Notes: generated from the sequence alone by a model not told the origin. A DNA stretch of 64,000 nucleotides from Candidatus Woesearchaeota archaeon (GCA_964578845.1 CAZOEF010000003.1:74137-138136); one strand, 5' to 3'; positions 1 to 64,000 are shown, counted from the stretch's first letter. Numbers and translations: made by a program.

Positions 1-124
1 CTGCGCTGCTTGATTCTCCGATAGTTAAAGTAGATCCAGAAGGCTCCACAGAAATTGCCGGTTTAACTATAAAAAGTGTTATCACGATTAAGGCAATAAT
101 AGCAGATATTTCCCTAAAGTTCAT
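1..124 (-). CDS. N-terminal fragment of a signal-peptide/TM protein (gene runs off the window start)
   Basis: ATG at 122-124 (minus). MNFREISAIIALIVITLFIVKPAISVEPSGSTLTIGESS has a hydrophobic N-terminus. ATGA-coupled to the upstream RHH mini-ORF. Absent from the ORF track because it is truncated. Confidence 0.4.
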   Translation of the reverse strand, partial: MNFREISAIIALIVITLFIVKPAISVEPSGSTLTIGESSSA

Positions 125-261
125 TTTTTACTCCTCTCAAGATCTTTTGTTATCAATTCTTCTATATAAACAGAAATATCCTGCTCTGCATCTATGCACC
201 TCTTTTTCACTCTTTTCCAAAGATCGCTGTCTATCTTCAGGCTGGTGGTCTTTCTTGTCAT
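121..261 (-). CDS. small ribbon-helix-helix (CopG/Arc/MetJ-like) DNA-binding protein, 46 aa
   Basis: Hand-translated: MTRKTTSLKIDSDLWKRVKKRCIDAEQDISVYIEELITKDLERSKK. It shows a beta-strand (SLKID) plus two-helix pattern. Its stop overlaps the ATG of the next gene (ATGA). It is below the ORF-track size cutoff. Confidence 0.5.
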   Translation of the reverse strand: MTRKTTSLKIDSDLWKRVKKRCIDAEQDISVYIEELITKDLERSKK

Positions 262-319
262 TAGTAGTATAGTATTAATATATTATATAAATCTAACTAT
301 GAATAATACTATACTACTA
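262..319. promoter_or_regulatory. perfect 16-bp inverted repeat directly upstream of the RHH ATG (operator or RNA hairpin)
   Basis: The arms are TAGTAGTATAGTATTA (262-277) and TAATACTATACTACTA (304-319), exact reverse complements with a 26-nt spacer. A minus-strand TTTATATA TATA-like box lies at 331-338. Confidence 0.55.
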
Positions 320-344
320 TAATACCGATCTATATAAAAGAGAT

Positions 345-1199
345 TTACTTCAGGCTTTCAAGAATATTTTTCAATTGGCCGATATCCTTTGTCAATGAAG
401 AGCTCTTGTTTATAGTCTTTAAAGACTCTATATATTTCTCGACTTTATTAGTCAGTCTCTCGACCTCAGATTTGTCAGCAAGATTTGAAAGCCTTGTGTT
501 TATGGATTCTATTTCTTTTGAGTTCTGCTCTAGGTTGACCTTGAATTCCTGAAGATTATCATTAAACATGTCTACATCTTTGTGTTTTTTTCGTAATTCA
601 GAATATATTGTCTCAACTTTATCAGCATCTATATGAATTGCCGCCTGGGTTTTCTTTATCTCTACAAGCTCGCTCTTTACTTCTTCGCTCAGCTTAACCA
701 CTTCCTCAACGCCCCTGAAGAATTCCAGTTTTTTTCGTAATTCCCTTAATTCCTCCATTACCCTGTCCATTATTGCTTCGTTTCCTTCCATATTTGCCTT
801 AAGTGCCTCGAATTTAGCGTCTTCCCTTTGTATTTCAATCATCAGCTTTTCTGGTTGGACTGTCTCAACTAAATCAGCAGCTTTTACAGCTTTGAGCTCA
901 AGCTCCTGGATCGTCCTGTCTCTATCCATTATCATTGCCCTAAGTTCCCCTACTTGTTCCCTGACTCCAGATATATTTTCACTAAGCGATTTTCTGACTT
1001 CTCCAAAAGATTCAACACTTGCTTTTATTCTGTCAATCTCTGTGCTTAATTTAATTACTGCAGAACTTGAAGTAGGATCTATTGGTTCTTTTTTCTCAGG
1101 CTTTTTCTCTTCTGTTGCTTCTCCTTCGGCGCTTTCTTGGGAATCAGCTGGAGGAGTCTCCTCTTCCTCTTTTTTCTTCTTTTTGAACAATTTAAGCAT
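345..1199 (-). CDS. coiled-coil protein with acidic/Lys-rich N-terminus, last gene of the HerA-like operon
   Basis: 284-aa ORF with an ATG start. It has long heptad-like E/K/L-rich stretches and overlaps the upstream ORF by 8 nt. Any FlaC-type resemblance is only an impression. Confidence 0.6.
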   Translation of the reverse strand: MLKLFKKKKKEEEETPPADSQESAEGEATEEKKPEKKEPIDPTSSSAVIKLSTEIDRIKASVESFGEVRKSLSENISGVREQVGELRAMIMDRDRTIQELELKAVKAADLVETVQPEKLMIEIQREDAKFEALKANMEGNEAIMDRVMEELRELRKKLEFFRGVEEVVKLSEEVKSELVEIKKTQAAIHIDADKVETIYSELRKKHKDVDMFNDNLQEFKVNLEQNSKEIESINTRLSNLADKSEVERLTNKVEKYIESLKTINKSSSLTKDIGQLKNILESLK

Positions 1200-1515
1200 C
1201 TAACTCTCTCCTAATGCATTTTATCAGCGCATTTACTTTATTATACTCTTCCATTGTAAAATTATGCTGTAAATGCATTATTTTGCTGGGAAACAAGATC
1301 AGTTTATTCTTGACAAAAAATACGTCAATATTGTCCTCTTCCATGTTTTTAGCTTTTGCAGTCAATTCTGAATGGATTTTTTCCAGATTAGAGATAACTG
1401 AATATTGTGCTGCACGAGGAATATCATCTTTCCCTAATTTCTTAAGCCTTGTATACTTGGCCTTATCTAAATTTTTCCTTGCGATCTTCAGAATTTGTTT
1501 ATGATCAGGATTCAT
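1192..1515 (-). CDS. hypothetical soluble protein (107 aa)
   Basis: ORF with an ATG start, Lys-rich host-like composition and operon position. No family recognised. Confidence 0.5.
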   Translation of the reverse strand: MNPDHKQILKIARKNLDKAKYTRLKKLGKDDIPRAAQYSVISNLEKIHSELTAKAKNMEEDNIDVFFVKNKLILFPSKIMHLQHNFTMEEYNKVNALIKCIRRELDA

Positions 1516-1551
1516 TATTAGTTGAAGCGAATTTCATTTTAATAGTTTTTG

Positions 1552-2139
1552 TCAGTCCCAAAATTTAACCAGGAATGCCAATCCTACTAAGCTTATCAGG
1601 AAGAACATTCCTCCTAGCCATATTGATTGCCCCTCGTTAATCTCTGCAATTGCAAATCCTGTAAAATTATACGAAAAAAAAGCAATTGAGAGAATAAAGC
1701 TCGCGAAAATCATCAGTGAACAGGCTTTCTTAGGAAAAGGATTATATTTCCTCATTTGGCTTTTGACATCATTGATTCTTGAATTGATCTTATGCAGGTT
1801 AAGGCTATCATCTTTTTTCTTGAACATATCATAAGCTATCCTATATGAATCCAGGGCATTCCTCAGATAGGTCCACGCTGTGAATTTGCTATGCTTATGG
1901 TTTATGAGTTTTAACCATGAACCTTCCCAGGCTGATGCAGCCTCCACAAAAATGTGCGGTTTGCTCACTCCTTTTTCGATGAAGAGGTCGCCTAATAGAT
2001 CATAGATTTTTGCCCTGATTTCTTGGCCAGTACTTGGGTAAAAAGATAAATATTTTTCAAGAAAAAGTATTTTTGATTCAGCATTTTCTATTTCATCTAC
2101 TGCCTTTCTCAATTCCCTGAAAGAGAATAATTCTTCCAT
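1552..2139 (-). CDS. helical protein ending in a TM-hairpin module (FTGFAIAE ... FLVKFWD)
   Basis: 195-aa ORF. The C-terminal 55 aa are two hydrophobic helices around an FTGFAI motif, the same module as 2142..2342 and 41929..42117. Confidence 0.55.
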   Translation of the reverse strand: MEELFSFRELRKAVDEIENAESKILFLEKYLSFYPSTGQEIRAKIYDLLGDLFIEKGVSKPHIFVEAASAWEGSWLKLINHKHSKFTAWTYLRNALDSYRIAYDMFKKKDDSLNLHKINSRINDVKSQMRKYNPFPKKACSLMIFASFILSIAFFSYNFTGFAIAEINEGQSIWLGGMFFLISLVGLAFLVKFWD

Positions 2140-2141
2140 TT

Positions 2142-2342
2142 TTACCTGTTCCTAAGTATGAAGAATAGCCCTGCGAGTCCTGAAAGAAAGAATATGAGGG
2201 CGACAAAATTTACTGGCAATATTTTTTGGCCGCTATCCAAAATAGCATTTCCAGTTATCCCGCTTATTGAAAAAGATAATGATATCAGGAATACTACTGC
2301 AACTATTATAGCGACTGCCTTAACTCTCTTTTTATCTTCCAT
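2142..2342 (-). CDS. 66-aa TM-hairpin protein (ITGNAI motif)
   Basis: Its architecture is TM1, then SISGITGNAILDSG, then TM2 ending in RNR. It lies 32 nt downstream of the HerA-like gene and is a paralog of 41929..42117. Confidence 0.55.
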   Translation of the reverse strand: MEDKKRVKAVAIIVAVVFLISLSFSISGITGNAILDSGQKILPVNFVALIFFLSGLAGLFFILRNR

Positions 2343-2374
2343 TAATTACTAAATATTGGCTATTATTTATATAC

Positions 2375-5300
2375 TTATTTCTTTGGGCTTTCTGCAGGCT
2401 CTTTCTTTTTTTCCTCTCCTTTAGAATATTCATCCACAAGCTTGATAATGTCTTCCTTTGTCTTGACTTTCTTCATTTTTCCTCCCAAAGCAGGGTCTAT
2501 TTGCTTTTCTACCCAATCAGCAATCTCATTTTTTTCATCATTGACGTGCATAGCAAACACAGAGTCGTCTAGGCTTGGAAGAACATCCTTCAATTCTTTC
2601 AGGCTCGATATCATCATCCCATTATCAAATGTGATCGCTGCAACAATCTTTGCAGCCTTGTCATCTTTCTTTTCCTCACTCGGCGCTTCCTCCTTTTTTG
2701 CTCCGCCTTTCCATTTGTCCCTTTCCTTCTGTGCTGATGCTAAAGATGCCTCTACAGCAGACTCGTCGATCAATTCTATCTCTTTCTTCTTAGGCTTCTT
2801 TCCAAGTGATTGCCATTGTTTTTCCATTCTAGGCTTTAATCCCTCCAGATAGATATCAACAACAGTAAAATTACCAGTCATCAATTTATCCTTGACTAAT
2901 TTCAATTCCATCTTAAGGTCAAATGTATCTATTTTTTCAGCTTCTAATTGTTCTATCTGGTATTCCAGGTCATCTATTACTTCCCCATATTGATTATATT
3001 TCTCCAGGACTTCATCACTTAATCTTCTTGTACTGTGAAGAATAGGCCTGAAATTGACAAAATAAGGAAGACCTCTATTATACTCGGCGTTCTGCACCAT
3101 TCCAACTCCTACATCTGCTCTTACTAATGATTTCAAAGCCTCTAATCCGTATCGTTCCTTTATCCTGTTCAAGTCAGATTCTTCTGCTACTCTCATCTGT
3201 GCTTCTGTATTGATGTTGGCCTTGATCTCTCCGACGAAGTCTGATAATACCTGAGATACTAACATTACTCCTAAGCCCCATTTTCTGAACTCTCTGCAGG
3301 CTCTTTCAATCTGCAGGAATCCTCTTCCTTTCCCTCCGAATTTAGGAAGCAGTCTGTGAACTTCATCAAATACTAGTAGAGTCTTCAGCCCTGGATGTTC
3401 CTTAGGATCAGAATGGAAAATCTCTGAGATGACTCCGCTGACAAATAGATCAATCTGTCCAGGGTCAAGCTTATTCATGGTGAATATCTGTATCTGGCCT
3501 GGATTCATGTATTTGTTAATATTTATTTTTTGTCGGGGGTTAGTTATCTGCCGTACATTTCCTGGAAAGGCCTGCGCATCTGATGGCTTAAGGCCGAATT
3601 TAGAATAGAACGACAACATTTTCTTGTCCTCGCATTTTCTAAGCATTCCTGACCATTGGGCTGTAGGATCAAAAACAATTATCGCAATGTTTTTCTTCAG
3701 GGCTTCCTCTATGAACACTTGTGCAGCAATACTCTTTCCTCCTCCTGTAGCCCCTGCAATAATTGCGTGGGTAGTAAGCATATCAAGGTCATAAAATGCA
3801 GGGCTATTGCTTTCTGCAATCTTTCCAAGCTTTATTGATCTTGGACCATCTTTTGGCAGCAGCCCTGTGTTCACAGAAAGATGATATCTTTTTTTCCTTT
3901 GCGCATAACTTCTGTATAAAAATAAATTAAAGAGAATAAAGCTTAAAGCGCTAATCAGGACTAATATCAGCCAGACAGGTATTCCAAAAAATGAATATAG
4001 GTAGAATGGATTGGCTATTGTCAAAGGCTCTTGCGCTGTAAGGAACAAATTAAAGAATCTGGCATTTACTGTTAAGAGATAATCCCCTTCAGGAATGTCT
4101 TCAGGCAATATCATTTCCCTTAATAAAGTCAAAGAGTTCATTATCTCAACCTCTTCATCAGGATCCTCGACAAAGGTCTCTCCTTCCTCATTTACCAAGC
4201 TTTTGCTCAATATTATCTTATATCCTTGTTCAACAAGAAGATTTTGCAGATGCAGCCTATATTTTATAGTGGATCCCGGAGAGATCACTTGCCTGAGCAG
4301 GTCAATGTTTACAAATAATGATTCTATAGGCATCCTCCTGTCAACAACCTGCACTGTTACAGGAGTATCCTGTGCTAAATCCCCTGAAATAGTGAAAGTT
4401 CCTTGATAAATCCCTAGTGGCTGAGTTCCATAAATAGTAAGTATGACCTTGCCAACAGAATCAGGCTGGACAGTCAATGAGGTCTTGTCCATTTCTATGA
4501 AATCTTCTAGTTCATCTGTCAGGTCAAAAACTACATTGATAGGAGATGATTTGAAATTATATATTGCGATCTCTTCCTCAATAAAGGTGTTCCTTCTTAC
4601 CTGAACATCTATATTGTCAGTGGATATCCAGTAGTCCTGCCCTGCTTCTTCTGCAACTACCCTTACTTCATCAACTTCCCCGTCGTCATCTCCCTCTTCG
4701 TCAACTCCTGGCCCAGTCGGAAACAGATTTATGCTGCTAAGTTCCATCGTAATGTTATGGCTGATTATTGAGACACTTGAATTTAATTCAAGGAATGCAT
4801 AATAATTGTTATATCCTGGTTTGACTGATAATATAGGGTTCTGCCCAGGTATAACTGTAGCGATTAAAGAGTAGCTTCCGGTTGATCCAGTAACGACAGT
4901 TTCGTTGCCTAACGAAACATTTGCCTCTGAAATAGCATTTCCGGATTCATCCTTAACAAATCCATTGACCTGGACAGTTATGATCTGTTGGTTGTCTGAT
5001 TCCTGCGTCAAAGTAAAATTCTTCTCAATATTAGAGTTAGAAAAGTCCACTGTTACATTAGCTATTCCTGTTCTGTAGCCGTCTTTGCTGGCGAATACAT
5101 TATAAGTGCCGGGCAATACAAGGAAAGACAGGTTATAGAAGCCATTAGTGTCTGTCAAAGCAGCTATTCCTGCAACATTTACACTTGCGTTTTCAATTGC
5201 ATTATTGAGTGAATCCTTAACATATCCTGATAAGCTGGCGTTAACAGAAGAGCCGATTCCTCCGCCAGGGCACTGATCATTAGGATCATTGAAGAAATAG

Positions 5301-6022
5301 TATCTTTGTGTAGTATTAGCTGGAGTAGGCAGCAGCATCTGGAAATTTGCAGTTGTGCCCGGACTGAATCCTTGTTGTATTACTCCCACACTTGCGACAA
5401 AAGCTAATTTTCCTGATATATTCAATGCTCCGACTCTAAAAACATCATTGCTTCCATCAAATTTATAAGTATAAGTAAAAGGTACGTCCTCTACTTCAGT
5501 AGATCCGATAAATATGCTTGTAGTGTTTGTAAAAGTATTGTTCGCGCAATAAGTGGAGCCGCTGCATCCGATAAAATCATCTATGGCGCTTACATCTGCA
5601 GGCTTAACATCATTAAAATCTAATGTTTGGCTGGTAGAAGCAAACACTTCGGCGCCCCCCTGGGCATCTTGTTGGATGCAGTCAAAAAACATGTCTGCCC
5701 TTCTCAGGTTTCCGCTCTCTAAATCCTCAAAAAACTGTTCAGTAACTCCGTCGACAGTCAAAGCAAAGCCATATAATCCTCCCCACACTTCTACAGGAAG
5801 GCTTGCCCTTAGATTTATTTCAGTAAGTTCTCCGCCATGGCCATCAACTGAGCTCGCCCATCCGGTAATGCCTATAAATTTTGCAGCGAATAAAAAAATC
5901 AGCAGCATAAAAGCAATTACTGCAAGAAGGAGGAAGAAATGCCTGTAGAAAAAAGATTTTTTAGCCTTTTTGACCTCTGAATGATAAATCTGTTTTGCAG
6001 TCAACACCCTCTCTTTTTTCAT
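2375..6022 (-). CDS. membrane-spanning HerA/COG0433 (DUF87)-type P-loop ATPase fused to a large beta-sandwich ectodomain
   Basis: 1215 aa. It has an N-terminal TM and CarboxypepD_reg-like segments (PGTYNVFASKDGY; NGFVKDESGNAISEANVSLG). A second TM is IPVWLILVLISALSFILFNLFLY. The ATPase motifs are Walker A THAIIAGATGGGKS, Walker B LLVFDEVHRLLP and REFRKWGLGVMLVSQ. Confidence 0.75.
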   Translation of the reverse strand: MKKERVLTAKQIYHSEVKKAKKSFFYRHFFLLLAVIAFMLLIFLFAAKFIGITGWASSVDGHGGELTEINLRASLPVEVWGGLYGFALTVDGVTEQFFEDLESGNLRRADMFFDCIQQDAQGGAEVFASTSQTLDFNDVKPADVSAIDDFIGCSGSTYCANNTFTNTTSIFIGSTEVEDVPFTYTYKFDGSNDVFRVGALNISGKLAFVASVGVIQQGFSPGTTANFQMLLPTPANTTQRYYFFNDPNDQCPGGGIGSSVNASLSGYVKDSLNNAIENASVNVAGIAALTDTNGFYNLSFLVLPGTYNVFASKDGYRTGIANVTVDFSNSNIEKNFTLTQESDNQQIITVQVNGFVKDESGNAISEANVSLGNETVVTGSTGSYSLIATVIPGQNPILSVKPGYNNYYAFLELNSSVSIISHNITMELSSINLFPTGPGVDEEGDDDGEVDEVRVVAEEAGQDYWISTDNIDVQVRRNTFIEEEIAIYNFKSSPINVVFDLTDELEDFIEMDKTSLTVQPDSVGKVILTIYGTQPLGIYQGTFTISGDLAQDTPVTVQVVDRRMPIESLFVNIDLLRQVISPGSTIKYRLHLQNLLVEQGYKIILSKSLVNEEGETFVEDPDEEVEIMNSLTLLREMILPEDIPEGDYLLTVNARFFNLFLTAQEPLTIANPFYLYSFFGIPVWLILVLISALSFILFNLFLYRSYAQRKKRYHLSVNTGLLPKDGPRSIKLGKIAESNSPAFYDLDMLTTHAIIAGATGGGKSIAAQVFIEEALKKNIAIIVFDPTAQWSGMLRKCEDKKMLSFYSKFGLKPSDAQAFPGNVRQITNPRQKININKYMNPGQIQIFTMNKLDPGQIDLFVSGVISEIFHSDPKEHPGLKTLLVFDEVHRLLPKFGGKGRGFLQIERACREFRKWGLGVMLVSQVLSDFVGEIKANINTEAQMRVAEESDLNRIKERYGLEALKSLVRADVGVGMVQNAEYNRGLPYFVNFRPILHSTRRLSDEVLEKYNQYGEVIDDLEYQIEQLEAEKIDTFDLKMELKLVKDKLMTGNFTVVDIYLEGLKPRMEKQWQSLGKKPKKKEIELIDESAVEASLASAQKERDKWKGGAKKEEAPSEEKKDDKAAKIVAAITFDNGMMISSLKELKDVLPSLDDSVFAMHVNDEKNEIADWVEKQIDPALGGKMKKVKTKEDIIKLVDEYSKGEEKKKEPAESPKK

Positions 6023-6111
6023 ATATACTTATCCATTATCGAATTAATAAAGTTTGAGGGTTAACAAAATATAGCAAGATTTATAAATAAAAATGCCTAA
6101 TAAACTCTATA

Positions 6112-6705
6112 ATGGGTCTCTTTAAAGTTATCAAAAAAAATAAGGTGCCTGATGAGTTGCCAAGCTTGTCAATAAACAGTTCTGCTCCACAGTCTAATTC
6201 ACTAAATATGCCTAAAACAATGGTTTCTCAGCCTGTACAGGCTCAGCCAGCTCAACAAGTGAAAATAGAAGAGTCTAGATACAAGCCCCTTCCAGTCCAT
6301 AAACTAACCATTCCTGAACAAGCTAAAAAAATGGAAGCAGAAGAAGGATTTTTCAAGAACTTGATGCGTGAGCTCACAGAAGAGATCGATACATCAAAAA
6401 TAGATAATTTCTACAAGAGCAATATTCTTTCAGAAGACATCGTTACTCAGATGAGAAATTACTGGGAAAATCAAAAGCCTGAAATGCTTCTAAAGAGCAT
6501 TGGGAATGAGCTCAAGCAGAAGCTGATAGAAAAAACCAACAGGCTGCACGAGCTTGAAAAAGAATGGCAGGAAGCTTACTTCGACCTATTAGCCAAGGAA
6601 GGAAGAATAAGGGATGAAGAGAAAGAGCTTAAGAAGGAGCTTTCAGAACTTCTTGAATTATATGAAAGATCCTTAAGAGAGACAAGATCAAAGAAGAGAA
6701 AATAA
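6112..6705 (+). CDS. hypothetical protein with C-terminal coiled coil
   Basis: 197-aa ORF with a Q/P-rich N-terminal half and an E/K/L-rich C-terminal half. A TATA-like TTTATAAATA lies about 25-33 nt upstream of the ATG. Confidence 0.5.
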   Translation: MGLFKVIKKNKVPDELPSLSINSSAPQSNSLNMPKTMVSQPVQAQPAQQVKIEESRYKPLPVHKLTIPEQAKKMEAEEGFFKNLMRELTEEIDTSKIDNFYKSNILSEDIVTQMRNYWENQKPEMLLKSIGNELKQKLIEKTNRLHELEKEWQEAYFDLLAKEGRIRDEEKELKKELSELLELYERSLRETRSKKRK

Positions 6706-6740
6706 GGAACTTTTATATACTGATTTAATTTTTGTCCTCA

Positions 6741-7079
6741 ATGAAGAGAGGAAAGAGTTCTAAATTACATAAAAGGATTACATATAACTTCTTGCTTATC
6801 GCTATTTTTTCTATATTGATTTTGATGGCATTAGCCTTGCTTGTACAGACAGGAGCAATGCAAAATCCTTGGGTAGAATTGAACAAAAATATTGAGATGA
6901 TAAATTCAACTGATGCGTGCTCGATTATTGCCGGAAAGCTGATCCATACAATAGAGGATGAAGGAAGTTGTGAGAACATCTGCCATTCTGAGTGCGAAAC
7001 AAGGCAAAAAGTCTTCCAAAATTCTGAATTCGTTCAAAATACTGATTCTTGCAATAATTGCAATTGCTACTGCAAATAA
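6741..7079 (+). CDS. single-TM protein with Cys-rich C-terminal domain
   Basis: The ATG at 6741 is preferred over the TTG at 6732. It has a TM helix (FLLIAIFSILILMALALLV) and 10 Cys, ending CNNCNCYCK. Confidence 0.45.
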   Translation: MKRGKSSKLHKRITYNFLLIAIFSILILMALALLVQTGAMQNPWVELNKNIEMINSTDACSIIAGKLIHTIEDEGSCENICHSECETRQKVFQNSEFVQNTDSCNNCNCYCK

Positions 7080-7082
7080 AAT

Positions 7083-7661
7083 ATGGAAATAGAGGATATA
7101 GAAGAGAATTATAAGCAGAAAAAAGAAAGCTTGGAAAAAGAGTTTATAGATAATGTTAAAGCTGGTAAAGGGAATCTTAAGGAGCTTGATGCTAATTATA
7201 GAAAAAAAATACAAAAGGTAAGGGAGACTTATTACAAACAGCAAAAAAGTTTCATTAAACAAAGCAAGCCTATTAAGAAAAAGAAGAGAAAGAAGAAAGA
7301 AGAAAAGAAAGTTTTTTCAGTTAAGCATATAGAAGTCAGGCTGACAAAGATGGAGAGGGCCAGGCTTAGATTGATAGTCTTTGGATTCAGATTTAAGGTA
7401 TTTATCAGAAATGCATTTAGCTATATTTATTATCCTGGTCCTGCTTATATTTTCAAGAAGTTGAAATACATTTTCATAAAATATTTCAGGAAAGGAGTTG
7501 CTATAATTGTTTTATTGATGAGGAAGTTCATCATAATGATGAGATCTTTAGGAAAATGGTTTATATCAGGGCTGAAGAAAATGTTTTCCAAGGCAAGCGC
7601 TATTATGGCAAAAATGTTCAAGAAAAAAGAAAAGCCTGAAAAAACAGATAAGCCTAGTTAA
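7083..7661 (+). CDS. very basic Lys-rich hypothetical protein
   Basis: 192-aa ORF starting 4 nt after the previous gene. It has a KKKKRKKKEEKK tract and an amphipathic C-terminal half. Confidence 0.45.
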   Translation: MEIEDIEENYKQKKESLEKEFIDNVKAGKGNLKELDANYRKKIQKVRETYYKQQKSFIKQSKPIKKKKRKKKEEKKVFSVKHIEVRLTKMERARLRLIVFGFRFKVFIRNAFSYIYYPGPAYIFKKLKYIFIKYFRKGVAIIVLLMRKFIIMMRSLGKWFISGLKKMFSKASAIMAKMFKKKEKPEKTDKPS

Positions 7662-9489
7662 GATCAAAATAAAAATAGATATTTTCTGTGTCAGTTGTTT
7701 GATATTGCCTTAATCTTGCAGGTATTTTTATTTCATAGTCGTAAGTCCCGTAAGCTCCCTGCTTTTGCTTGTTTATCTGTGAGACAAATACTAAATCTTC
7801 TCTGTCATCCTGGCTATATTGGCCGTCAGTATCATCAGAAGAGTCCCAAAGTATTCCTGTGACAAAATTGGAGTTATTTATTGAATTTACTATAGGTATA
7901 TTTAGGACATCATTGTCGTAGATATTGAAATCAAATAAATTGATCGGAGTTGAGCCGTCTGAAGTGAAAACATTGCTGACTGAGTCTTCTAGGTCATCCA
8001 TATTTAATAATAAGTCTATTTCTGAAAAATCATCTAGAGAGTCATCTAAATTACTGTCCTTTCCTATTGCGATCAAAGAGCTCCAGGAGATATCGCTTTC
8101 TGAGTCTGTCACAAATATATTGCCGGATGAAAGTGAATCATTGAACCAGACACTTACATTTGAAAGCCCGAAATTCGATAATAGCAAATCAACATTGACG
8201 TTGCCGTAAAATTCCTGCCACGCACCCACATTTATTTCCTTATTCAGTTTATTATCTGTTTCGTTTTCCTCAACAATTAAATTCTCTATATCTGCCAGGA
8301 TAAATATATTAGATGTGCCTATCTGGGCATTCCATGTGAAATTTAAATTTCCATTTTCTAATCCTTGCAAGTCAAGGGTTTGATTGCTAAGCTGTGTTCC
8401 TCCTAAAGAAGGATCGCCTAAATAAATGCCAGTTATGAAATCTCCGCTTTGCGAGCAGCCATTATTATTGACTATTGCAGATATTGACAGTTGCTGATTT
8501 TCTATAGGCTGATTGCTGCTAAATTCTAAATCCTCTATTTGGATATCAGCATTTTCAGGATATACATTTAATATTTCAGTCTGGCTATTAATATTATTGG
8601 AGAAGTCCTCGGCATAGCAGCTGAATTCCCATTCCCCTAGACTATTTAGGGAGATATCTGCAAAATAAGTATCTCCAATGTTTTGAGCAGTTATGTTTGC
8701 TGAAGTTCCATTTGGAGCAATATAATTCACAAGAACATTTTGCACTCCGGTAAATGCATCACTGGCTGTGCAATTGATCCGGGCAATATTTTCTAGGCCG
8801 CAGACTTGGCTGGTCAAGTTTATTGCTAGGTCTATAGCAGGAAGGGTATTGTCTACATTTAATGTAAAGTTCTGTGATATCTTTGTTATTGAAAGTTCAT
8901 CCATGGCTAAACAGGCCCATTCATAAGTGCCTTCAGTTGCTGTTTGAGTGAAATTTGATTCTGAATGGTTTCCGCTTGCCTGATTAACAGAAACAATAGA
9001 CCAGGAACCATTCCAATCTGCATAAAGGGTAACATTTGCAAGATTGGCATCAGGATCTTCCGCAATGCAGCTAAGCTGGAAAGGACTAGAAACATTTGCA
9101 AAATCTGGAAAATTCAGGGTTATGCTCGGAGGCGAATTCAATGTCAGGTTAGGCATCACATTATTGCTGCCGTTGACAATAAGGCTGGCCTCACTTGTGA
9201 CATATCCATCTCCTGAATCAATCACTTTAGCTCTTAATTGATCCCCTATAGAACAGCCATTGTTCAGCAAAGAACAATCTATTAAGTAAGTATTACTAAT
9301 CAAAGAGTTGCCAAGTCCGATTATATCAGTAACATTATCATTTGTTCCAAAAGCAGGATTCCATAAGACAATTATTTTTCCGTCTGCACTCTGTCCATCC
9401 AATGCATCATTTACTAAACCGGTTATATTAAGCGCAGAAGCTTCGTGGACAAAAATTATTATGATAAGTATTAAAAGAATTCTTTTCAT
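7654..9489 (-). CDS. secreted surface protein: shared N-terminal domain plus Ig/CARDB-like repeats, many N-glycosylation sequons
   Basis: 611 aa with a signal peptide (MKRILLILIIIIFVHEASA). The N-terminal ~115 aa are paralogous to 13454..14674. A CARDB-like segment is present (ISAIVNNNGCSQSGDF...ENETDNKLNKEINV). More than 20 N-x-S/T sequons by eye. Confidence 0.7.
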   Translation of the reverse strand: MKRILLILIIIIFVHEASALNITGLVNDALDGQSADGKIIVLWNPAFGTNDNVTDIIGLGNSLISNTYLIDCSLLNNGCSIGDQLRAKVIDSGDGYVTSEASLIVNGSNNVMPNLTLNSPPSITLNFPDFANVSSPFQLSCIAEDPDANLANVTLYADWNGSWSIVSVNQASGNHSESNFTQTATEGTYEWACLAMDELSITKISQNFTLNVDNTLPAIDLAINLTSQVCGLENIARINCTASDAFTGVQNVLVNYIAPNGTSANITAQNIGDTYFADISLNSLGEWEFSCYAEDFSNNINSQTEILNVYPENADIQIEDLEFSSNQPIENQQLSISAIVNNNGCSQSGDFITGIYLGDPSLGGTQLSNQTLDLQGLENGNLNFTWNAQIGTSNIFILADIENLIVEENETDNKLNKEINVGAWQEFYGNVNVDLLLSNFGLSNVSVWFNDSLSSGNIFVTDSESDISWSSLIAIGKDSNLDDSLDDFSEIDLLLNMDDLEDSVSNVFTSDGSTPINLFDFNIYDNDVLNIPIVNSINNSNFVTGILWDSSDDTDGQYSQDDREDLVFVSQINKQKQGAYGTYDYEIKIPARLRQYQTTDTENIYFYFDLN

Positions 9490-9815
9490 TATGGAACTAA
9501 TAGAGTCAAATTCCTGCTGGCATATATCTCATATTCTCTGCCAGGAATTATCAGGAAATTGCTCCCGACCCCTCCCATTGCTTTCACGAATCCGATTGTT
9601 TCCTGCCTTTGCTCATCAAAATAACTGATAGTGGTTATATCTGGATTTAACAATATAAGGTCACTCACATACAATGTAGCATTTATCTGCAATAAGTTCT
9701 TGCCTTCAGATAAATTAGCTACTTCTCTGCCGTATGCCTTTGTTAAATTAGGGATCATGATTAATGAAGCCAGCACAATTATTGCTATCGCAATGAGTAT
9801 CTTATTTGCCGTCAT
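9489..9815 (-). CDS. small secreted/anchored protein (108 aa)
   Basis: It has an N-terminal hydrophobic signal (ILIAIAIIVLASLIMIP). It overlaps its neighbours by 14 nt and 1 nt, so it is within the operon. Confidence 0.5.
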   Translation of the reverse strand: MTANKILIAIAIIVLASLIMIPNLTKAYGREVANLSEGKNLLQINATLYVSDLILLNPDITTISYFDEQRQETIGFVKAMGGVGSNFLIIPGREYEIYASRNLTLLVP

Positions 9816-12021
9816 TTACCCTCCTGGATAGCTTGCTGTGTTTAGCCTTGAATTTTTCTTTGATTTTTTGTGAGGAAGTTTCAAGCACCTTGTCAATTTC
9901 AAAAAATATTTCCTTAGCCTCCTCTATGCTGGCTTCATTGGCATTATTGAATTTACTCCTTAAATGAGCTTCATGGAGGTCATCATTAAGCTCAATTAAT
10001 AAGGAATATACTTTCTTTTTATATTTCTTTTCCAGTGAGGAATACTCGTCTGACAATGATTGGTATATTTTTTTTGCACTATCTATATCCCCTTCCCTAA
10101 TACTAGACCTTGCACCAGAGATATCATCTAATATCTCGCTTAAGGATCCATTATTTATATCTGAAAATCCCTTTCTGATAAAATAAAAATATATTCCAAA
10201 TCCAAATAATATCATAATTGCCAAAATCAATCCGAAGTATCCTCCTTTGCCAGAATCGACAAATGAGAAATATCCTGTAATAGGGAAGTTCTGCTCTTGG
10301 GGGATGTCTTTGTACAAGAGCAATGTCCTGATATTATCTATATTATTAAGGTCAAAATGCCCATCAACTATGTAAGTTATTTCTTCGGTATCTAAGCTGA
10401 AAGAGATTATCGGATCGTCTTTAATTACTGAATAGCCCGGGTTTTTTATATCCATCTCCCCGATACTGTTAACTATTTCTTTTGGGACAAAATGCACTAT
10501 CGAGAGGTTATTATCTTCCCTTGAATTTAGCTTATTGAATGCCTTAATTAATGATTTTTCCCTCCTGCTTCCATCTAAATATATTATGTCTAAATTATAT
10601 GCATTTACGCTGCTTTCCAGCTCCAGGTTTTCCATGGACTCGATGGATTTCTTTATTCTTTTTTCTGAATCAGTGGTGTCCGGGTTTATCTGCAGGAATA
10701 CCTTTTCTAGTTCTTCAGGGTTTGTCGGTAATGAAGCCTCTTTTTCTGAAACAATCGATATGCTTTCAGGGACTTTCTTCTTTATTGTATTTAATCTAAG
10801 CTCTACAGATTGCAGCTTGCTGTCAAGTTCAGCCCTCGTTAGGCTTTGTTGTTTATATTTTTCAACATCTTTCCTTAGTGAGCTCAATTCTGATTTGACA
10901 CCGGCCAATTCTTTTCCAAATTCCAGCGATTCAATTATGTCTGCCTCAGCACCATCTTTTGAATTGAATGAATTTTCAATGCTCTTCACGTCATCCATGA
11001 CTAAATCCACTCCTGACAATGAATTATCGACTAGGCCTTGAAGATTTATTGATAGTCCTGTTGGCGAAGTAATGCTATTCTCAAACAATGCAGTGGCATA
11101 TGCTTCGACAGAGAGCTCCCCTTCATTGCCCGCCTCATCAACAGCAGAGATTCTATAATAATATGTTTTTCCTTTCTCTACTGAAGTGTCCGAATATGAA
11201 TCATCCTCCCTGCTTACCTCCTTATAGAAATCAGAATATTCCACGTTAGGCGATTCTGATTTATATATCCTATAAAAGTCAATCTCATCATCATCTTCAT
11301 GCCATTCTAGTTCAGTCCTTCCATTAAAGCCTGTAGCATCAAAGTCCAGTATAGTTCTTGGTTTTATAGTATCTACTATAAATATTGAGCCTGAAGTTAT
11401 CTCTGTGCCAGTATTCCCATTGATGTCTTTAGCGCTGAATTTGAATGAGCTAGCAGTTTCACCTGCAGAGTCATCTATGATTAAATATCCATTCCAGTCT
11501 GTTCCAGATCCTGAGAGGGGAATAGGGTCATAACTGATGCCATTGAATGAATACGTTAAACTAGGGGATTGCTGGACAGGCTTTGATGTGATCAGGCTGA
11601 TCTCGAACAAGCCAGCGCCTATTGGAGAATCATCTGAAAGGCTTATCTGGGCAGTTACTGGAGTAATTATATTGAAGGTGATTTCTAGTTTGCTAGAGCT
11701 AGTATCTGTCGAGTTCCTGCAAGCTATGAAATATTTATATGATCCATCATTAAGGTCCGTAAAGCTTTTCTTATGTAATGTCCCAAAATTAAAGTCAAAT
11801 GTTCCTTCCATGCTTTCATATGATGCTCCTGAATTACTGCTATATTTGCAATTAACAATTCTGTCAGTTCTTATCTCCATTGAAACAGATTTATCTAATA
11901 TTATATCTGGGTAGATATAACTTGCCCCTGAACTGGTATCAAAATTATATGAGACTATTGATACAGCCATAACACTCTGGATGCTAAATATCAATAAAGC
12001 AATCAGTATTATTTTCTTCAT
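9802..12021 (-). CDS. type I membrane surface protein with FN3-like domain, coiled coil, TM and cytoplasmic tail
   Basis: 739 aa with a signal peptide. An FN3-like stretch is YRIYKSESPN...GKTYYYRISAVDEAGNEGELS. The TM is GLILAIMILFGFGIYFYFI. It has an ATGA overlap with the upstream gene. Confidence 0.7.
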   Translation of the reverse strand: MKKIILIALLIFSIQSVMAVSIVSYNFDTSSGASYIYPDIILDKSVSMEIRTDRIVNCKYSSNSGASYESMEGTFDFNFGTLHKKSFTDLNDGSYKYFIACRNSTDTSSSKLEITFNIITPVTAQISLSDDSPIGAGLFEISLITSKPVQQSPSLTYSFNGISYDPIPLSGSGTDWNGYLIIDDSAGETASSFKFSAKDINGNTGTEITSGSIFIVDTIKPRTILDFDATGFNGRTELEWHEDDDEIDFYRIYKSESPNVEYSDFYKEVSREDDSYSDTSVEKGKTYYYRISAVDEAGNEGELSVEAYATALFENSITSPTGLSINLQGLVDNSLSGVDLVMDDVKSIENSFNSKDGAEADIIESLEFGKELAGVKSELSSLRKDVEKYKQQSLTRAELDSKLQSVELRLNTIKKKVPESISIVSEKEASLPTNPEELEKVFLQINPDTTDSEKRIKKSIESMENLELESSVNAYNLDIIYLDGSRREKSLIKAFNKLNSREDNNLSIVHFVPKEIVNSIGEMDIKNPGYSVIKDDPIISFSLDTEEITYIVDGHFDLNNIDNIRTLLLYKDIPQEQNFPITGYFSFVDSGKGGYFGLILAIMILFGFGIYFYFIRKGFSDINNGSLSEILDDISGARSSIREGDIDSAKKIYQSLSDEYSSLEKKYKKKVYSLLIELNDDLHEAHLRSKFNNANEASIEEAKEIFFEIDKVLETSSQKIKEKFKAKHSKLSRRVNDGK

Positions 12022-13211
12022 CTTATTCCTCTAAGTTTATCCATGAACTTCCTCCTTTCTTTTCTCACCTTGAAATACATCAGCAGGATCAAAGCAGCCA
12101 CTATCAAATAAGCAAGGATTATCAGGATAGTTCTTAGGCTAATCCCTGTTCCTCTGACATTGATGACTTTGCTGGATTCAAATGTTCTCTTTTTATCATA
12201 GAATATTCTTCCGCTTACAACATATCTTCCGGGTTTTTGTGGTGTGAAGAAAAAGCTGAAGTTAGTGGAACTGTCTATTGGGACACTTATTGTCTCGCTT
12301 TCTAATACTTGTACTATCTTATCACCAAGTTTGATTTCCCCCCTGAATTGGGCATCGACTTCTTTTTCCCCAGTGTTATCGAATAAAGCCAGGATCTGGG
12401 AAGTATCTCCTTCATCCATCCAAACTGGAGCCATAATCTCTCTCAAAACTCCCTGTGCTCTTAGTGCCCCTGGCTCATAGACATCAAGTGTCAAAGTAGA
12501 TGAGTCAAAACAATCAACTGCTGATATCTCTGCCCAATACTGATCTACTTCTAAATCATCAGTAGGGACTTCAAAGCTGATTCTCTCCTGCCTTGTTGGA
12601 AGTATTTCCTTCCCTAAAAACTCAGTGCTTTTTACTATGCTAATCTGCTCTTGGTCCCATAAGTCTACAAGCATCCTCGGCCTTAGCCTTACATTCCCTT
12701 CGTTCAATATATCTGCACCAAAAACAATATCATCTCCCTGCTCAACTGAGGTGGCCCCAAAATTTGTTGCATGGCATTGTATTATTTCATTGTCTACAAT
12801 ATTCACTTCAATTGCCACATCAAGGACTGCAAGGATATTCCCTGTCGCGTGCCCTTGCTGGCCATCATCTCCTATTGAAGTTGTCCTGATCCTAAAGAAT
12901 CCTGTGTAGTTCCCATTAGGAATATCAGAAGGGGGTTCTACAGCCACTACAGGTCTCCAAGGATCATCTCTTGAGATGATAGATGAATTGTCTTCAAATG
13001 TGATCCATTCAGCAATATTCCCTAAGGGCTCGATACTGGCTTCCACAGGATCATCGCCGCTATAGCTTATGGTGAAAACTCTCTCAGCATATCCCCCGCG
13101 CAGTACTTGGTCATATTTGTAATTACTTGGGCTGACTCCTACAATGCCTTGCGCCGTGGCAGCTGACGCTAAAATTATCGCTGCAATCACTAAAATAAAT
13201 AATTTACTCAT
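12018..13211 (-). CDS. surface protein with signal peptide and C-terminal TM anchor plus basic tail (CARDB/NEW3-like beta domains)
   Basis: 397 aa. The signal peptide is MSKLFILVIAAIILASAATAQG and the C-terminal anchor is ILIILAYLIVAALILLMYFKVRKERRK. It is coupled by ATGA overlaps on both sides. Confidence 0.7.
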   Translation of the reverse strand: MSKLFILVIAAIILASAATAQGIVGVSPSNYKYDQVLRGGYAERVFTISYSGDDPVEASIEPLGNIAEWITFEDNSSIISRDDPWRPVVAVEPPSDIPNGNYTGFFRIRTTSIGDDGQQGHATGNILAVLDVAIEVNIVDNEIIQCHATNFGATSVEQGDDIVFGADILNEGNVRLRPRMLVDLWDQEQISIVKSTEFLGKEILPTRQERISFEVPTDDLEVDQYWAEISAVDCFDSSTLTLDVYEPGALRAQGVLREIMAPVWMDEGDTSQILALFDNTGEKEVDAQFRGEIKLGDKIVQVLESETISVPIDSSTNFSFFFTPQKPGRYVVSGRIFYDKKRTFESSKVINVRGTGISLRTILIILAYLIVAALILLMYFKVRKERRKFMDKLRGIR

Positions 13212-13381
13212 TTTTTCTCCTTGTCCAAGATCCAGTTTATGACGATATTCCTTATTATCTCTGCTTTTGTGTTTCCCAGAATTCCTGTATACTTCTCGAT
13301 TAAGGATAATTGGTCCTCATTGAAAGTTACAGGAATTTTTTCTTTTCTCTTTTTAGTTACTTTTTGGTTACCTTTAGGCAT
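13208..13381 (-). CDS. small ribbon-helix-helix-like DNA-binding protein, 57 aa
   Basis: Hand-translated: MPKGNQKVTKKRKEKIPVTFNEDQLSLIEKYTGILGNTKAEIIRNIVINWILDKEKK. Its stop overlaps the ATG of 12018..13211 (ATGA). It is below the ORF-track cutoff. The track instead shows a TTG-started ORF on the opposite strand. Confidence 0.5.
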   Translation of the reverse strand: MPKGNQKVTKKRKEKIPVTFNEDQLSLIEKYTGILGNTKAEIIRNIVINWILDKEKK

Positions 13382-13407
13382 TTTTCTATATATTTTTAAT
13401 CTCTTTT

Positions 13408-13429
13408 TTAGATACTTATTAGATACTTT
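13408..13429. promoter_or_regulatory. tandem 11-bp direct repeat upstream of RHH mini-gene (candidate operator)
   Basis: TTAGATACTTA (13408-13418) is followed immediately by TTAGATACTTT (13419-13429), 27-48 nt upstream of the ATG at 13381. Confidence 0.45.
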
Positions 13430-13453
13430 TAAGGTATTTAAGCCTTTTTAGAA

Positions 13454-14674
13454 TCAGTTTTCAGGACCTATGGCTGCCCCAAATATTATATTCCCTTCGC
13501 ATGAGCCAGCCACTCCGCTAGGAACATAGATTCTCCAATAGGTTTTGCCAGTATCATCAAGGAAAGCTGCTAAGTCATTTGACCTATGGCCAAGGTTAAA
13601 GCTCCTGATAGTTGATATGCTGCTTAAGTTCCTGTAACTTGACTCGAACATTTGAAGGTCCATAAATCCAGGATTACTGGCAGTCAGGTTATATCTCTGA
13701 TAATTTATAGGAATATTCTTGGTCAATCCTTCTGTGCAATTCATGGCAAGGTTATCTCCTGGCGTAACAGCATATCCGCTCAGGCTAAGGTTTATTTCTA
13801 CATTTCCCATATTGGTGACATTTATGATAGATTCTTCAGATACTTCAAGGGCATTAACTTGTCCAAAATCCACTGTATCCTCAAGTTGTATTGCAAGAAG
13901 AGGGTTGACCATGCTGATATTCGAGCCTTGATTTGAGATATTTAGATGATCATTAACGAGCATTGTGCAATTCCAGATATTTGAATCTGCATAATACTCC
14001 AGGTCAAAGCTGCAAGTAGCATAAGATTCTAGCGGGCCTCCGAATCCTGCATCTAAGAAGCAACTGGAGTTTGAGTAATGATTATTATTGTCGTCGGGGT
14101 CGCTGTAACTAAACCCTGCGTCAAATACTCTCGCGCTTGAGCTTGTGATGTCATCTTCTCCATCATAGTCAAAGATTACCCCCTCACAAGTCACTTGTGT
14201 AGTGGTTGCAGGAGTCAGGTCTATTTCTCCGGCAGGGTTTATCAGTCCGTCATCTAACAATATCAAATTGAACACAGGAGGGGAGTTAAGTGTTAAATTA
14301 GGCGCTACATCAAAACCAGTGCCGCTAACTGTTACATTTACTTCGCTAGTGATGTATCTATCACCTTCATCTAAAACTTTTATGCTTAATTTATTCCCGA
14401 CAAAGCATCCGTTATTTAGCTCCTCGCAATCAACAAGGTAAATATTATCAGTTTCTGAATTTCCGTTAGGGCCGATTATACCAGTAACATTATCATCTTC
14501 CCCAAAGGAAGGGTTCCACAGTACTATACTCCTGTCATTAGCAATTGTTCCATCCATTGCATCATTCACCCTTCCAACTATAAAATGGGCTGCACTGGCG
14601 ACAGGAATAAAGCTGGAAAATATTAATGCAATGAATAATATCAAGAAAAATTTGTAGATCATTACGATATTCAT
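13454..14674 (-). CDS. secreted surface protein sharing the N-terminal domain of 7654..9489
   Basis: 406 aa with a signal peptide ending VASA. The segment GRVNDAMDG...IVLWNPSFGEDDNVTGIIG...LVDCEELNNGC...PNLTLNSPP aligns by eye with 7654..9489 at roughly half identical positions. Confidence 0.7.
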   Translation of the reverse strand: MNIVMIYKFFLILFIALIFSSFIPVASAAHFIVGRVNDAMDGTIANDRSIVLWNPSFGEDDNVTGIIGPNGNSETDNIYLVDCEELNNGCFVGNKLSIKVLDEGDRYITSEVNVTVSGTGFDVAPNLTLNSPPVFNLILLDDGLINPAGEIDLTPATTTQVTCEGVIFDYDGEDDITSSSARVFDAGFSYSDPDDNNNHYSNSSCFLDAGFGGPLESYATCSFDLEYYADSNIWNCTMLVNDHLNISNQGSNISMVNPLLAIQLEDTVDFGQVNALEVSEESIINVTNMGNVEINLSLSGYAVTPGDNLAMNCTEGLTKNIPINYQRYNLTASNPGFMDLQMFESSYRNLSSISTIRSFNLGHRSNDLAAFLDDTGKTYWRIYVPSGVAGSCEGNIIFGAAIGPEN

Positions 14675-14712
14675 AAGAAAAAATATAAAAACTTATTCCC
14701 TGCCTCAAAATA

Positions 14713-15324
14713 ATGGAAAGTAAAGTTCTTGCCCGTGGAGCTGAAGCAGTTATAATAAAGGACAAGATCGCTAGAGTCATTAAAAAAAGAATCCCGAAAT
14801 CTTACAGGCACCCTCTTCTTGATGAGAAGCTGCGCAAGCAAAGGACAAGGAGGGAAGCTAAGCTCATAAATAAAGCAAACAGCTTAATACCTTCTGCTAA
14901 ACTAATCAAATCCGACGAAAAATCAAAGGAGATTGAAATGGAATTAATATCCGGAAAGAAATTGTCTGAAAGCCTTGATAAATTAAAAGATTATAATGGA
15001 GTATGTGAGCAGATTGGAATAAATATAGCTAAGCTCCATGATTCTGGGATTATCCATGGAGATTTGACTACGTCTAATATGATATTAAAAGATAAGAAAG
15101 TGTATTTCATAGATTTTGGGCTGGGATTCCATTCTGAAAGGATTGAAGATAAAGCAGTGGACCTACATTTGATAAAGCAAGCTCTTGAGGCTAAGCATCC
15201 CAAAATATTTGTTGAAGCATTTAAGAGTGTTCTTAAAGGATATAAAAAATCTAAGAGTTATGAGCAGGCTCTTCAAAGGCTTGAAAGAGTGGAGAAAAGA
15301 GGAAGGTACAAAGAGCAATATTGA
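14713..15324 (+). CDS. bud32: Bud32/PRPK-type small kinase (KEOPS subunit), stand-alone
   Basis: 203 aa. Motifs are RGAEAVI...KRIPKSYRH, catalytic IIHGDLTTSNMIL and YFIDFGLG. Confidence 0.8.
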   Translation: MESKVLARGAEAVIIKDKIARVIKKRIPKSYRHPLLDEKLRKQRTRREAKLINKANSLIPSAKLIKSDEKSKEIEMELISGKKLSESLDKLKDYNGVCEQIGINIAKLHDSGIIHGDLTTSNMILKDKKVYFIDFGLGFHSERIEDKAVDLHLIKQALEAKHPKIFVEAFKSVLKGYKKSKSYEQALQRLERVEKRGRYKEQY

Positions 15325-15397
15325 TAGCCCTACCCGGATTCGAACCGGGGCTTCGGGCTCCAAAAGCCCGCGTCCTTGACCACTAGACTATAGGGCT
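15325..15397 (-). tRNA. tRNA-Gln: tRNA-Gln (anticodon UUG)
   Basis: Minus-strand sequence AGCCCTATAGTCTAGTGGTCAAGGACGCGGGCTTTTGGAGCCCGAAGCCCCGGTTCGAATCCGGGTAGGGCT folds as a cloverleaf. It has a 7-bp acceptor stem, anticodon loop TTTTGGA and T-loop TTCGAAT. No CCA is encoded. Confidence 0.9.
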
Positions 15398-16287
15398 AAA
15401 TTCCATTTTCTAACCTTGTCAAGGTGCTTACGGTTAGAAAATCCGACGAGTTTTAAAAACCTTTGTAACTCGCTTCTTTTAGTTAAATATATCTTCCTAT
15501 TGTCAACTAGTTTAGAAACCTTAATATCAAACCCTAAGAGAAAATTCCTTACATCCTTAAGAAGTACAGGATTATGGCTGGTAAAACAAATTTGATAAGT
15601 ATTTTGATTGGTTAGTTTATAGATACTTCCATCAGTATCATAAAGTCCACGCAAACATTTTCTTAAAAAATCATTATCCTTTTTAATCCAGCTTGGAATA
15701 GTAAGTTGATTTTTTATTTTATCTCCGGGTTTAAAACCCTTTTCTTCTAAAAAATTGGAGAGCTCCCTGCTAGTACAATACAACGAAATTGCATTTTGAT
15801 TCTTATGTTTCATAACGCCAACTCGTATATTAAATAGTTCTTCAATTAACGGTTTAACATAATAAACCAAGTAATTTTTATCGTGTCTAGAATCTCCGAC
15901 TATCCTAATTTGATACGTTCCAACTTTATAAGATTTCAGCTTTGTTAAATTTCCATCTCCTAACATGATACCAAAAAATTCCGCCAACTTAACAGACTCT
16001 TTTGGAAAAAATACTTCCTTGGTTTTTCCTCTTGATATTATTCCTCCTTTAGATTGACCCCATGAGTCTTTGAAGGTTTCTACAATAAAGGCACTGAAAT
16101 TCTTCCCAGTTAAAGAACATAGTTCCCTATAACTATTTTCAGATAAGATTCTATATTCATATCTAAGTTCATTTCTTATATATCCTTCAGCCAAATTCAA
16201 AATCTGAGACAATTCTTTCCAAGTCTTGCTGTTCTTGGCTAATTCAATTAACTCCCTCTGTTTTCCAGCAGCTAATTTTATTCTCAC
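15388..16287 (-). CDS. free-standing double-motif LAGLIDADG homing-endonuclease-like protein
   Basis: 299 aa with two LAGLIDADG motifs (FGIMLGDGNL and LRGLYDTDGSI). The TAG stop lies inside the 5' acceptor stem of tRNA-Gln, a 10-nt overlap. Confidence 0.8.
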   Translation of the reverse strand: MRIKLAAGKQRELIELAKNSKTWKELSQILNLAEGYIRNELRYEYRILSENSYRELCSLTGKNFSAFIVETFKDSWGQSKGGIISRGKTKEVFFPKESVKLAEFFGIMLGDGNLTKLKSYKVGTYQIRIVGDSRHDKNYLVYYVKPLIEELFNIRVGVMKHKNQNAISLYCTSRELSNFLEEKGFKPGDKIKNQLTIPSWIKKDNDFLRKCLRGLYDTDGSIYKLTNQNTYQICFTSHNPVLLKDVRNFLLGFDIKVSKLVDNRKIYLTKRSELQRFLKLVGFSNRKHLDKVRKWNLAL

Positions 16288-16336
16288 GAGGAATAGGCGT
16301 TGATAAAATATATAAAATTATTGTTTGACCGCTAAA

Positions 16337-16840
16337 CTACACATTATTGCTTTTCTCAAGAATTTTCCACGCTGCCTTGAAAGTCGGCATGCATTGCTCT
16401 GTCTTAACAAGCTTCTTCGCTTGCTCAAAATTTATCCATCTCCATTCCTTCACATCTTCTGGATTAGGATTTACATCATCTTTAACATTAACAGCAAAAA
16501 CTGACATGAATCTTTTCACGCCATCAAAATCATAGTATTTTTCCCCCAGATTATTTGCTCTTGATTTGACCCCTAATTCCCTCAATAAAGTCCTCTGCGC
16601 AGCATCCTGCGGCTTCTCCCCATCCCTAATAAGTCCAGCGCATGAGCCTCCCCAAAGGTCCTTTTTCCATACACTATCTTTTGCCCTTATAATCAAAACA
16701 AGATCATCAAATAAGACAAGAATATCAACAACCTTCAGGATATCTTTCTTCTTATTAACTTTGGACCTTGCTTTTACCTCCGTCTTCTCGCCCTTCTCAT
16801 TAAAAACAGCTATCTTCGCCTCTTTTTCCTGCATAGTCAT
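16337..16840 (-). CDS. Nudix-fold hydrolase family protein (degenerate Nudix box)
   Basis: 167 aa. GGSCAGLIRDGEKPQDAAQRTLLRELGV resembles GX5EX7REUXEEXGU but lacks the EE pair. Confidence 0.55.
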   Translation of the reverse strand: MTMQEKEAKIAVFNEKGEKTEVKARSKVNKKKDILKVVDILVLFDDLVLIIRAKDSVWKKDLWGGSCAGLIRDGEKPQDAAQRTLLRELGVKSRANNLGEKYYDFDGVKRFMSVFAVNVKDDVNPNPEDVKEWRWINFEQAKKLVKTEQCMPTFKAAWKILEKSNNV

Positions 16841-16906
16841 TCCAAAATCTTTAAGAATATAAATCTAACCACAACCCTTTTAAACCCATATTTACAACCT
16901 TAGTCT

Positions 16907-17236
16907 ATGGCAGCAGAAGCAAAGACAGGTTGGGTCAAGATGAAGCCTGCAGAAATTGAGAATAAGGTAGTAGAGTTAGCTAAAGCAGGAAATTCCCCTG
17001 AGAAAATAGGCTTGATCCTAAGGGACGAATATGGGATACCAAAAGTAAAAGTCATTGGAAAAAAGCTTACTAAAATACTGAAGGAAAATGGAATAGACAA
17101 GAATTCTGAGATAGACAATACAAGTAAGAAGATAGACAAGTTAGTCAAGCACGCTGAAAAGCACAAGCATGATTATTATGCTAAAAGGGCTATAGTTAAA
17201 ATGAACGCTCGCCTTAAAAAGATGAAGGCTGCTTAA
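16907..17236 (+). CDS. rps15: ribosomal protein uS15 (S13e type), short form
   Basis: 109 aa. Motifs are WVKMKPAEIENKVVELAKAGNSPEKIGLILRDEYGIPKVK and the C-terminal HKHDYYAKRAIVKMNARLKKM. Confidence 0.8.
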   Translation: MAAEAKTGWVKMKPAEIENKVVELAKAGNSPEKIGLILRDEYGIPKVKVIGKKLTKILKENGIDKNSEIDNTSKKIDKLVKHAEKHKHDYYAKRAIVKMNARLKKMKAA

Positions 17237-17276
17237 AGCCAAGGATTTTTAAAAATCAGAACAATTATTCTGAAAG

Positions 17277-18593
17277 ATGATAGAAAAAATAAAAGAGATG
17301 GTGAAGACACTGAATAAGTTGTCAGTTAGCAAGAGTATCAAAGTGATAAGCCATCATGATACTGATGGGATAACTTCTGCCGCCATATTCTCAAAGGCCT
17401 TGCAAAGATGGAATAAGAGATTCTCTCTTGAGATAGTAAAGAACCTTGAGGATGATTTTATAGAAGATCTTCCGGAAGATAGGATATTGATATTCCTGGA
17501 TCTTGCTTCGGGCAGTCTTCCGCAAATATCAAAAAAGAAAACAGAGGTATTCATCCTTGATCATCACGAGATAGCTCATGACATTCCGGATAATGTCACA
17601 ATTATCAACCCTCGCTCCTTAGATCAGGAAAATGTTGCCGCGTCAGCAATTTGTTATCTTTTTGCCAAAACAGTCTCAGAAGCAAATAAGGATTTAGCTA
17701 ACCTTGCAGTCATAGGAATGGTTGGCGACATGATGGAAAAAAATATTGGAAAAGTCTATGACGAGATAATTAAGGATGCAGAGGCACAGGTAAGGAGGGG
17801 AATAATGCTATATCCGGCAACGCGTCCCCTCGACAGGGTAATATCTACATCATTCGGCTTGTACATCCCTGGAGTTACCGGATCATATAAGGCTTCAGTG
17901 GAGTTATTGAGGGATGCTGGAATAGCAAAGACTCCCAGAGGTTACAAGAGTCTTGCCGAGCTTACAGATGAAGAGATGTCCAGGTTAGGAACTTCAATAA
18001 TGCTTAAAAAAATAGGTGAAGCAGGAAATCCTGACGTTGTAGGTAATATATATTTAGTAAAATTCTTCAATCATGTTGAGGATGCACGGGAGATTTCTGC
18101 AATTATCAACGCCTGCAGCAGGATGGGCCATTCAGACGTGGCCCTCGGATTATGCTTAGGAAATAAGGAAATAAAAAAAGAGGCGGAAAAAGTGCATGCT
18201 AAGTACAAGAAGACTATCTCTTCAGCCCTTGAACAGGTATCAGAGATGGAAAAAATATCAGGAAAAAACTATACTATAGTCAACGCACAGGACAAGTTAA
18301 GGGACACCATAGTCGGCACAGTTGCTTCAATAATGTCATTTTCTCCGCTTTATCCTGAGGGCACTGTGATAATAGCGATGGCCTATAATGAGAATAAGAT
18401 TAAGGTCTCAGCAAGGCTTGCCGGAAGAAAGGGAAGAAATGTTAGGGAGATACTCCATAAGGCGACTGTTCCATTGACAACAGAAGTAGGGGGGCATCCT
18501 AATGCTGCCGGCTGCCTAGTCCCAAGAGAAAAAGAGAAAGAATTGATTGAGAACCTGAAGAATACTCTTGAAATAGAGCTAGTAAAAATCTAA
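17277..18593 (+). CDS. archaeal RecJ/GAN-like DHH-DHHA1 phosphoesterase
   Basis: 438 aa with SHHDTDGITS, LDHHE and GGHPNAAG motifs. It sits directly after uS15, a linkage known in archaea. Confidence 0.75.
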   Translation: MIEKIKEMVKTLNKLSVSKSIKVISHHDTDGITSAAIFSKALQRWNKRFSLEIVKNLEDDFIEDLPEDRILIFLDLASGSLPQISKKKTEVFILDHHEIAHDIPDNVTIINPRSLDQENVAASAICYLFAKTVSEANKDLANLAVIGMVGDMMEKNIGKVYDEIIKDAEAQVRRGIMLYPATRPLDRVISTSFGLYIPGVTGSYKASVELLRDAGIAKTPRGYKSLAELTDEEMSRLGTSIMLKKIGEAGNPDVVGNIYLVKFFNHVEDAREISAIINACSRMGHSDVALGLCLGNKEIKKEAEKVHAKYKKTISSALEQVSEMEKISGKNYTIVNAQDKLRDTIVGTVASIMSFSPLYPEGTVIIAMAYNENKIKVSARLAGRKGRNVREILHKATVPLTTEVGGHPNAAGCLVPREKEKELIENLKNTLEIELVKI

Positions 18594-18613
18594 GATTTGC
18601 TTAGTAAATCTTA
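18591..18613 (+). terminator. 8-bp perfect hairpin at the end of the RecJ-like gene
   Basis: The hairpin is TAAGATTT-GCTTAGT-AAATCTTA and includes the stop codon. A T-run follows at about 18622. Confidence 0.3.
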
Positions 18614-18713
18614 AACTGAAGTTTTAATTCCTAAATAAAAGTAGATAATTGAATAAAACAAAGGTCTAAGATTACGTAGTAATCTTTAAAAGATACCCTA
18701 AATACCCTTTTCT

Positions 18714-18935
18714 ATGGATAACCACATAGATTCTCAAGTAAACAATCTTATTGAGAAGGACATAAAGCTAGATACTGGTAAGTTCATCAAGATCAAATGC
18801 ACCAGGTGCGGCAAGAATCACGTGACTTATGGCAAGGCATCCACTAGAGTCAAATGTAAAGGATGTAATAAGCTATTGATTAAACCAAAGGGAGGGAAGG
18901 CTAAAATAAGGGCCTTGATTGAGAAAGTACTATGA
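18714..18935 (+). CDS. rps27e: ribosomal protein eS27 (S27e), zinc ribbon
   Basis: 73 aa with CTRCGKNH...CKGCNKLL. It has an ATGA overlap with aIF2-alpha. Confidence 0.8.
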   Translation: MDNHIDSQVNNLIEKDIKLDTGKFIKIKCTRCGKNHVTYGKASTRVKCKGCNKLLIKPKGGKAKIRALIEKVL

Positions 18936-19627
18936 TAAAAGAAGAAGATGTTGTCCTATGCACAGTAAAAAGAATTGAAGGGACTACAGTTTTTGTGGAG
19001 ATTGAAGGCAATGGAGAAGGGACTATAATTTTCTCAGAGGTATCTCCCGGTAGGATAAGGAACATCAGGGAATTCGTTGTTCCTAACAAGAAAATAGTAT
19101 GTAAAGTGTTAAGGATGAAAGATGGCCATCCGCAGCTTAGCCTTAGAAGAGTGACTGCAGGAGAAAGAGATGAGGTAATGGATCGCTACAAGAAAGAAAA
19201 AGTCCTTGAGAATATGATCAAGCCTGTCCTTAAGGAAAAAACTGCTCAGGCTTTAGAGAAAATAAAAGAAAAATATGAGCTGGCTGATTTTCTTGACGAG
19301 GCAAGGGAGGATCCTCAGCTGATTAAAAAGTTCTTTTCAAATAGTGATAGCGAAGAGCTTATGAAAATATTCACAGAGAAAAAGGAGAAAGAGAAAGAAG
19401 TCAAAAAAGAGATAACTCTTAAGACGAATGCAGAATCAGGAGTTGAAGATATAAAGCATGTGCTTGACGTTGAGGCTAATATATATTATAACGGCTCATC
19501 CAAATTCTCAATCATAACAAAAGCTAAAGACTACAAGAAAGCTAATTCATTGATGGAGCGAGTCATTGAAGAGATCAGGCAAAGAGCAAAACAGCATAAG
19601 GTAACTTTAGAGATAAAGGAAAAATGA
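18932..19627 (+). CDS. eif2a: translation initiation factor aIF2 alpha subunit
   Basis: 231 aa with an N-terminal S1/OB segment (VVLCTVKRIEGTTVFVEIEG...CKVLRMKDGHPQLSLRRV). It sits in the canonical S27e-aIF2a-Nop10 order. Confidence 0.8.
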   Translation: MIKEEDVVLCTVKRIEGTTVFVEIEGNGEGTIIFSEVSPGRIRNIREFVVPNKKIVCKVLRMKDGHPQLSLRRVTAGERDEVMDRYKKEKVLENMIKPVLKEKTAQALEKIKEKYELADFLDEAREDPQLIKKFFSNSDSEELMKIFTEKKEKEKEVKKEITLKTNAESGVEDIKHVLDVEANIYYNGSSKFSIITKAKDYKKANSLMERVIEEIRQRAKQHKVTLEIKEK

Positions 19628-19746
19628 AACTCCGCTACTACTTAGATAAAAAAGGAAATAAAATTTACACGTTAAAAGAAGGCAAGGATACTAAAGAAGC
19701 GCATTACAAATTCATAAAATTGAAGAACGCTCCTAAGTCAAAATAA
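19624..19746 (+). CDS. nop10: Nop10-like H/ACA RNP mini-protein (40 aa, no Zn ribbon)
   Basis: Hand-translated MKLRYYLDKKGNKIYTLKEGKDTKEAHYKFIKLKNAPKSK. The Y-x-L...G-x-x-IYTLK...AH pattern is present. It has an ATGA overlap with aIF2-alpha and is below the ORF-track cutoff. Confidence 0.55.
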   Translation: MKLRYYLDKKGNKIYTLKEGKDTKEAHYKFIKLKNAPKSK

Positions 19747-20964
19747 TTTCTTCTGCTTCTCAGGCAATTGCACTTGTCCATAAATCCCATCATATCCTGG
19801 CTTGACTTTAAGGTTTCCATTTCTATTATATATGATTAGCTCGCTAAGTTTTTCATCAACTTCTTTTTTCAAGAGTTCTTCTTTTGATATTTTCAATAAG
19901 ATATTGAATTCATTATCGAAATCTTCTATTAATTTATCATAAATAGCCCAGACACGTTTTGAAGTCATGCTGTTTCCAATATGCAAAGAGATCAGTTCAT
20001 GCAGCGGCAGTATCTTAAAGAATTCTACTCCGTTGTCAGCCCTGAATCCTTCTGGTTTTTCAGCAATTTCTTCAATTCTGTATTCGACGCCAATAGTGAG
20101 TTTCTTCTTGCACACAGGACACATTCCTTCAAGTTTCTTTGTCTTAGCTGGAGAGCATGAAAAATTACAATTCCTATGCCCGTCCCAGTGGTACTTGCCA
20201 TAATCTGGCGGAGTCTCTATTGTTGACTTAAGTCCTTGTCCAGTCCTTACTGCTTTCTTGAAATTTTCATAACTTAGTTCATTAAAGTCAAATATAGTTG
20301 CTTCCCTTCCAAGTCTCCATGGCCAGAATGAATGTGCATCAGAGAAACTTACGACTCTTGCTTTTCCTTCTGCTACTTCCTTAAATCTCCATAACATTGA
20401 TGGATCAGCACTCATTCCAGACTCGATTGCATGGATTTTATCACTCATATCTTCAAAACATTCTTCTAAAGAATTAAAACCGCTGTCGCTGCCAAATAAT
20501 CCAAACCAAGGCGTCATGCAATGCGCGGGAATTATCTCTATGTCATCGCTTATTTCTTTTAAATCATGGGCTAGATTCCTGCAAGTCATTCCAAAAATAG
20601 GCCGCCCGTCATAATCCAGCCTCCCTTTGCTTCCCAAATAATCGATAATCTTGTCAGCGGTTTTCCCATTAGGTGCGAATATCAAAAGATGGACTGCCCT
20701 CCTTCCATTTTTGGAAAACATCAGGCTAACTTCAGTCTGCCAGATAAAAGCCATTCCCGATTCATGCCATAAAATTCCTCTATCATCTTCTTTTAACTTT
20801 TCTTTTATTTCTTTATTCCATTCAGGATGCTGGAAATCTCCTGTGCCCATCAGGTTTAATCCCTTTATCTTTCCCCATTTGGCAAGATTATCAATATCTA
20901 TATTCTTGGAGGTCGCTCGCGCAAAACGCGAATGTATCTGTAAATCTGCTACATATTCCATCAT
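19738..20964 (-). CDS. PHP-domain endonuclease Q-like protein (TIGR00375 type)
   Basis: The start is set at MMEYVADLQIHSRFARATS (ATG 20962-20964) rather than the track's 21180. Other motifs are GLNLMGTGDFQHPEW and the Zn-finger-like CPVCKKKLTIGVEYRIEEI. Confidence 0.65.
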   Translation of the reverse strand: MMEYVADLQIHSRFARATSKNIDIDNLAKWGKIKGLNLMGTGDFQHPEWNKEIKEKLKEDDRGILWHESGMAFIWQTEVSLMFSKNGRRAVHLLIFAPNGKTADKIIDYLGSKGRLDYDGRPIFGMTCRNLAHDLKEISDDIEIIPAHCMTPWFGLFGSDSGFNSLEECFEDMSDKIHAIESGMSADPSMLWRFKEVAEGKARVVSFSDAHSFWPWRLGREATIFDFNELSYENFKKAVRTGQGLKSTIETPPDYGKYHWDGHRNCNFSCSPAKTKKLEGMCPVCKKKLTIGVEYRIEEIAEKPEGFRADNGVEFFKILPLHELISLHIGNSMTSKRVWAIYDKLIEDFDNEFNILLKISKEELLKKEVDEKLSELIIYNRNGNLKVKPGYDGIYGQVQLPEKQKKLF

Positions 20965-21045
20965 TCTTTCAAAACAAACCTGTTTTAATAATTTTACAAT
21001 TATCAGCACAACAATATTTAAAAAACAATCATTCCAGAAATTAGA

Positions 21046-21615
21046 ATGGTCAAAGAAAGAACACTTATTCTTATCAAGCACGATGGCGTTGCACGAGGTC
21101 TGATTGGAAGGATATTGACAAGGATTGAGGATATTGGACTTAAGGTAACTGCTATGAAGATGATTTGGGCTGATGAGCATTTAGCAGGCAATCATTATTT
21201 TTTGGATGAAGAATGGGCGAGGAATGTCTATGAAAAAACAAAGAAGACACGCGAAGCAGCAGGAGAGGAGTTTCCTTTTAGTAATCATATGGAATATGGG
21301 GGGATGATCCAATCCTGGAACAAAAAATTCCTGCAGGAAGGCCCTGTTGTAGCGATTATAGCTGAAGGTCCTCATGCAATAGAGATAGTCAGAAAGATTG
21401 TCGGCTCAACCGAGCCAAGGCAAGCCTCTCCTGGGACGATTCGGGGTGATTTCGCAATGACAGAGTCTTATGCGTTAGCAAATGACAAAGAGCGTGTACT
21501 GAGGAATTTAGTACATGCTTCAGACTCTGTCAATAGCGCGGAAAGAGAAATATCTCTATGGTTCAAGCCGGAAGAGATCCATTCATATTCAAAAGAGCTT
21601 GATAAGCATTTATAA
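21046..21615 (+). CDS. ndk: nucleoside diphosphate kinase (with insertion)
   Basis: 189 aa with ERTLILIKHDGVARGLIG, GSTEPRQASPGTIRGDF and NLVHASDS. Confidence 0.85.
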   Translation: MVKERTLILIKHDGVARGLIGRILTRIEDIGLKVTAMKMIWADEHLAGNHYFLDEEWARNVYEKTKKTREAAGEEFPFSNHMEYGGMIQSWNKKFLQEGPVVAIIAEGPHAIEIVRKIVGSTEPRQASPGTIRGDFAMTESYALANDKERVLRNLVHASDSVNSAEREISLWFKPEEIHSYSKELDKHL

Positions 21616-21616
21616 G

Positions 21617-21904
21617 ATGTCATCACCTAGTATGAGAAAGGCCTATAGGGCATCAAGGAGAATTACAAGAGAGCACGGGCTGACTGACAGAGTTGTTAAA
21701 AGGTTCTATCCAACTTACAACTCGAGAAGTCCATTAGAAAATATGCCTGATGAAGTATTATTGAAATCTCTCTTAGAGGAGCAGGATATTCTCTCGCAAT
21801 ATCTTAGTGTTGCTCAACACGATGCTCAATCTACCAAAAGAGAACTAGATGAGATGAGATCCGCTTATGGACCTCTTCCAGGATCTTATAGACCTAACGA
21901 TTAA
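21617..21904 (+). CDS. Arg-rich orphan protein (95 aa)
   Basis: The ATG lies 1 nt after the ndk stop. Arg far exceeds Lys, unlike the neighbours. No family recognised. Confidence 0.4.
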   Translation: MSSPSMRKAYRASRRITREHGLTDRVVKRFYPTYNSRSPLENMPDEVLLKSLLEEQDILSQYLSVAQHDAQSTKRELDEMRSAYGPLPGSYRPND

Positions 21905-21934
21905 ATCTAAAAACTAATTCGTCCCACTAAATTT

Positions 21935-22006
21935 GTCCCCGTAGTTTAGTGGATAGAATATAACCTTGCGGAGGTTAGGACCGGAGTTCAATTCTCCGCG
22001 GGGACG
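21935..22006 (+). tRNA. tRNA-Arg: tRNA-Arg (anticodon GCG)
   Basis: GTCCCCGTAGTTTAGTGGATAGAATATAACCTTGCGGAGGTTAGGACCGGAGTTCAATTCTCCGCGGGGACG folds as a cloverleaf with anticodon loop TTGCGGA and T-loop TTCAATT. Confidence 0.9.
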
Positions 22007-22432
22007 TTAAGCAATAGAATGGACAAGAGACGGAGATTCCTGAGTATGTCTCGCCACTATTTGTCTTGTAGTTTCAACAGATTCTTCCATCTGATGGAAT
22101 GTTATCTCCATGCGTTGAATACTAGGATCCTGCCCTAACGGTAATGGTTCTCTTTCATGGGGCCAGTAAGAAACGCTTCCCTGATACTCGAGCATTGCAG
22201 TCCCTCCTTGGGTCCTGAACAATTGCCACCCATAATTGCCATGGGGACCCCATTGATCACGGTAGACCAGATGATTATTTCCCTGGTTCTCTTGAATAGG
22301 TTCTCCTAGAAAGACATTTTCTCTTAATTCTCTATAAATAGAAGGCAACTTAGACCTATCTGGACTAACAATCCCACTTTCAGGACTATTACTATATTTA
22401 TCCCAAGTAGCAATTACTTTCAATGAATCCAT
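22007..22432 (-). CDS. orphan protein, Lys-poor (141 aa)
   Basis: The stop codon abuts the tRNA-Arg 3' end. About 3 Lys versus about 9 Arg. Local GC is about 43-48% in the two 60-nt windows I counted. Confidence 0.45.
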   Translation of the reverse strand: MDSLKVIATWDKYSNSPESGIVSPDRSKLPSIYRELRENVFLGEPIQENQGNNHLVYRDQWGPHGNYGWQLFRTQGGTAMLEYQGSVSYWPHEREPLPLGQDPSIQRMEITFHQMEESVETTRQIVARHTQESPSLVHSIA

Positions 22433-22460
22433 AATAATCAGGTTATCATAAGCCTAATAT

Positions 22461-23048
22461 TTATACATTGTTATTATGTCTTATAATAATCTCAACCTTA
22501 AAAAATTCCTTGCCTTCAGAAAAATGATTGACATATTTCACAAAACTAAAAGTATCTTCATCTGCTTTGACTAGGCATAGAATATTTCCATCAACCCCGA
22601 ATATCAACGGCTCTCCGTCTCCTTTTGTATAAATAGTGCTTCCTCCAAAATCACTGTTCCATCCATCAGAGAAAATAAAGAAAGCTTCAGTCCTTTTTCC
22701 AGGATTTATCTCATCGTGAATGATTGAAAAATCCCTGTGCTTGAATTTCAATATTCTAAAATCAATCTTATTTATTTTCTTTCCAATTATCTCGCTTAGG
22801 AAATTAATCAATGCTCCAGATTGTAAAAATTCTTTTAATTTTTCAGGAGCCTCAATAACAGAATGTGAATATCTGTCAGGAATATATTCTTCTTTTGCAT
22901 TCGCTTGCTTCAGTTCATTTAAAGACTCTGAATAAAATTCTTTTGACAAGAAATCCTTCAGTAAAATGTTTCCATTTCTGGAAAAGTGCTCTGCCATTTG
23001 TGACGCGATACTACTATAACTATATAATGAATTGATTGGTTTATCCAT
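22461..23048 (-). CDS. Ofd1/OGFOD1 C-terminal (CTDD-like) double-stranded beta-helix domain protein
   Basis: FSIIHDE...GWNSDFGGSTIYTKGDGEPL...LCLVKADEDTFSFVKYVNH parallels the OGFOD1/Tpa1 C-terminal domain. The likely start is the ATG in the TAATG overlap at 23046-23048; the track ORF starts at 23060. Confidence 0.6.
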   Translation of the reverse strand: MDKPINSLYSYSSIASQMAEHFSRNGNILLKDFLSKEFYSESLNELKQANAKEEYIPDRYSHSVIEAPEKLKEFLQSGALINFLSEIIGKKINKIDFRILKFKHRDFSIIHDEINPGKRTEAFFIFSDGWNSDFGGSTIYTKGDGEPLIFGVDGNILCLVKADEDTFSFVKYVNHFSEGKEFFKVEIIIRHNNNV

Positions 23049-23653
23049 TAGTGCAGCCATCCTCCTATTGCTACTCTATCTTTTTCAGAAATATTTTCTC
23101 CAACACTATGGAATGAAATCGGTGATACCTCGAACATCATAAGCCCATTGAACTTAGGAGGATAATTCTTCACACTTTTAGTGGGCCTTCCATTCTCATT
23201 CTCAAATAAATTAAATTCTGCCCCTTCTTCTTCAGTAAAATCTTCACTTAAATACAGAATATAAGCTATCTTCCGTTCCTCAATCTGGTCATCATGGCAA
23301 AGAAGATAATCTCCTGATTGATACAAGCTTCCTGCCAGATTAATAGCTCCGGGTTTTACAGAAATTCCTGTGATTTTCATAGCAAATTCCGAGAATTCCT
23401 TAGAATTAACTAATAAATAAAAGCTCTTCAACAATTCATTTCCTGATTCAGAAAGGTCATTGGTCTGCTTCAAAGAAAAAAGATCACTGTCTTTTACATA
23501 GAATTCTTCTGTAGATAATGCCTCATTTAGTTGCAATGCCTTCTCTTCACTCAGGAAAAAATGCTTGTATAGCTCAGCCGAATCAAATTCCTTCCTCAAC
23601 TCATTAATCTTATCTTCATCCAAATATTTAGGATTTATCCATTGCTTTAACAT
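23048..23653 (-). CDS. OGFOD1/Tpa1/Ofd1-type 2OG-Fe(II) oxygenase catalytic domain (ribosomal uS12 prolyl hydroxylase family)
   Basis: YLLCHDDQIEERKIAYILYL ... MMFEVSPISFHSVGEN...RVAIGGWLH matches the HxD...H and RxS signature region of this family. Confidence 0.7.
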   Translation of the reverse strand: MLKQWINPKYLDEDKINELRKEFDSAELYKHFFLSEEKALQLNEALSTEEFYVKDSDLFSLKQTNDLSESGNELLKSFYLLVNSKEFSEFAMKITGISVKPGAINLAGSLYQSGDYLLCHDDQIEERKIAYILYLSEDFTEEEGAEFNLFENENGRPTKSVKNYPPKFNGLMMFEVSPISFHSVGENISEKDRVAIGGWLH

Positions 23654-23683
23654 AGATGTGAAGGATTAATACGGTTTAAAAAA

Positions 23684-24022
23684 CTAATTACCCATAACCT
23701 CAGCGACCATCTTAAAGTAATCTAATTCGTCATTATTAAGATAACCTTTCTTTTCATCTTCTGCCAAGACTCTGGGAAGGCAATCAACACCCAAGTTCAT
23801 TCCCGCATACCTTACAAGTTTCGCCGGATCAGTAATAGGCTCTCTGCATTCAAGGCATTTAACAGGCTTTCCATGATGCCCCATATAAGCCTGGCTTTCT
23901 CTTGTTAGAATATCTCTAAGCTCTTCGGAAGATAATCTCTTGAGAGCTGGCACATTTAACGTTCCTAAACCTCTAGGATTTAACGAATCTACTATTACAA
24001 AATCACTCAAAGTTCTACTCAT
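23684..24022 (-). CDS. hypothetical 112-aa protein coupled to radA
   Basis: It overlaps the radA 3' end by 8 nt on the same strand. It has a CLECREP...DCLP Cys pattern. No family recognised. Confidence 0.45.
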   Translation of the reverse strand: MSRTLSDFVIVDSLNPRGLGTLNVPALKRLSSEELRDILTRESQAYMGHHGKPVKCLECREPITDPAKLVRYAGMNLGVDCLPRVLAEDEKKGYLNNDELDYFKMVAEVMGN

Positions 24023-25004
24023 CCTTCACTCCGCCTTCAGTAACAAAGAACTGCGCCTCATTATCAGGTAGATTAGGAGAATCTATTAGTTTAGCAACTC
24101 TGCTTCCTGCTTTTCCCCTTCTTAAGTACATTCTGTAAGTGGATGCGTGACCTACAATGTTTCCTCCGATTGCTGTGGTAGGATCTCCAAACATCATCGC
24201 AGGATTGCTCATTACCTGGTTTGTGACATAAATAGCCAAGTTATGCTGCTCAGCTAATTTCATCAGATTATGCAAATACCTGTTAAGTCTCTGCTGTCTG
24301 TCTGCTAACTGTCCTCTTCCTGAAAATTCTGCCCTGAAATGCGCAGTAAGAGAATCTATCACCACGAGTTTGATTGGTTCACCACCCTTTATCATCTCAG
24401 TTATCTTATCTAGCAATAAAATCTGGTGGTCTGAATTAAATGCCCTTGCGACTAATATATTTTTCAACACTTTTTCAGAATTTGCTCCGATAGATTCAGA
24501 GATCTGCCTTATCCTATCAGGCCTGAATGTTCCCTCTGTGTCAATATAGACAGATTTTCCATTAGCTCCGCCTTGTTCAACAGGTAATTGTGCATTGACC
24601 GCTAAAGTCAAGCCTAACTGAGTCTTACCTGAGCCAAAAGCCCCATAAGCCTCAGTTATAGCTTTCGTTTCAACACCTTTTCCACCCAGAAGACCATTTA
24701 AACCAGCACTTCCTGTAGTAATATAACCTATATCTTTTCTCTTCCTGTCATATTCAGCTCCATCAGTGAAGCCTAAATTCATCATCCCTCTTGCTGCCTG
24801 AATTGCTTTTCTTGCAACTGCAGCTCCAACTCCTGCAAGCTCAGACAAGTCTGTAGGAGACATTACAGCTAAGCCCATCAGATCATAAACTCCTGCAGCC
24901 TCAAGTTTTGTGGCTATTCCAGGACCTATTCCAGGAATATCTGTCAATCCATATTCCTTCTCTTCCTCTTCAACTTGAACCATTTCTTCTTTACTTTTTG
25001 CCAT
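24015..25004 (-). CDS. radA: DNA repair and recombination protein RadA
   Basis: 329 aa with an N-terminal HhH (LTDIPGIGPGIATKLEAAG), Walker A GAFGSGKTQ and Walker B LVVIDS. Confidence 0.95.
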   Translation of the reverse strand: MAKSKEEMVQVEEEEKEYGLTDIPGIGPGIATKLEAAGVYDLMGLAVMSPTDLSELAGVGAAVARKAIQAARGMMNLGFTDGAEYDRKRKDIGYITTGSAGLNGLLGGKGVETKAITEAYGAFGSGKTQLGLTLAVNAQLPVEQGGANGKSVYIDTEGTFRPDRIRQISESIGANSEKVLKNILVARAFNSDHQILLLDKITEMIKGGEPIKLVVIDSLTAHFRAEFSGRGQLADRQQRLNRYLHNLMKLAEQHNLAIYVTNQVMSNPAMMFGDPTTAIGGNIVGHASTYRMYLRRGKAGSRVAKLIDSPNLPDNEAQFFVTEGGVKDE

Positions 25005-25059
25005 TTTTACTAAATGAAGGAAGCACTTTATAAACTTTTTAGCGCTTCATCATACACAT

Positions 25060-25509
25060 TCAGATAAAAATCAATATTATAAATATGACGTCCAGAATTG
25101 AGAACGTTACAAAAATGGTTTCCTCTACAATTCCGCTTACTTTAACTTTTCCTTTTAGCTCAACTTTATGCGGCCAGAAAGGCCTTATGCCTTCGACAGT
25201 CCATGAATCAGCTAACAGGTGTAAAGCATATCCAAGAAAAAATGGCAAAGCCAAAATAGGGATGTAAAAAGCTAATAGAAAAGAGATTATTACGCAAATA
25301 GTAAAGCTATGTAAAATTCCTCTATGCTTGATAAACCATTGCAATGGCTTGAACATCCATTTTTTCCCCATCAAAGAAAATCCAGTGTCTATATCAGGCA
25401 GGACACTCGCAAGCAATACAACTGGAACAAATATCAATTTGTTATTGACATGCGGCAGGAAGAAAACAATTGCGAACACACCTATTGCCAAATGAGTCTT
25501 TGATAACAT
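25060..25509 (-). CDS. membrane-bound metal-dependent hydrolase, YdjM/DUF457 family
   Basis: 149 aa starting MLSKTHLAIG, with multiple TM helices and conserved His/Asp positions (LPDIDT, HRGILHS). Confidence 0.6.
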   Translation of the reverse strand: MLSKTHLAIGVFAIVFFLPHVNNKLIFVPVVLLASVLPDIDTGFSLMGKKWMFKPLQWFIKHRGILHSFTICVIISFLLAFYIPILALPFFLGYALHLLADSWTVEGIRPFWPHKVELKGKVKVSGIVEETIFVTFSILDVIFIILIFI

Positions 25510-25533
25510 TGAGTAACAAAAAGACCTAAAGAT

Positions 25534-26418
25534 TTAAACTTTCGCTTCTAATTCTTTAACCAATTTCTCAGGATCAACTTCCTCTATTGCATCAATAGAC
25601 ATCTCTAGATTATTGAAATAAGTATTTGTCCTGAAATTTCCGCTGAAGAATTTCTCTTCACCTAGGATTGAATCTTTTTTCCCCTGGAACTTTTCTAATG
25701 AAGATAACTCCTCATCTGTCAGGCCCAATTTCTTAATATTCTCTCCAAACATCACTGCTCTTATAGTCTCAGTTCCGTCATCCAAAACCAAGTTCAGTAA
25801 AACTCCTTTCTTGCCGTCATTCTTAGATTCAAAATGTCTTGGTTCAAAAACTTGAACAACAACAGCTCGTATCTTCATGTTCAGTCCTGGACGAGCGTCA
25901 ACAAGGATCCCTTCAACCAGCTCCCTGTCCTTCTTCACGTTAGAAACCTTCTCAGAACTCTTCTTTATGTCTGAAAAACTAGACAAGTGTACTTCACCAT
26001 TACGAACAGCGCCATTAGCTAATTCTATAGTATCTCCTTCTTTTAGTTCGCCTTTCTCAATTAATGAGATATGGTTTACATCCCATAATACAACTCGAAC
26101 ATTAGAGGTCTCATCACCTAAAAGAAAACTTCCTATTTTTCCTTCTTTGCCGTTTTTATTATATTCCCTAATAGGAAATATTCTTGTTATCTGTCCGACA
26201 ACATTGGCTCTTTTCATTCCCTGCATTAATTCGGAAATCTTTAATTTCTCATTCTCAAAACTGATACCTAACTCGGCAGCGATAATCTGTGCAGCTCCTT
26301 CCTTAGAGATCAAGCCAGATAACTTAGCTCGTTTTGCCTCAACTCTCCTATCGATCTCATCCCTTTCAACCTCAGCAGATCTGCATATCCTATCAACAAG
26401 CTTGTCATAATTATCCAT
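25534..26418 (-). CDS. rpa: replication protein A-like ssDNA-binding protein (two OB folds)
   Basis: 294 aa. Motifs are KEGAAQIIAAELGI and the OB segment VVGQITRIFPIREYNKNGKEGKIGSFLLGDETSNVRVVLWD, followed by a second OB. Confidence 0.75.
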   Translation of the reverse strand: MDNYDKLVDRICRSAEVERDEIDRRVEAKRAKLSGLISKEGAAQIIAAELGISFENEKLKISELMQGMKRANVVGQITRIFPIREYNKNGKEGKIGSFLLGDETSNVRVVLWDVNHISLIEKGELKEGDTIELANGAVRNGEVHLSSFSDIKKSSEKVSNVKKDRELVEGILVDARPGLNMKIRAVVVQVFEPRHFESKNDGKKGVLLNLVLDDGTETIRAVMFGENIKKLGLTDEELSSLEKFQGKKDSILGEEKFFSGNFRTNTYFNNLEMSIDAIEEVDPEKLVKELEAKV

Positions 26419-26465
26419 TCAAACTTGAAAACATAATCGTTTAAAAGGATTGTTATGTTAAAAGA

Positions 26466-26996
26466 CTAATCTAATACGATATTTTCCAAGGACTTTAAGA
26501 TAAATTGTCTTGATTGAATAGAGCCTGGAGTATCTTCACCCGGAAGAGTGATTGGAATCTCTTCATAGTCATGCTGCGCCATTAACCCCTTAATAGCTTC
26601 TGGAACTGCCCTGCCATTTGGAGACTGAATACTTATTAGGGTCCTGTATCCTCTTATTGACTCCTCAGTATGGATATCCTCTTGTGAAAAAACAGGATAA
26701 AAAGTTATATGATGTAAAAATGTATCTCTATCTTGATAAAATCCAGAAGTTATCTGTATTCCTTCGCGGAAATCTACTGACCTGCCTAATAAGCCTGTAT
26801 TGATTTGAAACAAAGATACAAGGCAAAGATCCTCGTCTTCTGAGCCCAGTTTATATGGTGAACCTAAGAATTCATATTCCATTTCGTTACTTCCCGAACT
26901 GTTTACTTTTCGAACATGAGCATTCTTTATAGGTGAAGCAAAATATCTGGTCTGTGATAACCTTGTCTCCACGGATGGTAAATCTCCTTCGCCCAT
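26466..26996 (-). CDS. orphan protein, Arg>Lys (176 aa)
   Basis: Long ORF with no credible opposite-strand alternative and atypical composition. No family recognised. Confidence 0.45.
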   Translation of the reverse strand: MGEGDLPSVETRLSQTRYFASPIKNAHVRKVNSSGSNEMEYEFLGSPYKLGSEDEDLCLVSLFQINTGLLGRSVDFREGIQITSGFYQDRDTFLHHITFYPVFSQEDIHTEESIRGYRTLISIQSPNGRAVPEAIKGLMAQHDYEEIPITLPGEDTPGSIQSRQFILKSLENIVLD

Positions 26997-27087
26997 AAAA
27001 ATAGCTATTTAGCAGATATTTAAACATTATACCAATACAAAACAATCATTACACTAACTTTTATAAACCCTTGATCTAAAAACTAGT

Positions 27088-27363
27088 ATGGGTTCAGTAG
27101 TAGCGGTAATAGTGAAGATAATGCCTGATTCACCAGATGTTGACTTAGAAAAAATAAAGTCTGCTGCACAGGAAGCAATGGAGTCAGAAGGCGGGCAGAA
27201 TTTCTCTTTTGAAGAAAAACCGATAGCATTCGGCCTTAAAGCAGTATTCCTCAAGATGGCATGGCCTGAAGAGAAATCTACTGACTTAATCGAAGAAAAG
27301 CTCCAACAAATAGAGAATGTTTCTTCAGTCAATATAGAAGATTACAGAAGAGCGTTTGGCTAA
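27088..27363 (+). CDS. ef1b: elongation factor aEF-1 beta
   Basis: 91 aa with VVAVIVKIMPDSPDVDLEKI...KPIAFGLKAV. Confidence 0.85.
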   Translation: MGSVVAVIVKIMPDSPDVDLEKIKSAAQEAMESEGGQNFSFEEKPIAFGLKAVFLKMAWPEEKSTDLIEEKLQQIENVSSVNIEDYRRAFG

Positions 27364-27451
27364 GTCTCAATTGTAGTCCTTTGGACTCTTAATGATAATT
27401 ACAGAAAGGCTTTAGGTTAAAATATAAATAATCTTTTTTCTAAGAAATTTC

Positions 27452-28048
27452 ATGGCATTAACTCCAGATCAAACAAAAGAGCTAAAATCTCAATTATCTC
27501 AGCAGATACAACACTTGCCTCCTGAACAAAAAGCAGCTGCTCAGCAGCAGATAGATTCTATGTCAAATGAAGCTATTGAAGAGATGCTAAAGCAACAACA
27601 GTCAGAGACAAAAGTCTTCAGGATGATAATCTCCGGGGAGATTCCCTCAACAAAATTAGATGAAAATGATGAAGCTATAGCAGTTCTTGACAATAAGCCT
27701 ATTTCAGAAGGGCATGTTGTCATCATCCCAAAAAATCCTATAACTGAGCACAATAATGTTCCTAAAGCATGTTTTGACCTTGGGCAGAAAATAGTCGCAA
27801 AGATAATTTCAAAATTAAAAGCAAAAGATGTAAGGATCGAAACTGAATCAAAGTTTGGTGAAGTGATAATAAATTTAATACCTATCTACGACAAGCCCCT
27901 TGACCTTAAGTCGCCAAGAAAGGAAGCTTCCCAAAAGGATTTGGAGTTCATAAAAGAAAAGCTAAATAAGCCAGAAGAAAAGAAAGAAGTCATAAAGCCA
28001 AAAAAGAGATCTGCTGAAGTGATAAAGCTAAATCGTAGGGTCCCTTAA
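27452..28048 (+). CDS. HIT-fold protein with lost histidine triad and Q-rich N-terminal extension
   Basis: VFRMIISGEIPSTKLDENDEAIAVLDNKPISEGHVVIIPK is HIT-like. The HxHxHxx position reads GEVIINLIPIY. Confidence 0.5.
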   Translation: MALTPDQTKELKSQLSQQIQHLPPEQKAAAQQQIDSMSNEAIEEMLKQQQSETKVFRMIISGEIPSTKLDENDEAIAVLDNKPISEGHVVIIPKNPITEHNNVPKACFDLGQKIVAKIISKLKAKDVRIETESKFGEVIINLIPIYDKPLDLKSPRKEASQKDLEFIKEKLNKPEEKKEVIKPKKRSAEVIKLNRRVP

Positions 28049-28869
28049 CCCTTCACTAAATAGATCAATACAATGATAAAAGCAAATAAAAATGCAGGAG
28101 TGAAAGGCACTCCGTCTTTTATCCAGACTTTCTTCTTGTATTTTCTAAGTAATTTTATATCCTTAATGCTCAGCCCATGAACGCTTTTCTTGATTAGTTT
28201 GTTTCCTACTTTAACATCTTTTTCAAGCCATTCCCCTTCACTTAATTCCTTAGCGTCTTTCAATATAATCATGCAGCTTTTCTCTAATGCCTTAGTATAA
28301 AAGAACAGCAAAGGCATCAGGAATATTATTATCCCAAACCACCAAAAAGCATTGAGTGAGCCTAAAAATAATAATATCAATTCAAATAATATAGCTAAAA
28401 CAATAACAGAATAAAATATCCCCTTTCGTTTATTGAATTCGCTCTTGAAGTCTTTTATGAATTTCTTCTTGTTTCTTGGAATAAGCATCAGGCTATAGAA
28501 CAATGTGTAAATAGCCCCTGCGCTGAATAATAGCAGAATAAACCCGAATCCCAAATATAAATAATCTCCCAGCATTTCATAAGGCAATACTCCTCCTAGG
28601 CCCATTAGTAACTTAGCATCTCCTCCTGCAAACACCCTTCCATAATAGAACATGTAAGCAAGCCCCACAAATAATAATATCCCTCCTGCCCCGTAAACAA
28701 AGAACATCAAGTCTTTTGTATAAACAGAATAAAAAGCCCTGTAAGCTAGTACTATAGCTATCAGGGAAAAATTAAGCCAGTTTGAGACTTCGCGTGTCCT
28801 TAAGTCCTGGGCAACAGCGAAGATTATCCATATAAAAGCCAAAGTGAACAGGAAATAGTACTCTTGCAT
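28045..28869 (-). CDS. archaeal type IV prepilin/preflagellin peptidase (A24, PibD/FlaK/EppA-like)
   Basis: 274 aa and polytopic. The first Asp is in AQDLRTREVSN and the second in FAGGDAKLLMG. Confidence 0.75.
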   Translation of the reverse strand: MQEYYFLFTLAFIWIIFAVAQDLRTREVSNWLNFSLIAIVLAYRAFYSVYTKDLMFFVYGAGGILLFVGLAYMFYYGRVFAGGDAKLLMGLGGVLPYEMLGDYLYLGFGFILLLFSAGAIYTLFYSLMLIPRNKKKFIKDFKSEFNKRKGIFYSVIVLAILFELILLFLGSLNAFWWFGIIIFLMPLLFFYTKALEKSCMIILKDAKELSEGEWLEKDVKVGNKLIKKSVHGLSIKDIKLLRKYKKKVWIKDGVPFTPAFLFAFIIVLIYLVKG

Positions 28870-28919
28870 TCCTTGAAAAAAAGACTAATCTTTATTAATG
28901 TTTACGCCTTTCTTGGGCA

Positions 28920-29897
28920 ATGGAAAAAGAGCGCCTTAAAAAATATCTTCCTGTGACTATCACTTTAGTCTTGGTCGCTTTATCTCTCTATATAATTAAA
29001 GATTTTATTGTCGCATTGATCTCAGCTTTTGTATTGGCTTTCTTAATAAGGCCTGTTTATAGCAGGATAAATAAAAGACTGCCTTCATGGCTTTCTGCAA
29101 TAATCTCTATTTTAATAATCATAATAATAATTATGATACCGGTGGGAATTGTTTTCGGGGCTGGAATTGCCCAGTTATCCCAGGCAGTAAGTTCAGGAAC
29201 AATAACTGAATTGATAGGCAAACTGAATAACCTTCCTATATTGGATAAATTTAATATTCCTGCAGCTGAGTTGACTCAGAGAGCTATCAGCCTGTTTGTT
29301 GCATTTTTGACAGAAGCTTCAGCAAGAATACCTTTGTTGATTATAGCACTATTTATAATAGTCTTCGGAACTTATTACTTCCTGGTTGATTGGGACAAAT
29401 TAGTAAAAAGTATCCAGCAATATCTTCCTGTAAAAGATAAGAAAAGGTTCTCTAAGGATATCTCAGAGACAACAAAGAATATTGTTTATGGGTCGTTTTT
29501 AGTTGCAGTGATAGAGTTATTAGTTGCTGCGATAGGGTTCTGGGTTTTAGGAATACCTAATACATTAGTCTATTCAACTCTTATAGCGATATTTGCTTTT
29601 GTCCCTGGCTTAGGCCCCATGCTTGTTTGGATACCTTTGGCAATATGGCTGTTTATCCAGGCATCTTATTTCAAGCTCATAGGAGTGATAGTCATAGGCT
29701 TGATCTTATCGTTCTATGTTGACCAGATACTTCGCGCTCAGATAACTGCTTCTAAATCTAAAATACATCCATTCATTATGCTAATAGGCATAATTGGTGG
29801 AGTCGCTGTTTTCGGCATATTCGGCTTCATCATAGGCCCGATCATCTTGGCCTACACAATAAAACTAGTGGAAGAAATACTTCAGTCTAGTAACTAA
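28920..29897 (+). CDS. AI-2E (PerM/UPF0118) family transporter
   Basis: 325 aa and polytopic, with FAFVPGLGPMLVWIPLAIWLF. Confidence 0.8.
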   Translation: MEKERLKKYLPVTITLVLVALSLYIIKDFIVALISAFVLAFLIRPVYSRINKRLPSWLSAIISILIIIIIIMIPVGIVFGAGIAQLSQAVSSGTITELIGKLNNLPILDKFNIPAAELTQRAISLFVAFLTEASARIPLLIIALFIIVFGTYYFLVDWDKLVKSIQQYLPVKDKKRFSKDISETTKNIVYGSFLVAVIELLVAAIGFWVLGIPNTLVYSTLIAIFAFVPGLGPMLVWIPLAIWLFIQASYFKLIGVIVIGLILSFYVDQILRAQITASKSKIHPFIMLIGIIGGVAVFGIFGFIIGPIILAYTIKLVEEILQSSN

Positions 29898-30058
29898 TCC
29901 TTGTTCTTACTATCTTGAACATTTGAAGACCTGTATTTTCCGCCCTTTTTATAGACATTTTGTTTTCTTTTCTTCCTTTTGTCATTCTTGCTCTTTCGCT
30001 TTCCGCCTGTTGCATAGTCATTAGACATAATATTTCTAAGAACTTAAAGTTTAAAAAT

Positions 30059-30475
30059 CTAATACTCGCCGCAGGTTTTACTTCCTGTGCTGGTTATTAT
30101 CTCTGTATCTGCATTCTTATCCTCGCAGAATCTTACTGCCTCGGCTTCTACTGTCTGGGCATTGCAGCTAATACTTGAAGTATCTACATCATATTGCTCA
30201 CTTAAGACAGTCTTAATAGTTGAATACTCGCAATTCACAAAAGTATCTTCATCAAGTTCCCTGAATTGATAGCAATAACTGGTTATCAAAGATTGTTCTG
30301 CAGCAGCCTTGCAGACTTGTACAGCAGATTCTAATTCAGTCGGAAGCTGATCAGTCTGGTCAAAGAAATAACTAAAGGCTCTGGTAAACCCTAATATCAG
30401 AGCGATTAATACGACAACTCCTAAAACAATCAGTATAATAGTCCCAACACTTAAGTCAATAGCTCCTCTTTTCAT
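30059..30475 (-). CDS. pilin-like protein with class III signal peptide, 6-Cys domain (paralog A)
   Basis: MKRGAIDLSVGTIILIVLGVVVLIALILGF. It shares FDQTDQLP..LESAVQ.C...SYCYQFRE with 30503..30979. Confidence 0.7.
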   Translation of the reverse strand: MKRGAIDLSVGTIILIVLGVVVLIALILGFTRAFSYFFDQTDQLPTELESAVQVCKAAAEQSLITSYCYQFRELDEDTFVNCEYSTIKTVLSEQYDVDTSSISCNAQTVEAEAVRFCEDKNADTEIITSTGSKTCGEY

Positions 30476-30502
30476 GATGTAACAAAGATACTAGAGTTTA
30501 AA

Positions 30503-30979
30503 TTAACTCCTGAAAGCATCTTCTCCAGCTGCTCCATTATCCTGATTAGTTGTACCATCAGAAACCTCAGGACATGAATAAGTACTATCTGCAATGATTC
30601 TTACCTTAGCTCGGTCATCTTCATCAATAGTGTTGCAGAACCGTGTTATTTCATTATTTAACGATTCACAGCTGATTTGAGGGATATTCACATCTTCATT
30701 TCTTAGAGCTTCCTGAACTCTTGAATCCTGGCAGTTAATATATTGATCATTACCTATTTCCCTGAATTGATAGCAATAACTAGTTGTTAAACTTCCCTGG
30801 GCAGCGACCCTGCATCCCTGCACAGCAGACTCTAGTGCCTGAGGCAATTGATCAGTCTGCCTGAAAATAAAATCAAATGCTCCTGTGAATCCTAACACCA
30901 GTACAACTAAGACTACAACTCCTAATATGATCATTAATAATGTGCCTAGACTTAGTCCTTCCTGTCCCTCTTTATTCAT
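30503..30979 (-). CDS. pilin-like protein with class III signal peptide, 6-Cys domain (paralog B)
   Basis: MNKEGQEGLSLGTLLMIILGVVVLVVLVLGF. It is a tandem paralog of 30059..30475. Confidence 0.7.
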   Translation of the reverse strand: MNKEGQEGLSLGTLLMIILGVVVLVVLVLGFTGAFDFIFRQTDQLPQALESAVQGCRVAAQGSLTTSYCYQFREIGNDQYINCQDSRVQEALRNEDVNIPQISCESLNNEITRFCNTIDEDDRAKVRIIADSTYSCPEVSDGTTNQDNGAAGEDAFRS

Positions 30980-31001
30980 ATTCTTAAACAGATAATTTTC
31001 T

Positions 31002-31466
31002 TTATAAATCTTCTGAAATTATTCCAGATTCGTTGAACTTCGCTGTTAAGTCAAAATCCTGCCTTGCTTTATGCCATCCATTCTCATAGCTCACAAAGAC
31101 TCCTTCAATCTTGATCTGATAGGACTCCCCTTCATTACTCAAGGTGAAATCTCCATTCCTAATTTTGCCAAAGAAATTCCCTGCCTGGCTTAAGTTTAAA
31201 TTTCTCTCATTTGCTGTCTGGATGAAGTTCTGCCTGAAATCAGCATCCAAGTCATTGGATTCATTCACTGCTAGATTTATTGAATCAAAAAAGACTTGCT
31301 CAACATATGTCTGGCTTAATTGAATGCCCGTTATGACTTCATTTATCTCCCGCCCTTCATCAGTTAGATTTCCATCGAAATTAAGATATGTGAACCATGC
31401 TACTAATGCTAAGATCAATGCCACGAAAAACAGCATTATTGTGGGAAGGTGCCCTTGTTTATTCAT
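31002..31466 (-). CDS. pilin-like protein (class III signal peptide)
   Basis: The start is reset to MNKQGHLPTIMLFFVALILALVAWF (ATG 31464-31466). It overlaps the upstream gene by 8 nt. Confidence 0.6.
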   Translation of the reverse strand: MNKQGHLPTIMLFFVALILALVAWFTYLNFDGNLTDEGREINEVITGIQLSQTYVEQVFFDSINLAVNESNDLDADFRQNFIQTANERNLNLSQAGNFFGKIRNGDFTLSNEGESYQIKIEGVFVSYENGWHKARQDFDLTAKFNESGIISEDL

Positions 31467-31968
31467 GTTTAATCTCCATACATTCACCTTTATAATACTC
31501 CAGATAAAGGGTTTTCCCGCTTTGAGCATCGAAAAATGAAGTTTTTGTCATCAAGCCAGAATACTCAGGAAACAATTCATAATTATAAGAAGAAATATCT
31601 CCTTCAACAACTGTCCCGCCAATATACTTTAAGAAGGTAATCTCTGAGTTTTGAATAAGGATCAAACAGTTATCTTGAGGGTTAAGGATTTCAGTAAATG
31701 CCTCTCGGATAGCCTCATACTGAATGTCTCCCCTATATTCAATTATAATTGCCTCAAAGACAAACATTTCCTTGCTAATTCCATTAATATCTACATTTAT
31801 TTTATTGAAAAGTAAATCACTATTTTGAGAAAACATATCATTATCTCTTATGTTCTTCGCGTTTCCTATATTTCCTGAAATAACTACGAATACACTCATC
31901 AGAATGAACACTGCTACAAATACTACTATGCTCGTTATCGTCTGGTCTACCTGTCCTTTTTTATTCAT
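31459..31968 (-). CDS. pilin-like protein (class III signal peptide)
   Basis: MNKKGQVDQTITSIVVFVAVFILMSVFVV. It abuts the upstream gene with no spacer. Confidence 0.65.
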   Translation of the reverse strand: MNKKGQVDQTITSIVVFVAVFILMSVFVVISGNIGNAKNIRDNDMFSQNSDLLFNKINVDINGISKEMFVFEAIIIEYRGDIQYEAIREAFTEILNPQDNCLILIQNSEITFLKYIGGTVVEGDISSYNYELFPEYSGLMTKTSFFDAQSGKTLYLEYYKGECMEIKHE

Positions 31969-32403
31969 TTAATTTCTCCTTGAATCCTGGCTGCTGCCTA
32001 TTAATATTGTAAATTCTTTGCCGTTTTTCTCAATAACTCTTTCTGAGCATTTAGGAAAATCATTATTTCCTTCTGCTGCCTCAAAATAGCACTGGTTGAC
32101 AAAATCATTAACTCCCCAGAATAACATTCTATCCTTATCCTTAACAGATATAAGGTGGTTCTCTTCTATTACATTCTTATTTAAATTGCATTCTTGATAA
32201 ATATCAAACCCGTCCATAAAGAAGTCATTCTCATTAAAGCATTTCTCAACCCTGTCTGCAAGCAGATTAGCTTCTGTCTGCCTCATGTCATAACCTTTTC
32301 CATAAAAAGAATTAACCCCTAAAACTATTCCTCCTAGGATCATTGTTAATATCAGCATGAATGCAAAAAACATTATTGCTGTTTCAGCCCCTCTCCTATT
32401 CAT
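31969..32403 (-). CDS. pilin-like protein (class III signal peptide)
   Basis: MNRRGAETAIMFFAFMLILTMILGGIVLGV. It overlaps the upstream gene by 8 nt. Confidence 0.65.
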   Translation of the reverse strand: MNRRGAETAIMFFAFMLILTMILGGIVLGVNSFYGKGYDMRQTEANLLADRVEKCFNENDFFMDGFDIYQECNLNKNVIEENHLISVKDKDRMLFWGVNDFVNQCYFEAAEGNNDFPKCSERVIEKNGKEFTILIGSSQDSRRN

Positions 32404-32845
32404 TCTCGCCCCTAGCTGTTTTTACAATTTTGAAGTTTAATGTTTCAATCCCTTCTCCAACCGGTTCAAGCTTTATTATATCCTCATCAACAATTATATC
32501 CACATCATTAAAAAATGGATAACTTGTTCCCTGGCCTTGCCTTAAGCTGACTGTAACTAAATTATTCACATTATCAAAGGTAAAAATATCGCTTCTTTTC
32601 TTCTTGTTTGAGTTGGCTAATTTGACAGCTTCGCTAACATCTAAAGTTATTGTTGTTTCTTCATATGGATCAGCTGAATTTATCAGTTTAGCTAGTTGCT
32701 TCGCATAAAAGTCTTCCTTGGTAGCTGCCCCGTCCTGGAACATTGTCACCCAAGCCAGCATCCCTGCAAAAAAAACAACTACTATTATCAAATAAATTAG
32801 ATAGTTAATACCTAGGTTGCTCATCAGGCTGCCTCTTTTTTCCAT
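32396..32845 (-). CDS. pilin-like protein (class III signal peptide)
   Basis: MEKRGSLMSNLGINYLIYLIIVVVFFAGMLAWV. Confidence 0.6.
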   Translation of the reverse strand: MEKRGSLMSNLGINYLIYLIIVVVFFAGMLAWVTMFQDGAATKEDFYAKQLAKLINSADPYEETTITLDVSEAVKLANSNKKKRSDIFTFDNVNNLVTVSLRQGQGTSYPFFNDVDIIVDEDIIKLEPVGEGIETLNFKIVKTARGENE

Positions 32846-32879
32846 TCACTAAATCAGTCTAAGAGAAATATAAAGGTAA

Positions 32880-33518
32880 CTAATTCAGAGGAATGCCCTG
32901 ATCGTGCAAACCAAGGAGGGGATCATTGTAAGGTTCAGGTTCATTTAATCTTGGATTGCATGTCTTAAAATTAAGGTCGAAATCTTCAGGGGAGTTAGTA
33001 AATGTTATAGATGAGTTACCTTGTTGGGACGATATCTTAATTTCTTGCAATTTTGATCTTAAAGGTATACAATCCCTCGCCAAAATAGAGTGGAATAAGG
33101 AAGAACCTTCTCGTGTATTAGGGTTCTCCAAAGAAGGTTTAAAGTCTTCAGTATAGACCTCTATATCATTATCAACATTCTGGCAAAAGCTTTTTTTTGA
33201 TTGGCATTCATCTATTCCTCCCCCTCCCTTACAGATGCATATGCAATTATTCAAATAACACCTTTCAAGCCCTTCATCAGTATTCCATCCAGTCAAATAC
33301 CAGTTGTCCAGTCCTTGTATAGCAAAACTTCCTGTTTCCCCGCCTTCAAGATTTTCCATCTTTCCTATAACATTATTAAGAATATTCTTTGCTTTCTCAC
33401 TTTCTTCGTTTATACTTAGATCTGCGAATTTTACTACAACTAATAACAATAATCCTATGCCAATTACTGCCAAGACTATTCCCCCTAAATTATCAATAAG
33501 CCAATTTCCTTTTTTCAT
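32880..33518 (-). CDS. pilin-like protein with Cys-rich core (CYLNNCICICKGGGG)
   Basis: The start is reset to MKKGNWLIDNLGGIVLAVIGIGLLLLVVV (ATG 33516-33518). It has an ATGA overlap with the upstream gene. Confidence 0.6.
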   Translation of the reverse strand: MKKGNWLIDNLGGIVLAVIGIGLLLLVVVKFADLSINEESEKAKNILNNVIGKMENLEGGETGSFAIQGLDNWYLTGWNTDEGLERCYLNNCICICKGGGGIDECQSKKSFCQNVDNDIEVYTEDFKPSLENPNTREGSSLFHSILARDCIPLRSKLQEIKISSQQGNSSITFTNSPEDFDLNFKTCNPRLNEPEPYNDPLLGLHDQGIPLN

Positions 33519-34552
33519 GGTGTGCTCTGTATGCTTCCAGTGCATAATGAATTAATATTCTGTACAGTATAAGGAACTCCTTGTACTAATGAGCAGCCAT
33601 CCCTTAAGTCTTTTTCCTCAGCTGTGGTAAATTCTCCGCAATATCCTGCCGCAGCCAATTGGTTTTGATATGTATTTAATGCAGCTCCCCCTACACCAAT
33701 GGCTGTTAACGGAACTGTAACAAATGCCTGTGGCCCCAAATATAATGCTGAGGCAATTTTGGCTGATCCTGGTACTGCAAATGTGGCTCCAACTGCTGCA
33801 ATTCCTAGATTCGCAAGTACATCAGTTACTTTAGCAGTTTTCACTTGCGCAAAGACAAAAGCAACCTGCCTTCCGTCTCCAGAGTTTAATTTGATTTCTA
33901 CATTGGCATCTTTAGTTGATTTGTTCAGGTCTTCATTTATCTGTCTCGCAGATCCAAAACTATTAGCTCCCCTATTAGTAAACGCTTCGACATATGTCAG
34001 GCTGGACCCTTGCAGAGGGATATAATTATTTTCTAAATAAGTATCAAGATCAATTAATTTAAGCGTCTCGTTGCTTATTTGATCATCTAAAGCTACTCTT
34101 GAGCAGATAATGCAAGTGGAATCAGCATCTCCAAAACCAACTAGGTTTGTAGCTTTCCCGAAAAGATCCAGTTTTCCCTGTCCAGTCATGCTCCAGCAAG
34201 TATACATATTCTCAGCCATTATCTTTTCTATTTGTTTTGCCTTATCTATATCATCACCATTGACCTTGACAGTGACTACATTATCCTCCCCTGCAAACTG
34301 CTCGCATTCTCCCCCAAATAGCTTGTCCGTCACGCATATTTTCTGGGTTGAGCATTTCAATGGCACATTTGCTTGTGCAATAGTAGGAGCAGTAGCCCTT
34401 GTGAGTATAGAAAGCCTGCATGCCTCCATATCAGCACTGCTATCATATCCATTAAAAATTATTCCTAAAAAGACTACAATTATAACTAGGCCAATTATAG
34501 AGATTACTATTCCTATAATCTGTGTCGATGTTATCTCTCCCCTTTTCTGCAT
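33515..34552 (-). CDS. large pilin-like protein (345 aa), Cys-rich
   Basis: MQKRGEITSTQIIGIVISIIGLVIIVVFLGIIF, then a globular region with more than 10 Cys. Confidence 0.65.
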   Translation of the reverse strand: MQKRGEITSTQIIGIVISIIGLVIIVVFLGIIFNGYDSSADMEACRLSILTRATAPTIAQANVPLKCSTQKICVTDKLFGGECEQFAGEDNVVTVKVNGDDIDKAKQIEKIMAENMYTCWSMTGQGKLDLFGKATNLVGFGDADSTCIICSRVALDDQISNETLKLIDLDTYLENNYIPLQGSSLTYVEAFTNRGANSFGSARQINEDLNKSTKDANVEIKLNSGDGRQVAFVFAQVKTAKVTDVLANLGIAAVGATFAVPGSAKIASALYLGPQAFVTVPLTAIGVGGAALNTYQNQLAAAGYCGEFTTAEEKDLRDGCSLVQGVPYTVQNINSLCTGSIQSTP

Positions 34553-34582
34553 TGGAAATATAATTTCCAGGAGTTTATAACA

Positions 34583-34678
34583 TTAACCTGTGAATCTTCT
34601 GAATACAAAATAAACAACCCCTAAAGCTAATGAGAAGAATATTATCCAGAATATTATCGCTCCTAAATTCTCCCCCAT
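34583..34678 (-). CDS. possible 31-aa single-TM peptide inside the pilin operon
   Basis: Hand-translated MGENLGAIIFWIIFFSLALGVVYFVFRRFTG. It fills the only gap in the operon. The evidence is weak (size). Confidence 0.3.
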   Translation of the reverse strand: MGENLGAIIFWIIFFSLALGVVYFVFRRFTG

Positions 34679-34692
34679 TAATTCGCCCTTTT

Positions 34693-35994
34693 TCATAATA
34701 ATTCTGCTCCTTCAATATCATTCACATTTTTACCGTTAAGGAAATTAAGATATTCTAAAGTACCTAAAGGGACTTCCTGACTATATCCCTCAACATGGCT
34801 AACAATAAACACTCCGTTCACTATTTCACTATCTAAAGGAATGCCTAGATTATAATTCCCTTGATCATTATATCTCAGGAAATATTGATTAGTTCCGCTG
34901 TCAAAATCATACCTATGTTTGATAAATATTTTTGTATCTTCACCGTTATAATAGATAAGATGTATATCCTGGTCATATTCTGTTATTTCATAATTATCAA
35001 GAATTAGCTCCTTTGGTATTTCAGGCATTGTTTCGTTAAATGGAAGTGGCTCGCTAATTTTTTTATCTACTTCCTGATCAAGGAACATCACTAGCTTTCC
35101 GTCCCTCTTCTCAACATCAACAGTGACAGTTCTTGGCTGGTCGCTTCTCTTGTCTTTATAGGGCACATCTAAAGTAGTATGGTCTGCTCCTCCTTTTAAG
35201 ATTGAATCTCTAACGCTTGATATATAATTAATGACCTCAGTATATATCATTTCAGTTTTATCAATTTTTTTTGATGCTCCGGAGTCCATACAATGATATA
35301 AGACATTATCTGCAGTCAACAATAATCCTCCTTCCTTGTATAGTTTTTTTTGGGATGTTATTGCCCCATTATCGTGATAGATAACCTCGTCAAATGAAAA
35401 TGACCCTCCGCTCCAATAATTCTCATTAACCGCCATGAAATAGACAATTGCTGCCCCTTTTTTTTCACCATCTCTTCCGCATCTTATGGAGTCTGCCTCG
35501 AAATCATCCCCTATAAAGCCAAATATAATTGGCCTCAATATATGTTCAACTCCGTTAATCTCAATGTAGCTGTCTTCTAAGAAAAGAGGAACTATAGGAA
35601 GGCCTATTTCGTAAAAATGCTCTTCATTAAGATCCCCAATTCCTTTATAGCTCCACCTTATAGTGTCAAAATACCACTCATTTATTGCGTTCTTTACCTC
35701 TTCTCCATTCAAAACCTTGTCATTAAGTATTACATCTTCTTCAGTAGGAAAAGTCACAAATTCTTGCCCATCATAGAATTCCAAAGTATCACTGATGACA
35801 TCATACCTCAATAGTTCAGGGCCATCAACACTAGTTCGAGTATCAGTAAAACCCGGAATATTGTCAATTAAATTTCTGACAAAACTTTCACCTCCTAAGG
35901 CATTATCTGCGACGCCCAATATTAGAATTAACACTGCTATTGCTATTACAGCTTTAGTCATATTGCTAACTCCTTCATTCCCCTTTCGATTCAT
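34693..35994 (-). CDS. large pilin-like/tip-candidate protein (433 aa)
   Basis: MNRKGNEGVSNMTKAVIAIAVLILILGV, then a large globular region. It has an ATGA overlap with the upstream mini-pilin. Confidence 0.6.
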   Translation of the reverse strand: MNRKGNEGVSNMTKAVIAIAVLILILGVADNALGGESFVRNLIDNIPGFTDTRTSVDGPELLRYDVISDTLEFYDGQEFVTFPTEEDVILNDKVLNGEEVKNAINEWYFDTIRWSYKGIGDLNEEHFYEIGLPIVPLFLEDSYIEINGVEHILRPIIFGFIGDDFEADSIRCGRDGEKKGAAIVYFMAVNENYWSGGSFSFDEVIYHDNGAITSQKKLYKEGGLLLTADNVLYHCMDSGASKKIDKTEMIYTEVINYISSVRDSILKGGADHTTLDVPYKDKRSDQPRTVTVDVEKRDGKLVMFLDQEVDKKISEPLPFNETMPEIPKELILDNYEITEYDQDIHLIYYNGEDTKIFIKHRYDFDSGTNQYFLRYNDQGNYNLGIPLDSEIVNGVFIVSHVEGYSQEVPLGTLEYLNFLNGKNVNDIEGAELL

Positions 35995-36140
35995 CTAAAC
36001 CTCATCAAATTCTTGAAGAATTCTATCGCCCCGCTTCCTTTATCGCTCAATACTGCATATAATATGATTACAAAGACCAATAAGACTATTGCTATTATCC
36101 AGGGTATCAAAGTCTCCCACATCTGGCCTCTTTTCTTCAT
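35991..36140 (-). CDS. minimal pilin-like protein (49 aa: signal plus helix only), first gene of the pilin operon
   Basis: The start is reset to MKKRGQMWETLIPWIIAIVLLVFVIILYAVL (ATG 36138-36140). Confidence 0.5.
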   Translation of the reverse strand: MKKRGQMWETLIPWIIAIVLLVFVIILYAVLSDKGSGAIEFFKNLMRFR

Positions 36141-36216
36141 ATTAAACATAAAATTCCATAAATTATAAACCTTTATAACTTTCTTCTTCCTTTTTAAAAT
36201 AAACAAGAGGTGAATA

Positions 36217-38376
36217 ATGCCAACAACAGATGAAATAATAGCTAAGTACGGTCAGAAAATAGACAAGCAACTTAATTCTTACTCTCCGCAGTCTTCTGGA
36301 TCATATTCTAGGGAATATATACAGTTCAAGCAGGATATGCTTCCAGAGATGTCTAGATACAAGCGCTGGACGCAGACATTAGGTAATCTAGTCAAGGTAA
36401 AAGTCTCTCCAAAAGAGAGCACAAAAATACAAAGGCAGTTAGACATAGCTCATTTAGACATAACTCCTAGCCAGGTAGTAACTTTAGCATTGTTCTCCAT
36501 GTTAGGGGTTTTCTTCCTTACAATAATGTCAGCAGTTGCGATATTCTTGATAAATGGCTCTGTCCAGATCTTGTTCTCTTTCCTTGGGCTGATGGCAAGT
36601 ATGTTTGTTTTCTATTATGCTTACTCAGCTCCAAAACGTTTAGCTAATATCTGGAGATTAAAGGCATCCTCCCAAATGGTTCCTGCAATACTGTATGTAG
36701 TCGTCTATATGAAACATACTTCGAACTTAGAAAGGGCTATTCAGTTCGCTTCACAGCATCTTGATTCTCCTTTAGCACTGGATTTCAGGAAAGTTTTCTA
36801 CGATGTTGAGGTGGGAAAATTCTCCACGATAAAACAGTCGCTTGATTCATATTTGCAGACATGGAGAGATTATGCTCCTGAATTTATCGAAGCGTTCCAC
36901 TTAATAGAATCCAGTTTATTTGAACCTTCAGAAGCGCAAAGAGTAGCAATTCTGGAAAAATCCCTTCAGGTGATTCTAGACGGAGTTTATGAAAAAATGT
37001 TGAAATACTCCAGGGAGATAAGAAGCCCTCTTACTAATATCTACATGTTAGGAATAATTCTTCCTACATTGGGCTTGGCTCTTTTGCCATTAGCATCCAC
37101 CCTACTAGGTGGGGCAATACAATGGCAGCACGTCTTCATCTTCTTCAATATAATAATACCTTTCTTTGTTTATTATATGACTTCAGAAGTCCTGTTAAAA
37201 AGGCCTGGAGGATACGGAGAGACTTCTGTGCTAGAGTTAAATCCTGATTATCCTAAATTCATCTCTAAAAAACCATGGATGATTTCACTAATGATAGCAT
37301 TGCCATTATTGATAATTGGGCTCCTTCCATTTTTATTGCAGGTAGATTTCCTTACTTCAGCCCTGAATCTTAAGAGTGATTACACATTCGCAGAACTGAA
37401 TATTCCATTCTTCGAAGATTTGTTGATTTTCGATTTCAAGACCCTAGATAGCGGGTCTCAAGTAGGGCCGTTCGGCCCTGTAGGAGTATTACTAAGCTTA
37501 TTCATTCCACTATCTATAGGAATGTTCTTCGCTATATCTTACAAGATGAAAACAAAAGAATTGATCAGGTCACGTTCACAGACAAAAGAGCTTGAGAATG
37601 AATTCACTACCTCGCTTTTCCAGTTAGGAAATCGTTTAGGCGATGGGACTCCAGCAGAAATTGCGTTTGCAAAGGTCTCAGAATCCACTCAAGGACAAAG
37701 AACACAGAATTTCTTTGCATTAGTCAATCAAAACATCCAGCAGTTCGGCATGTCTGTGGAAAATGCTATATTTAATCCGCAAAGAGGGGCTATCGTCTAT
37801 TATCCTTCTGCATTGATCTCAACTAGTATGAGAATACTTGTTGAATCTGTAAAGAAAGGCCTTCAGGTTGCTGCTCGCTCACTTATGTCAATATCAGAAT
37901 ATGTCAAGAACATCAGGAAAATAAATGAGCGCCTTCGTGATCTCTTGGCGGAAATAGTTTCTGACATGAAGTCAAATATGACTTTCCTCGCCCCATTATT
38001 AGCAGGAATCGTTGTAGGCTTGGCATCAATGATCACTACAATACTGAACAAATTAGAATCTTTGACTGCTGCAGGGATAGGCTCTGCGGATCTGGCAGGT
38101 TTTGGGAATATTGGTTCTATAACCAATATCTTCCAGGTCACTACCATGATCCCGCCATTCTTCATACAGGCCTCAATCGGTCTATATATAGTTGAAATAA
38201 TATTCATTCTCACAACAGCCTTAGTAACAGTTGATGCAGGAAAAGATACCTTGCAGGAAAAACACGAGCTTGCAAAAAACCTTAAGAAGGGAATGTTCCT
38301 ATATCTATTAACAGCATTATTTGCGACATTGTCTCTGTCAATACTCGCTAATGTTGCAATAGGAGGACTAGGTTGA
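36217..38376 (+). CDS. PilC/FlaJ/TadC-like polytopic platform protein (two T2SS-F-like cytoplasmic domains)
   Basis: 719 aa. Two helical cytoplasmic modules are present (ERAIQFASQHLDSPLALDFRKVFYDVEVGKFS...; ELENEFTTSLFQLGNRLGDGTPAEIAF...), each followed by TM clusters. A GAGGTGA Shine-Dalgarno lies 5 nt before the ATG. Confidence 0.7.
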   Translation: MPTTDEIIAKYGQKIDKQLNSYSPQSSGSYSREYIQFKQDMLPEMSRYKRWTQTLGNLVKVKVSPKESTKIQRQLDIAHLDITPSQVVTLALFSMLGVFFLTIMSAVAIFLINGSVQILFSFLGLMASMFVFYYAYSAPKRLANIWRLKASSQMVPAILYVVVYMKHTSNLERAIQFASQHLDSPLALDFRKVFYDVEVGKFSTIKQSLDSYLQTWRDYAPEFIEAFHLIESSLFEPSEAQRVAILEKSLQVILDGVYEKMLKYSREIRSPLTNIYMLGIILPTLGLALLPLASTLLGGAIQWQHVFIFFNIIIPFFVYYMTSEVLLKRPGGYGETSVLELNPDYPKFISKKPWMISLMIALPLLIIGLLPFLLQVDFLTSALNLKSDYTFAELNIPFFEDLLIFDFKTLDSGSQVGPFGPVGVLLSLFIPLSIGMFFAISYKMKTKELIRSRSQTKELENEFTTSLFQLGNRLGDGTPAEIAFAKVSESTQGQRTQNFFALVNQNIQQFGMSVENAIFNPQRGAIVYYPSALISTSMRILVESVKKGLQVAARSLMSISEYVKNIRKINERLRDLLAEIVSDMKSNMTFLAPLLAGIVVGLASMITTILNKLESLTAAGIGSADLAGFGNIGSITNIFQVTTMIPPFFIQASIGLYIVEIIFILTTALVTVDAGKDTLQEKHELAKNLKKGMFLYLLTALFATLSLSILANVAIGGLG

Positions 38377-39323
38377 TGCTAAAATTATTCCCGAAAATAA
38401 AGCCTTATAACGAAGGATATCTGAAAGTATCACCTCTTCACACATTGCATTATGAAGAAGTGGGCAACCCAAAAGGCAGGCCAGTTATATTCCTGCACGG
38501 AGGCCCTGGTGTTGGAATAATCCCTGGATATAGAAGATTTTTTGATCCAAAATTCTACCGAGTTATATTACTAGACCAAAGAGGATCAGGCAAATCAACC
38601 CCGTTCTCAGAATTAAAGGATAATAATACAAAAAACCTTGTAGATGATCTTGAAAAGCTAAAAAATCATTTAGGCATAAAAGAAAAATGGATAGTCACAG
38701 GCGGAAGCTGGGGAAGCACATTAGCTCTGATGTATGCAATAAAATATCCCGAAAGCGTTAAAGGAATAATAATCCGCGGGGTATTCTTAGGAAGGAGAAA
38801 AGAAATCTACTGGTTGACTAAGCCAGGAGGAGCTTCAGAGATCTGGCCAGACGAATGGGAAAAATTCATTTCAATTGTTCCTAAAAAAGAATTAAGTAAT
38901 ATTCCTAAAGCGTATTATAAGATGCTTAATTCCAATGACAAAAAAACCGTGGAAAAAGCCGTCAGGCATTGGGGCGCATGGGAAGGGACAATAATGAATC
39001 TTGTTCCTGAAAAAGAATCTTTATTCGACATGCATAAGGAAGAATCATTCGCGAAAATAGAATCATATTACACAATAAACAATTTCTTCATCAATCCTGA
39101 GAACTACATCCTGAATAATATAAAGAAAATAAAAGATATTCCATTGACAATTGTCCAGGGAAGATATGACACTATCTGCCCTGCTGCTTCAGCTTATGAT
39201 CTGCATAAAGCGCACAAAAAATCTAAATTAGTGATAGTCCCGACAGGAAGCCATTCGCCTTTGGAACCTGCTATGATAAATGAACTGGAAAAAGCAGGGG
39301 AAGATTTCAAAAGGCTCTATTGA
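38376..39323 (+). CDS. pip: proline iminopeptidase (S33 alpha/beta hydrolase)
   Basis: PVIFLHGGPGVG, LDQRGSGKSTP and the nucleophile elbow GGSWGSTLA. The ATG overlaps the pilC-like stop by 1 nt; the track start at 38373 is a TTG. Confidence 0.85.
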   Translation: MLKLFPKIKPYNEGYLKVSPLHTLHYEEVGNPKGRPVIFLHGGPGVGIIPGYRRFFDPKFYRVILLDQRGSGKSTPFSELKDNNTKNLVDDLEKLKNHLGIKEKWIVTGGSWGSTLALMYAIKYPESVKGIIIRGVFLGRRKEIYWLTKPGGASEIWPDEWEKFISIVPKKELSNIPKAYYKMLNSNDKKTVEKAVRHWGAWEGTIMNLVPEKESLFDMHKEESFAKIESYYTINNFFINPENYILNNIKKIKDIPLTIVQGRYDTICPAASAYDLHKAHKKSKLVIVPTGSHSPLEPAMINELEKAGEDFKRLY

Positions 39324-39610
39324 TTCCTCTTCAGGAAAAATATTATCAATAATCCGACAATAATCATCACTGCTAATATCACGCCAAAGAATAATATCCC
39401 TCCAAAATCTTCATATGCTCCATCAGCGTCGATAGTGCTGTCATTTTTCTCATCTAGCACTCCGAAAGGATTGTCAAGGAAATTTCCCAAGAATGCAAAG
39501 AAATCCTTCACAGAAATATCCTCTGCAAAAACAGGTTTTGCGACAGAAAAATAGACCAGCAAAGCAAGAATCAGCACGATCAGAATAAAAAATACTTTGG
39601 CCTTACCCAA
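39317..39610 (-). CDS. 97-aa TM-hairpin protein coupled to the pilus ATPase
   Basis: It overlaps the ATPase 3' end by 8 nt. VYFSVAKPVFAEDISV ... IIFFLKRNQ resembles 41929..42117 (VYFSISSFTGYIVAEDVS ... YFLLKR). Confidence 0.5.
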   Translation of the reverse strand: MGKAKVFFILIVLILALLVYFSVAKPVFAEDISVKDFFAFLGNFLDNPFGVLDEKNDSTIDADGAYEDFGGILFFGVILAVMIIVGLLIIFFLKRNQ

Positions 39611-41885
39611 TTTTCTTCACCTTCTCATTCAGCCACTTCTTCCATTGCGGAAATACTCTCTCAGAACTTGGCAGCCCTATCTCATTAGTTACCTCATCAC
39701 TTATCTTATGGAAAGCATCGTTAGATAATGAATTGAATTTAGCTTCCAATAGCTCAGGCATCTTTAGTTTTCTAGCAATATCTACTATCTCTTGTTTTAT
39801 CTTTCCCCTTAGAATAATATTATCATAGACTGCATCCCAGTTTCCAGCCCATCCCTTAACATTTCCAGCTATGTCTTTCACAATCTCTGAGTCACCATTT
39901 ATTAAGTCTTCAGTAGGCTCAAGCTCATCTTTTTCAACATTGTATTTTAATAAGTCAACAAATCCTTTCTCTTCCAGTGGGTCATGAGTCCAATGTTTTC
40001 TCACCTCTGCTAACTGTAGCATTCTTTTCTTTGAATGCAGCCCGTCAGGGGTCTTGATAGGATTAGCGACTAAGACTAAATCTGTAGCCTTGAAACTAGT
40101 CACTGGCACGTTTAAGTCGTTAACTACCCTGTCAAATACTCCATAAGGAGAAGCTCCGTGGATAGTTCCTGCAACTACATTAGCCAATGCTCCTACTCTC
40201 ATAGCTTCGTATAATGCTTTAGCTTCTTCACTTCTTACTTCTCCAACTATCAACGCAGAATCTCCAAGCCTTAAACTGGTCCTTATTCCCTCAGCTGCCT
40301 GCACTTCTGTAGTTGTTTCTAAAAGCGCGCTCCTGACCTTCAATCTCTGCACATTATAGCCTACCTTTCTAAGTGCATCTACAGGCAATTCTAAAGTATC
40401 CTCAATGACTAAAGTCCTTATTTTAGGCATTATCTCTAGCATCAGGCTTCCTAATAATGAAGTCTTTCCAGAGCTTCTTGTCCCTGCGATCAATAAAGTC
40501 CTTCCCCCGTCAACCATGAAGCTGAGAAGCCCTGCAGTGAAGGAATTGATCATTTTATTATCTATGAATAAAGGCAATGTCCAAGGATCATCCCTGTGCC
40601 TCCTTAAAGCATAAGCCACTCCATTAGGTGAAAGTGGCTGCTGTATTGCTGCGACTCTTGCCCTGACTTTTCCAAAAGTTAAGTCTGTGTCCAGAATAGG
40701 GTTTGCTTCGTCCAGTGGCCTTCCTGACTGCAGCCTTAATTTAGCAGCCCACGAATCAGCATCCTCATAGCTAGGCAATACATTAGTGACGCACTCTCCG
40801 TATTTCGCGTGCCTGACAAAAATAGGGTTTTGGGATATAGGTGAATTCAAATAAACATCCTGTAGATTAGTATCCATCAATAATACTTCAATAAGTCCGA
40901 AACCTATGGTCTGCCTGACTAATATCTTTGCTAAATTCTGAAGTTCCCTGTAGCTTAAATTTATTCCCTTGCTCTGTGAAAGCTCATTTAATAAATCCCT
41001 GGCAACATTAAAGAAAATATTCCTTACTCTTTCAGGATCAGTGAATTCTTCTGCTTTCGGCTCGTGCTGTATCAGGACATTTCTTCCAAGATTTAATAGC
41101 ATGTGATGCTCCTCACTTAAGCTATATTCTAAAGGCATAATATGGTAAAGGTACTTTGAATCTCCTTCTCTTTCAAGAATAGTCACTGTAATATCTTCAT
41201 CATCTATAGATATCTCATACTGGTCTATAAGCTCAGCATTCTCTGGGAGCTTTGCGACTAACCTTGTAAATGTAAAATTAGGCAAAATATCTGGCCTAAA
41301 TATAGAGCTATAAATGCTCCTGTCTCCTGCAGAGTAAGTGTCTACAAAATCAATTACTGAATTTATCAGTTTAGTCTTCTCAAGCAGCCTTTCAAATTTC
41401 TCAAGGAGCCTGATATATCCTTCAATTTTTGAGATATCTCCTGAAACAATATTGCTAGAGGATATTTCATTTTTATAAGCCCTTATCTTTCTCCTTAATT
41501 CTAAAAAGCTAGCTACCGGATCCTGCCTTAATAATGCTACTAAGTAAGTCAGTTCTGAATGTGCGAAATCAACATTCGCTAAATATGCCAATTTCTCAGG
41601 AGATAATATTCTCTCCTGTTTAATCAAAAAAGAATAAAGCTGGGCTATTTCAGCAAGCATGCTAACTTGGTTAAATGGATAATTATAATTCCTCTGCTGG
41701 ACAAATATTATCCTTGCCACATTAGGGTTATCGACTAATGCATCAATAGTTCTGCCCATCACTTCTGGAGAATCAGCTATGGAAGGGGTGAAGGAAGCGC
41801 CTAAATAATTAACATACATCAAGCTCTCGCTGGCTTTGTTCTCAACCTCTACTGAATACAAAGGAGAATTTGCCCTGAATACCAT
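39603..41885 (-). CDS. type II/IV secretion-family ATPase (PilB/FlaI/VirB11 class) with ~300-aa N-terminal extension
   Basis: 760 aa with Walker A AGTRSSGKTS, LVIEDTLEL and LIVGEVRSEEAKALYEAMRVG...AGTIHG. A GAGGTGA Shine-Dalgarno precedes the ATG. Confidence 0.85.
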   Translation of the reverse strand: MVFRANSPLYSVEVENKASESLMYVNYLGASFTPSIADSPEVMGRTIDALVDNPNVARIIFVQQRNYNYPFNQVSMLAEIAQLYSFLIKQERILSPEKLAYLANVDFAHSELTYLVALLRQDPVASFLELRRKIRAYKNEISSSNIVSGDISKIEGYIRLLEKFERLLEKTKLINSVIDFVDTYSAGDRSIYSSIFRPDILPNFTFTRLVAKLPENAELIDQYEISIDDEDITVTILEREGDSKYLYHIMPLEYSLSEEHHMLLNLGRNVLIQHEPKAEEFTDPERVRNIFFNVARDLLNELSQSKGINLSYRELQNLAKILVRQTIGFGLIEVLLMDTNLQDVYLNSPISQNPIFVRHAKYGECVTNVLPSYEDADSWAAKLRLQSGRPLDEANPILDTDLTFGKVRARVAAIQQPLSPNGVAYALRRHRDDPWTLPLFIDNKMINSFTAGLLSFMVDGGRTLLIAGTRSSGKTSLLGSLMLEIMPKIRTLVIEDTLELPVDALRKVGYNVQRLKVRSALLETTTEVQAAEGIRTSLRLGDSALIVGEVRSEEAKALYEAMRVGALANVVAGTIHGASPYGVFDRVVNDLNVPVTSFKATDLVLVANPIKTPDGLHSKKRMLQLAEVRKHWTHDPLEEKGFVDLLKYNVEKDELEPTEDLINGDSEIVKDIAGNVKGWAGNWDAVYDNIILRGKIKQEIVDIARKLKMPELLEAKFNSLSNDAFHKISDEVTNEIGLPSSERVFPQWKKWLNEKVKKIG

Positions 41886-41928
41886 TTAATCACCTCTTAA
41901 GGTTAAGTCGTGAGGATTAAATAGATTT

Positions 41929-42117
41929 CTATCTTTTCAGCAAAAAATAAGATCCGCTAAGTCCTGCCAAAAACAATACAATAGAAAGAATATTAGCGCC
42001 CTGTGAAACATCCTCGGCTACAATATATCCTGTAAAGCTAGATATTGAGAAATATACTGATCCTGCTAGTAATAGGACTACTAAAATTCCTAAAGGAACA
42101 TTAAGCTTTTTTCCCAT
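41929..42117 (-). CDS. 62-aa TM-hairpin protein (FTGYIV motif) upstream of the pilus ATPase
   Basis: MGKKLNVPLGILVVLLLAGSVYFSISSFTGYIVAEDVSQGANILSIVLFLAGLSGSYFLLKR is a paralog of 2142..2342. Confidence 0.5.
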   Translation of the reverse strand: MGKKLNVPLGILVVLLLAGSVYFSISSFTGYIVAEDVSQGANILSIVLFLAGLSGSYFLLKR

Positions 42118-42188
42118 AGGAAAATCAGAAAATTATTATTTAATAACTTTGCCATCAAAACTATTTTAAACTCCCTGCATCTTTATTT

Positions 42189-42500
42189 ATGATGGATGAA
42201 AATGCCGACAATCAGCAATATTTCTCTGACTTTTCAACCCGCCTTAGGGATCTTGAAGAGAAGCAAAGATTAGTCAAGGATAGGACATTATTGATTGGGC
42301 AGAACCTTGTCGAGAGCCGTGAGGAGCTCTTTAAAGAGATTCAGGAACTCAAAAAAACTACTTTAAAATTAAAAGAAGAGAATATAAAGATGAAGGAATT
42401 CATACAAAGAATAACAGAGCAGCTTTCAGAGACAGCAAGAAAAGAAGAGCTTATGATATTAAAGAGGCAGTTCGACATGATCGAACCTCATGTGAAATAA
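42189..42500 (+). CDS. 103-aa coiled-coil protein
   Basis: E/K/L-rich heptads. The next gene starts 1 nt after its stop. Confidence 0.5.
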   Translation: MMDENADNQQYFSDFSTRLRDLEEKQRLVKDRTLLIGQNLVESREELFKEIQELKKTTLKLKEENIKMKEFIQRITEQLSETARKEELMILKRQFDMIEPHVK

Positions 42501-42501
42501 T

Positions 42502-43347
42502 ATGTCAGTATTAGAAGATGTAAAATTGATGAAAAAACAGGGTTTGCCTGAGGAAGACATAGTCAAGACCTTGCAGCAGAAGGGAATTTCTTATAGGGAG
42601 ATTTCTGAGGCCATCTCTCAAAGTAAGATCCGTGCTGCTGTGGAAGAGCCTGCTAACGGTGATGATATCCCTAAATACAAACCTGAAACTTTCGACTCAT
42701 CAAAAGAGCAACAGCTGCAAGTACCTTCACCTGCTGACCCTAATAATTCCTTTCTAAATGCTCAAACCTCTGCAAGTCCTGAAACACAGCCCCTAATGAT
42801 GGACGAAGTGCCTCAGGAGGATTATGCACAGTACGAAAGGCCTGCGCAAGAATATTCCCCTCCTGCTCCGCAGCAAACTTTTTCTCAAGAGGCCCCACAG
42901 TTAGGAGAATATACTCCGTCAACTGGATATGATCAGGGTTATGATCAATCTCAATATGGAGCTTACTCAGGAGGAGGATCAGTAAGCCCTGACACTATAT
43001 CTGAGATATCTGAGCAGATAATTGCTGAAAAGATGATGGAAATAAGAAAGCACTTGACTAATGTTGCTGATTTTAAGACAAGATTAGAGGCAAAGACTGA
43101 GTCAATAGAAGAGCGCCTGAAAAGAATAGAAAAAGTAATAGATACTCTGCAATCTTCGGTATTAAGAAAAGTCGGAGATTACGTCACAAATGTTGATGAT
43201 ATCAAAAAAGAATTAATAGAGACCCAGAAAACGTTCTCTAAATTAGTACCAGAGATAAAAAAGCACGCATCTCATCCAGAACACAAAAAGCACGAGCATC
43301 ATTCTGAACATAAAGCTCATAAAAAGAGAACAAAGAAAAAAGATTGA
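42502..43347 (+). CDS. tripartite protein: small N-terminal helical domain, P/Q-rich linker, coiled coil, His/Lys tail
   Basis: 281 aa. The parts are MSVLEDVKLMKKQGLPEEDIVKTLQQKGISYREISEAI, low complexity, LEAKTESIEERLKRIEKVIDTLQSS and HPEHKKHEHHSEHKAHKKR. Confidence 0.5.
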   Translation: MSVLEDVKLMKKQGLPEEDIVKTLQQKGISYREISEAISQSKIRAAVEEPANGDDIPKYKPETFDSSKEQQLQVPSPADPNNSFLNAQTSASPETQPLMMDEVPQEDYAQYERPAQEYSPPAPQQTFSQEAPQLGEYTPSTGYDQGYDQSQYGAYSGGGSVSPDTISEISEQIIAEKMMEIRKHLTNVADFKTRLEAKTESIEERLKRIEKVIDTLQSSVLRKVGDYVTNVDDIKKELIETQKTFSKLVPEIKKHASHPEHKKHEHHSEHKAHKKRTKKKD

Positions 43348-43893
43348 TTACTTCTTCCCTGTATATTTGACTAATACAAAGAACACTATTGCAGCAACTA
43401 TCCCTAATATCAATGCTCCGCTTATTCCAGGTGAATATATCCAGCTTAAGAAGAACAATAATTCAGGGTCTCCTCTTGCGCCGAATGCTGGTCCTGGCAA
43501 GTAAGGGAATATAGATATTGAGAACACCTTGATTATGGAAATCAAAAAGACTATTCCAAGAAGAACTACAAATGTCCATCCTAGGCCTTTTCCTGCAATA
43601 TCTTCAGTTTTTCCAATAAATCCTGCGAACATCATTATGCAAAATAAGACAATTAATAGAACCGCAAACCAGGGGATTATCATCAGGACTAATTCATTGA
43701 TGCTTGCAGTAGAGACAAAAATAGTAGCTATTACAAAAGAGGCAAGTATTTGTACTAATTTCTCTTCGCCTAGAAGTTTGCTTTTCATAAGAATAGCGAA
43801 CACTACAACAAAGACTATAACAAAAGACCAGACAGGTCCTAAATATGCAACTGTTGAAAGGTCAACTGAATTTACTGTATTTCCATATGCCAT
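43348..43893 (-). CDS. polytopic membrane protein, tandem paralog 3 of 3
   Basis: FVIVFVVVFAILMKSKLLGEEK aligns with the same N-terminal motif in 43957..44532 and 44571..45080. Confidence 0.6.
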   Translation of the reverse strand: MAYGNTVNSVDLSTVAYLGPVWSFVIVFVVVFAILMKSKLLGEEKLVQILASFVIATIFVSTASINELVLMIIPWFAVLLIVLFCIMMFAGFIGKTEDIAGKGLGWTFVVLLGIVFLISIIKVFSISIFPYLPGPAFGARGDPELLFFLSWIYSPGISGALILGIVAAIVFFVLVKYTGKK

Positions 43894-43956
43894 AAAAAAT
43901 TGGCAAAATCTATGTATTTAAATCTTTCTATTTTGTTCTAACTTAGAAGTGACAAA

Positions 43957-44532
43957 TTAGTCGTGAACGCTTTTATGGAAGGGAGTGAAAAGAACAGGGC
44001 TATTATCCTTCTCAGGAGGCTTGCCTGCAGTGACAAATACTGCTATTATTACTATTACTAATATAACTCCTCCTACAATAAGGCCCCAATACTCTTGCCA
44101 GAAGAATGAATTGAACCATGGGGTTGTAGCATTGAAAGTCATTATCAATATTATTACCCCGATGATAGCTCCTGCAGCTGCAAAACCTATTGTCCATCCT
44201 TTCTTACTCTTATCATCAATAAATAATCCAGCCAACAAGACAATTGAGATTAATGCGGCTAGGCCTACTCCAAACCTAGGAAATAATTCCGTAAAGAATA
44301 CCTGTACAAATCCTAGTCTTAATGACATTAATCCTATGATCAAAGATATAATTAAGTTTACTCCTTTATGCCCTCCAAGAATCCTTGTAGTTGTTAAGAC
44401 TCCAAAGATAACTGCAAATATCAAAAGAAAAGGCAAGATCAAATCAAATACTCCATAAGCTTCCCACGTATTCAATAGTTCATAGATGCTAAAAGCCTGA
44501 AGGAATATGCCTGTAAAACCACTAATCACCAT
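43957..44532 (-). CDS. polytopic membrane protein, tandem paralog 2 of 3
   Basis: LILPFLLIFAVIFGVLTTTRILGGHKG. Confidence 0.6.
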   Translation of the reverse strand: MVISGFTGIFLQAFSIYELLNTWEAYGVFDLILPFLLIFAVIFGVLTTTRILGGHKGVNLIISLIIGLMSLRLGFVQVFFTELFPRFGVGLAALISIVLLAGLFIDDKSKKGWTIGFAAAGAIIGVIILIMTFNATTPWFNSFFWQEYWGLIVGGVILVIVIIAVFVTAGKPPEKDNSPVLFTPFHKSVHD

Positions 44533-44570
44533 TCAAAAAATAACTGCAGATTATTTATATATGTTTCTAA

Positions 44571-45080
44571 TTAATCCTTGTCTTTCTTTTCCTTGCCGCC
44601 GCCCCATAACGCTATTGCTATGGCTCCTAAGATAATCACTATGAATATTGCATTAGTTATTATCGCTGAATTATCATTTCCAATTATCCATTCGTTATTT
44701 ATGTATTCCCAAGCTCCTGTCGAAATAACTACTGCTATTATAGTAGCTATAGCAATAAGGCCAAATATTGTCCATTGCAATCCCTTGTGCAGTGTGAAAT
44801 TTTCCTTGCCCTGGAAAACTAATGAGTATAGCATAAGGAAGACTAAGATTATAACTACTGAAACAGCCAAGAAAGGCATCAGGCTGTTTATCACTCCTAC
44901 CGCATTTGCAAAGGATATTACAATTAATGCTATAACTAGCGCAACGATCGCATCGATCTGTTTCTTGCCATCACCTAAGATTTTGGATTTTTGTAAGATC
45001 GCAAACATCACAGTGAATATAAGAACAAAAGGAAGTATCGCGTTCACCACCAAAGGACTACTTAAAATTGTCTCAGCCAT
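44571..45080 (-). CDS. polytopic membrane protein, tandem paralog 1 of 3
   Basis: AILPFVLIFTVMFAILQKSKILGDGKK. The ATG at 45078-45080 is preferred over the track's TTG at 45086. Confidence 0.6.
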   Translation of the reverse strand: MAETILSSPLVVNAILPFVLIFTVMFAILQKSKILGDGKKQIDAIVALVIALIVISFANAVGVINSLMPFLAVSVVIILVFLMLYSLVFQGKENFTLHKGLQWTIFGLIAIATIIAVVISTGAWEYINNEWIIGNDNSAIITNAIFIVIILGAIAIALWGGGKEKKDKD

Positions 45081-45114
45081 TGTCAAAAAGATTGATTAAT
45101 CTATTTAAATATTG

Positions 45115-45420
45115 CTAAAAACTTTCAAAATCAGAACTTCCCTGCTGATGTTCAGCAGGCATTTCCATTCCTTCATCCCTTGAAGGCAATGATGCTTTAT
45201 TTATGATGAAGATATCCCCTATTGCTTTAACAAATTGCTGAGGGATGATCACTCCTCTTGCTCCTCCAAGAACACTCATAAATCCGCCGCCAACTTTGAT
45301 CTTCCATCCGTCTATCTTATTATCCACCAAATTAACATCTTCGACTTGTCCGAAATAATCTCCGTCTGATGTATAGACGTGCTTGCCTACAACTTCTGCC
45401 ATCTTTTTGATTCTTAGCAT
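45115..45420 (-). CDS. PRC-barrel domain protein
   Basis: 101 aa with VVGKHVYTSDGDYFGQVEDVNLVDNKIDGWKIKV. It heads the three membrane paralogs. Confidence 0.6.
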   Translation of the reverse strand: MLRIKKMAEVVGKHVYTSDGDYFGQVEDVNLVDNKIDGWKIKVGGGFMSVLGGARGVIIPQQFVKAIGDIFIINKASLPSRDEGMEMPAEHQQGSSDFESF

Positions 45421-45501
45421 GCCTAATACTCGTTAAGACGCCTATTTATAGTTTACGATTATCAAAAATATATCTTATACTAGCACAACAATAATCTTTA
45501 A

Positions 45502-46164
45502 ATGCGTTATCCCTCTCTAAACTCTATGAATCAGTCAGAAATGCTAAATATAGTGATCGCTATTGCAGTATTGGCAATTGTCATAGGCTTAGCACCTATG
45601 ATAGCGCTTGACCCTTACGGAATGGTTTTAGCCCTGGCATTTGCTATTATAATAATCGGCACTAATATTTTATCTAAAGTGTTAATGGCTCTTAACCTTG
45701 ATGCTAAAGTAGAGCACTCAATCTGGCAATGGTCAAGGTATGGATTTAAGGAATCAGAAAAATTAGCTAAATCTATTCCTATGGGCATTATTCTCCCTTT
45801 AGCTTTTTCAGTCATTTCACTTGGAGCATTAAAGGTAATGACAATATTAACTTATGAGACTTCTGCCCTTAAAAGACGTGCTGCAAGGCGCCACGGACAT
45901 ATGAGCTTCACAGAGATAACAGACTGGCATAATGCCTTGATCGGAGGGGCTGGAATTATCGCAGTCTTATTGGTTTCATTCATCTCTTACTGGATTCCTG
46001 GCTTTGAAGGCCTTTCAAGAGCTGCGGCGTTCTATGCATTCTTCAATATGCTCCCGGTTTCAAAATTAGATGGAGCACAGATATTCTTCGGTTCAAGAGT
46101 ATTATGGTACACACTAGGAATAATCACTTTGATATTCACAGGTTATGCGTTATTGCTAGTTTAA
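45502..46164 (+). CDS. polytopic membrane protein with site-2-protease-like C-terminal motif but no HExxH
   Basis: 220 aa. FNMLPVSKLDGAQIF resembles the M50 NxxPxxxLDG motif. No HExxH is found anywhere in the ORF. Confidence 0.4.
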   Translation: MRYPSLNSMNQSEMLNIVIAIAVLAIVIGLAPMIALDPYGMVLALAFAIIIIGTNILSKVLMALNLDAKVEHSIWQWSRYGFKESEKLAKSIPMGIILPLAFSVISLGALKVMTILTYETSALKRRAARRHGHMSFTEITDWHNALIGGAGIIAVLLVSFISYWIPGFEGLSRAAAFYAFFNMLPVSKLDGAQIFFGSRVLWYTLGIITLIFTGYALLLV

Positions 46165-46195
46165 CCGTTTAACTTAATTACTTAGGAAATTCTAA

Positions 46196-47746
46196 ATGAA
46201 TATGATAAACCTAAATCCCAGAGACTATCAGAAAGCTATATTTGAAACAGCCAAAGACAAGAATACTCTTGTGGTTTTACCGACAGGAGTGGGAAAGACA
46301 CTCATTGCGTTAATGCTTTCTATTGATAGATTGAAAAAATACCCTGGCCAGAAAATATTGATTTTAGCTCCTACAAAACCTCTTGTTGAGCAGCATTTAG
46401 AATCTTTCAGAAAGCAGATACCTGAACTGTTTGCAGATCTGCAATTATTCACCGGAACAGTTCCGGCCAAGCAAAGGCAGAAAATATGGCAGACTGCAGA
46501 AATAATCTTCTCAACCCCTCAGTGCATAGCGAATGATCTTAAACACTATCTTTACGATCTGAAGGAAGTTGCTCTACTGGTGATCGATGAAGCTCACAGA
46601 TGTTTAAAAAATTATGATTACACTAATGTTGTAAGATTCTATAAGCAGCAGGCAGAAAATCCTAGAATCTTGGGCTTGACAGCTTCCCCTGGATCTGAAA
46701 AAGATAAAGTAAAGCAGATATGCAAGCACTTGGACGTAGAAGAAGTCGAGATCAGGCATAGGGATTCCCCGGATGTTAAGCCGTATTTGCAGGAAAGAGA
46801 TTATCAAAAAATAGAAGTTCCTTTTCCCCAGGAGTTTATTGAGATCCGTACACTATTAAGAAAGATTTATGACAGCAAGGTGGATCAATTAAAAAATCGC
46901 AACCTTCTTTTCGGCCCTGCTAATAAAATAACTTTACTAAAACTACAGCAAAGGCTAGCTACACAGGCTGGCCCTGGGAATTTCAATGCAATGCTCGGAA
47001 TGTCTCTTTGCGCACAGGCAATAAAAATATCCCATGCAATAGAATTATTAGAGACGCAAACACTTTCCGGAACTAAGGATTATTTAGATTCGCTAAAAAA
47101 ACAGGCTGACCAGAAAAAAAGCAAAGGAGTTATTACTCTTGTAAACTCTCCTGAGTTCCAGGCAGCTTATTTATCATTATCACAATTGCTTGAACAGAAA
47201 ATGGAGCATCCTAAAATTGAGGAATTAAGGGTTTTAGTTGATGAGGAATTTCAAATAAGTGGGAAGGCAAAAATAATAATTTTTTCCCAATTCCGCGAGA
47301 CCGCTGCTACAATTGCTAGAAAACTAAATGAAAATAAAGAGATAAACGCTAAATTGTTCGTAGGCCAGGCTAAGAAAACAAATTCATCAGGTTCAACAGG
47401 ATTATCACAAAAAGAGCAGAAAAAAGTCATCGATGATTTTAGGGAAGGGATAGTGAACGTCATCTGCGCTACCTCTATAGGTGAGGAAGGTTTAGATATT
47501 CCTGAAGTCAACGCTGTCTATTTCTATGAGCCAATCCCGTCAGCTATCAGAAAGATCCAAAGAGCAGGCCGAACAGCTCGATTAATGCCTGGTAAATTAG
47601 CAATATTGATAACTAAAGACACTCGCGACCAGATAAACCACTACGCTTCAACTGCAAGAGAGAAAAAGATGTATAAGACAATTGACGAAGTCAAGAGCGA
47701 ATTAAGAACCCAAAAAAGAGAAAAGACATTGGATGATTATAGATAA
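46196..47746 (+). CDS. hef: Hef/FANCM/Mph1-type SF2 helicase (helicase part only)
   Basis: 516 aa with PRDYQKAIFETAKDKNTLVVLPTGVGKTLIA, LAPTKPLVEQH, DEAHR and QRAGRTAR. Confidence 0.8.
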   Translation: MNMINLNPRDYQKAIFETAKDKNTLVVLPTGVGKTLIALMLSIDRLKKYPGQKILILAPTKPLVEQHLESFRKQIPELFADLQLFTGTVPAKQRQKIWQTAEIIFSTPQCIANDLKHYLYDLKEVALLVIDEAHRCLKNYDYTNVVRFYKQQAENPRILGLTASPGSEKDKVKQICKHLDVEEVEIRHRDSPDVKPYLQERDYQKIEVPFPQEFIEIRTLLRKIYDSKVDQLKNRNLLFGPANKITLLKLQQRLATQAGPGNFNAMLGMSLCAQAIKISHAIELLETQTLSGTKDYLDSLKKQADQKKSKGVITLVNSPEFQAAYLSLSQLLEQKMEHPKIEELRVLVDEEFQISGKAKIIIFSQFRETAATIARKLNENKEINAKLFVGQAKKTNSSGSTGLSQKEQKKVIDDFREGIVNVICATSIGEEGLDIPEVNAVYFYEPIPSAIRKIQRAGRTARLMPGKLAILITKDTRDQINHYASTAREKKMYKTIDEVKSELRTQKREKTLDDYR

Positions 47747-47747
47747 T

Positions 47748-48689
47748 CTAAACAGTATATCTTGTCGGTTGGATCATAGACAAAGTATAACCTCTATCTT
47801 CGCTTGTTGTTAATAATTCCGTTCTAAATCCCGAATCCGATAATAATTTAGTAAATGTCCATTCTGTGAATTTTGCAGACCTTGCTAATAATATCAATTC
47901 TCCTTTCTTCAAGGTAAAAGACTCAGATCCTACAGTTAATTTAGCATCCTTCTTCATTTTTAGTTTTACCTCTATCCTGCTTTCACTAGCATTCCAGCTA
48001 ACAAGATATTCAGAATTACTTGGATTTAATCCGATCTTATTCGGGATGAAACCTAAAAGATTAAAGACTAATTTGTTAGTGTAATGGGGAACTAACTGCT
48101 CAGCCTTGACTAAATTAGTCATCTCCATGCCAAGAAGTAAATAATCCTCAGAACTCATGGATTCAAGCATATTTGATAGAACCCTGTTCATATCTGAAAA
48201 ATTTCCTAGTGTGCTTCCTAAAAAAAGAAGAAGGTTTGCAGTACCGTCCTTCCTAAGATTGTAAATTTTGTCAGAGAATTGTCCAGAGTCAAGATCCAGA
48301 AGTATCTTTTGAGAATCTGCTCCAAAATCTTTTTTTATTTTCTTCTCTGCCAGATTGAGCATCTCTTCAGAGATATCTACAGGAACATAATTGAACTTTA
48401 TCTTTTTTTGATTAAGTTTTTCTAGTATCGGGTATGTAGGAGCTCCATCCCCGCATCCAATATCTATGACATTAAGTTGTTTTACACCTTCATATTTTCT
48501 AAGAAAATCCTCTGCTCTTGAATTAAGCAACTTCTTTTCTATAAGATTTATTCCGCCGGATTTTGCTCGCTCCTTGGCAATGGCTTCCCAATTATAAGCC
48601 CCCTCTCCAAGATAAGCAAATTTTAATGGAATTTCTCCCCTTCCCTTGATAGCAGTCAATAGTTCAAATTCTTGCTTCTTAGTGAACAT
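47748..48689 (-). CDS. EgtD-like SAM-dependent methyltransferase (Methyltransf_33 type)
   Basis: VIDIGCGDGAPT and LFLGSTLGNF. The ATG at 48687-48689 is preferred over the GTG at 48698. Confidence 0.6.
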   Translation of the reverse strand: MFTKKQEFELLTAIKGRGEIPLKFAYLGEGAYNWEAIAKERAKSGGINLIEKKLLNSRAEDFLRKYEGVKQLNVIDIGCGDGAPTYPILEKLNQKKIKFNYVPVDISEEMLNLAEKKIKKDFGADSQKILLDLDSGQFSDKIYNLRKDGTANLLLFLGSTLGNFSDMNRVLSNMLESMSSEDYLLLGMEMTNLVKAEQLVPHYTNKLVFNLLGFIPNKIGLNPSNSEYLVSWNASESRIEVKLKMKKDAKLTVGSESFTLKKGELILLARSAKFTEWTFTKLLSDSGFRTELLTTSEDRGYTLSMIQPTRYTV

Positions 48690-48922
48690 ATAAAACACAG
48701 TGATTTATAGTATATAAATTATTCAACTTTAGATAACAACAATATTTAATACTTTATTTGATAATAATACCTATGGGATTACTAGACTTGCTCGGATTAG
48801 GAAGAGATAGAGGTGTAATGGTCCTCCTTGTGGGAATTCTAGGCTTATTCAAGGCTTACAAAAAGTAAAACAGTTGTATTTCTGGGACTCTTATTTATTA
48901 ATTAAATCAAGTCATTTCTCTT

Positions 48923-49588
48923 ATGGCTAAAATGTACAATATATTCTCTAAAAAACCAATAAAAGAAAGAAAGATAAAAGTCTTAGTAGACAATAGAGAG
49001 AGAAATTCTTTAGTAATCTCTGAATTGAATAAACTGGAAATAATCACCGAGTTCAGGCAGCTGCCTGTAGCTGATTATATTGTAGACGGTTTAGCTATAG
49101 AAAGAAAAACACTCTGGGATTTTAAGTCTTCAATAATAAACAAGAGGATAATGCAGCAGTTGCTAGAATTAAAACAATATCCTGAGCATTTCCTGATCTT
49201 AGAGGGGCTGGAATCAACAGACCCTTATTCAGGAGGAATACACGAAAATGCTTTCAGGGGTTTTCTTTTATCAGTATTACTGGATTACAAAGTCCCGATT
49301 ATATTTACCCTTAACGAGAAGGACACCGCTAAATATATTTCAGTCCTTGCAAAAAAGCAGAAGAAAACAGACCTATCAATACGTCCATCAAAGACTTTTA
49401 TGACAGAAAAAGAACAATTGCAGTTCATCCTTGAAGGCTTTCCAGGAATAGGCCCGATAGCTGCTAAAAAATTATTGAGCCATTTCAAGACTATCAAAAA
49501 CTTAGCTAATTCAACAGAAGAGGAATTAAAATCTATAATAGGAAAGAAAGCTGAGGTCTTTTACAGGTTAATCACCTGGATGTATTGA
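48923..49588 (+). CDS. XPF/Hef-type ERCC4 nuclease domain plus (HhH)2
   Basis: 221 aa with VLVDNRERNS, ADYIVDGLAIERKTLWDF and GFPGIGPIAAKKLLSHF. Confidence 0.8.
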   Translation: MAKMYNIFSKKPIKERKIKVLVDNRERNSLVISELNKLEIITEFRQLPVADYIVDGLAIERKTLWDFKSSIINKRIMQQLLELKQYPEHFLILEGLESTDPYSGGIHENAFRGFLLSVLLDYKVPIIFTLNEKDTAKYISVLAKKQKKTDLSIRPSKTFMTEKEQLQFILEGFPGIGPIAAKKLLSHFKTIKNLANSTEEELKSIIGKKAEVFYRLITWMY

Positions 49589-49921
49589 AGCCGCTAAAAA
49601 ATCTAATTCAGCTGCTCTTCCAATTTCTCTATAAGTATCATAAAGTCCTTGTTCACAATGATATAACCCTACTCCTCTTTCTTCTAAATATAACCTTCCG
49701 TCATCTCTCTCAGCTTCAGGAATTCCTAGCCTTAAGGATTCAACTGTTTCAACCAGTTTGAAACAATCCTCTACTATACTAGGAGTTATTCGTGCGTCTT
49801 CATACCATTGATCTATCAGAATGTCAAATGCATTTCTAATTTTCTGCATTTGGGAATCAAATCTTCTCATAAGAAAATGATCGCTATAAGCTCCTTCCCA
49901 AGTCTTCTTCCTGCCACGCAT
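49568..49921 (-). CDS. Arg-rich orphan protein (117 aa)
   Basis: About 12 Arg versus 4 Lys. It overlaps the XPF gene end convergently by 21 nt. No family recognised. Confidence 0.4.
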   Translation of the reverse strand: MRGRKKTWEGAYSDHFLMRRFDSQMQKIRNAFDILIDQWYEDARITPSIVEDCFKLVETVESLRLGIPEAERDDGRLYLEERGVGLYHCEQGLYDTYREIGRAAELDFLAASIHPGD

Positions 49922-49951
49922 ATTTTTTCTTATTTTGAAGCGTTTAAAAAA

Positions 49952-50263
49952 TTATCTGAGCCTTAGTACTTTTATTTGCCTAGTTCCCTCATACTCGCTA
50001 ACTAATCCTTCAATTAAGATTTCCTTGCCTTTATATTGCCCCAGGCAGTTGCTGCAAGTTGCATCAATCCCATTTATTTTCATTATCTTGAATTCATCAT
50101 ACAATTTTTCTTCAGTCACTTTTCCATATAAAATAACTTTAGTATTCAAAGGCAATTCTTTGATATCATCAATGGATCTAACTTGCTTAGCAGGCAGGTT
50201 CATTGAAAACAATAAGATGCCTATTCCAATTATTGATAAAACAAGGCAAATTCTAGGTATCAT
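49952..50263 (-). CDS. TM-anchored OB-fold-like protein (103 aa)
   Basis: It has an N-terminal TM (ICLVLSIIGIGILLF) and then VILYGKVTEEKL...ILIEGLVSEYEGTRQIKV. A promoter motif lies 21 nt upstream. Preferred over the TTG-started plus-strand ORF 49935..50279. Confidence 0.5.
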   Translation of the reverse strand: MIPRICLVLSIIGIGILLFSMNLPAKQVRSIDDIKELPLNTKVILYGKVTEEKLYDEFKIMKINGIDATCSNCLGQYKGKEILIEGLVSEYEGTRQIKVLRLR

Positions 50264-50284
50264 TTTAAAAATGTTTTAGTTTGA

Positions 50285-50296
50285 TTAATTAATCAG
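50285..50296 (-). promoter_or_regulatory. TATA-like promoter motif CTGATTAATTAA (minus) 21 nt upstream of the ATG at 50263
   Basis: The identical 12-mer recurs at 50946-50957, 22 nt upstream of the ATG at 50923. The spacing fits leaderless archaeal transcripts. Confidence 0.4.
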
Positions 50297-50366
50297 CCTC
50301 TCAAAATTGAGGGAGTCTCAACTAAAACAACAAATTTTAAATATTAGAAGATGTTACCTAAAATAT

Positions 50367-50468
50367 AGGGGAAAGCGACCTGACGAATCCCGTGCCTCCT
50401 TTAAGGAGATAGGAGAAATCCGAAGATGATGCGGTTAGTAGGATTGACGGACGCCCTTACCCTATTTT
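50367..50468 (+). ncRNA. candidate ~100-nt structured RNA, family unassigned (strand tentative)
   Basis: A GC-rich island sits in an AT-rich spacer. TTTTAAATAT lies at 50335-50344, about 25 nt before AGGGGAAAGCG. Long-range pairing is GGG..AA..GCG (50368-50377) with CGC..TT..CCC (50452-50462). Internal hairpins are CTCC-TTTAA-GGAG and GGA-GAAA-TCC. The region ends in a T-run at 50465-50468. Confidence 0.35.
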
Positions 50469-50923
50469 AATCTTTCAATATTTAGAAAGGTGTCCAAAAC
50501 CAAACTCATTTGATGCACTTCAGTGCCCTTTTTCATTTCACTTTCTCTTACCACTTTCATTTTCTTTCCATCAATTATTTTTACAAGCCTTTCAAAGTTA
50601 GAATATTGCTTATCATCTACAGAAATAAAAATAAGGAAGTTATTATGCACATTTAGGAAATTAAAGACGTCTGAATAAATTTCAGGTGTTGCCCTAACTC
50701 CTTTTATTTTCAATCCTGAAATTAAGGAAGCAACTTTTTCTTTGGCAATAACCTTCTTAATAGATTTAAGATATGACCTCTTATGCTTAACTTCGTTATA
50801 ATGAGAGAACTTAGATATTTTAGTTAAAAATTTTCTAACATTATCCTTGCCTATTATCATATAACCTAGAAAATTCTCAGAATAATCGATAAAAATGTAA
50901 TAATCAAATTCATTGTAATTCAT
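50462..50923 (-). CDS. NYN/LabA-like (PIN-superfamily) small protein, putative RNase
   Basis: 153 aa. YYIFIDYSENFLGY (first-strand Asp) and LIFISVDDKQYSNFERLVKIIDGKKMKVV parallel the FIDxxN and SGDSDF...G..V motifs of NYN domains. Confidence 0.4.
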   Translation of the reverse strand: MNYNEFDYYIFIDYSENFLGYMIIGKDNVRKFLTKISKFSHYNEVKHKRSYLKSIKKVIAKEKVASLISGLKIKGVRATPEIYSDVFNFLNVHNNFLIFISVDDKQYSNFERLVKIIDGKKMKVVRESEMKKGTEVHQMSLVLDTFLNIERLK

Positions 50924-50945
50924 TAAGAAACCGCTAATAACAAGG

Positions 50946-50957
50946 TTAATTAATCAG
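50946..50957 (-). promoter_or_regulatory. TATA-like promoter motif CTGATTAATTAA (minus) 22 nt upstream of the ATG at 50923
   Basis: It is an exact copy of the 12-mer at 50285-50296. Confidence 0.4.
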
Positions 50958-50981
50958 TTTCCTAAAAGTGGAACTCCCTCA

Positions 50982-52130
50982 CTAAGCGAACTTCTCTACT
51001 TCTTTGGCAATTTCTTTGACAACTCGTTTATCTACTAAATCAACGACCACTTTATTTCTTGTTGGTTTCTTTACTAAGGAAGCTAATTTCAGTGCTGCAG
51101 CCATCTTCATCTCAGGAGTAATCTGTTTTATTCTCTTGTTCAAAGCTCCTCTGAATAATCCTGGCAAGACTAAAATATTATTGACTTGGTTAGGAAAATC
51201 ACTTCTTCCTGTTGCGACAATTGCCGCCCCTGCTTTTTTGGCTTCATCAGGAAATATTTCAGGAGTTGGGTTAGCTAAAGCGAAAATTATCGGATCTTTG
51301 TTCATCTGCTTTATCATTTCTCCTTTCAATACTCCTGCTCTAGATAATCCTATAAATGCGTCTGCCCCTTTCAGAATCTCTGCTAGATTTCCTCGTGCTC
51401 CATTTTTATTAGTCACTTTTGCTAACTCTTCTTTATGGTTAGTCAATTCCCTTCCGGAATAAATTGCTCCCTTGCTATCAACCACAATTAAGTCTTTGAC
51501 TTTCCTTGAATGTAATGGAAAGCCTTCTCCCACTAACATCTTGGCTACAGCAGTCCCTGCCGCTCCTGCTCCGCTGATGACTACTTTTAACTCTTCAAAA
51601 TCCTTCTTCAGGACTTTAGTAGCATTTAGCAATGTAGAGTAAACAGCTATAGCAGTCCCGTGCTGGTCATCGTGCACTACAGGAATACCTATATCTTGCA
51701 GTCTCTCCTCAATCTCAAAACATTTTGGAGCATCGATGTCTTCTAAAACTATCCCTCCAAATCTAGGAGAGATATTTTTGACCAGTTCAACAATCTCATT
51801 CTCATCTTGTGTGTGCACACATATTGGAACAGCATCAATATCAGCGAATTCCTTGAATAGAACTGCTTTCCCTTCCATCACTGGAATTGCCGCTTCAGCT
51901 CCAACGTGCCCCATTCCAAGCACAGCTGTCCCGTCAGTTACAATAGCTACAGAATTCTTCTTGGCCGTATACAAATAAGCATTATCTTTATTCTTGGCAA
52001 TCTCAGAAACGACATCAGCTACGCCAGGAGTGTAAGCAAGTTTCAAAGTATTCTTTGAAACTCTAAACTTCGGCTTCACTTCAGTCTTGCCAAAATACCT
52101 CTTATGGAAATCCAGAACTTCTTTTTTCAT
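50982..52130 (-). CDS. NAD(P)-dependent malic enzyme (short archaeal/bacterial type)
   Basis: 382 aa with LAYTPGVADV, VTDGTAVLGMGHVGAEAAIPVMEGKAVLFKEFADIDAVPI and ISGAGAAGTA. Confidence 0.85.
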   Translation of the reverse strand: MKKEVLDFHKRYFGKTEVKPKFRVSKNTLKLAYTPGVADVVSEIAKNKDNAYLYTAKKNSVAIVTDGTAVLGMGHVGAEAAIPVMEGKAVLFKEFADIDAVPICVHTQDENEIVELVKNISPRFGGIVLEDIDAPKCFEIEERLQDIGIPVVHDDQHGTAIAVYSTLLNATKVLKKDFEELKVVISGAGAAGTAVAKMLVGEGFPLHSRKVKDLIVVDSKGAIYSGRELTNHKEELAKVTNKNGARGNLAEILKGADAFIGLSRAGVLKGEMIKQMNKDPIIFALANPTPEIFPDEAKKAGAAIVATGRSDFPNQVNNILVLPGLFRGALNKRIKQITPEMKMAAALKLASLVKKPTRNKVVVDLVDKRVVKEIAKEVEKFA

Positions 52131-52207
52131 ACATTACTTTATGGAAATGAGTATTTATTGTTAACTAACACAATATAATTTAAAAACAAACCCCTGATCA
52201 AATTCCT

Positions 52208-52474
52208 ATGAGCCGGCATCCAGTACACATAGAACATTATCAGAACAATCAAGATCTTGCAAGAGCTTTAGGTAATTTGACCTATGGTTCCCTTGAGGAG
52301 GTAATTGGCTATCTCGCTGCAGAGTTAGAAGAACAAGTCCGCGGAGATGCAGAAAAAGGAAGATCTAAGCTTGTTGCTGAAATGACTAAAGTGGTCGAGT
52401 CATTGCATGATGCACGGAAAGGATTGAACAAGGCTTGGAATATTTCAAGACCCTATACTGAAGAGATCAGATAA
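52208..52474 (+). CDS. orphan helical protein (88 aa)
   Basis: ORF with an ATG start, not Lys-biased. No family recognised. Confidence 0.4.
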   Translation: MSRHPVHIEHYQNNQDLARALGNLTYGSLEEVIGYLAAELEEQVRGDAEKGRSKLVAEMTKVVESLHDARKGLNKAWNISRPYTEEIR

Positions 52475-52937
52475 TATCAATTCTAGCACCTATTAAATCT
52501 TTATTGTTTCCATATTTCAGATGCGCGTGGAATTTTTCTTCCTTGAATAAATAAGGCATGAGTTTTTTATCTCCCTCAGGCATATCTAAATTTATCAGCT
52601 CATTTTCATTGACCCATTCAAGTTTTCCTTCAGGGCAATCTGTTAAGTTCTCCTTAAAACCCTCAGCGGTAAAAATATGCGCTTCCCAATCATTCTTCTC
52701 GGGGCTTGAAAAGGTGACAACTCCTTTCCAGACAGGATCGATACCTATTCCCGCCTCTTCCTTTATTTCCCTGATAACACAATCAATAGGATTCTCTCCC
52801 TGTTCGGCCTTGCCGCCTAGACCTCTGTAACTTCTTTTATTAGAATGTGAATCTGTTTTGTTCCTGTAAAGCATCAAGATCTTGCCATTGTCCCTCACAT
52901 AGCAGCAAGTAGATATTATCTTAAAATGTTTATTCAT
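52467..52937 (-). CDS. Nudix hydrolase (MutT-like)
   Basis: Intact Nudix box GGKAEQGENPIDCVIREIKEEAGI. Confidence 0.75.
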   Translation of the reverse strand: MNKHFKIISTCCYVRDNGKILMLYRNKTDSHSNKRSYRGLGGKAEQGENPIDCVIREIKEEAGIGIDPVWKGVVTFSSPEKNDWEAHIFTAEGFKENLTDCPEGKLEWVNENELINLDMPEGDKKLMPYLFKEEKFHAHLKYGNNKDLIGARIDII

Positions 52938-53037
52938 CTAAATACTATAAACGGAAACTATTTATTATTAACTGGTTAATCACCTAATTCACTAAGATCA
53001 CCTAGTAGCCCAGAGCATACGGATAATGCAAAATTTT

Positions 53038-53790
53038 TTAATCATCTATATCGCCTAAAGGTAGCTCAACTATAGGAGGAGAAGAAAAACCTTCACGATA
53101 ACCACGCAAAGAATTTGGAGCCTTAGGACTCTGCCAATAATTATACAAGAACCGTTCTGCTGAGTGATAGATATCTAACTGTAGATTCAGCATTGTAAGT
53201 TTGTCTCTGGAACTCACGCTAGCGACGCCCTCTGCAATCCTTCCAAAAATGTGGTAAGCAAGAAATCCTGCGCTAACACTTGGCAATATGGAGACTGCTA
53301 GTTGTGCTGCACCAGCCATAGGAGATAAAAAGGGAGACTGATCATTAATTGCCTCTGCTAGTCCTACAGCCCAAGAGCAAACAGGAGTGTAAGCATATGT
53401 TGCTACAATAGCAGCTATGGAGGCAAGACCTCCAAGAGTATGTCTGGCGTCTTTCGGCACATTTTCTGTTCTTCGTATTTCCGCTATATTATCCTTTGCT
53501 AAAGTGAAGATATTACTGCCTAGAGAGTTTGCTAATTCCCTATTATGGGCGTCTGAATCAGAGTGCTGGGATAAGTCTACTGAATCTATAGAATAAGATC
53601 TATGTTCCTTCCTAGGCAGGGCTGCCGCGTGACCAGCGCATAGGTTTAAGTCATCCAAAAACTCAGGAGTACTGGTAAAAGTCAAGGAATAGGACAAATT
53701 CGGCCCGTCACGAGTTCTCTTTTCCTCAAAGCCAATATTTCTTTCCTCAAGTTTTTCCTCAAGTCTTCTCTGCTTAGCCCTTCCGCCCAT
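53038..53790 (-). CDS. orphan protein with central hydrophobic segments (250 aa)
   Basis: It is Arg/Ala/Ser-rich with TM-like stretches (LGGLASIAAIVATYAYTPV; AAQLAVSILPSVSAGFLAY). No family recognised. Confidence 0.45.
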   Translation of the reverse strand: MGGRAKQRRLEEKLEERNIGFEEKRTRDGPNLSYSLTFTSTPEFLDDLNLCAGHAAALPRKEHRSYSIDSVDLSQHSDSDAHNRELANSLGSNIFTLAKDNIAEIRRTENVPKDARHTLGGLASIAAIVATYAYTPVCSWAVGLAEAINDQSPFLSPMAGAAQLAVSILPSVSAGFLAYHIFGRIAEGVASVSSRDKLTMLNLQLDIYHSAERFLYNYWQSPKAPNSLRGYREGFSSPPIVELPLGDIDD

Positions 53791-53881
53791 AATAATAAAA
53801 TATATTGTTCATATTTAACAATTTCTGCAATGAAGGCAATATAATCACAACCTTTTTTAACTCGCTTTCCCTTTTTCTATT

Positions 53882-55021
53882 ATGCCAGATATAAAAGAGG
53901 GACTAGAAGGCGTAGTTATCGGAGAAACATCTTTGTCATCAATAGATGGAGTAAAAGGCAAATTGATCTACAGGGGCTACGATATAAAAGATCTGGCTGA
54001 AAATTCCAATTTCGAGGAAGTGGTCTATTTATTATGGTTTGGAAAGCTTCCGACACAATTAGAGCTAAAACAATTCCAGAATAAATTAAGAAAAGAAAGA
54101 GATATTGACTCTTCCTGCATTCCAATCCTCAAAAAAGGAGCTAAGAACATGTCTGCAATGGATGCTTTGATGACTATCACTTCCTATCTTTCACAGTTTG
54201 ACCCTGACCTCAACAATGATACGCCTGAATCTAACATAAAGAAAGCCATTAAGTTGACTGCTAAATATCCCACAATAGTAGCTTATTTCTGGAGATTAAG
54301 AAACGGAAAGCATCCAATACCCCCTAAAACAAATTTAGGCCACGGAGAAAATTTTCTCTATATGCTTACCGGCAAAGTCCCTACTAAGACTGAAGCAAGA
54401 GCGATTGAATTGGATTTCTTATTGACAGCAGAGCACGGAATAAACGCATCGACCTTCGCTACTTTGGTAGCTACATCCACTCTGACAGACATACACTCAG
54501 CAATGCTTGCGGGTTTAGCAACCCTTAAAGGGCCTCTGCACGGAGCAGCAAGGGAAAAAGTTTATCAGATGCTAGATTCGATAGGCTCTGAGAACAATGT
54601 TTCCCCCTGGCTTAAACAGGCTATGAAGAATAAAGAAAGGATAATGGGATTCGGCCACAGGGTTTACAAGACTTATGATCCTAGAGCATTGATTTTCAAA
54701 GACATCTCCAAGCAATTAGCAGATGAATCAAAGAATAAAAAATGGTACTCGATGTCTGCAGCAATAGAAGACTTTGTGATAAAAGAAGTAGTCCAGAAAA
54801 AAGGCAAGCCAATCTATCCTAATGTTGATTTCTACACTGGAGCAGTCTATAAATATCTCAATATCCCGATACAGTTAAGCACTGGAATATTCGCCATAGG
54901 AAGAATAGCCGGCTGGACAGCGCACTTCTTAGAACAAAGAGAGCATAACAGATTGATAAGGCCAAAAGCTAACTACATCGGAAAAAGGAATATGAAATAT
55001 ATTCCGATAGAGAAGAGATAA
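53882..55021 (+). CDS. gltA: citrate synthase
   Basis: 379 aa with GLEGVVIGETSLSSIDG, LLTAEHGINAST and GFGHRVYKTYDPRA. Confidence 0.9.
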   Translation: MPDIKEGLEGVVIGETSLSSIDGVKGKLIYRGYDIKDLAENSNFEEVVYLLWFGKLPTQLELKQFQNKLRKERDIDSSCIPILKKGAKNMSAMDALMTITSYLSQFDPDLNNDTPESNIKKAIKLTAKYPTIVAYFWRLRNGKHPIPPKTNLGHGENFLYMLTGKVPTKTEARAIELDFLLTAEHGINASTFATLVATSTLTDIHSAMLAGLATLKGPLHGAAREKVYQMLDSIGSENNVSPWLKQAMKNKERIMGFGHRVYKTYDPRALIFKDISKQLADESKNKKWYSMSAAIEDFVIKEVVQKKGKPIYPNVDFYTGAVYKYLNIPIQLSTGIFAIGRIAGWTAHFLEQREHNRLIRPKANYIGKRNMKYIPIEKR

Positions 55022-55170
55022 AAAATGAAATTATCTAATCTTAATCAGCTTCTCGCAGAAGTCGGAACTTCTGTGGCAGATATACAGAGAAATCCTGAAA
55101 TTGCTTACACTGAGATTGTTGACAGAAGCTTGAGAGAGTATGGTTTATCAAAATTACCAAGGTTAGCCTT

Positions 55171-56166
55171 TTACTCGTAAGAAGAATATTTTTTTGGATT
55201 GATTTTTAAATTGTCCCTACTATTTTCCCAGCCGCTAAATTCTCTACTGTTCTCTATTTTACTTTTTAATCTTTTTTCAACTTTCTTGTAAAATCTAGGA
55301 GTAACTGGAATTATTTTTATTGCATGTTGCTCTGCTGCCATTTCTATTTTTGCCCAATTTACCTCACTTTCTGAAGGATGAGACATTATTTCGTATGCAA
55401 CGACGTTTCCCCTGTTGTCAATAGTTACAAAATCCAAAGAAGTCTCGCAGATTTTATCTTTGAACAGATGCATATATCTTTCTGTAACTTCTATTCTAAT
55501 TGGCATTTGATGTATGAAAGTTCTTCCCGAATACAGAATTGCCCTAGCTAAATTTGCCTCCCACGCGGAATAAGTTTCTATCTGGATGTCCCTTCTGAAA
55601 CCCTTCAAAGTTGGGACAAAATAATTTCCTAAATTATTCAAATCGTGCCTTGCTCTTCTTACGCTCTCAGCTTGTTTTACTCTAAAATCCTCGTCTTCCC
55701 ACATTTCAGATAATTTTCTTCTTACGCTCTCAGCTTGTTTTACTCTAAAATCTTTATCCCTCCACTTCTGGCTTAGGCCTTCAACCCGTTTTACTCTAAA
55801 ATCCTCGTCTTCCCAATTTGCATACATTCCTTTCCTAGTTGCTTCAGTAGTTTTTACTCTAAAATCCTCGTCTTCCCACATTTCAGATAATTTTCTTCCA
55901 GATCCCTCGACCTGAGTTAAATACGGTAATTTATGTTTTTTCAATAGTTTTATAAGAGTGGGCTTAGAAATTCCTATTTCATTCGCCAAGCTTCTAATAC
56001 TTTGACTTCCCAACTGATGTTGAATGAATATATGCTCCAATGGGCTAAGTCCCTTCAGTTTTCTTTCTTTCTTCCATATCTCTAGCTTCTCCCTCAAGTT
56101 TTGAGACATTGAAGCATAGCTAAATGGACTAAGATATTCAATTATTTCCTCTCCTTGAATTATCAT
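55171..56166 (-). CDS. HTH protein with four tandem W-x-D-x-D-F-R-V-K repeats and a C-terminal nuclease-like domain (selfish-element-like)
   Basis: 331 aa. It has an HTH (SIRSLANEIGISKPTLIKLLKK) and repeats WEDEDFRVK x3 plus WRDKDFRVK. The C-terminal region is SAWEANLARAIL...DFVTIDNRGNVVAYEI. Confidence 0.55.
   Translation of the reverse strand: MIIQGEEIIEYLSPFSYASMSQNLREKLEIWKKERKLKGLSPLEHIFIQHQLGSQSIRSLANEIGISKPTLIKLLKKHKLPYLTQVEGSGRKLSEMWEDEDFRVKTTEATRKGMYANWEDEDFRVKRVEGLSQKWRDKDFRVKQAESVRRKLSEMWEDEDFRVKQAESVRRARHDLNNLGNYFVPTLKGFRRDIQIETYSAWEANLARAILYSGRTFIHQMPIRIEVTERYMHLFKDKICETSLDFVTIDNRGNVVAYEIMSHPSESEVNWAKIEMAAEQHAIKIIPVTPRFYKKVEKRLKSKIENSREFSGWENSRDNLKINPKKYSSYE
55651..55900. repeat. 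in-frame tandem DNA repeats (period about 60-70 nt) inside 55171..56166
   Basis: TTTTACTCTAAAATCCTCGTCTTCCCA occurs three times (about 55675, 55789, 55852). CTTCTTACGCTCTCAGCTTGTTTTACTCTAAAATC occurs twice, 63 nt apart. Confidence 0.8.
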
Positions 56167-56492
56167 AAAATGAAGCGCTACTAACGTTATTTAAATGTTA
56201 CTGTGAAGTAGATACATTATAGATGTATTTTGGCTAATCCTTGCCAATCCCTAATATGATATTGTTGTATAAAAAATTGTACTTAATAAAGCCAAAAATA
56301 TCGCACAATAAGAGATACTTCTGGCACTAGTTGTGTTTCAATAAAAGATAATATTTTTTCATGAATCTCTTGCTGATTGGAATAAAGAGTTTTCGCTGGT
56401 TTCATAAAATTTGTAAGTTGCCTTGTTTATCAACTTATCGCCAACTCTCGACATCCACAAATATTTTTATAGTCGATTTATATTGATTTTTT

Positions 56493-57077
56493 ATGGAAGA
56501 TAGCCTTCATGAGATGACTGATGAAGAGATCTCGACGTATGCAGAACTACAGGTCTGTTTAGAACTTGATGGGGAAGGAAGTAAATCCTCAATAATAGGG
56601 GAGAACCTTGAGATTTTATCTAGGTTTGGCAAGGATGTAAAAGAAATCGACGCTAATATAAGAGGGATATTAGATGGAAATATTATTCTGCGAGAGAAAT
56701 ATCAAGAAGCTATGAGTGAATGTGGAGATTTTTGGGTTAATTTAGAACTGGACCCCAGAGGTTTTGCAGAGGCTATAGGCCACAGGAATCCTGAGGAAGC
56801 AATGAAGGGCAGTGAAGCCATGAAAGCTAAAAGAGGTCTAGAGCGACAGCTGAGGATTGAGACTTCTCATTTGGGAAATTTTGGGAAGAACTTAGTAGAC
56901 TATATAGGGGCAAGAGCATTAGCAGGCTATAGATCAGAGGAATTTACACCTCAACCTGAATTTGAAAGCTATATAAAAGGTTCAGATGTCTGCAGACAGA
57001 TTCAAAATCTTTACATTAAAGCAATGCGCCATTTCGATGAAAGCGGTGGCCCTGCCGGAAGAATAAAAGACTCTTAA
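56493..57077 (+). CDS. orphan acidic protein (194 aa)
   Basis: ORF with an ATG start after a 326-nt AT-rich spacer. Its composition is unlike the Lys-rich neighbours. No family recognised. Confidence 0.45.
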   Translation: MEDSLHEMTDEEISTYAELQVCLELDGEGSKSSIIGENLEILSRFGKDVKEIDANIRGILDGNIILREKYQEAMSECGDFWVNLELDPRGFAEAIGHRNPEEAMKGSEAMKAKRGLERQLRIETSHLGNFGKNLVDYIGARALAGYRSEEFTPQPEFESYIKGSDVCRQIQNLYIKAMRHFDESGGPAGRIKDS

Positions 57078-57186
57078 AGAAGAATAAGATCTACTTCGAT
57101 AATTAGAAAACAATATGCGAATTTTGCTCAATCAAATAAACTAAACCTTTAATAATCAATTTTAACTCTTCAAATAAGGTGATAAA

Positions 57187-58524
57187 ATGCTTGCAAGAAA
57201 ACTTTCTGAATATGCTTACTCATTAAAATACTCTGATCTCTCAGAAAAGACAATAGAAAGAGTGAAGAAGCATTTTCTTGACGCTTTAGGATCCGGAATA
57301 AATGCTCATAACGCCCCTCCTGTGAAAGTGATAAAGAAATCCTTACATCATGATCATACTGAGACAAATGCTCTACTATATGGCGCGATGATACGCTATT
57401 TAGACTTCGATGACTGGTATCCTGCTAAATCCCGCGAGCCCGCTCATCCAAACGATAATTTTGGGGGAGTTCTAGCTGCTGCAGAACATAATAAAGTCTC
57501 AACAAAAGATTTCATTCTTGCTGCAGCTTTAGGCTATGAAATTCAATGCCAGTTATGCGATGCAGGCAATTTAAGGGCTAACGGATGGGACCATGTAATC
57601 TATGGGGCAATCTCTCAAGCGTTAGCAGTTGGAAAACTAATGTCCTTAAACACTAATCAGTTAACTCAAACAGTAAATCTAAACCTCTCTACAAACATTT
57701 CTTCTAGACAAGTCCGCGAGTCTACCGAACTATCAATGTGGAAAGCAGCTGCATTCTCAAATGTCGCAAGGAACGCTGTATTCTTTGCTAAATTAGCCAA
57801 GAACGGGATGGAAGGCCCTAACAATGTTTTCGAAGGAAAATACGGCATGATGAATATGCTAACTTGTGCAGGCCTACCGGTCTGTAAATTCAATTTAGAT
57901 TTCAAATCTTTCGGGAAAAGTAAGTCTCCTTTCAGGATTGAATATTGCTGGATGAAGAACTGGCCAGCAGAAATACATTCTCAAAGCGCAATCCAGGCAG
58001 CTTTAGAATTAAGGGAAGCCCTTTCCTCGTTAGACGAGATAAAATCTATCCACGTAGACTCTCACGAAGCAGGCTTCACCATAATCGGAAGCGGAAAAGA
58101 AAAATGGGCTCCAAAGACAAAAGAGACTGCAGACCACTCAATACCTTATTTAGTCTCAACAGCTTTGATGTTCGGCGATATAAAGAACGAGTATTACTCT
58201 ACTAAATACTTGAATAATAAAAAATTATTGAATTTAATAAGTAAAGTCACAGTCTCAGAAGACAAGAACTTAACAAAATTATACCCTGGCGCAGCAGCTA
58301 ACAGGGTAACAATAACTCTCAAATCAGGAGAAAAATTAGTAAAAGAAGTAAAATACCATAAAGGCCACTCTAATAATCCATTAACAAATGAAGAAGTAGA
58401 AGCAAAATTCAGAAAATTAACAAATGGAATAATCTCTAAACAAAAACAAGACAAGATTATCAAAGACGTCTGGAATTTAGATAGATTGAAGAGTTTTGAT
58501 TGGGGACTTTTGAAGAAAATTTAA
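57187..58524 (+). CDS. MmgE/PrpD family protein (2-methylcitrate dehydratase-like)
   Basis: 445 aa with the typical N-terminus LSEYAYSLKYSDLSEKTIERVKKHFLDALG. An AGGTGAT Shine-Dalgarno precedes the ATG. Confidence 0.8.
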   Translation: MLARKLSEYAYSLKYSDLSEKTIERVKKHFLDALGSGINAHNAPPVKVIKKSLHHDHTETNALLYGAMIRYLDFDDWYPAKSREPAHPNDNFGGVLAAAEHNKVSTKDFILAAALGYEIQCQLCDAGNLRANGWDHVIYGAISQALAVGKLMSLNTNQLTQTVNLNLSTNISSRQVRESTELSMWKAAAFSNVARNAVFFAKLAKNGMEGPNNVFEGKYGMMNMLTCAGLPVCKFNLDFKSFGKSKSPFRIEYCWMKNWPAEIHSQSAIQAALELREALSSLDEIKSIHVDSHEAGFTIIGSGKEKWAPKTKETADHSIPYLVSTALMFGDIKNEYYSTKYLNNKKLLNLISKVTVSEDKNLTKLYPGAAANRVTITLKSGEKLVKEVKYHKGHSNNPLTNEEVEAKFRKLTNGIISKQKQDKIIKDVWNLDRLKSFDWGLLKKI

Positions 58525-59276
58525 GTTGTAAAAGCTAATTTCTTAATTTCATCAAGAGCGAAACCGTTATATTGATAAAAGGAATGTATCATTTTCTCTA
58601 AATCTTGGAAATGAAAGGGAGTTCTAGCAGGAAATAAAATAACAACATCGCTTTTTTCTCCCTTTTCCTTATATGGCCGACCATTTACTAATTTGTAGTT
58701 ATTATCCAAATCAAAAACCCAAAGATTATTATCAAAACTATCTTGTTTTGGGTGAAAAATTCCTGAGAATAAAGAGTAATCTTTTCTAACAGAATCAAAA
58801 AAATGATCTGTTTTTATCCCTTCTCCGAACTTAGGAAATATTTTGTTAGCTTCTAGAGTTTTCCAGATTTCCTTAAACCTGGGTATTTTGATTAGGCTGT
58901 TTCTATCGATTAAAGGTTCCCCATATTTCAGATCGTGATTTAGTAAACCTGAAATTGCATACACTTCAATCATTTGTCTAGTCAAAGCATTTGCAGAATG
59001 ATAAAACTCTTTTTTCATATTGCCAATAAACTCTAAATTGAGCTCAAACATTCTTCCCAAAAGAAAAGCCTTTAGAAGATTTTTTTCACTAAGTGATGCT
59101 TTGTACTTATTATCATAGATTTCATCTAAGGTCTCTCCTTGGATCTTCAAATACATTTCTAAAAAAGGTTTAAGCGTAACATATTTATTACACAATTTTT
59201 TAATCCCATTCCTTAGAAAGCGTCTCTCTCTATTCTCAAAAAGCTGCTTATCCAAGAGAGAGTCAATTTTGCCCAT
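58521..59276 (-). CDS. hypothetical helical protein (251 aa)
   Basis: Long ORF with host-like composition. No family recognised. Confidence 0.5.
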   Translation of the reverse strand: MGKIDSLLDKQLFENRERRFLRNGIKKLCNKYVTLKPFLEMYLKIQGETLDEIYDNKYKASLSEKNLLKAFLLGRMFELNLEFIGNMKKEFYHSANALTRQMIEVYAISGLLNHDLKYGEPLIDRNSLIKIPRFKEIWKTLEANKIFPKFGEGIKTDHFFDSVRKDYSLFSGIFHPKQDSFDNNLWVFDLDNNYKLVNGRPYKEKGEKSDVVILFPARTPFHFQDLEKMIHSFYQYNGFALDEIKKLAFTT

Positions 59277-59302
59277 AAGATATGGAAGTTAAGAAGTTTA
59301 AA

Positions 59303-60109
59303 TTACTTCCCTTTCCAGATATCAGGATCTCCCCACAATCCAAGTCTCCACGCATTGAACTCGAATATTTGGCTGTGGTCAATAAATACATTAACATCTT
59401 TTCCGTAATTCTTCAAATACCATTTGAAAACCTGCGGGTCAGAAGCTTCAAACATCCATTTATCTACTCCAAGTTTATCTATTGCTTTCTTGATAATATC
59501 CTTTCTCCATTTTGCTGGCGGTAAGTCTTCAGTTATTCCTTCAGATTCTAACATTAACTTATATGCCCCGGCATCTAAATATGCCTGTGCCTGCTCTAAT
59601 AATTCATCAACTTTCCTGTATTTTGGCTTATAGTTAGCAATGTGAGTTCCTCCTCCTGCCCCTTCCATAAAAGAGATCTCTGGCTTTACCTTTAGCCCTA
59701 GACTTAATCCTTTCTTTAGTATCTCCATCTGCTTCTCAAAAGGAATTATAGCCATCCCAGAAGAAACTTCTAAAACATCAAAACCTAATTTCTTTGTTTC
59801 CTTTAGATATTGATCAATAGCTTCATCTCCCTGCAAGACTACTCTCTCGATCATCCCTCCAGTAGAGACATAGATATTGTGCTTATGGCATAATTTAGTG
59901 AACTTCTTTATCAGTTTATCTCCGTGGAAAGACTGACATCCTGCAACAAATTTAAAGCCGTCAATCTGGTCTCCGATCATCTCAAACAAATCCTTCAGAT
60001 AAGTATAAGTCACAGGAGAATAATATGAGCCCCGTATCTCTACAACTCCTTTATTCCTTGGCTTTGGCTCAAGTTCCCTCAGCTTCAGAAAATCAAACGC
60101 ACCTCTCAT
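59303..60109 (-). CDS. comA: phosphosulfolactate synthase (ComA family)
   Basis: 268 aa with PRNKGVVEIRGSYYSP, IDGFKFVAGCQSF and GFDVLEVSSGM. Confidence 0.75.
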   Translation of the reverse strand: MRGAFDFLKLRELEPKPRNKGVVEIRGSYYSPVTYTYLKDLFEMIGDQIDGFKFVAGCQSFHGDKLIKKFTKLCHKHNIYVSTGGMIERVVLQGDEAIDQYLKETKKLGFDVLEVSSGMAIIPFEKQMEILKKGLSLGLKVKPEISFMEGAGGGTHIANYKPKYRKVDELLEQAQAYLDAGAYKLMLESEGITEDLPPAKWRKDIIKKAIDKLGVDKWMFEASDPQVFKWYLKNYGKDVNVFIDHSQIFEFNAWRLGLWGDPDIWKGK

Positions 60110-60150
60110 ATTACAATATAGAAACTGGTTATTTTAAAGTTATCTGAATT

Positions 60151-60747
60151 TTAATTAATATCCTTATCTGAAATTATAATATCATCAAAATAAATACTGC
60201 AATTCTTTTTTGGAGCAAAACTCTTATCATTCCCTCCAAAGAAAACAGTAAAAATAAACGAATTAATTCCATATTTACTATCTTTAGGTCTCAGTTTAAT
60301 ATCTTGATGAAGGGCGAGTTTTCCATCTAGCCAGGACACTATATAACCAGGGTCTCTCCAATTATTATTCATCTTAATTTTCATTTTTACAGTATGCCAT
60401 TTGCCTTGTTTGAAATGGAAGGGCTCCATTTTCTTAGAAGTTAAATTATACCACCAAAAACCTCTCCCATAGTTGCTATTATCTTCAGGATAGTAAACAT
60501 ACTGATGCATTCTGCCTTTCTCTCTCCACATGATTCTTGAGGAAAACCCTTCTGAAGAATGCCTTCCTCCACCCGGTTTATCTCCTCCAGCAAATCCGGG
60601 CAACTTCCCTCCAAGTCTCCAGTCAAAGCCATTCTCAAATTTTACCTTATATTGGCAATACAATACCTCGTAATTCTTCTTGAAATTGAGATGCCAGCTA
60701 GCTTTGTCCTCCTTGCCATATTTGCCCTTTGTAAAATTTAACTTCAA
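60151..60747 (-). CDS. polysaccharide-lyase-14-like beta-jelly-roll protein lacking ATG start and signal peptide (possible remnant)
   Basis: GGKLPGFAGGDKPGGG...GFSSRIMWREKGRMHQYVYY. The track start is TTG. The frame is open upstream to 60822 without any ATG. Confidence 0.45.
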   Translation of the reverse strand: MKLNFTKGKYGKEDKASWHLNFKKNYEVLYCQYKVKFENGFDWRLGGKLPGFAGGDKPGGGRHSSEGFSSRIMWREKGRMHQYVYYPEDNSNYGRGFWWYNLTSKKMEPFHFKQGKWHTVKMKIKMNNNWRDPGYIVSWLDGKLALHQDIKLRPKDSKYGINSFIFTVFFGGNDKSFAPKKNCSIYFDDIIISDKDIN

Positions 60748-60960
60748 AACCTTTTTATTTCGCTCTTTTGTTATTACAGGTTTTACAGAATTAGAAACTA
60801 TCTTGGCATTATTCCAATATTTCTAATGCTACTCTCAGAGTATAATCCCAAATCCTCCTTCTGAAAATTAATTCTTATTTTCATTAATCCAATAAATCTT
60901 AAATCCTTAAATAATCTATCTTTCCAAAAACCCTATAAACTCCTCCCCCCATAAATCCTT

Positions 60961-61989
60961 ATGTCAATAAAAATAACCCTTATCCCAGGTGATGGGACTG
61001 GCCCTGAATTGATCTCTTGCGCGAGAAAATGTTTAGAAGCCTTAAATCTAAAGTTTTCTTTTGATGAAAAACTAGCAGGGGAATCAGCACAGGAAAAATA
61101 TGGTAATCCTCTCCCAGAAGAAACAATAGAATCAATAAAGAAAAATAAAATTGCCCTTAAAGGCCCTACTTCAACTCCGATTGGAAAAGGCTTCAGATCA
61201 GTGAACGTTGGGATAAGAAAAGAACTCGGTTTGTTCGCTAACGTTAGACCTGCTAAGACTCTTCCAGGAGTGAAGACTAAATTCGATCATCTTGATTTAG
61301 TAACGGTAAGAGAAAACCTGGAAGACCTTTACTCAGGAATAGAGTTTGAAAAAGGGCAATTCAAGCACGAGAAAGTCCCCTCTGACGCTGCAGTATCTCT
61401 AAAAGTCATATCAGAAAAGAACTCTAAACAGATAATAGACTTCGCTTTCAAATACGCTGCAGAAAATAAAAGAAAAAAAGTCTCCTGCGTCCATAAAGCC
61501 AATATACTAAAATTCACTGACGGGATGTTCTTAGATATCTTTAACAGCATTGCCAAGAAATATCCTAAAATAGAATCCCAAGACGTAATAGTAGACAATA
61601 TGGCTATGCAATTAGTACAAAAGCCAGAATTATATGATGTATTGGTCTGCCCTAATCTATACGGAGATATAATCTCAGATCTCTGCTCCGGCTTAGTAGG
61701 CGGCCTAGGAGTAGCCCCTTCAGCAAATTTAGGAAAAAATATCGCAGTATTCGAACCTGTCCACGGCTCAGCCCCTAAATACGCTAAACAAGATAAAGTA
61801 AATCCTACTGCGACAATATTATCGGCTGCATTGATGCTAAAGCACTTAAACAAAACAAAAGAAGCACAAAAACTAGAAAACTCAGTAGCTAAGGTCATAC
61901 AAGAAGGCAAATACGTCACTTACGATTTAGCTAAATCTTCTCCATCAACAATGTCCAGGATGACAGAAGAGATAATCAAAAATCTATAA
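60961..61989 (+). CDS. isocitrate/isopropylmalate dehydrogenase family (NAD-IDH-like)
   Basis: 342 aa with ITLIPGDGTGPE, GFRSVNVGIRKELGLFANVRP, VRENLEDLYSG and NLYGDIISDL. Confidence 0.8.
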   Translation: MSIKITLIPGDGTGPELISCARKCLEALNLKFSFDEKLAGESAQEKYGNPLPEETIESIKKNKIALKGPTSTPIGKGFRSVNVGIRKELGLFANVRPAKTLPGVKTKFDHLDLVTVRENLEDLYSGIEFEKGQFKHEKVPSDAAVSLKVISEKNSKQIIDFAFKYAAENKRKKVSCVHKANILKFTDGMFLDIFNSIAKKYPKIESQDVIVDNMAMQLVQKPELYDVLVCPNLYGDIISDLCSGLVGGLGVAPSANLGKNIAVFEPVHGSAPKYAKQDKVNPTATILSAALMLKHLNKTKEAQKLENSVAKVIQEGKYVTYDLAKSSPSTMSRMTEEIIKNL

Positions 61990-62023
61990 TAATTATTAAA
62001 TACCTTGAGAAATAGGCAGTATT

Positions 62024-62455
62024 ATGAAAATAGCAGTGTGTGGAAGTATGGTTTTCTCTCCAGAAATGATCTCTGCAAGAAGTACCTTAGAAAATTTAGG
62101 ACATCAAGTCATTCTTCCAGAGTTTACAGAACATTACGCTAAGCTTAATTCACAAGACGAAATACACAACGAATCAGTAAATAATAAAATGCAGCATGAT
62201 CTGATAAAGGGGCATTTTGATAAGATAAAAGATGCTGATGCGATCCTAGTTTATAACTTAACTAAAAAAGGTATAGAAAATTATATTGGAGGAAACACCT
62301 TCCTTGAAATGGGTTTTGCTCATGTGCTAGACAAAAAGATATTCCTCCTAAATTCCCTCCCTGAGATTCCTGCATATAAAGACGAGATGGAAGCGATGAA
62401 ACCAATAATCTTGAACGGAGATTTGGTCAATATACCAGAGCAGATCATAACTTAA
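62024..62455 (+). CDS. nucleoside 2-deoxyribosyltransferase-like fold protein
   Basis: 143 aa with MKIAVCGSM...DADAILVYNL...GGNTFLEMGFAHVLDKKIFLL. Confidence 0.45.
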   Translation: MKIAVCGSMVFSPEMISARSTLENLGHQVILPEFTEHYAKLNSQDEIHNESVNNKMQHDLIKGHFDKIKDADAILVYNLTKKGIENYIGGNTFLEMGFAHVLDKKIFLLNSLPEIPAYKDEMEAMKPIILNGDLVNIPEQIIT

Positions 62456-63368
62456 CTTCCTTGATCAATCCCTTAATTCTCTCTGCAGCTTCCATCAGCT
62501 GCCTCTGTTCATTCTCTTCCAAAGGTAAAGTAACTATTTTCTCTAAGCCATTCTCTCCCACTATACATGGCACTCCGATAAATACATCATTTAATCCATA
62601 CTCACCTTTCAATTGCACTGAACAAGGCAATATCTGTTTTTCGTCCTTAACGATTGTTTCAACAAGTTTGGCTATTGCAGCTCCGACAGAAAAAGAGGCA
62701 TTTGAATTCAACAGTTTAACTATTTCAGCTCCAGCATCTTTAGTATGTTTCACTAATGAGTCTATTTTCTCTGGAGTGAGTAAAGCTGTTAAAGGAATTC
62801 CTCCGACAGTTGAGAATTTAGGAACTGGAACCATATTCTCACCATGGCTCCCTAAGACCAAGGCTGAAATTTCATTCACAGAAATTCCTAATTCTAAAGC
62901 AATAAAGCTCCTGAATCTTGATGAATCTAGTATGCCTGCCATTCCTATGACTTTTCTCCTGTGGAACTTTGAAGCCTTTAAGGCTACGTGAGTCATCACA
63001 TCCAGCGGATTAGTAACCATTATCAATACAGCCTTTGGAGACAGCTTAGCTAATTTCTTTACTAAAGGAAACACAACTTCGGCATTACCTTGCACTAGTT
63101 CCTCACGCGACATTCCAGGCTTTCGCGGAGCTCCCGAAGTAAAGACAATTATATCAGACTTTTTCGTATCTTCTAATTTATCAGTCCCGATTATTCTAGA
63201 ATCAAAGCCCACTAGCGGTCCTGCCTCAATCAGATCTAGAGCATTCCCGACAGCCTTGTCAGCTGATCTGTTCCATAAGACAATATCGCCTAGCTCTTTC
63301 ATAGCTAACCATGCAGCAGCCTCCCTGCCAACATTCCCTGCACCTATCACCGAAATCTTTTTTCTCAC
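62445..63368 (-). CDS. mdh: malate dehydrogenase (LDH-like MDH)
   Basis: 307 aa with a GTG start. Motifs are ISVIGAGNVG, GAPRKPGMSREEL, VTNPLD and GSHGENMVP. Confidence 0.9.
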   Translation of the reverse strand: MRKKISVIGAGNVGREAAAWLAMKELGDIVLWNRSADKAVGNALDLIEAGPLVGFDSRIIGTDKLEDTKKSDIIVFTSGAPRKPGMSREELVQGNAEVVFPLVKKLAKLSPKAVLIMVTNPLDVMTHVALKASKFHRRKVIGMAGILDSSRFRSFIALELGISVNEISALVLGSHGENMVPVPKFSTVGGIPLTALLTPEKIDSLVKHTKDAGAEIVKLLNSNASFSVGAAIAKLVETIVKDEKQILPCSVQLKGEYGLNDVFIGVPCIVGENGLEKIVTLPLEENEQRQLMEAAERIKGLIKEVKL

Positions 63369-63448
63369 TTATTATATTATGAAAAAGAGTATTTAAGAGT
63401 AACCAACAGCTCCAAAATCTTATAAACAATCTCGCACACTTCAAGACC

Positions 63449-64000
63449 ATGAGAAAAATAATTGTTTTAGAGTTTGTTTCACTTGATGGCATCTTGCAGG
63501 CGCCAGGTGGACCTGAAGAAGATACCTCTGACGGCTTCAAATACGGTGGCTGGACTGTTCCATATTTTGATGAATTCTCTGGCAAGGCCATAGGAGAACA
63601 GATGAAGCAGCCGTTCAGTTTGCTCCTTGGAAGGAAAACCTTTGAGATATTCGCATCTTATTGGCCCCAGCATGAAAACGGTTGGCCAGGCATAAATGAA
63701 GCCGCCAAGTATGTGGTTTCAAATACTATCGCAAAACATGATTGGAAAAATTCTGTTTTCATAAGTGGCGATGTTGTAGAGGAAATTAAAAAGCTCAAAA
63801 ACCAAGATGGCCCGGATTTGCATGTTTATGGGAGCGGCAATCTTGTCCAGACGCTTCTCAAGTACAATTTAGTTGATGAATTGTGGCTCAAGATATTCCC
63901 AATTACACTGGGCGCAGGCAAGCGTCTTTTTGCCGAAGGCGTAGTTCCAACAGCATTTAAGTTAACAGAAAGCAAAGTTTCGCCTAGTGGAGTTATCTTC
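63449..64000 (+). CDS. RibD_C/dihydrofolate-reductase-like family protein (3' end outside window)
   Basis: Hand-translated MRKIIVLEFVSLDGILQAPGGPEEDTSDGFKYGGW...LLLGRKTFEIFASYWP...LHVYGSGNLVQTLL. It is open to the window end and so is absent from the ORF track. Confidence 0.7.
   Translation, partial: MRKIIVLEFVSLDGILQAPGGPEEDTSDGFKYGGWTVPYFDEFSGKAIGEQMKQPFSLLLGRKTFEIFASYWPQHENGWPGINEAAKYVVSNTIAKHDWKNSVFISGDVVEEIKKLKNQDGPDLHVYGSGNLVQTLLKYNLVDELWLKIFPITLGAGKRLFAEGVVPTAFKLTESKVSPSGVIF

Follow-up and report, generated by a model that had tools for sequence, protein, structure and literature searches.

A 1215-aa protein encoded in the window, the 64,000-nucleotide stretch of DNA analysed here, joins a HerA-clade ATPase through the membrane to a large beta-sandwich ectodomain. 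This fusion is no isolated case: it is the usual build of a large family, with more than 279 proteins and more than 583 genomic loci in reference genomes, whose labels are almost all those of DPANN archaea. We show, at the level of sequence, that its members are predicted envelope-spanning HerA-clade ATPases with catalytically intact motor motifs. No characterised system with such a fusion had been known to the initial annotation, and the searchable literature yields neither one nor any paper describing the family. What appears to be new is the architecture among membrane-anchored FtsK-HerA motors, in a family that appears undescribed in the literature searched.

Homologs with the same architecture number 28, at identities of 43-62%, and the family falls into three size classes (A, B and C). 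Every complete copy read has at least ~190 residues ahead of the ATPase and none begins with it; in most complete copies, a hydrophobic helix either opens the protein or lies directly before the ATPase. Mean identity within the clade is 72% for the ATPase core and 75% for the helical bundle behind it, versus 40-45% for the ectodomain and 21% for the first transmembrane segment (TM1), a pattern that would be typical of a motor plus contact surface. Between proteins labelled as different DPANN lineages, motor identity is 45-78%.

Architecture and topology of the fusion protein

The five minus-strand ORFs lie at the coordinates given in the initial annotation, with the same gaps of 32, 2 and 36 nt and the same 8-nt overlap. 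They are listed here with their parts, their neighbours and the basis of each assignment.

2375..6022, minus: fusion protein, 1215 aa, with N-tail, TM1, ectodomain, TM2, HerA-clade ATPase, helical bundle and C-terminal small domain (ORF, Pfam, homologs, hydropathy and charge)
5867..6022, minus: basic, predicted cytoplasmic N-tail and TM1 signal-anchor ending GITGWA, poorly conserved (21% identity)
5273..5860, minus: distal 'tip' domain, residues ~55-250, outside Pfam families (hhalign to secreted proteins)
4703..5245, minus: two CarboxypepD_reg beta-sandwich domains, residues ~260-440, sequon-rich (Pfam, AF2 strands, PDB carboxypeptidase D domain matches)
3983..4642, minus: two membrane-proximal Ig-like sandwiches, residues ~461-680 (paralog alignment, AF2, weak CFAP74/ASH-type Ig match)
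3908..3982, minus: TM2 (IPVWLILVLISALSFILFNLFLY) and conserved juxtamembrane motif (hydropathy, conservation)
3023..3865, minus: HerA-clade RecA-like ATPase core (Pfam DUF87, PDB profiles, Foldseek, motifs)
2798..3022, minus: three-helix bundle, residues ~1001-1075 (AF2, identity, hhalign)
2423..2632, minus: C-terminal small domain, residues ~1131-1200, DUF5752-like (phmmer; Pfam on relatives; low pLDDT)
2142..2342, minus: 66-aa two-TM hairpin protein (ORF, hydropathy)
1552..2139, minus: 195-aa helical protein with a C-terminal TM hairpin as in the 66-aa protein (ORF, hydropathy)
1192..1515, minus: W107, 107-aa soluble helical protein (ORF, phmmer, hhalign)
345..1199, minus: W284, 284-aa coiled-coil protein with basic N-terminus (MLKLFKKKKK), without TM (ORF, homologs)
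121..261, minus: 46-aa ORF, putatively ribbon-helix-helix-like as judged by eye; its stop overlaps the next start (ATGA)
1..124, minus: signal-peptide protein, 5' end only, the rest truncated by the window edge (sequence MNFREISAIIALIVITLFIVKPAISVEPSGS)
6112..7661, plus: divergent triad W197, W115 and W192 (ORFs, hydropathy, co-conservation)
7654..9489, minus: CARDB-domain surface protein, 611 aa (Pfam CARDB 1.4e-9)

Hydropathy analysis of the fusion protein reveals two main hydrophobic segments, at residues ~23-59 and 672-705, and one marginal window within the ectodomain (residues 197-215). The N-tail carries 9 K/R per 27 aa, the stretch RSYAQRKKRYH directly follows TM2, and the inter-TM segment is acidic (85 D/E versus 29 K/R). 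The ectodomain is predicted outside and the ATPase inside because the positive-inside rule, applied to the charges flanking the TMs, gives this orientation. Thirteen of 14 N-x-S/T sequons fall between the TMs (shuffled expectation 7.0 +/- 2.4, P = 0.015). The topology first proposed, a cytoplasmic ATPase with an external string of adhesin-like beta-sandwiches, is supported by hydropathy, charge and AF2. TM1 may be a cleaved signal, and each protomer would then retain a single TM. In the TM2 region, Y676, G680, P682 and W684 are invariant within the clade, and the P.W juxtamembrane motif is limited to class A (23 of the 79 complete family members).

The ectodomain comprises ~630 acidic, sequon-rich residues in roughly five beta-sandwich-type modules. 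Its earlier description as ~600 aa of CarboxypepD_reg-like segments holds for two modules (residues ~260-440), while the tip and the two Ig-like sandwiches differ. Pfam matches two stretches in the region where CarboxypepD_reg was expected, residues ~250-450 (E 1.5e-17), and carboxypeptidase D domains are among the PDB matches for residues ~260-440. The Ig-like sandwiches are modelled by AF2 at pLDDT 75-88, and their match to CFAP74/ASH-type Ig is weak. The 801-aa short paralog of locus L003 aligns from residue 461 and so keeps this membrane-proximal Ig-like part; short class-B paralogs have ~240 residues ahead of the ATPase.

A Pfam search assigns the tip domain to no family, and its AF2 model is of moderate confidence only. 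hhalign identifies as its homologs secreted proteins of ~260 aa (probability 98.7%, E 2e-16), free paralogs that are encoded downstream of W284 in the operons of related loci. The domain is present in 184 cluster representatives (E<=1e-3) at positions ~30-250, in every case as the N-terminal part of a DPANN surface protein 230-1970 aa long. In other proteins it is followed by 1-8 CarboxypepD_reg repeats, and stalk length varies.

The motor and its known relatives

The proposed HerA-class ATPase is confirmed by Pfam, whose DUF87/HerA central-domain model covers residues 730-835 (E 1.4e-13, above cutoff), with a further match to HerA_C (E 2.5e-7). The motifs quoted in the initial annotation are present, and the core reads Walker A GATGGGKS, DPTAQW, Walker B LLVFDEVH, REFRKWG and SQ. 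Among complete family members, Walker A and the RE[FY]RK.G motif with the SQ sensor are found in 79 of 79, and Walker B [DE]E[VI]HR in 77 of 79. PDB profile matches of the ATPase are exclusively HerA (4d2i at E 2e-13). The AF2 model, with pLDDT > 90 over the core, matches Sulfolobus HerA 4d2i best in Foldseek (E 4e-11), at the head of a top group of HerA hexamers with 8wiv, 9x1m and 8xau (E 4e-11 to 3e-10); FtsK and the coupling protein TcpA come next. On these profiles and models, we assign the core to the HerA clade of the FtsK-HerA superfamily.

The region behind the core, previously called a coiled coil, is modelled instead as a three-helix bundle (model residues 298-368, pLDDT ~96), together with a further helix and a K/E-rich linker. 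The C-terminal small domain has low pLDDT in the AF2 model. phmmer finds it in 30 or more non-ATPase neighbours of related operons (E 1e-15 to 1e-5), where it heads partner proteins, and it is thus common to these partners and the ATPase C-terminus. The Pfam cutoff for DUF5752 (PF19027) is 23 bits; the domain reaches 31 and 24.7 bits in partner proteins from related loci, and 12.9 bits at the C-terminus of the window's protein.

HerA itself (HerA-NurA; SIR2-HerA and DUF4297-HerA), whose rings thread DNA, shares the RecA-like core and the DUF87 motifs. It differs in its HAS barrel, which is absent here: ~50 residues separate TM2 (ending at ~705) from Walker A (757), Pfam finds no HAS-barrel match, and the AF2 model of this region contains a short beta-hairpin only. 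Conversely, the window's protein has a membrane anchor, a huge ectodomain and an added C-terminal three-helix bundle and DUF5752-like domain. Searches for NurA, Mre11 and Rad50 among eight neighbouring products and in related loci return nothing beyond coiled-coil noise. A canonical HerA is rejected on the missing HAS barrel and NurA and on NCBIfam HerA scores of 21-28 bits versus cutoffs of 800-970.

CedB and CedD, of the crenarchaeal Ced system, are archaeal TM-anchored HerA-clade ATPases needed for DNA import between contacting cells (PMC11868833). They resemble the fusion protein in their N-terminal TM anchor and HerA clade, and CedD is its top NCBIfam model, at 34.4 bits versus a cutoff of 600. 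Ced proteins differ in having a VirB4-like N-terminal domain, in having no large ectodomain and in coming from other phyla. Genes recognisable as the Ced partners CedA (VirB6-like) and CedA1/A2 (VirB2-like) are absent, and we reject membership of the Ced system. Operons of the family contain no conserved polytopic membrane protein, and co-conservation does not extend to the two-TM hairpin genes.

Type IV coupling proteins (VirD4/TrwB/TraD/TcpA) have the same N-in topology, two TMs around an external loop and a hexameric ATPase of the FtsK-HerA superfamily, but that loop is only tens of residues long, compared with ~630 aa here. TrwB_AAD_bind scores 14.8 bits versus 20.5 (E 0.013), the all-alpha domain is below threshold, and relatives give faint matches; this assignment is also rejected. 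Relaxase, VirB4 and other type IV secretion genes are absent from the locus, whose context is chromosomal, with remote plasmid matches only.

FtsK/SpoIIIE and Streptomyces TraB are likewise membrane-anchored ring DNA pumps at cell-cell or septal membranes. FtsK differs in its four or more TM helices, its alpha/beta/gamma domains and wHTH, and its lack of an ectodomain; Pfam FtsK_SpoIIIE stays below its gathering score and Ftsk_gamma is unmatched, so that this candidate fails too. A related explanation is a role in segregation or division, where a HerA anchored in the membrane would remove DNA from the plane of division and W284 would serve as division-site scaffold. To our knowledge archaea lack FtsK, and Iyer et al. 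in 2004 reportedly proposed HerA as its archaeal analogue. The very high conservation, the 1-3 copies per genome, the housekeeping surroundings on the chromosome (RNA polymerase, ribosomal proteins, FEN1) and the FtsK motor domains among the Foldseek matches fit such a role. A variable, glycosylated, adhesin-like ectodomain of 200-2000 aa and secreted tip paralogs, however, would have no place in it; the FtsK gamma/wHTH domain is absent, FtsK_SpoIIIE scores 21.2 versus a cutoff of 24, and the family appears largely restricted to DPANN-labelled genomes while division is universal. We give this role a slim chance.

Defence is a further context in which HerA-like ATPases occur, and they are common in archaeal 'dark-matter' islands (PMC4158269). 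PADLOC HerA models match the ATPase core (best 57.7 bits), as would be expected of an anti-phage HerA module or of a conjugative or viral packaging ATPase from a mobile element. On seven neighbours, though, PADLOC is negative or returns coiled-coil noise, with no SIR2, DUF4297 or nuclease, and an adjacent effector as in SIR2-HerA, DUF4297-HerA or Nezha is not found. Comparisons with phage, IMG/VR, plasmid and PADLOC collections give no phage, mobile-element or defence signature: phage and IMG/VR matches are nil, and plasmid matches are remote and partial (31% identity over 46% of the query). With no integrase or relaxase nearby and stable chromosomal synteny beside core genes, a defence or mobile-element origin is disfavoured as highly improbable.

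Conserved partners and the proposed role

The five genes had been described as one operon. The 107-aa and 284-aa genes do travel with the ATPase, but the 66-aa and 195-aa hairpin genes are lineage-specific, with relatives in just 4-5 other loci and in different arrangements. Relatives of the 195-aa gene lie divergently upstream of short-paralog operons in three other loci. The homology of the 195-aa protein's terminal hairpin to the 66-aa protein is confirmed, and TATA-like A/T boxes lie upstream of both hairpin genes. The core that is conserved consists of the ATPase together with a helical protein of the W107 type and the coiled-coil protein W284.

W284 is the most constant partner: of 36 long-form loci, 31 carry it no more than 3 kb downstream (class A 14/18, class C 17/18), and it is present in 7 of the first 8 loci examined. 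It has 361 or more homologs, the named ones from Pace-/Woese-/Nanoarchaeia and none with a real annotation, and it matches no family in Pfam or the PDB. W107 has phmmer matches in L001 and L002, directly downstream of the ATPase, and hhalign relates it to a helical module carried by the partner proteins of class C (probability 97.4%, E 1.4e-11). This module follows the ATPase in 15 of 18 loci of class A and in 17 of 18 of class C. Neither the window neighbourhood nor related loci encode a conserved polytopic channel protein (CedA/VirB6-like), pilin, nuclease, relaxase or DNA-binding partner.

Small helical operon proteins without signal peptides, beside a two-TM FtsK-HerA-superfamily ATPase, recall type VII secretion, in which EssC/EccC export WXG100/LXG substrates and the long extracellular stalk protein EsaA accompanies a two-TM FtsK-like ATPase. 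The ATPase could accordingly export W107 and/or W284 as folded helical proteins, with the stalk in the role of EsaA. The bundle is marginally similar to the W107 family (hhalign probability 50%, E 1.6e-4), and W284 has weak sub-threshold WXG100/T7SS matches that are most likely coiled-coil noise. ATPase and stalk are separate proteins in type VII systems, however, and EssC combines FHA domains with three ATPase domains where the present protein has a single ATPase domain. WXG or YxxxD/E signals are not noted, analogues of EssB, EssA and EccB/D/E are absent, homology beyond the P-loop core is not detected, and the 30-69% identity of W284 across lineages suits a structural component better than an effector. 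Secretion of this kind seems quite unlikely.

Another possible, if somewhat unlikely, explanation is that no polymer crosses the membrane and that the ring acts on W284 or its own bundle, passing force through TM2 as an inside-out mechanical device or assembly platform. This force would go into assembling, extending, retracting or remodelling a structure on the surface, made of stalk and secreted tip paralogs, comparable to FtsH, FtsEX or MacB topology or to an ArlX-type scaffold around the archaellum ATPase. FtsH has the identical TM1-ectodomain-TM2-hexameric-ATPase layout, although it is an AAA+ protease of an unrelated ATPase class with a ~70-aa external domain. Both constant partners are soluble, being helical or coiled-coil proteins without DNA-binding signature in profile searches, and a channel partner is absent. 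The free tip paralogs have signal-peptide-like N-termini and therefore would not need the ATPase for export, and short-paralog operons carry a copy of ectodomain and TM without the ATPase, suggestive of mixed assemblies on the cell exterior. Known HerA/FtsK-clade rings, on the other hand, are polymer translocases and not mechanotransducers, comparison of the bundle with MIT and other known adaptor domains reveals no similarity, and filament-type features are not demonstrated for the tip domain and its moderately confident model.

The most likely role, which we put forward tentatively and by analogy, is that of a surface-coupled polymer translocase, with DNA favoured as substrate because of the HerA-clade ancestry and the archaeal TM-anchored DNA importers CedB and CedD. 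As in all HerA and FtsK motors of solved structure, the ATPase would form a hexameric ring beneath the membrane, and 6-12 TM helices and six stalks would build an external collar. The variable stalk and tip would touch another surface, probably a host cell or host envelope, and at this contact site the ring would spend ATP on threading the polymer. W284 and W107 may be the scaffold or adaptor, with the bundle and the DUF5752-like domain as docking sites. It is doubtful that 6 or 12 TM helices alone could serve as a DNA conduit, and the helical and coiled-coil constant partners are at least as consistent with being scaffold or substrate proteins as with handling DNA. The earlier idea of a contact-coupled translocation or uptake machine is compatible with all findings, as are its rivals.

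DPANN archaea form a large share of archaeal diversity, and most are thought to live attached to a host; we know of essentially no described machinery for their host attachment and material uptake. For the source archaeon, we infer a symbiotic lifestyle from taxonomy alone. The family is built as a surface-coupled motor would be: the outer part that makes contact varies, and it is joined to an engine inside the cell that is invariant, as are the two partners. A bolder and, in our estimate, unlikely version of the translocase is a DPANN-specific host-contact translocon, in which a HerA hexamer sits under a glycosylated six-stalk collar, the variable tip recognises the host, and DNA or a different host polymer is drawn into the symbiont or material is expelled from it. 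If true, it would be the long-sought molecular conduit behind DPANN host dependence, and a third independent coupling of an FtsK-HerA motor to intercellular transfer, beside Ced/T4SS-like and type IV pilus/Com systems. The family thus offers a concrete candidate for study in the few cultivable DPANN-host systems. Even without a transport role, the FtsK-HerA architecture class, W284, the W107 module, the DUF5752-like adaptor domain and the tip-domain family are all apparently unannotated.

Flanking genes of the locus

The conserved set extends beyond positions 345-6022 to the triad and the downstream secreted tip-domain paralogs. All three triad genes occur in 23-25 loci, adjoining the long class-A ATPase in divergent or co-directional orientation. 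W197 is soluble, with an MGLFK N-terminus and a C-terminal coiled coil; W115 has an N-terminal TM followed by a Cys-rich ectodomain; and W192 has a charged N-half and a hydrophobic C-terminal stretch. At the window edge, the short fragment MNFREISAIIALIVITLFIVKPAISVEPSGS is similar to the N-termini of L001_12076_12882 and L002_11840_12616, and its position fits related loci; the gene is probably a secreted tip-domain paralog, as found after W284 there. The 46-aa ORF next to it has a single relative, in locus L030. The 611-aa CARDB protein is syntenic in the closest locus and 50% identical to the equivalent gene of L001.

Domain order and topology of the HerA fusion

The initial annotation described a HerA-type ATPase joined through the membrane to a sequon-rich ectodomain and heading a five-gene operon. 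A six-frame ORF list reproduced all five genes with their coordinates and spacings:

345..1199, minus strand: 284-aa protein (W284)
1192..1515, minus strand: 107-aa protein (W107)
1552..2139, minus strand: 195-aa TM-hairpin protein
2142..2342, minus strand: 66-aa TM-hairpin protein
2375..6022, minus strand: the 1215-aa HerA fusion, or window protein

The architecture proposed for the fusion stands, while the operon boundaries and the presumed uniqueness do not. Pfam searches identify the DUF87/HerA central domain at residues 730-835 (E 1.4e-13) together with HerA_C, and two stretches of CarboxypepD_reg in the ectodomain (E 1.5e-17). Hydropathy gives two main hydrophobic segments (residues ~23-59 and 672-705) and one marginal segment (197-215). 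The N-terminal tail carries 9 K/R in 27 residues, RSYAQRKKRYH follows TM2, and the 634-residue segment between the TM helices is acidic (85 D/E versus 29 K/R). The likely topology under the positive-inside rule is thus an internal ATPase and an external beta-sandwich region. The sequon enrichment is also borne out, as 13 of 14 N-x-S/T sequons fall between the TM helices (7.0 +/- 2.4 in shuffled sequences, P = 0.015). The mature protomer possibly has a single TM helix. A motif, [SG][IFL]TG[YFWN][AVI], follows a hydrophobic helix in the fusion's TM1 (GITGWA, 5867..5900, minus strand), in all three hairpin proteins of the window (2142..2342 and 1552..1700, both minus strand, and a third copy described below) and at the C-terminus of a 1024-aa surface protein in a related locus (L016). 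The motif, which might signal processing or sorting, is found within the first 90 residues of only 10 of 79 family ATPases.

By its P-loop fold, the ATPase core falls in the HerA clade of the FtsK-HerA superfamily, and its catalytic motifs are retained in 77-79 of the 79 complete family copies. Residues 706-1215 were modelled with AlphaFold2 from a 40-sequence alignment (mean pLDDT 84.5, above 90 across the first ~400 residues). The RecA-like core of this model leads into a three-helix bundle (model residues 298-368) and then one more helix; the K/E-rich linker beyond them is disordered, and the C-terminal domain is modelled poorly. The model's top Foldseek matches are HerA rings (Sulfolobus HerA 4d2i, E 4e-11, then SIR2-HerA and HerA-NurA), with FtsK motor domains and TcpA, a coupling protein, ranking after these rings. 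Within the PDB, the family sequence profile matches HerA proteins and no others. A division role like that of FtsK seems improbable; membership tests exclude the window protein from FtsK/SpoIIIE, as they do from T4CPs and anti-phage HerA systems. Mean identity within the window clade is 72% for the ATPase and 75% for the bundle, against 40-45% for the ectodomain modules and 21% for TM1, a contrast typical of a motor under constraint that carries an exposed, fast-evolving part.

The ectodomain model (AlphaFold2, pLDDT 71) starts with a distal tip domain (residues ~55-250), where model confidence is moderate or low. Four beta-sandwiches come next, the middle two being CarboxypepD_reg and the two membrane-proximal ones other Ig-like folds. 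Foldseek searches of the PDB and BFVD returned no specific fold for the ectodomain, only generic tandem-Ig, macroglobulin, RbmA, S-layer SbsB and phage tail-fibre arrays. The tip domain occurs in 184 cluster representatives, always N-terminally, in proteins of 230-1970 aa and often ahead of 1-8 CarboxypepD_reg repeats, an arrangement that suggests an adjustable stalk length.

Family breadth and size classes

The fusion is one member of a family: more than 583 loci encode the ATPase in a scan that took one genome per GTDB species. At full length, the window protein has 28 relatives of the same architecture (43-62% identity), those with names being Pacearchaeota or Nanoarchaeota. Searching with just the ATPase module brings up more than 279 proteins at E <= 1e-3, and the 120 matches listed (43-78% identity) include the labels Woese-, Pace-, Nano-, Micr-, Alti- and Aenigmarchaeota. 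Among the best 80 of the genome-scan matches, from which locus titles were taken, the titles are DPANN almost throughout, with a few contigs labelled Methanosarcinales; among the module matches listed, a few proteins are labelled Patescibacteria, Leptospiraceae or Nitrospirae. We suspect that these non-DPANN labels are binning or labelling errors. Seven contigs titled 'uncultured Methanosarcinales archaeon' (L066, L068, L070, L071, L074, L076 and L082) bear typical class C operons.

Re-calling ORFs across all 88 fetched loci gave 79 complete ATPase copies, none of which begins with the ATPase: at least ~190 residues come before it. Most carry a hydrophobic helix, either N-terminal or just ahead of the ATPase, the hydropathy threshold missing some TM2 helices. 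The copies fall into size classes.

Size classes of family ATPases
Class A: ~1120-1435 aa, ATPase from ~residue 665; includes the window protein
Class B: ~700-840 aa, ATPase from ~residue 240
Class C: ~1150-1580 aa, ATPase from ~residue 580

Several contigs among the matches listed carry both a long and a short copy. The short paralog of locus L003 aligns to the window protein from residue 461 onward, and so retains only the two membrane-proximal Ig-like domains. Class B operons open with a ~630-aa ATPase-less protein (L020 3285..5186, L040 3269..5167, L032 3276..5183) that has a signal, Ig-like domains (HYDIN/ASH-type match), a TM helix and a short coiled-coil tail, and that resembles the ectodomain half of the fusion. 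Such copies suggest mixed external assemblies.

Once ORFs were re-called, most of the seemingly 'soluble' ATPase matches of 340-550 aa turned out to be pieces of long TM-anchored proteins, or such proteins with a mis-called start; the apparently TM-less exceptions are L006_6001_7254 (417 aa) and L008_6001_7572 (523 aa). On a Micrarchaeota contig (L007, 1042..7101), what is annotated as a 366-aa 'DUF853 family protein' forms the 3' end of one 2019-aa ORF, so public gene calls badly truncate family members. A 1.2-Mb contig (L006) carries at 1..4839 a giant, cut ectodomain-ATPase copy of more than 1612 aa with an NPCBM_assoc-type domain, followed by two small genes, the 417-aa copy (6001..7254) and a 451-aa W284 homolog.

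Partner genes and the conserved neighbourhood

Co-conservation of the five genes, as first proposed, holds for W107 and W284 and fails for the 66-aa and 195-aa TM-hairpin genes, which have relatives in only 4-5 other loci and lie outside the conserved core. Of the first 8 loci examined, 7, including a Micrarchaeota contig, have W284 downstream of the ATPase. Where at least 2.5 kb of sequence is available downstream, W284 occurs in 14/18 loci of class A and 17/18 of class C, and in only 4/30 of class B. The W284 family has 361+ members, the named ones from Pace-, Woese- or Nanoarchaeia, and none bears a real annotation. Pfam and PDB searches place W284 in no known family, giving only coiled-coil noise (DUF1664, DUF4795, SMC/Rad50, MCP, CLEC4M neck) and no match to Snf7 or PspA. 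W107 is conserved directly 3' of the ATPase in class A.

ATPases and partners share domains. Profile comparisons with strict seeds and domain coordinates, used for W107 and the tip-domain proteins, relate W107 to the helical module of longer class C proteins in the equivalent position (97.4%, E 1.4e-11). These longer proteins start with 1-2 copies of the small domain that terminates the window ATPase, which there exceeds the Pfam DUF5752 cutoff. In many class A loci, W284 is followed by one or two proteins of ~260 aa whose N-termini resemble signal peptides and which are homologous to the fusion's tip domain (hhalign 98.7%, E 2e-16). Hhalign detected no hidden kinship among W197, W192, W115, W284 and the C-terminal domain (probability <2%).

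The associated genes reach beyond the operon limits first drawn, to the secreted tip-domain paralogs and to a divergent triad that goes with class A ATPases in 23-25 loci. Features of the window outside those limits are:

1..124, minus strand: signal-peptide-like ORF cut by the window edge, its start and position matching the secreted tip-domain paralogs
121..261, minus strand: 46-aa ORF that by eye reads like ribbon-helix-helix; it precedes the 1..124 ORF, whose start its stop overlaps (ATGA)
6112..7661, plus strand: triad of W197 (6112..6705), soluble and with a coiled coil; W115, Cys-rich with a single TM helix; and W192, which has a hydrophobic stretch C-terminally
7654..14674, minus strand: four large genes upstream of the triad (611, 739, 397 and 406 aa), with Pfam matches to CARDB (611 aa) and weakly to fn3 (739 aa)
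39603..41885, minus strand: 760-aa T2SSE (PilB/FlaI-type) secretion ATPase (Pfam E 4e-12)
41929..42117, minus strand: third 62-66-aa two-TM hairpin (MGKKLNVPLGILVVLLL...SSFTGYIVAED...), 43 nt upstream of the T2SSE ATPase

The 397-aa and 406-aa genes have no Pfam match. Relatives of the 739-aa and 611-aa proteins occupy the same relative position in two related loci (L002 and L001), and the conserved block may therefore be larger. A 55-aa relative of the 46-aa ORF lies near a short-paralog operon in L030. With its third copy beside the T2SSE ATPase, the hairpin type flanks two unrelated membrane-associated ATPases in this genome. TATA-like A/T boxes lie upstream of both the 66-aa and the 195-aa gene, and a ~190-210-aa hairpin relative stands divergently upstream of the class B gene in three loci.

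W284 relatives and W197 have similar short basic N-termini (MGLFKVIKKNK, MGLLNNFFKKKG, MGFLDSIKKKISKK, MLKLFKKKKK; window 345..1199, minus strand, and 6112..6705, plus strand; L006 7606..8961; L007 7554..8414), followed by acidic or low-complexity linkers. These starts may form a membrane-binding amphipathic segment; ESCRT-III or PspA homology is not detectable in these proteins. An MIT-like or TPR-like bundle in the ATPase would imply a Vps4/ESCRT-III analogy with W284, whose relatives start MGLF...KKK. That assignment was rejected: when 27 bundles were built into a profile and compared with PDB sequences and Pfam, nothing beyond coiled-coil noise came up, and MIT was not matched.

Relation to known motors and possible function

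The window protein is a membrane-anchored FtsK-HerA motor with unannotated partner families. As a whole protein it falls outside canonical HerA: the HAS barrel is missing, with only ~50 residues from TM2 to Walker A, the NurA partner is absent, and scores are far below NCBIfam cutoffs. It likewise falls outside CedB/CedD, reaching 34 versus 600 bits, and CedA genes are absent. Coupling proteins and FtsH have a like topology, but here the external loop is enlarged to a 200-2000-aa stalk. Full-text literature searches turned up no description of the ATPase family, W284 or DUF5752. Specialists would be surprised that an uncharacterised motor is so widespread and strongly conserved in DPANN genomes. 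The family may matter for DPANN biology, and makes the question of what these archaea use at the host interface directly testable.

As for function, we infer that the fusion may work as a contact-coupled machine. Our tentative reading is a polymer translocase coupled to the cell surface, DNA being its favoured substrate, based on the known activity of the HerA clade and on the archaeal precedent of CedB/CedD, TM-anchored HerA-clade ATPases required for DNA import between contacting cells (PMC11868833). The ATPase would form a hexamer, as assumed from the rings of solved HerA and FtsK motors, and the stalk would act in contact or as a spacer. Rival readings are strong because the neighbourhoods of the window and related loci hold no conserved polytopic channel protein, pilin, nuclease or DNA-binding partner, each protomer possibly has one TM helix, and the partners look like scaffolds or protein substrates. 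With scaffold-like partners, an inside-out mechanical or assembly device might work on a surface structure of stalk and secreted tip paralogs, a reading we hold to be somewhat less likely. If the helical partners are substrates, T7SS-like export of these proteins could be envisaged, though we consider it unlikely.

The genomic setting bears on a defence or mobile-element role. PADLOC detects the HerA core and finds no effector partner; there is no phage or IMG/VR match, and plasmid matches are remote and partial only. Related loci adjoin RNA polymerase subunit A, ribosomal proteins L1 and L10, FEN1 and a CDC48-type ATPase. From these results and neighbours, the loci look chromosomal and stably inherited, unlike a mobile element or known defence system. 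With the plasmid, phage, IMG/VR and PADLOC checks all negative, we rejected such an origin, and a defence or mobile-element role is very improbable. Elsewhere in the window, a 299-aa LAGLIDADG-domain ORF (Pfam E 8e-13; 15388..16287, minus strand) shares ~10 nt with the 5' end of tRNA-Gln(TTG) (15323..15398), which lies on the same strand.
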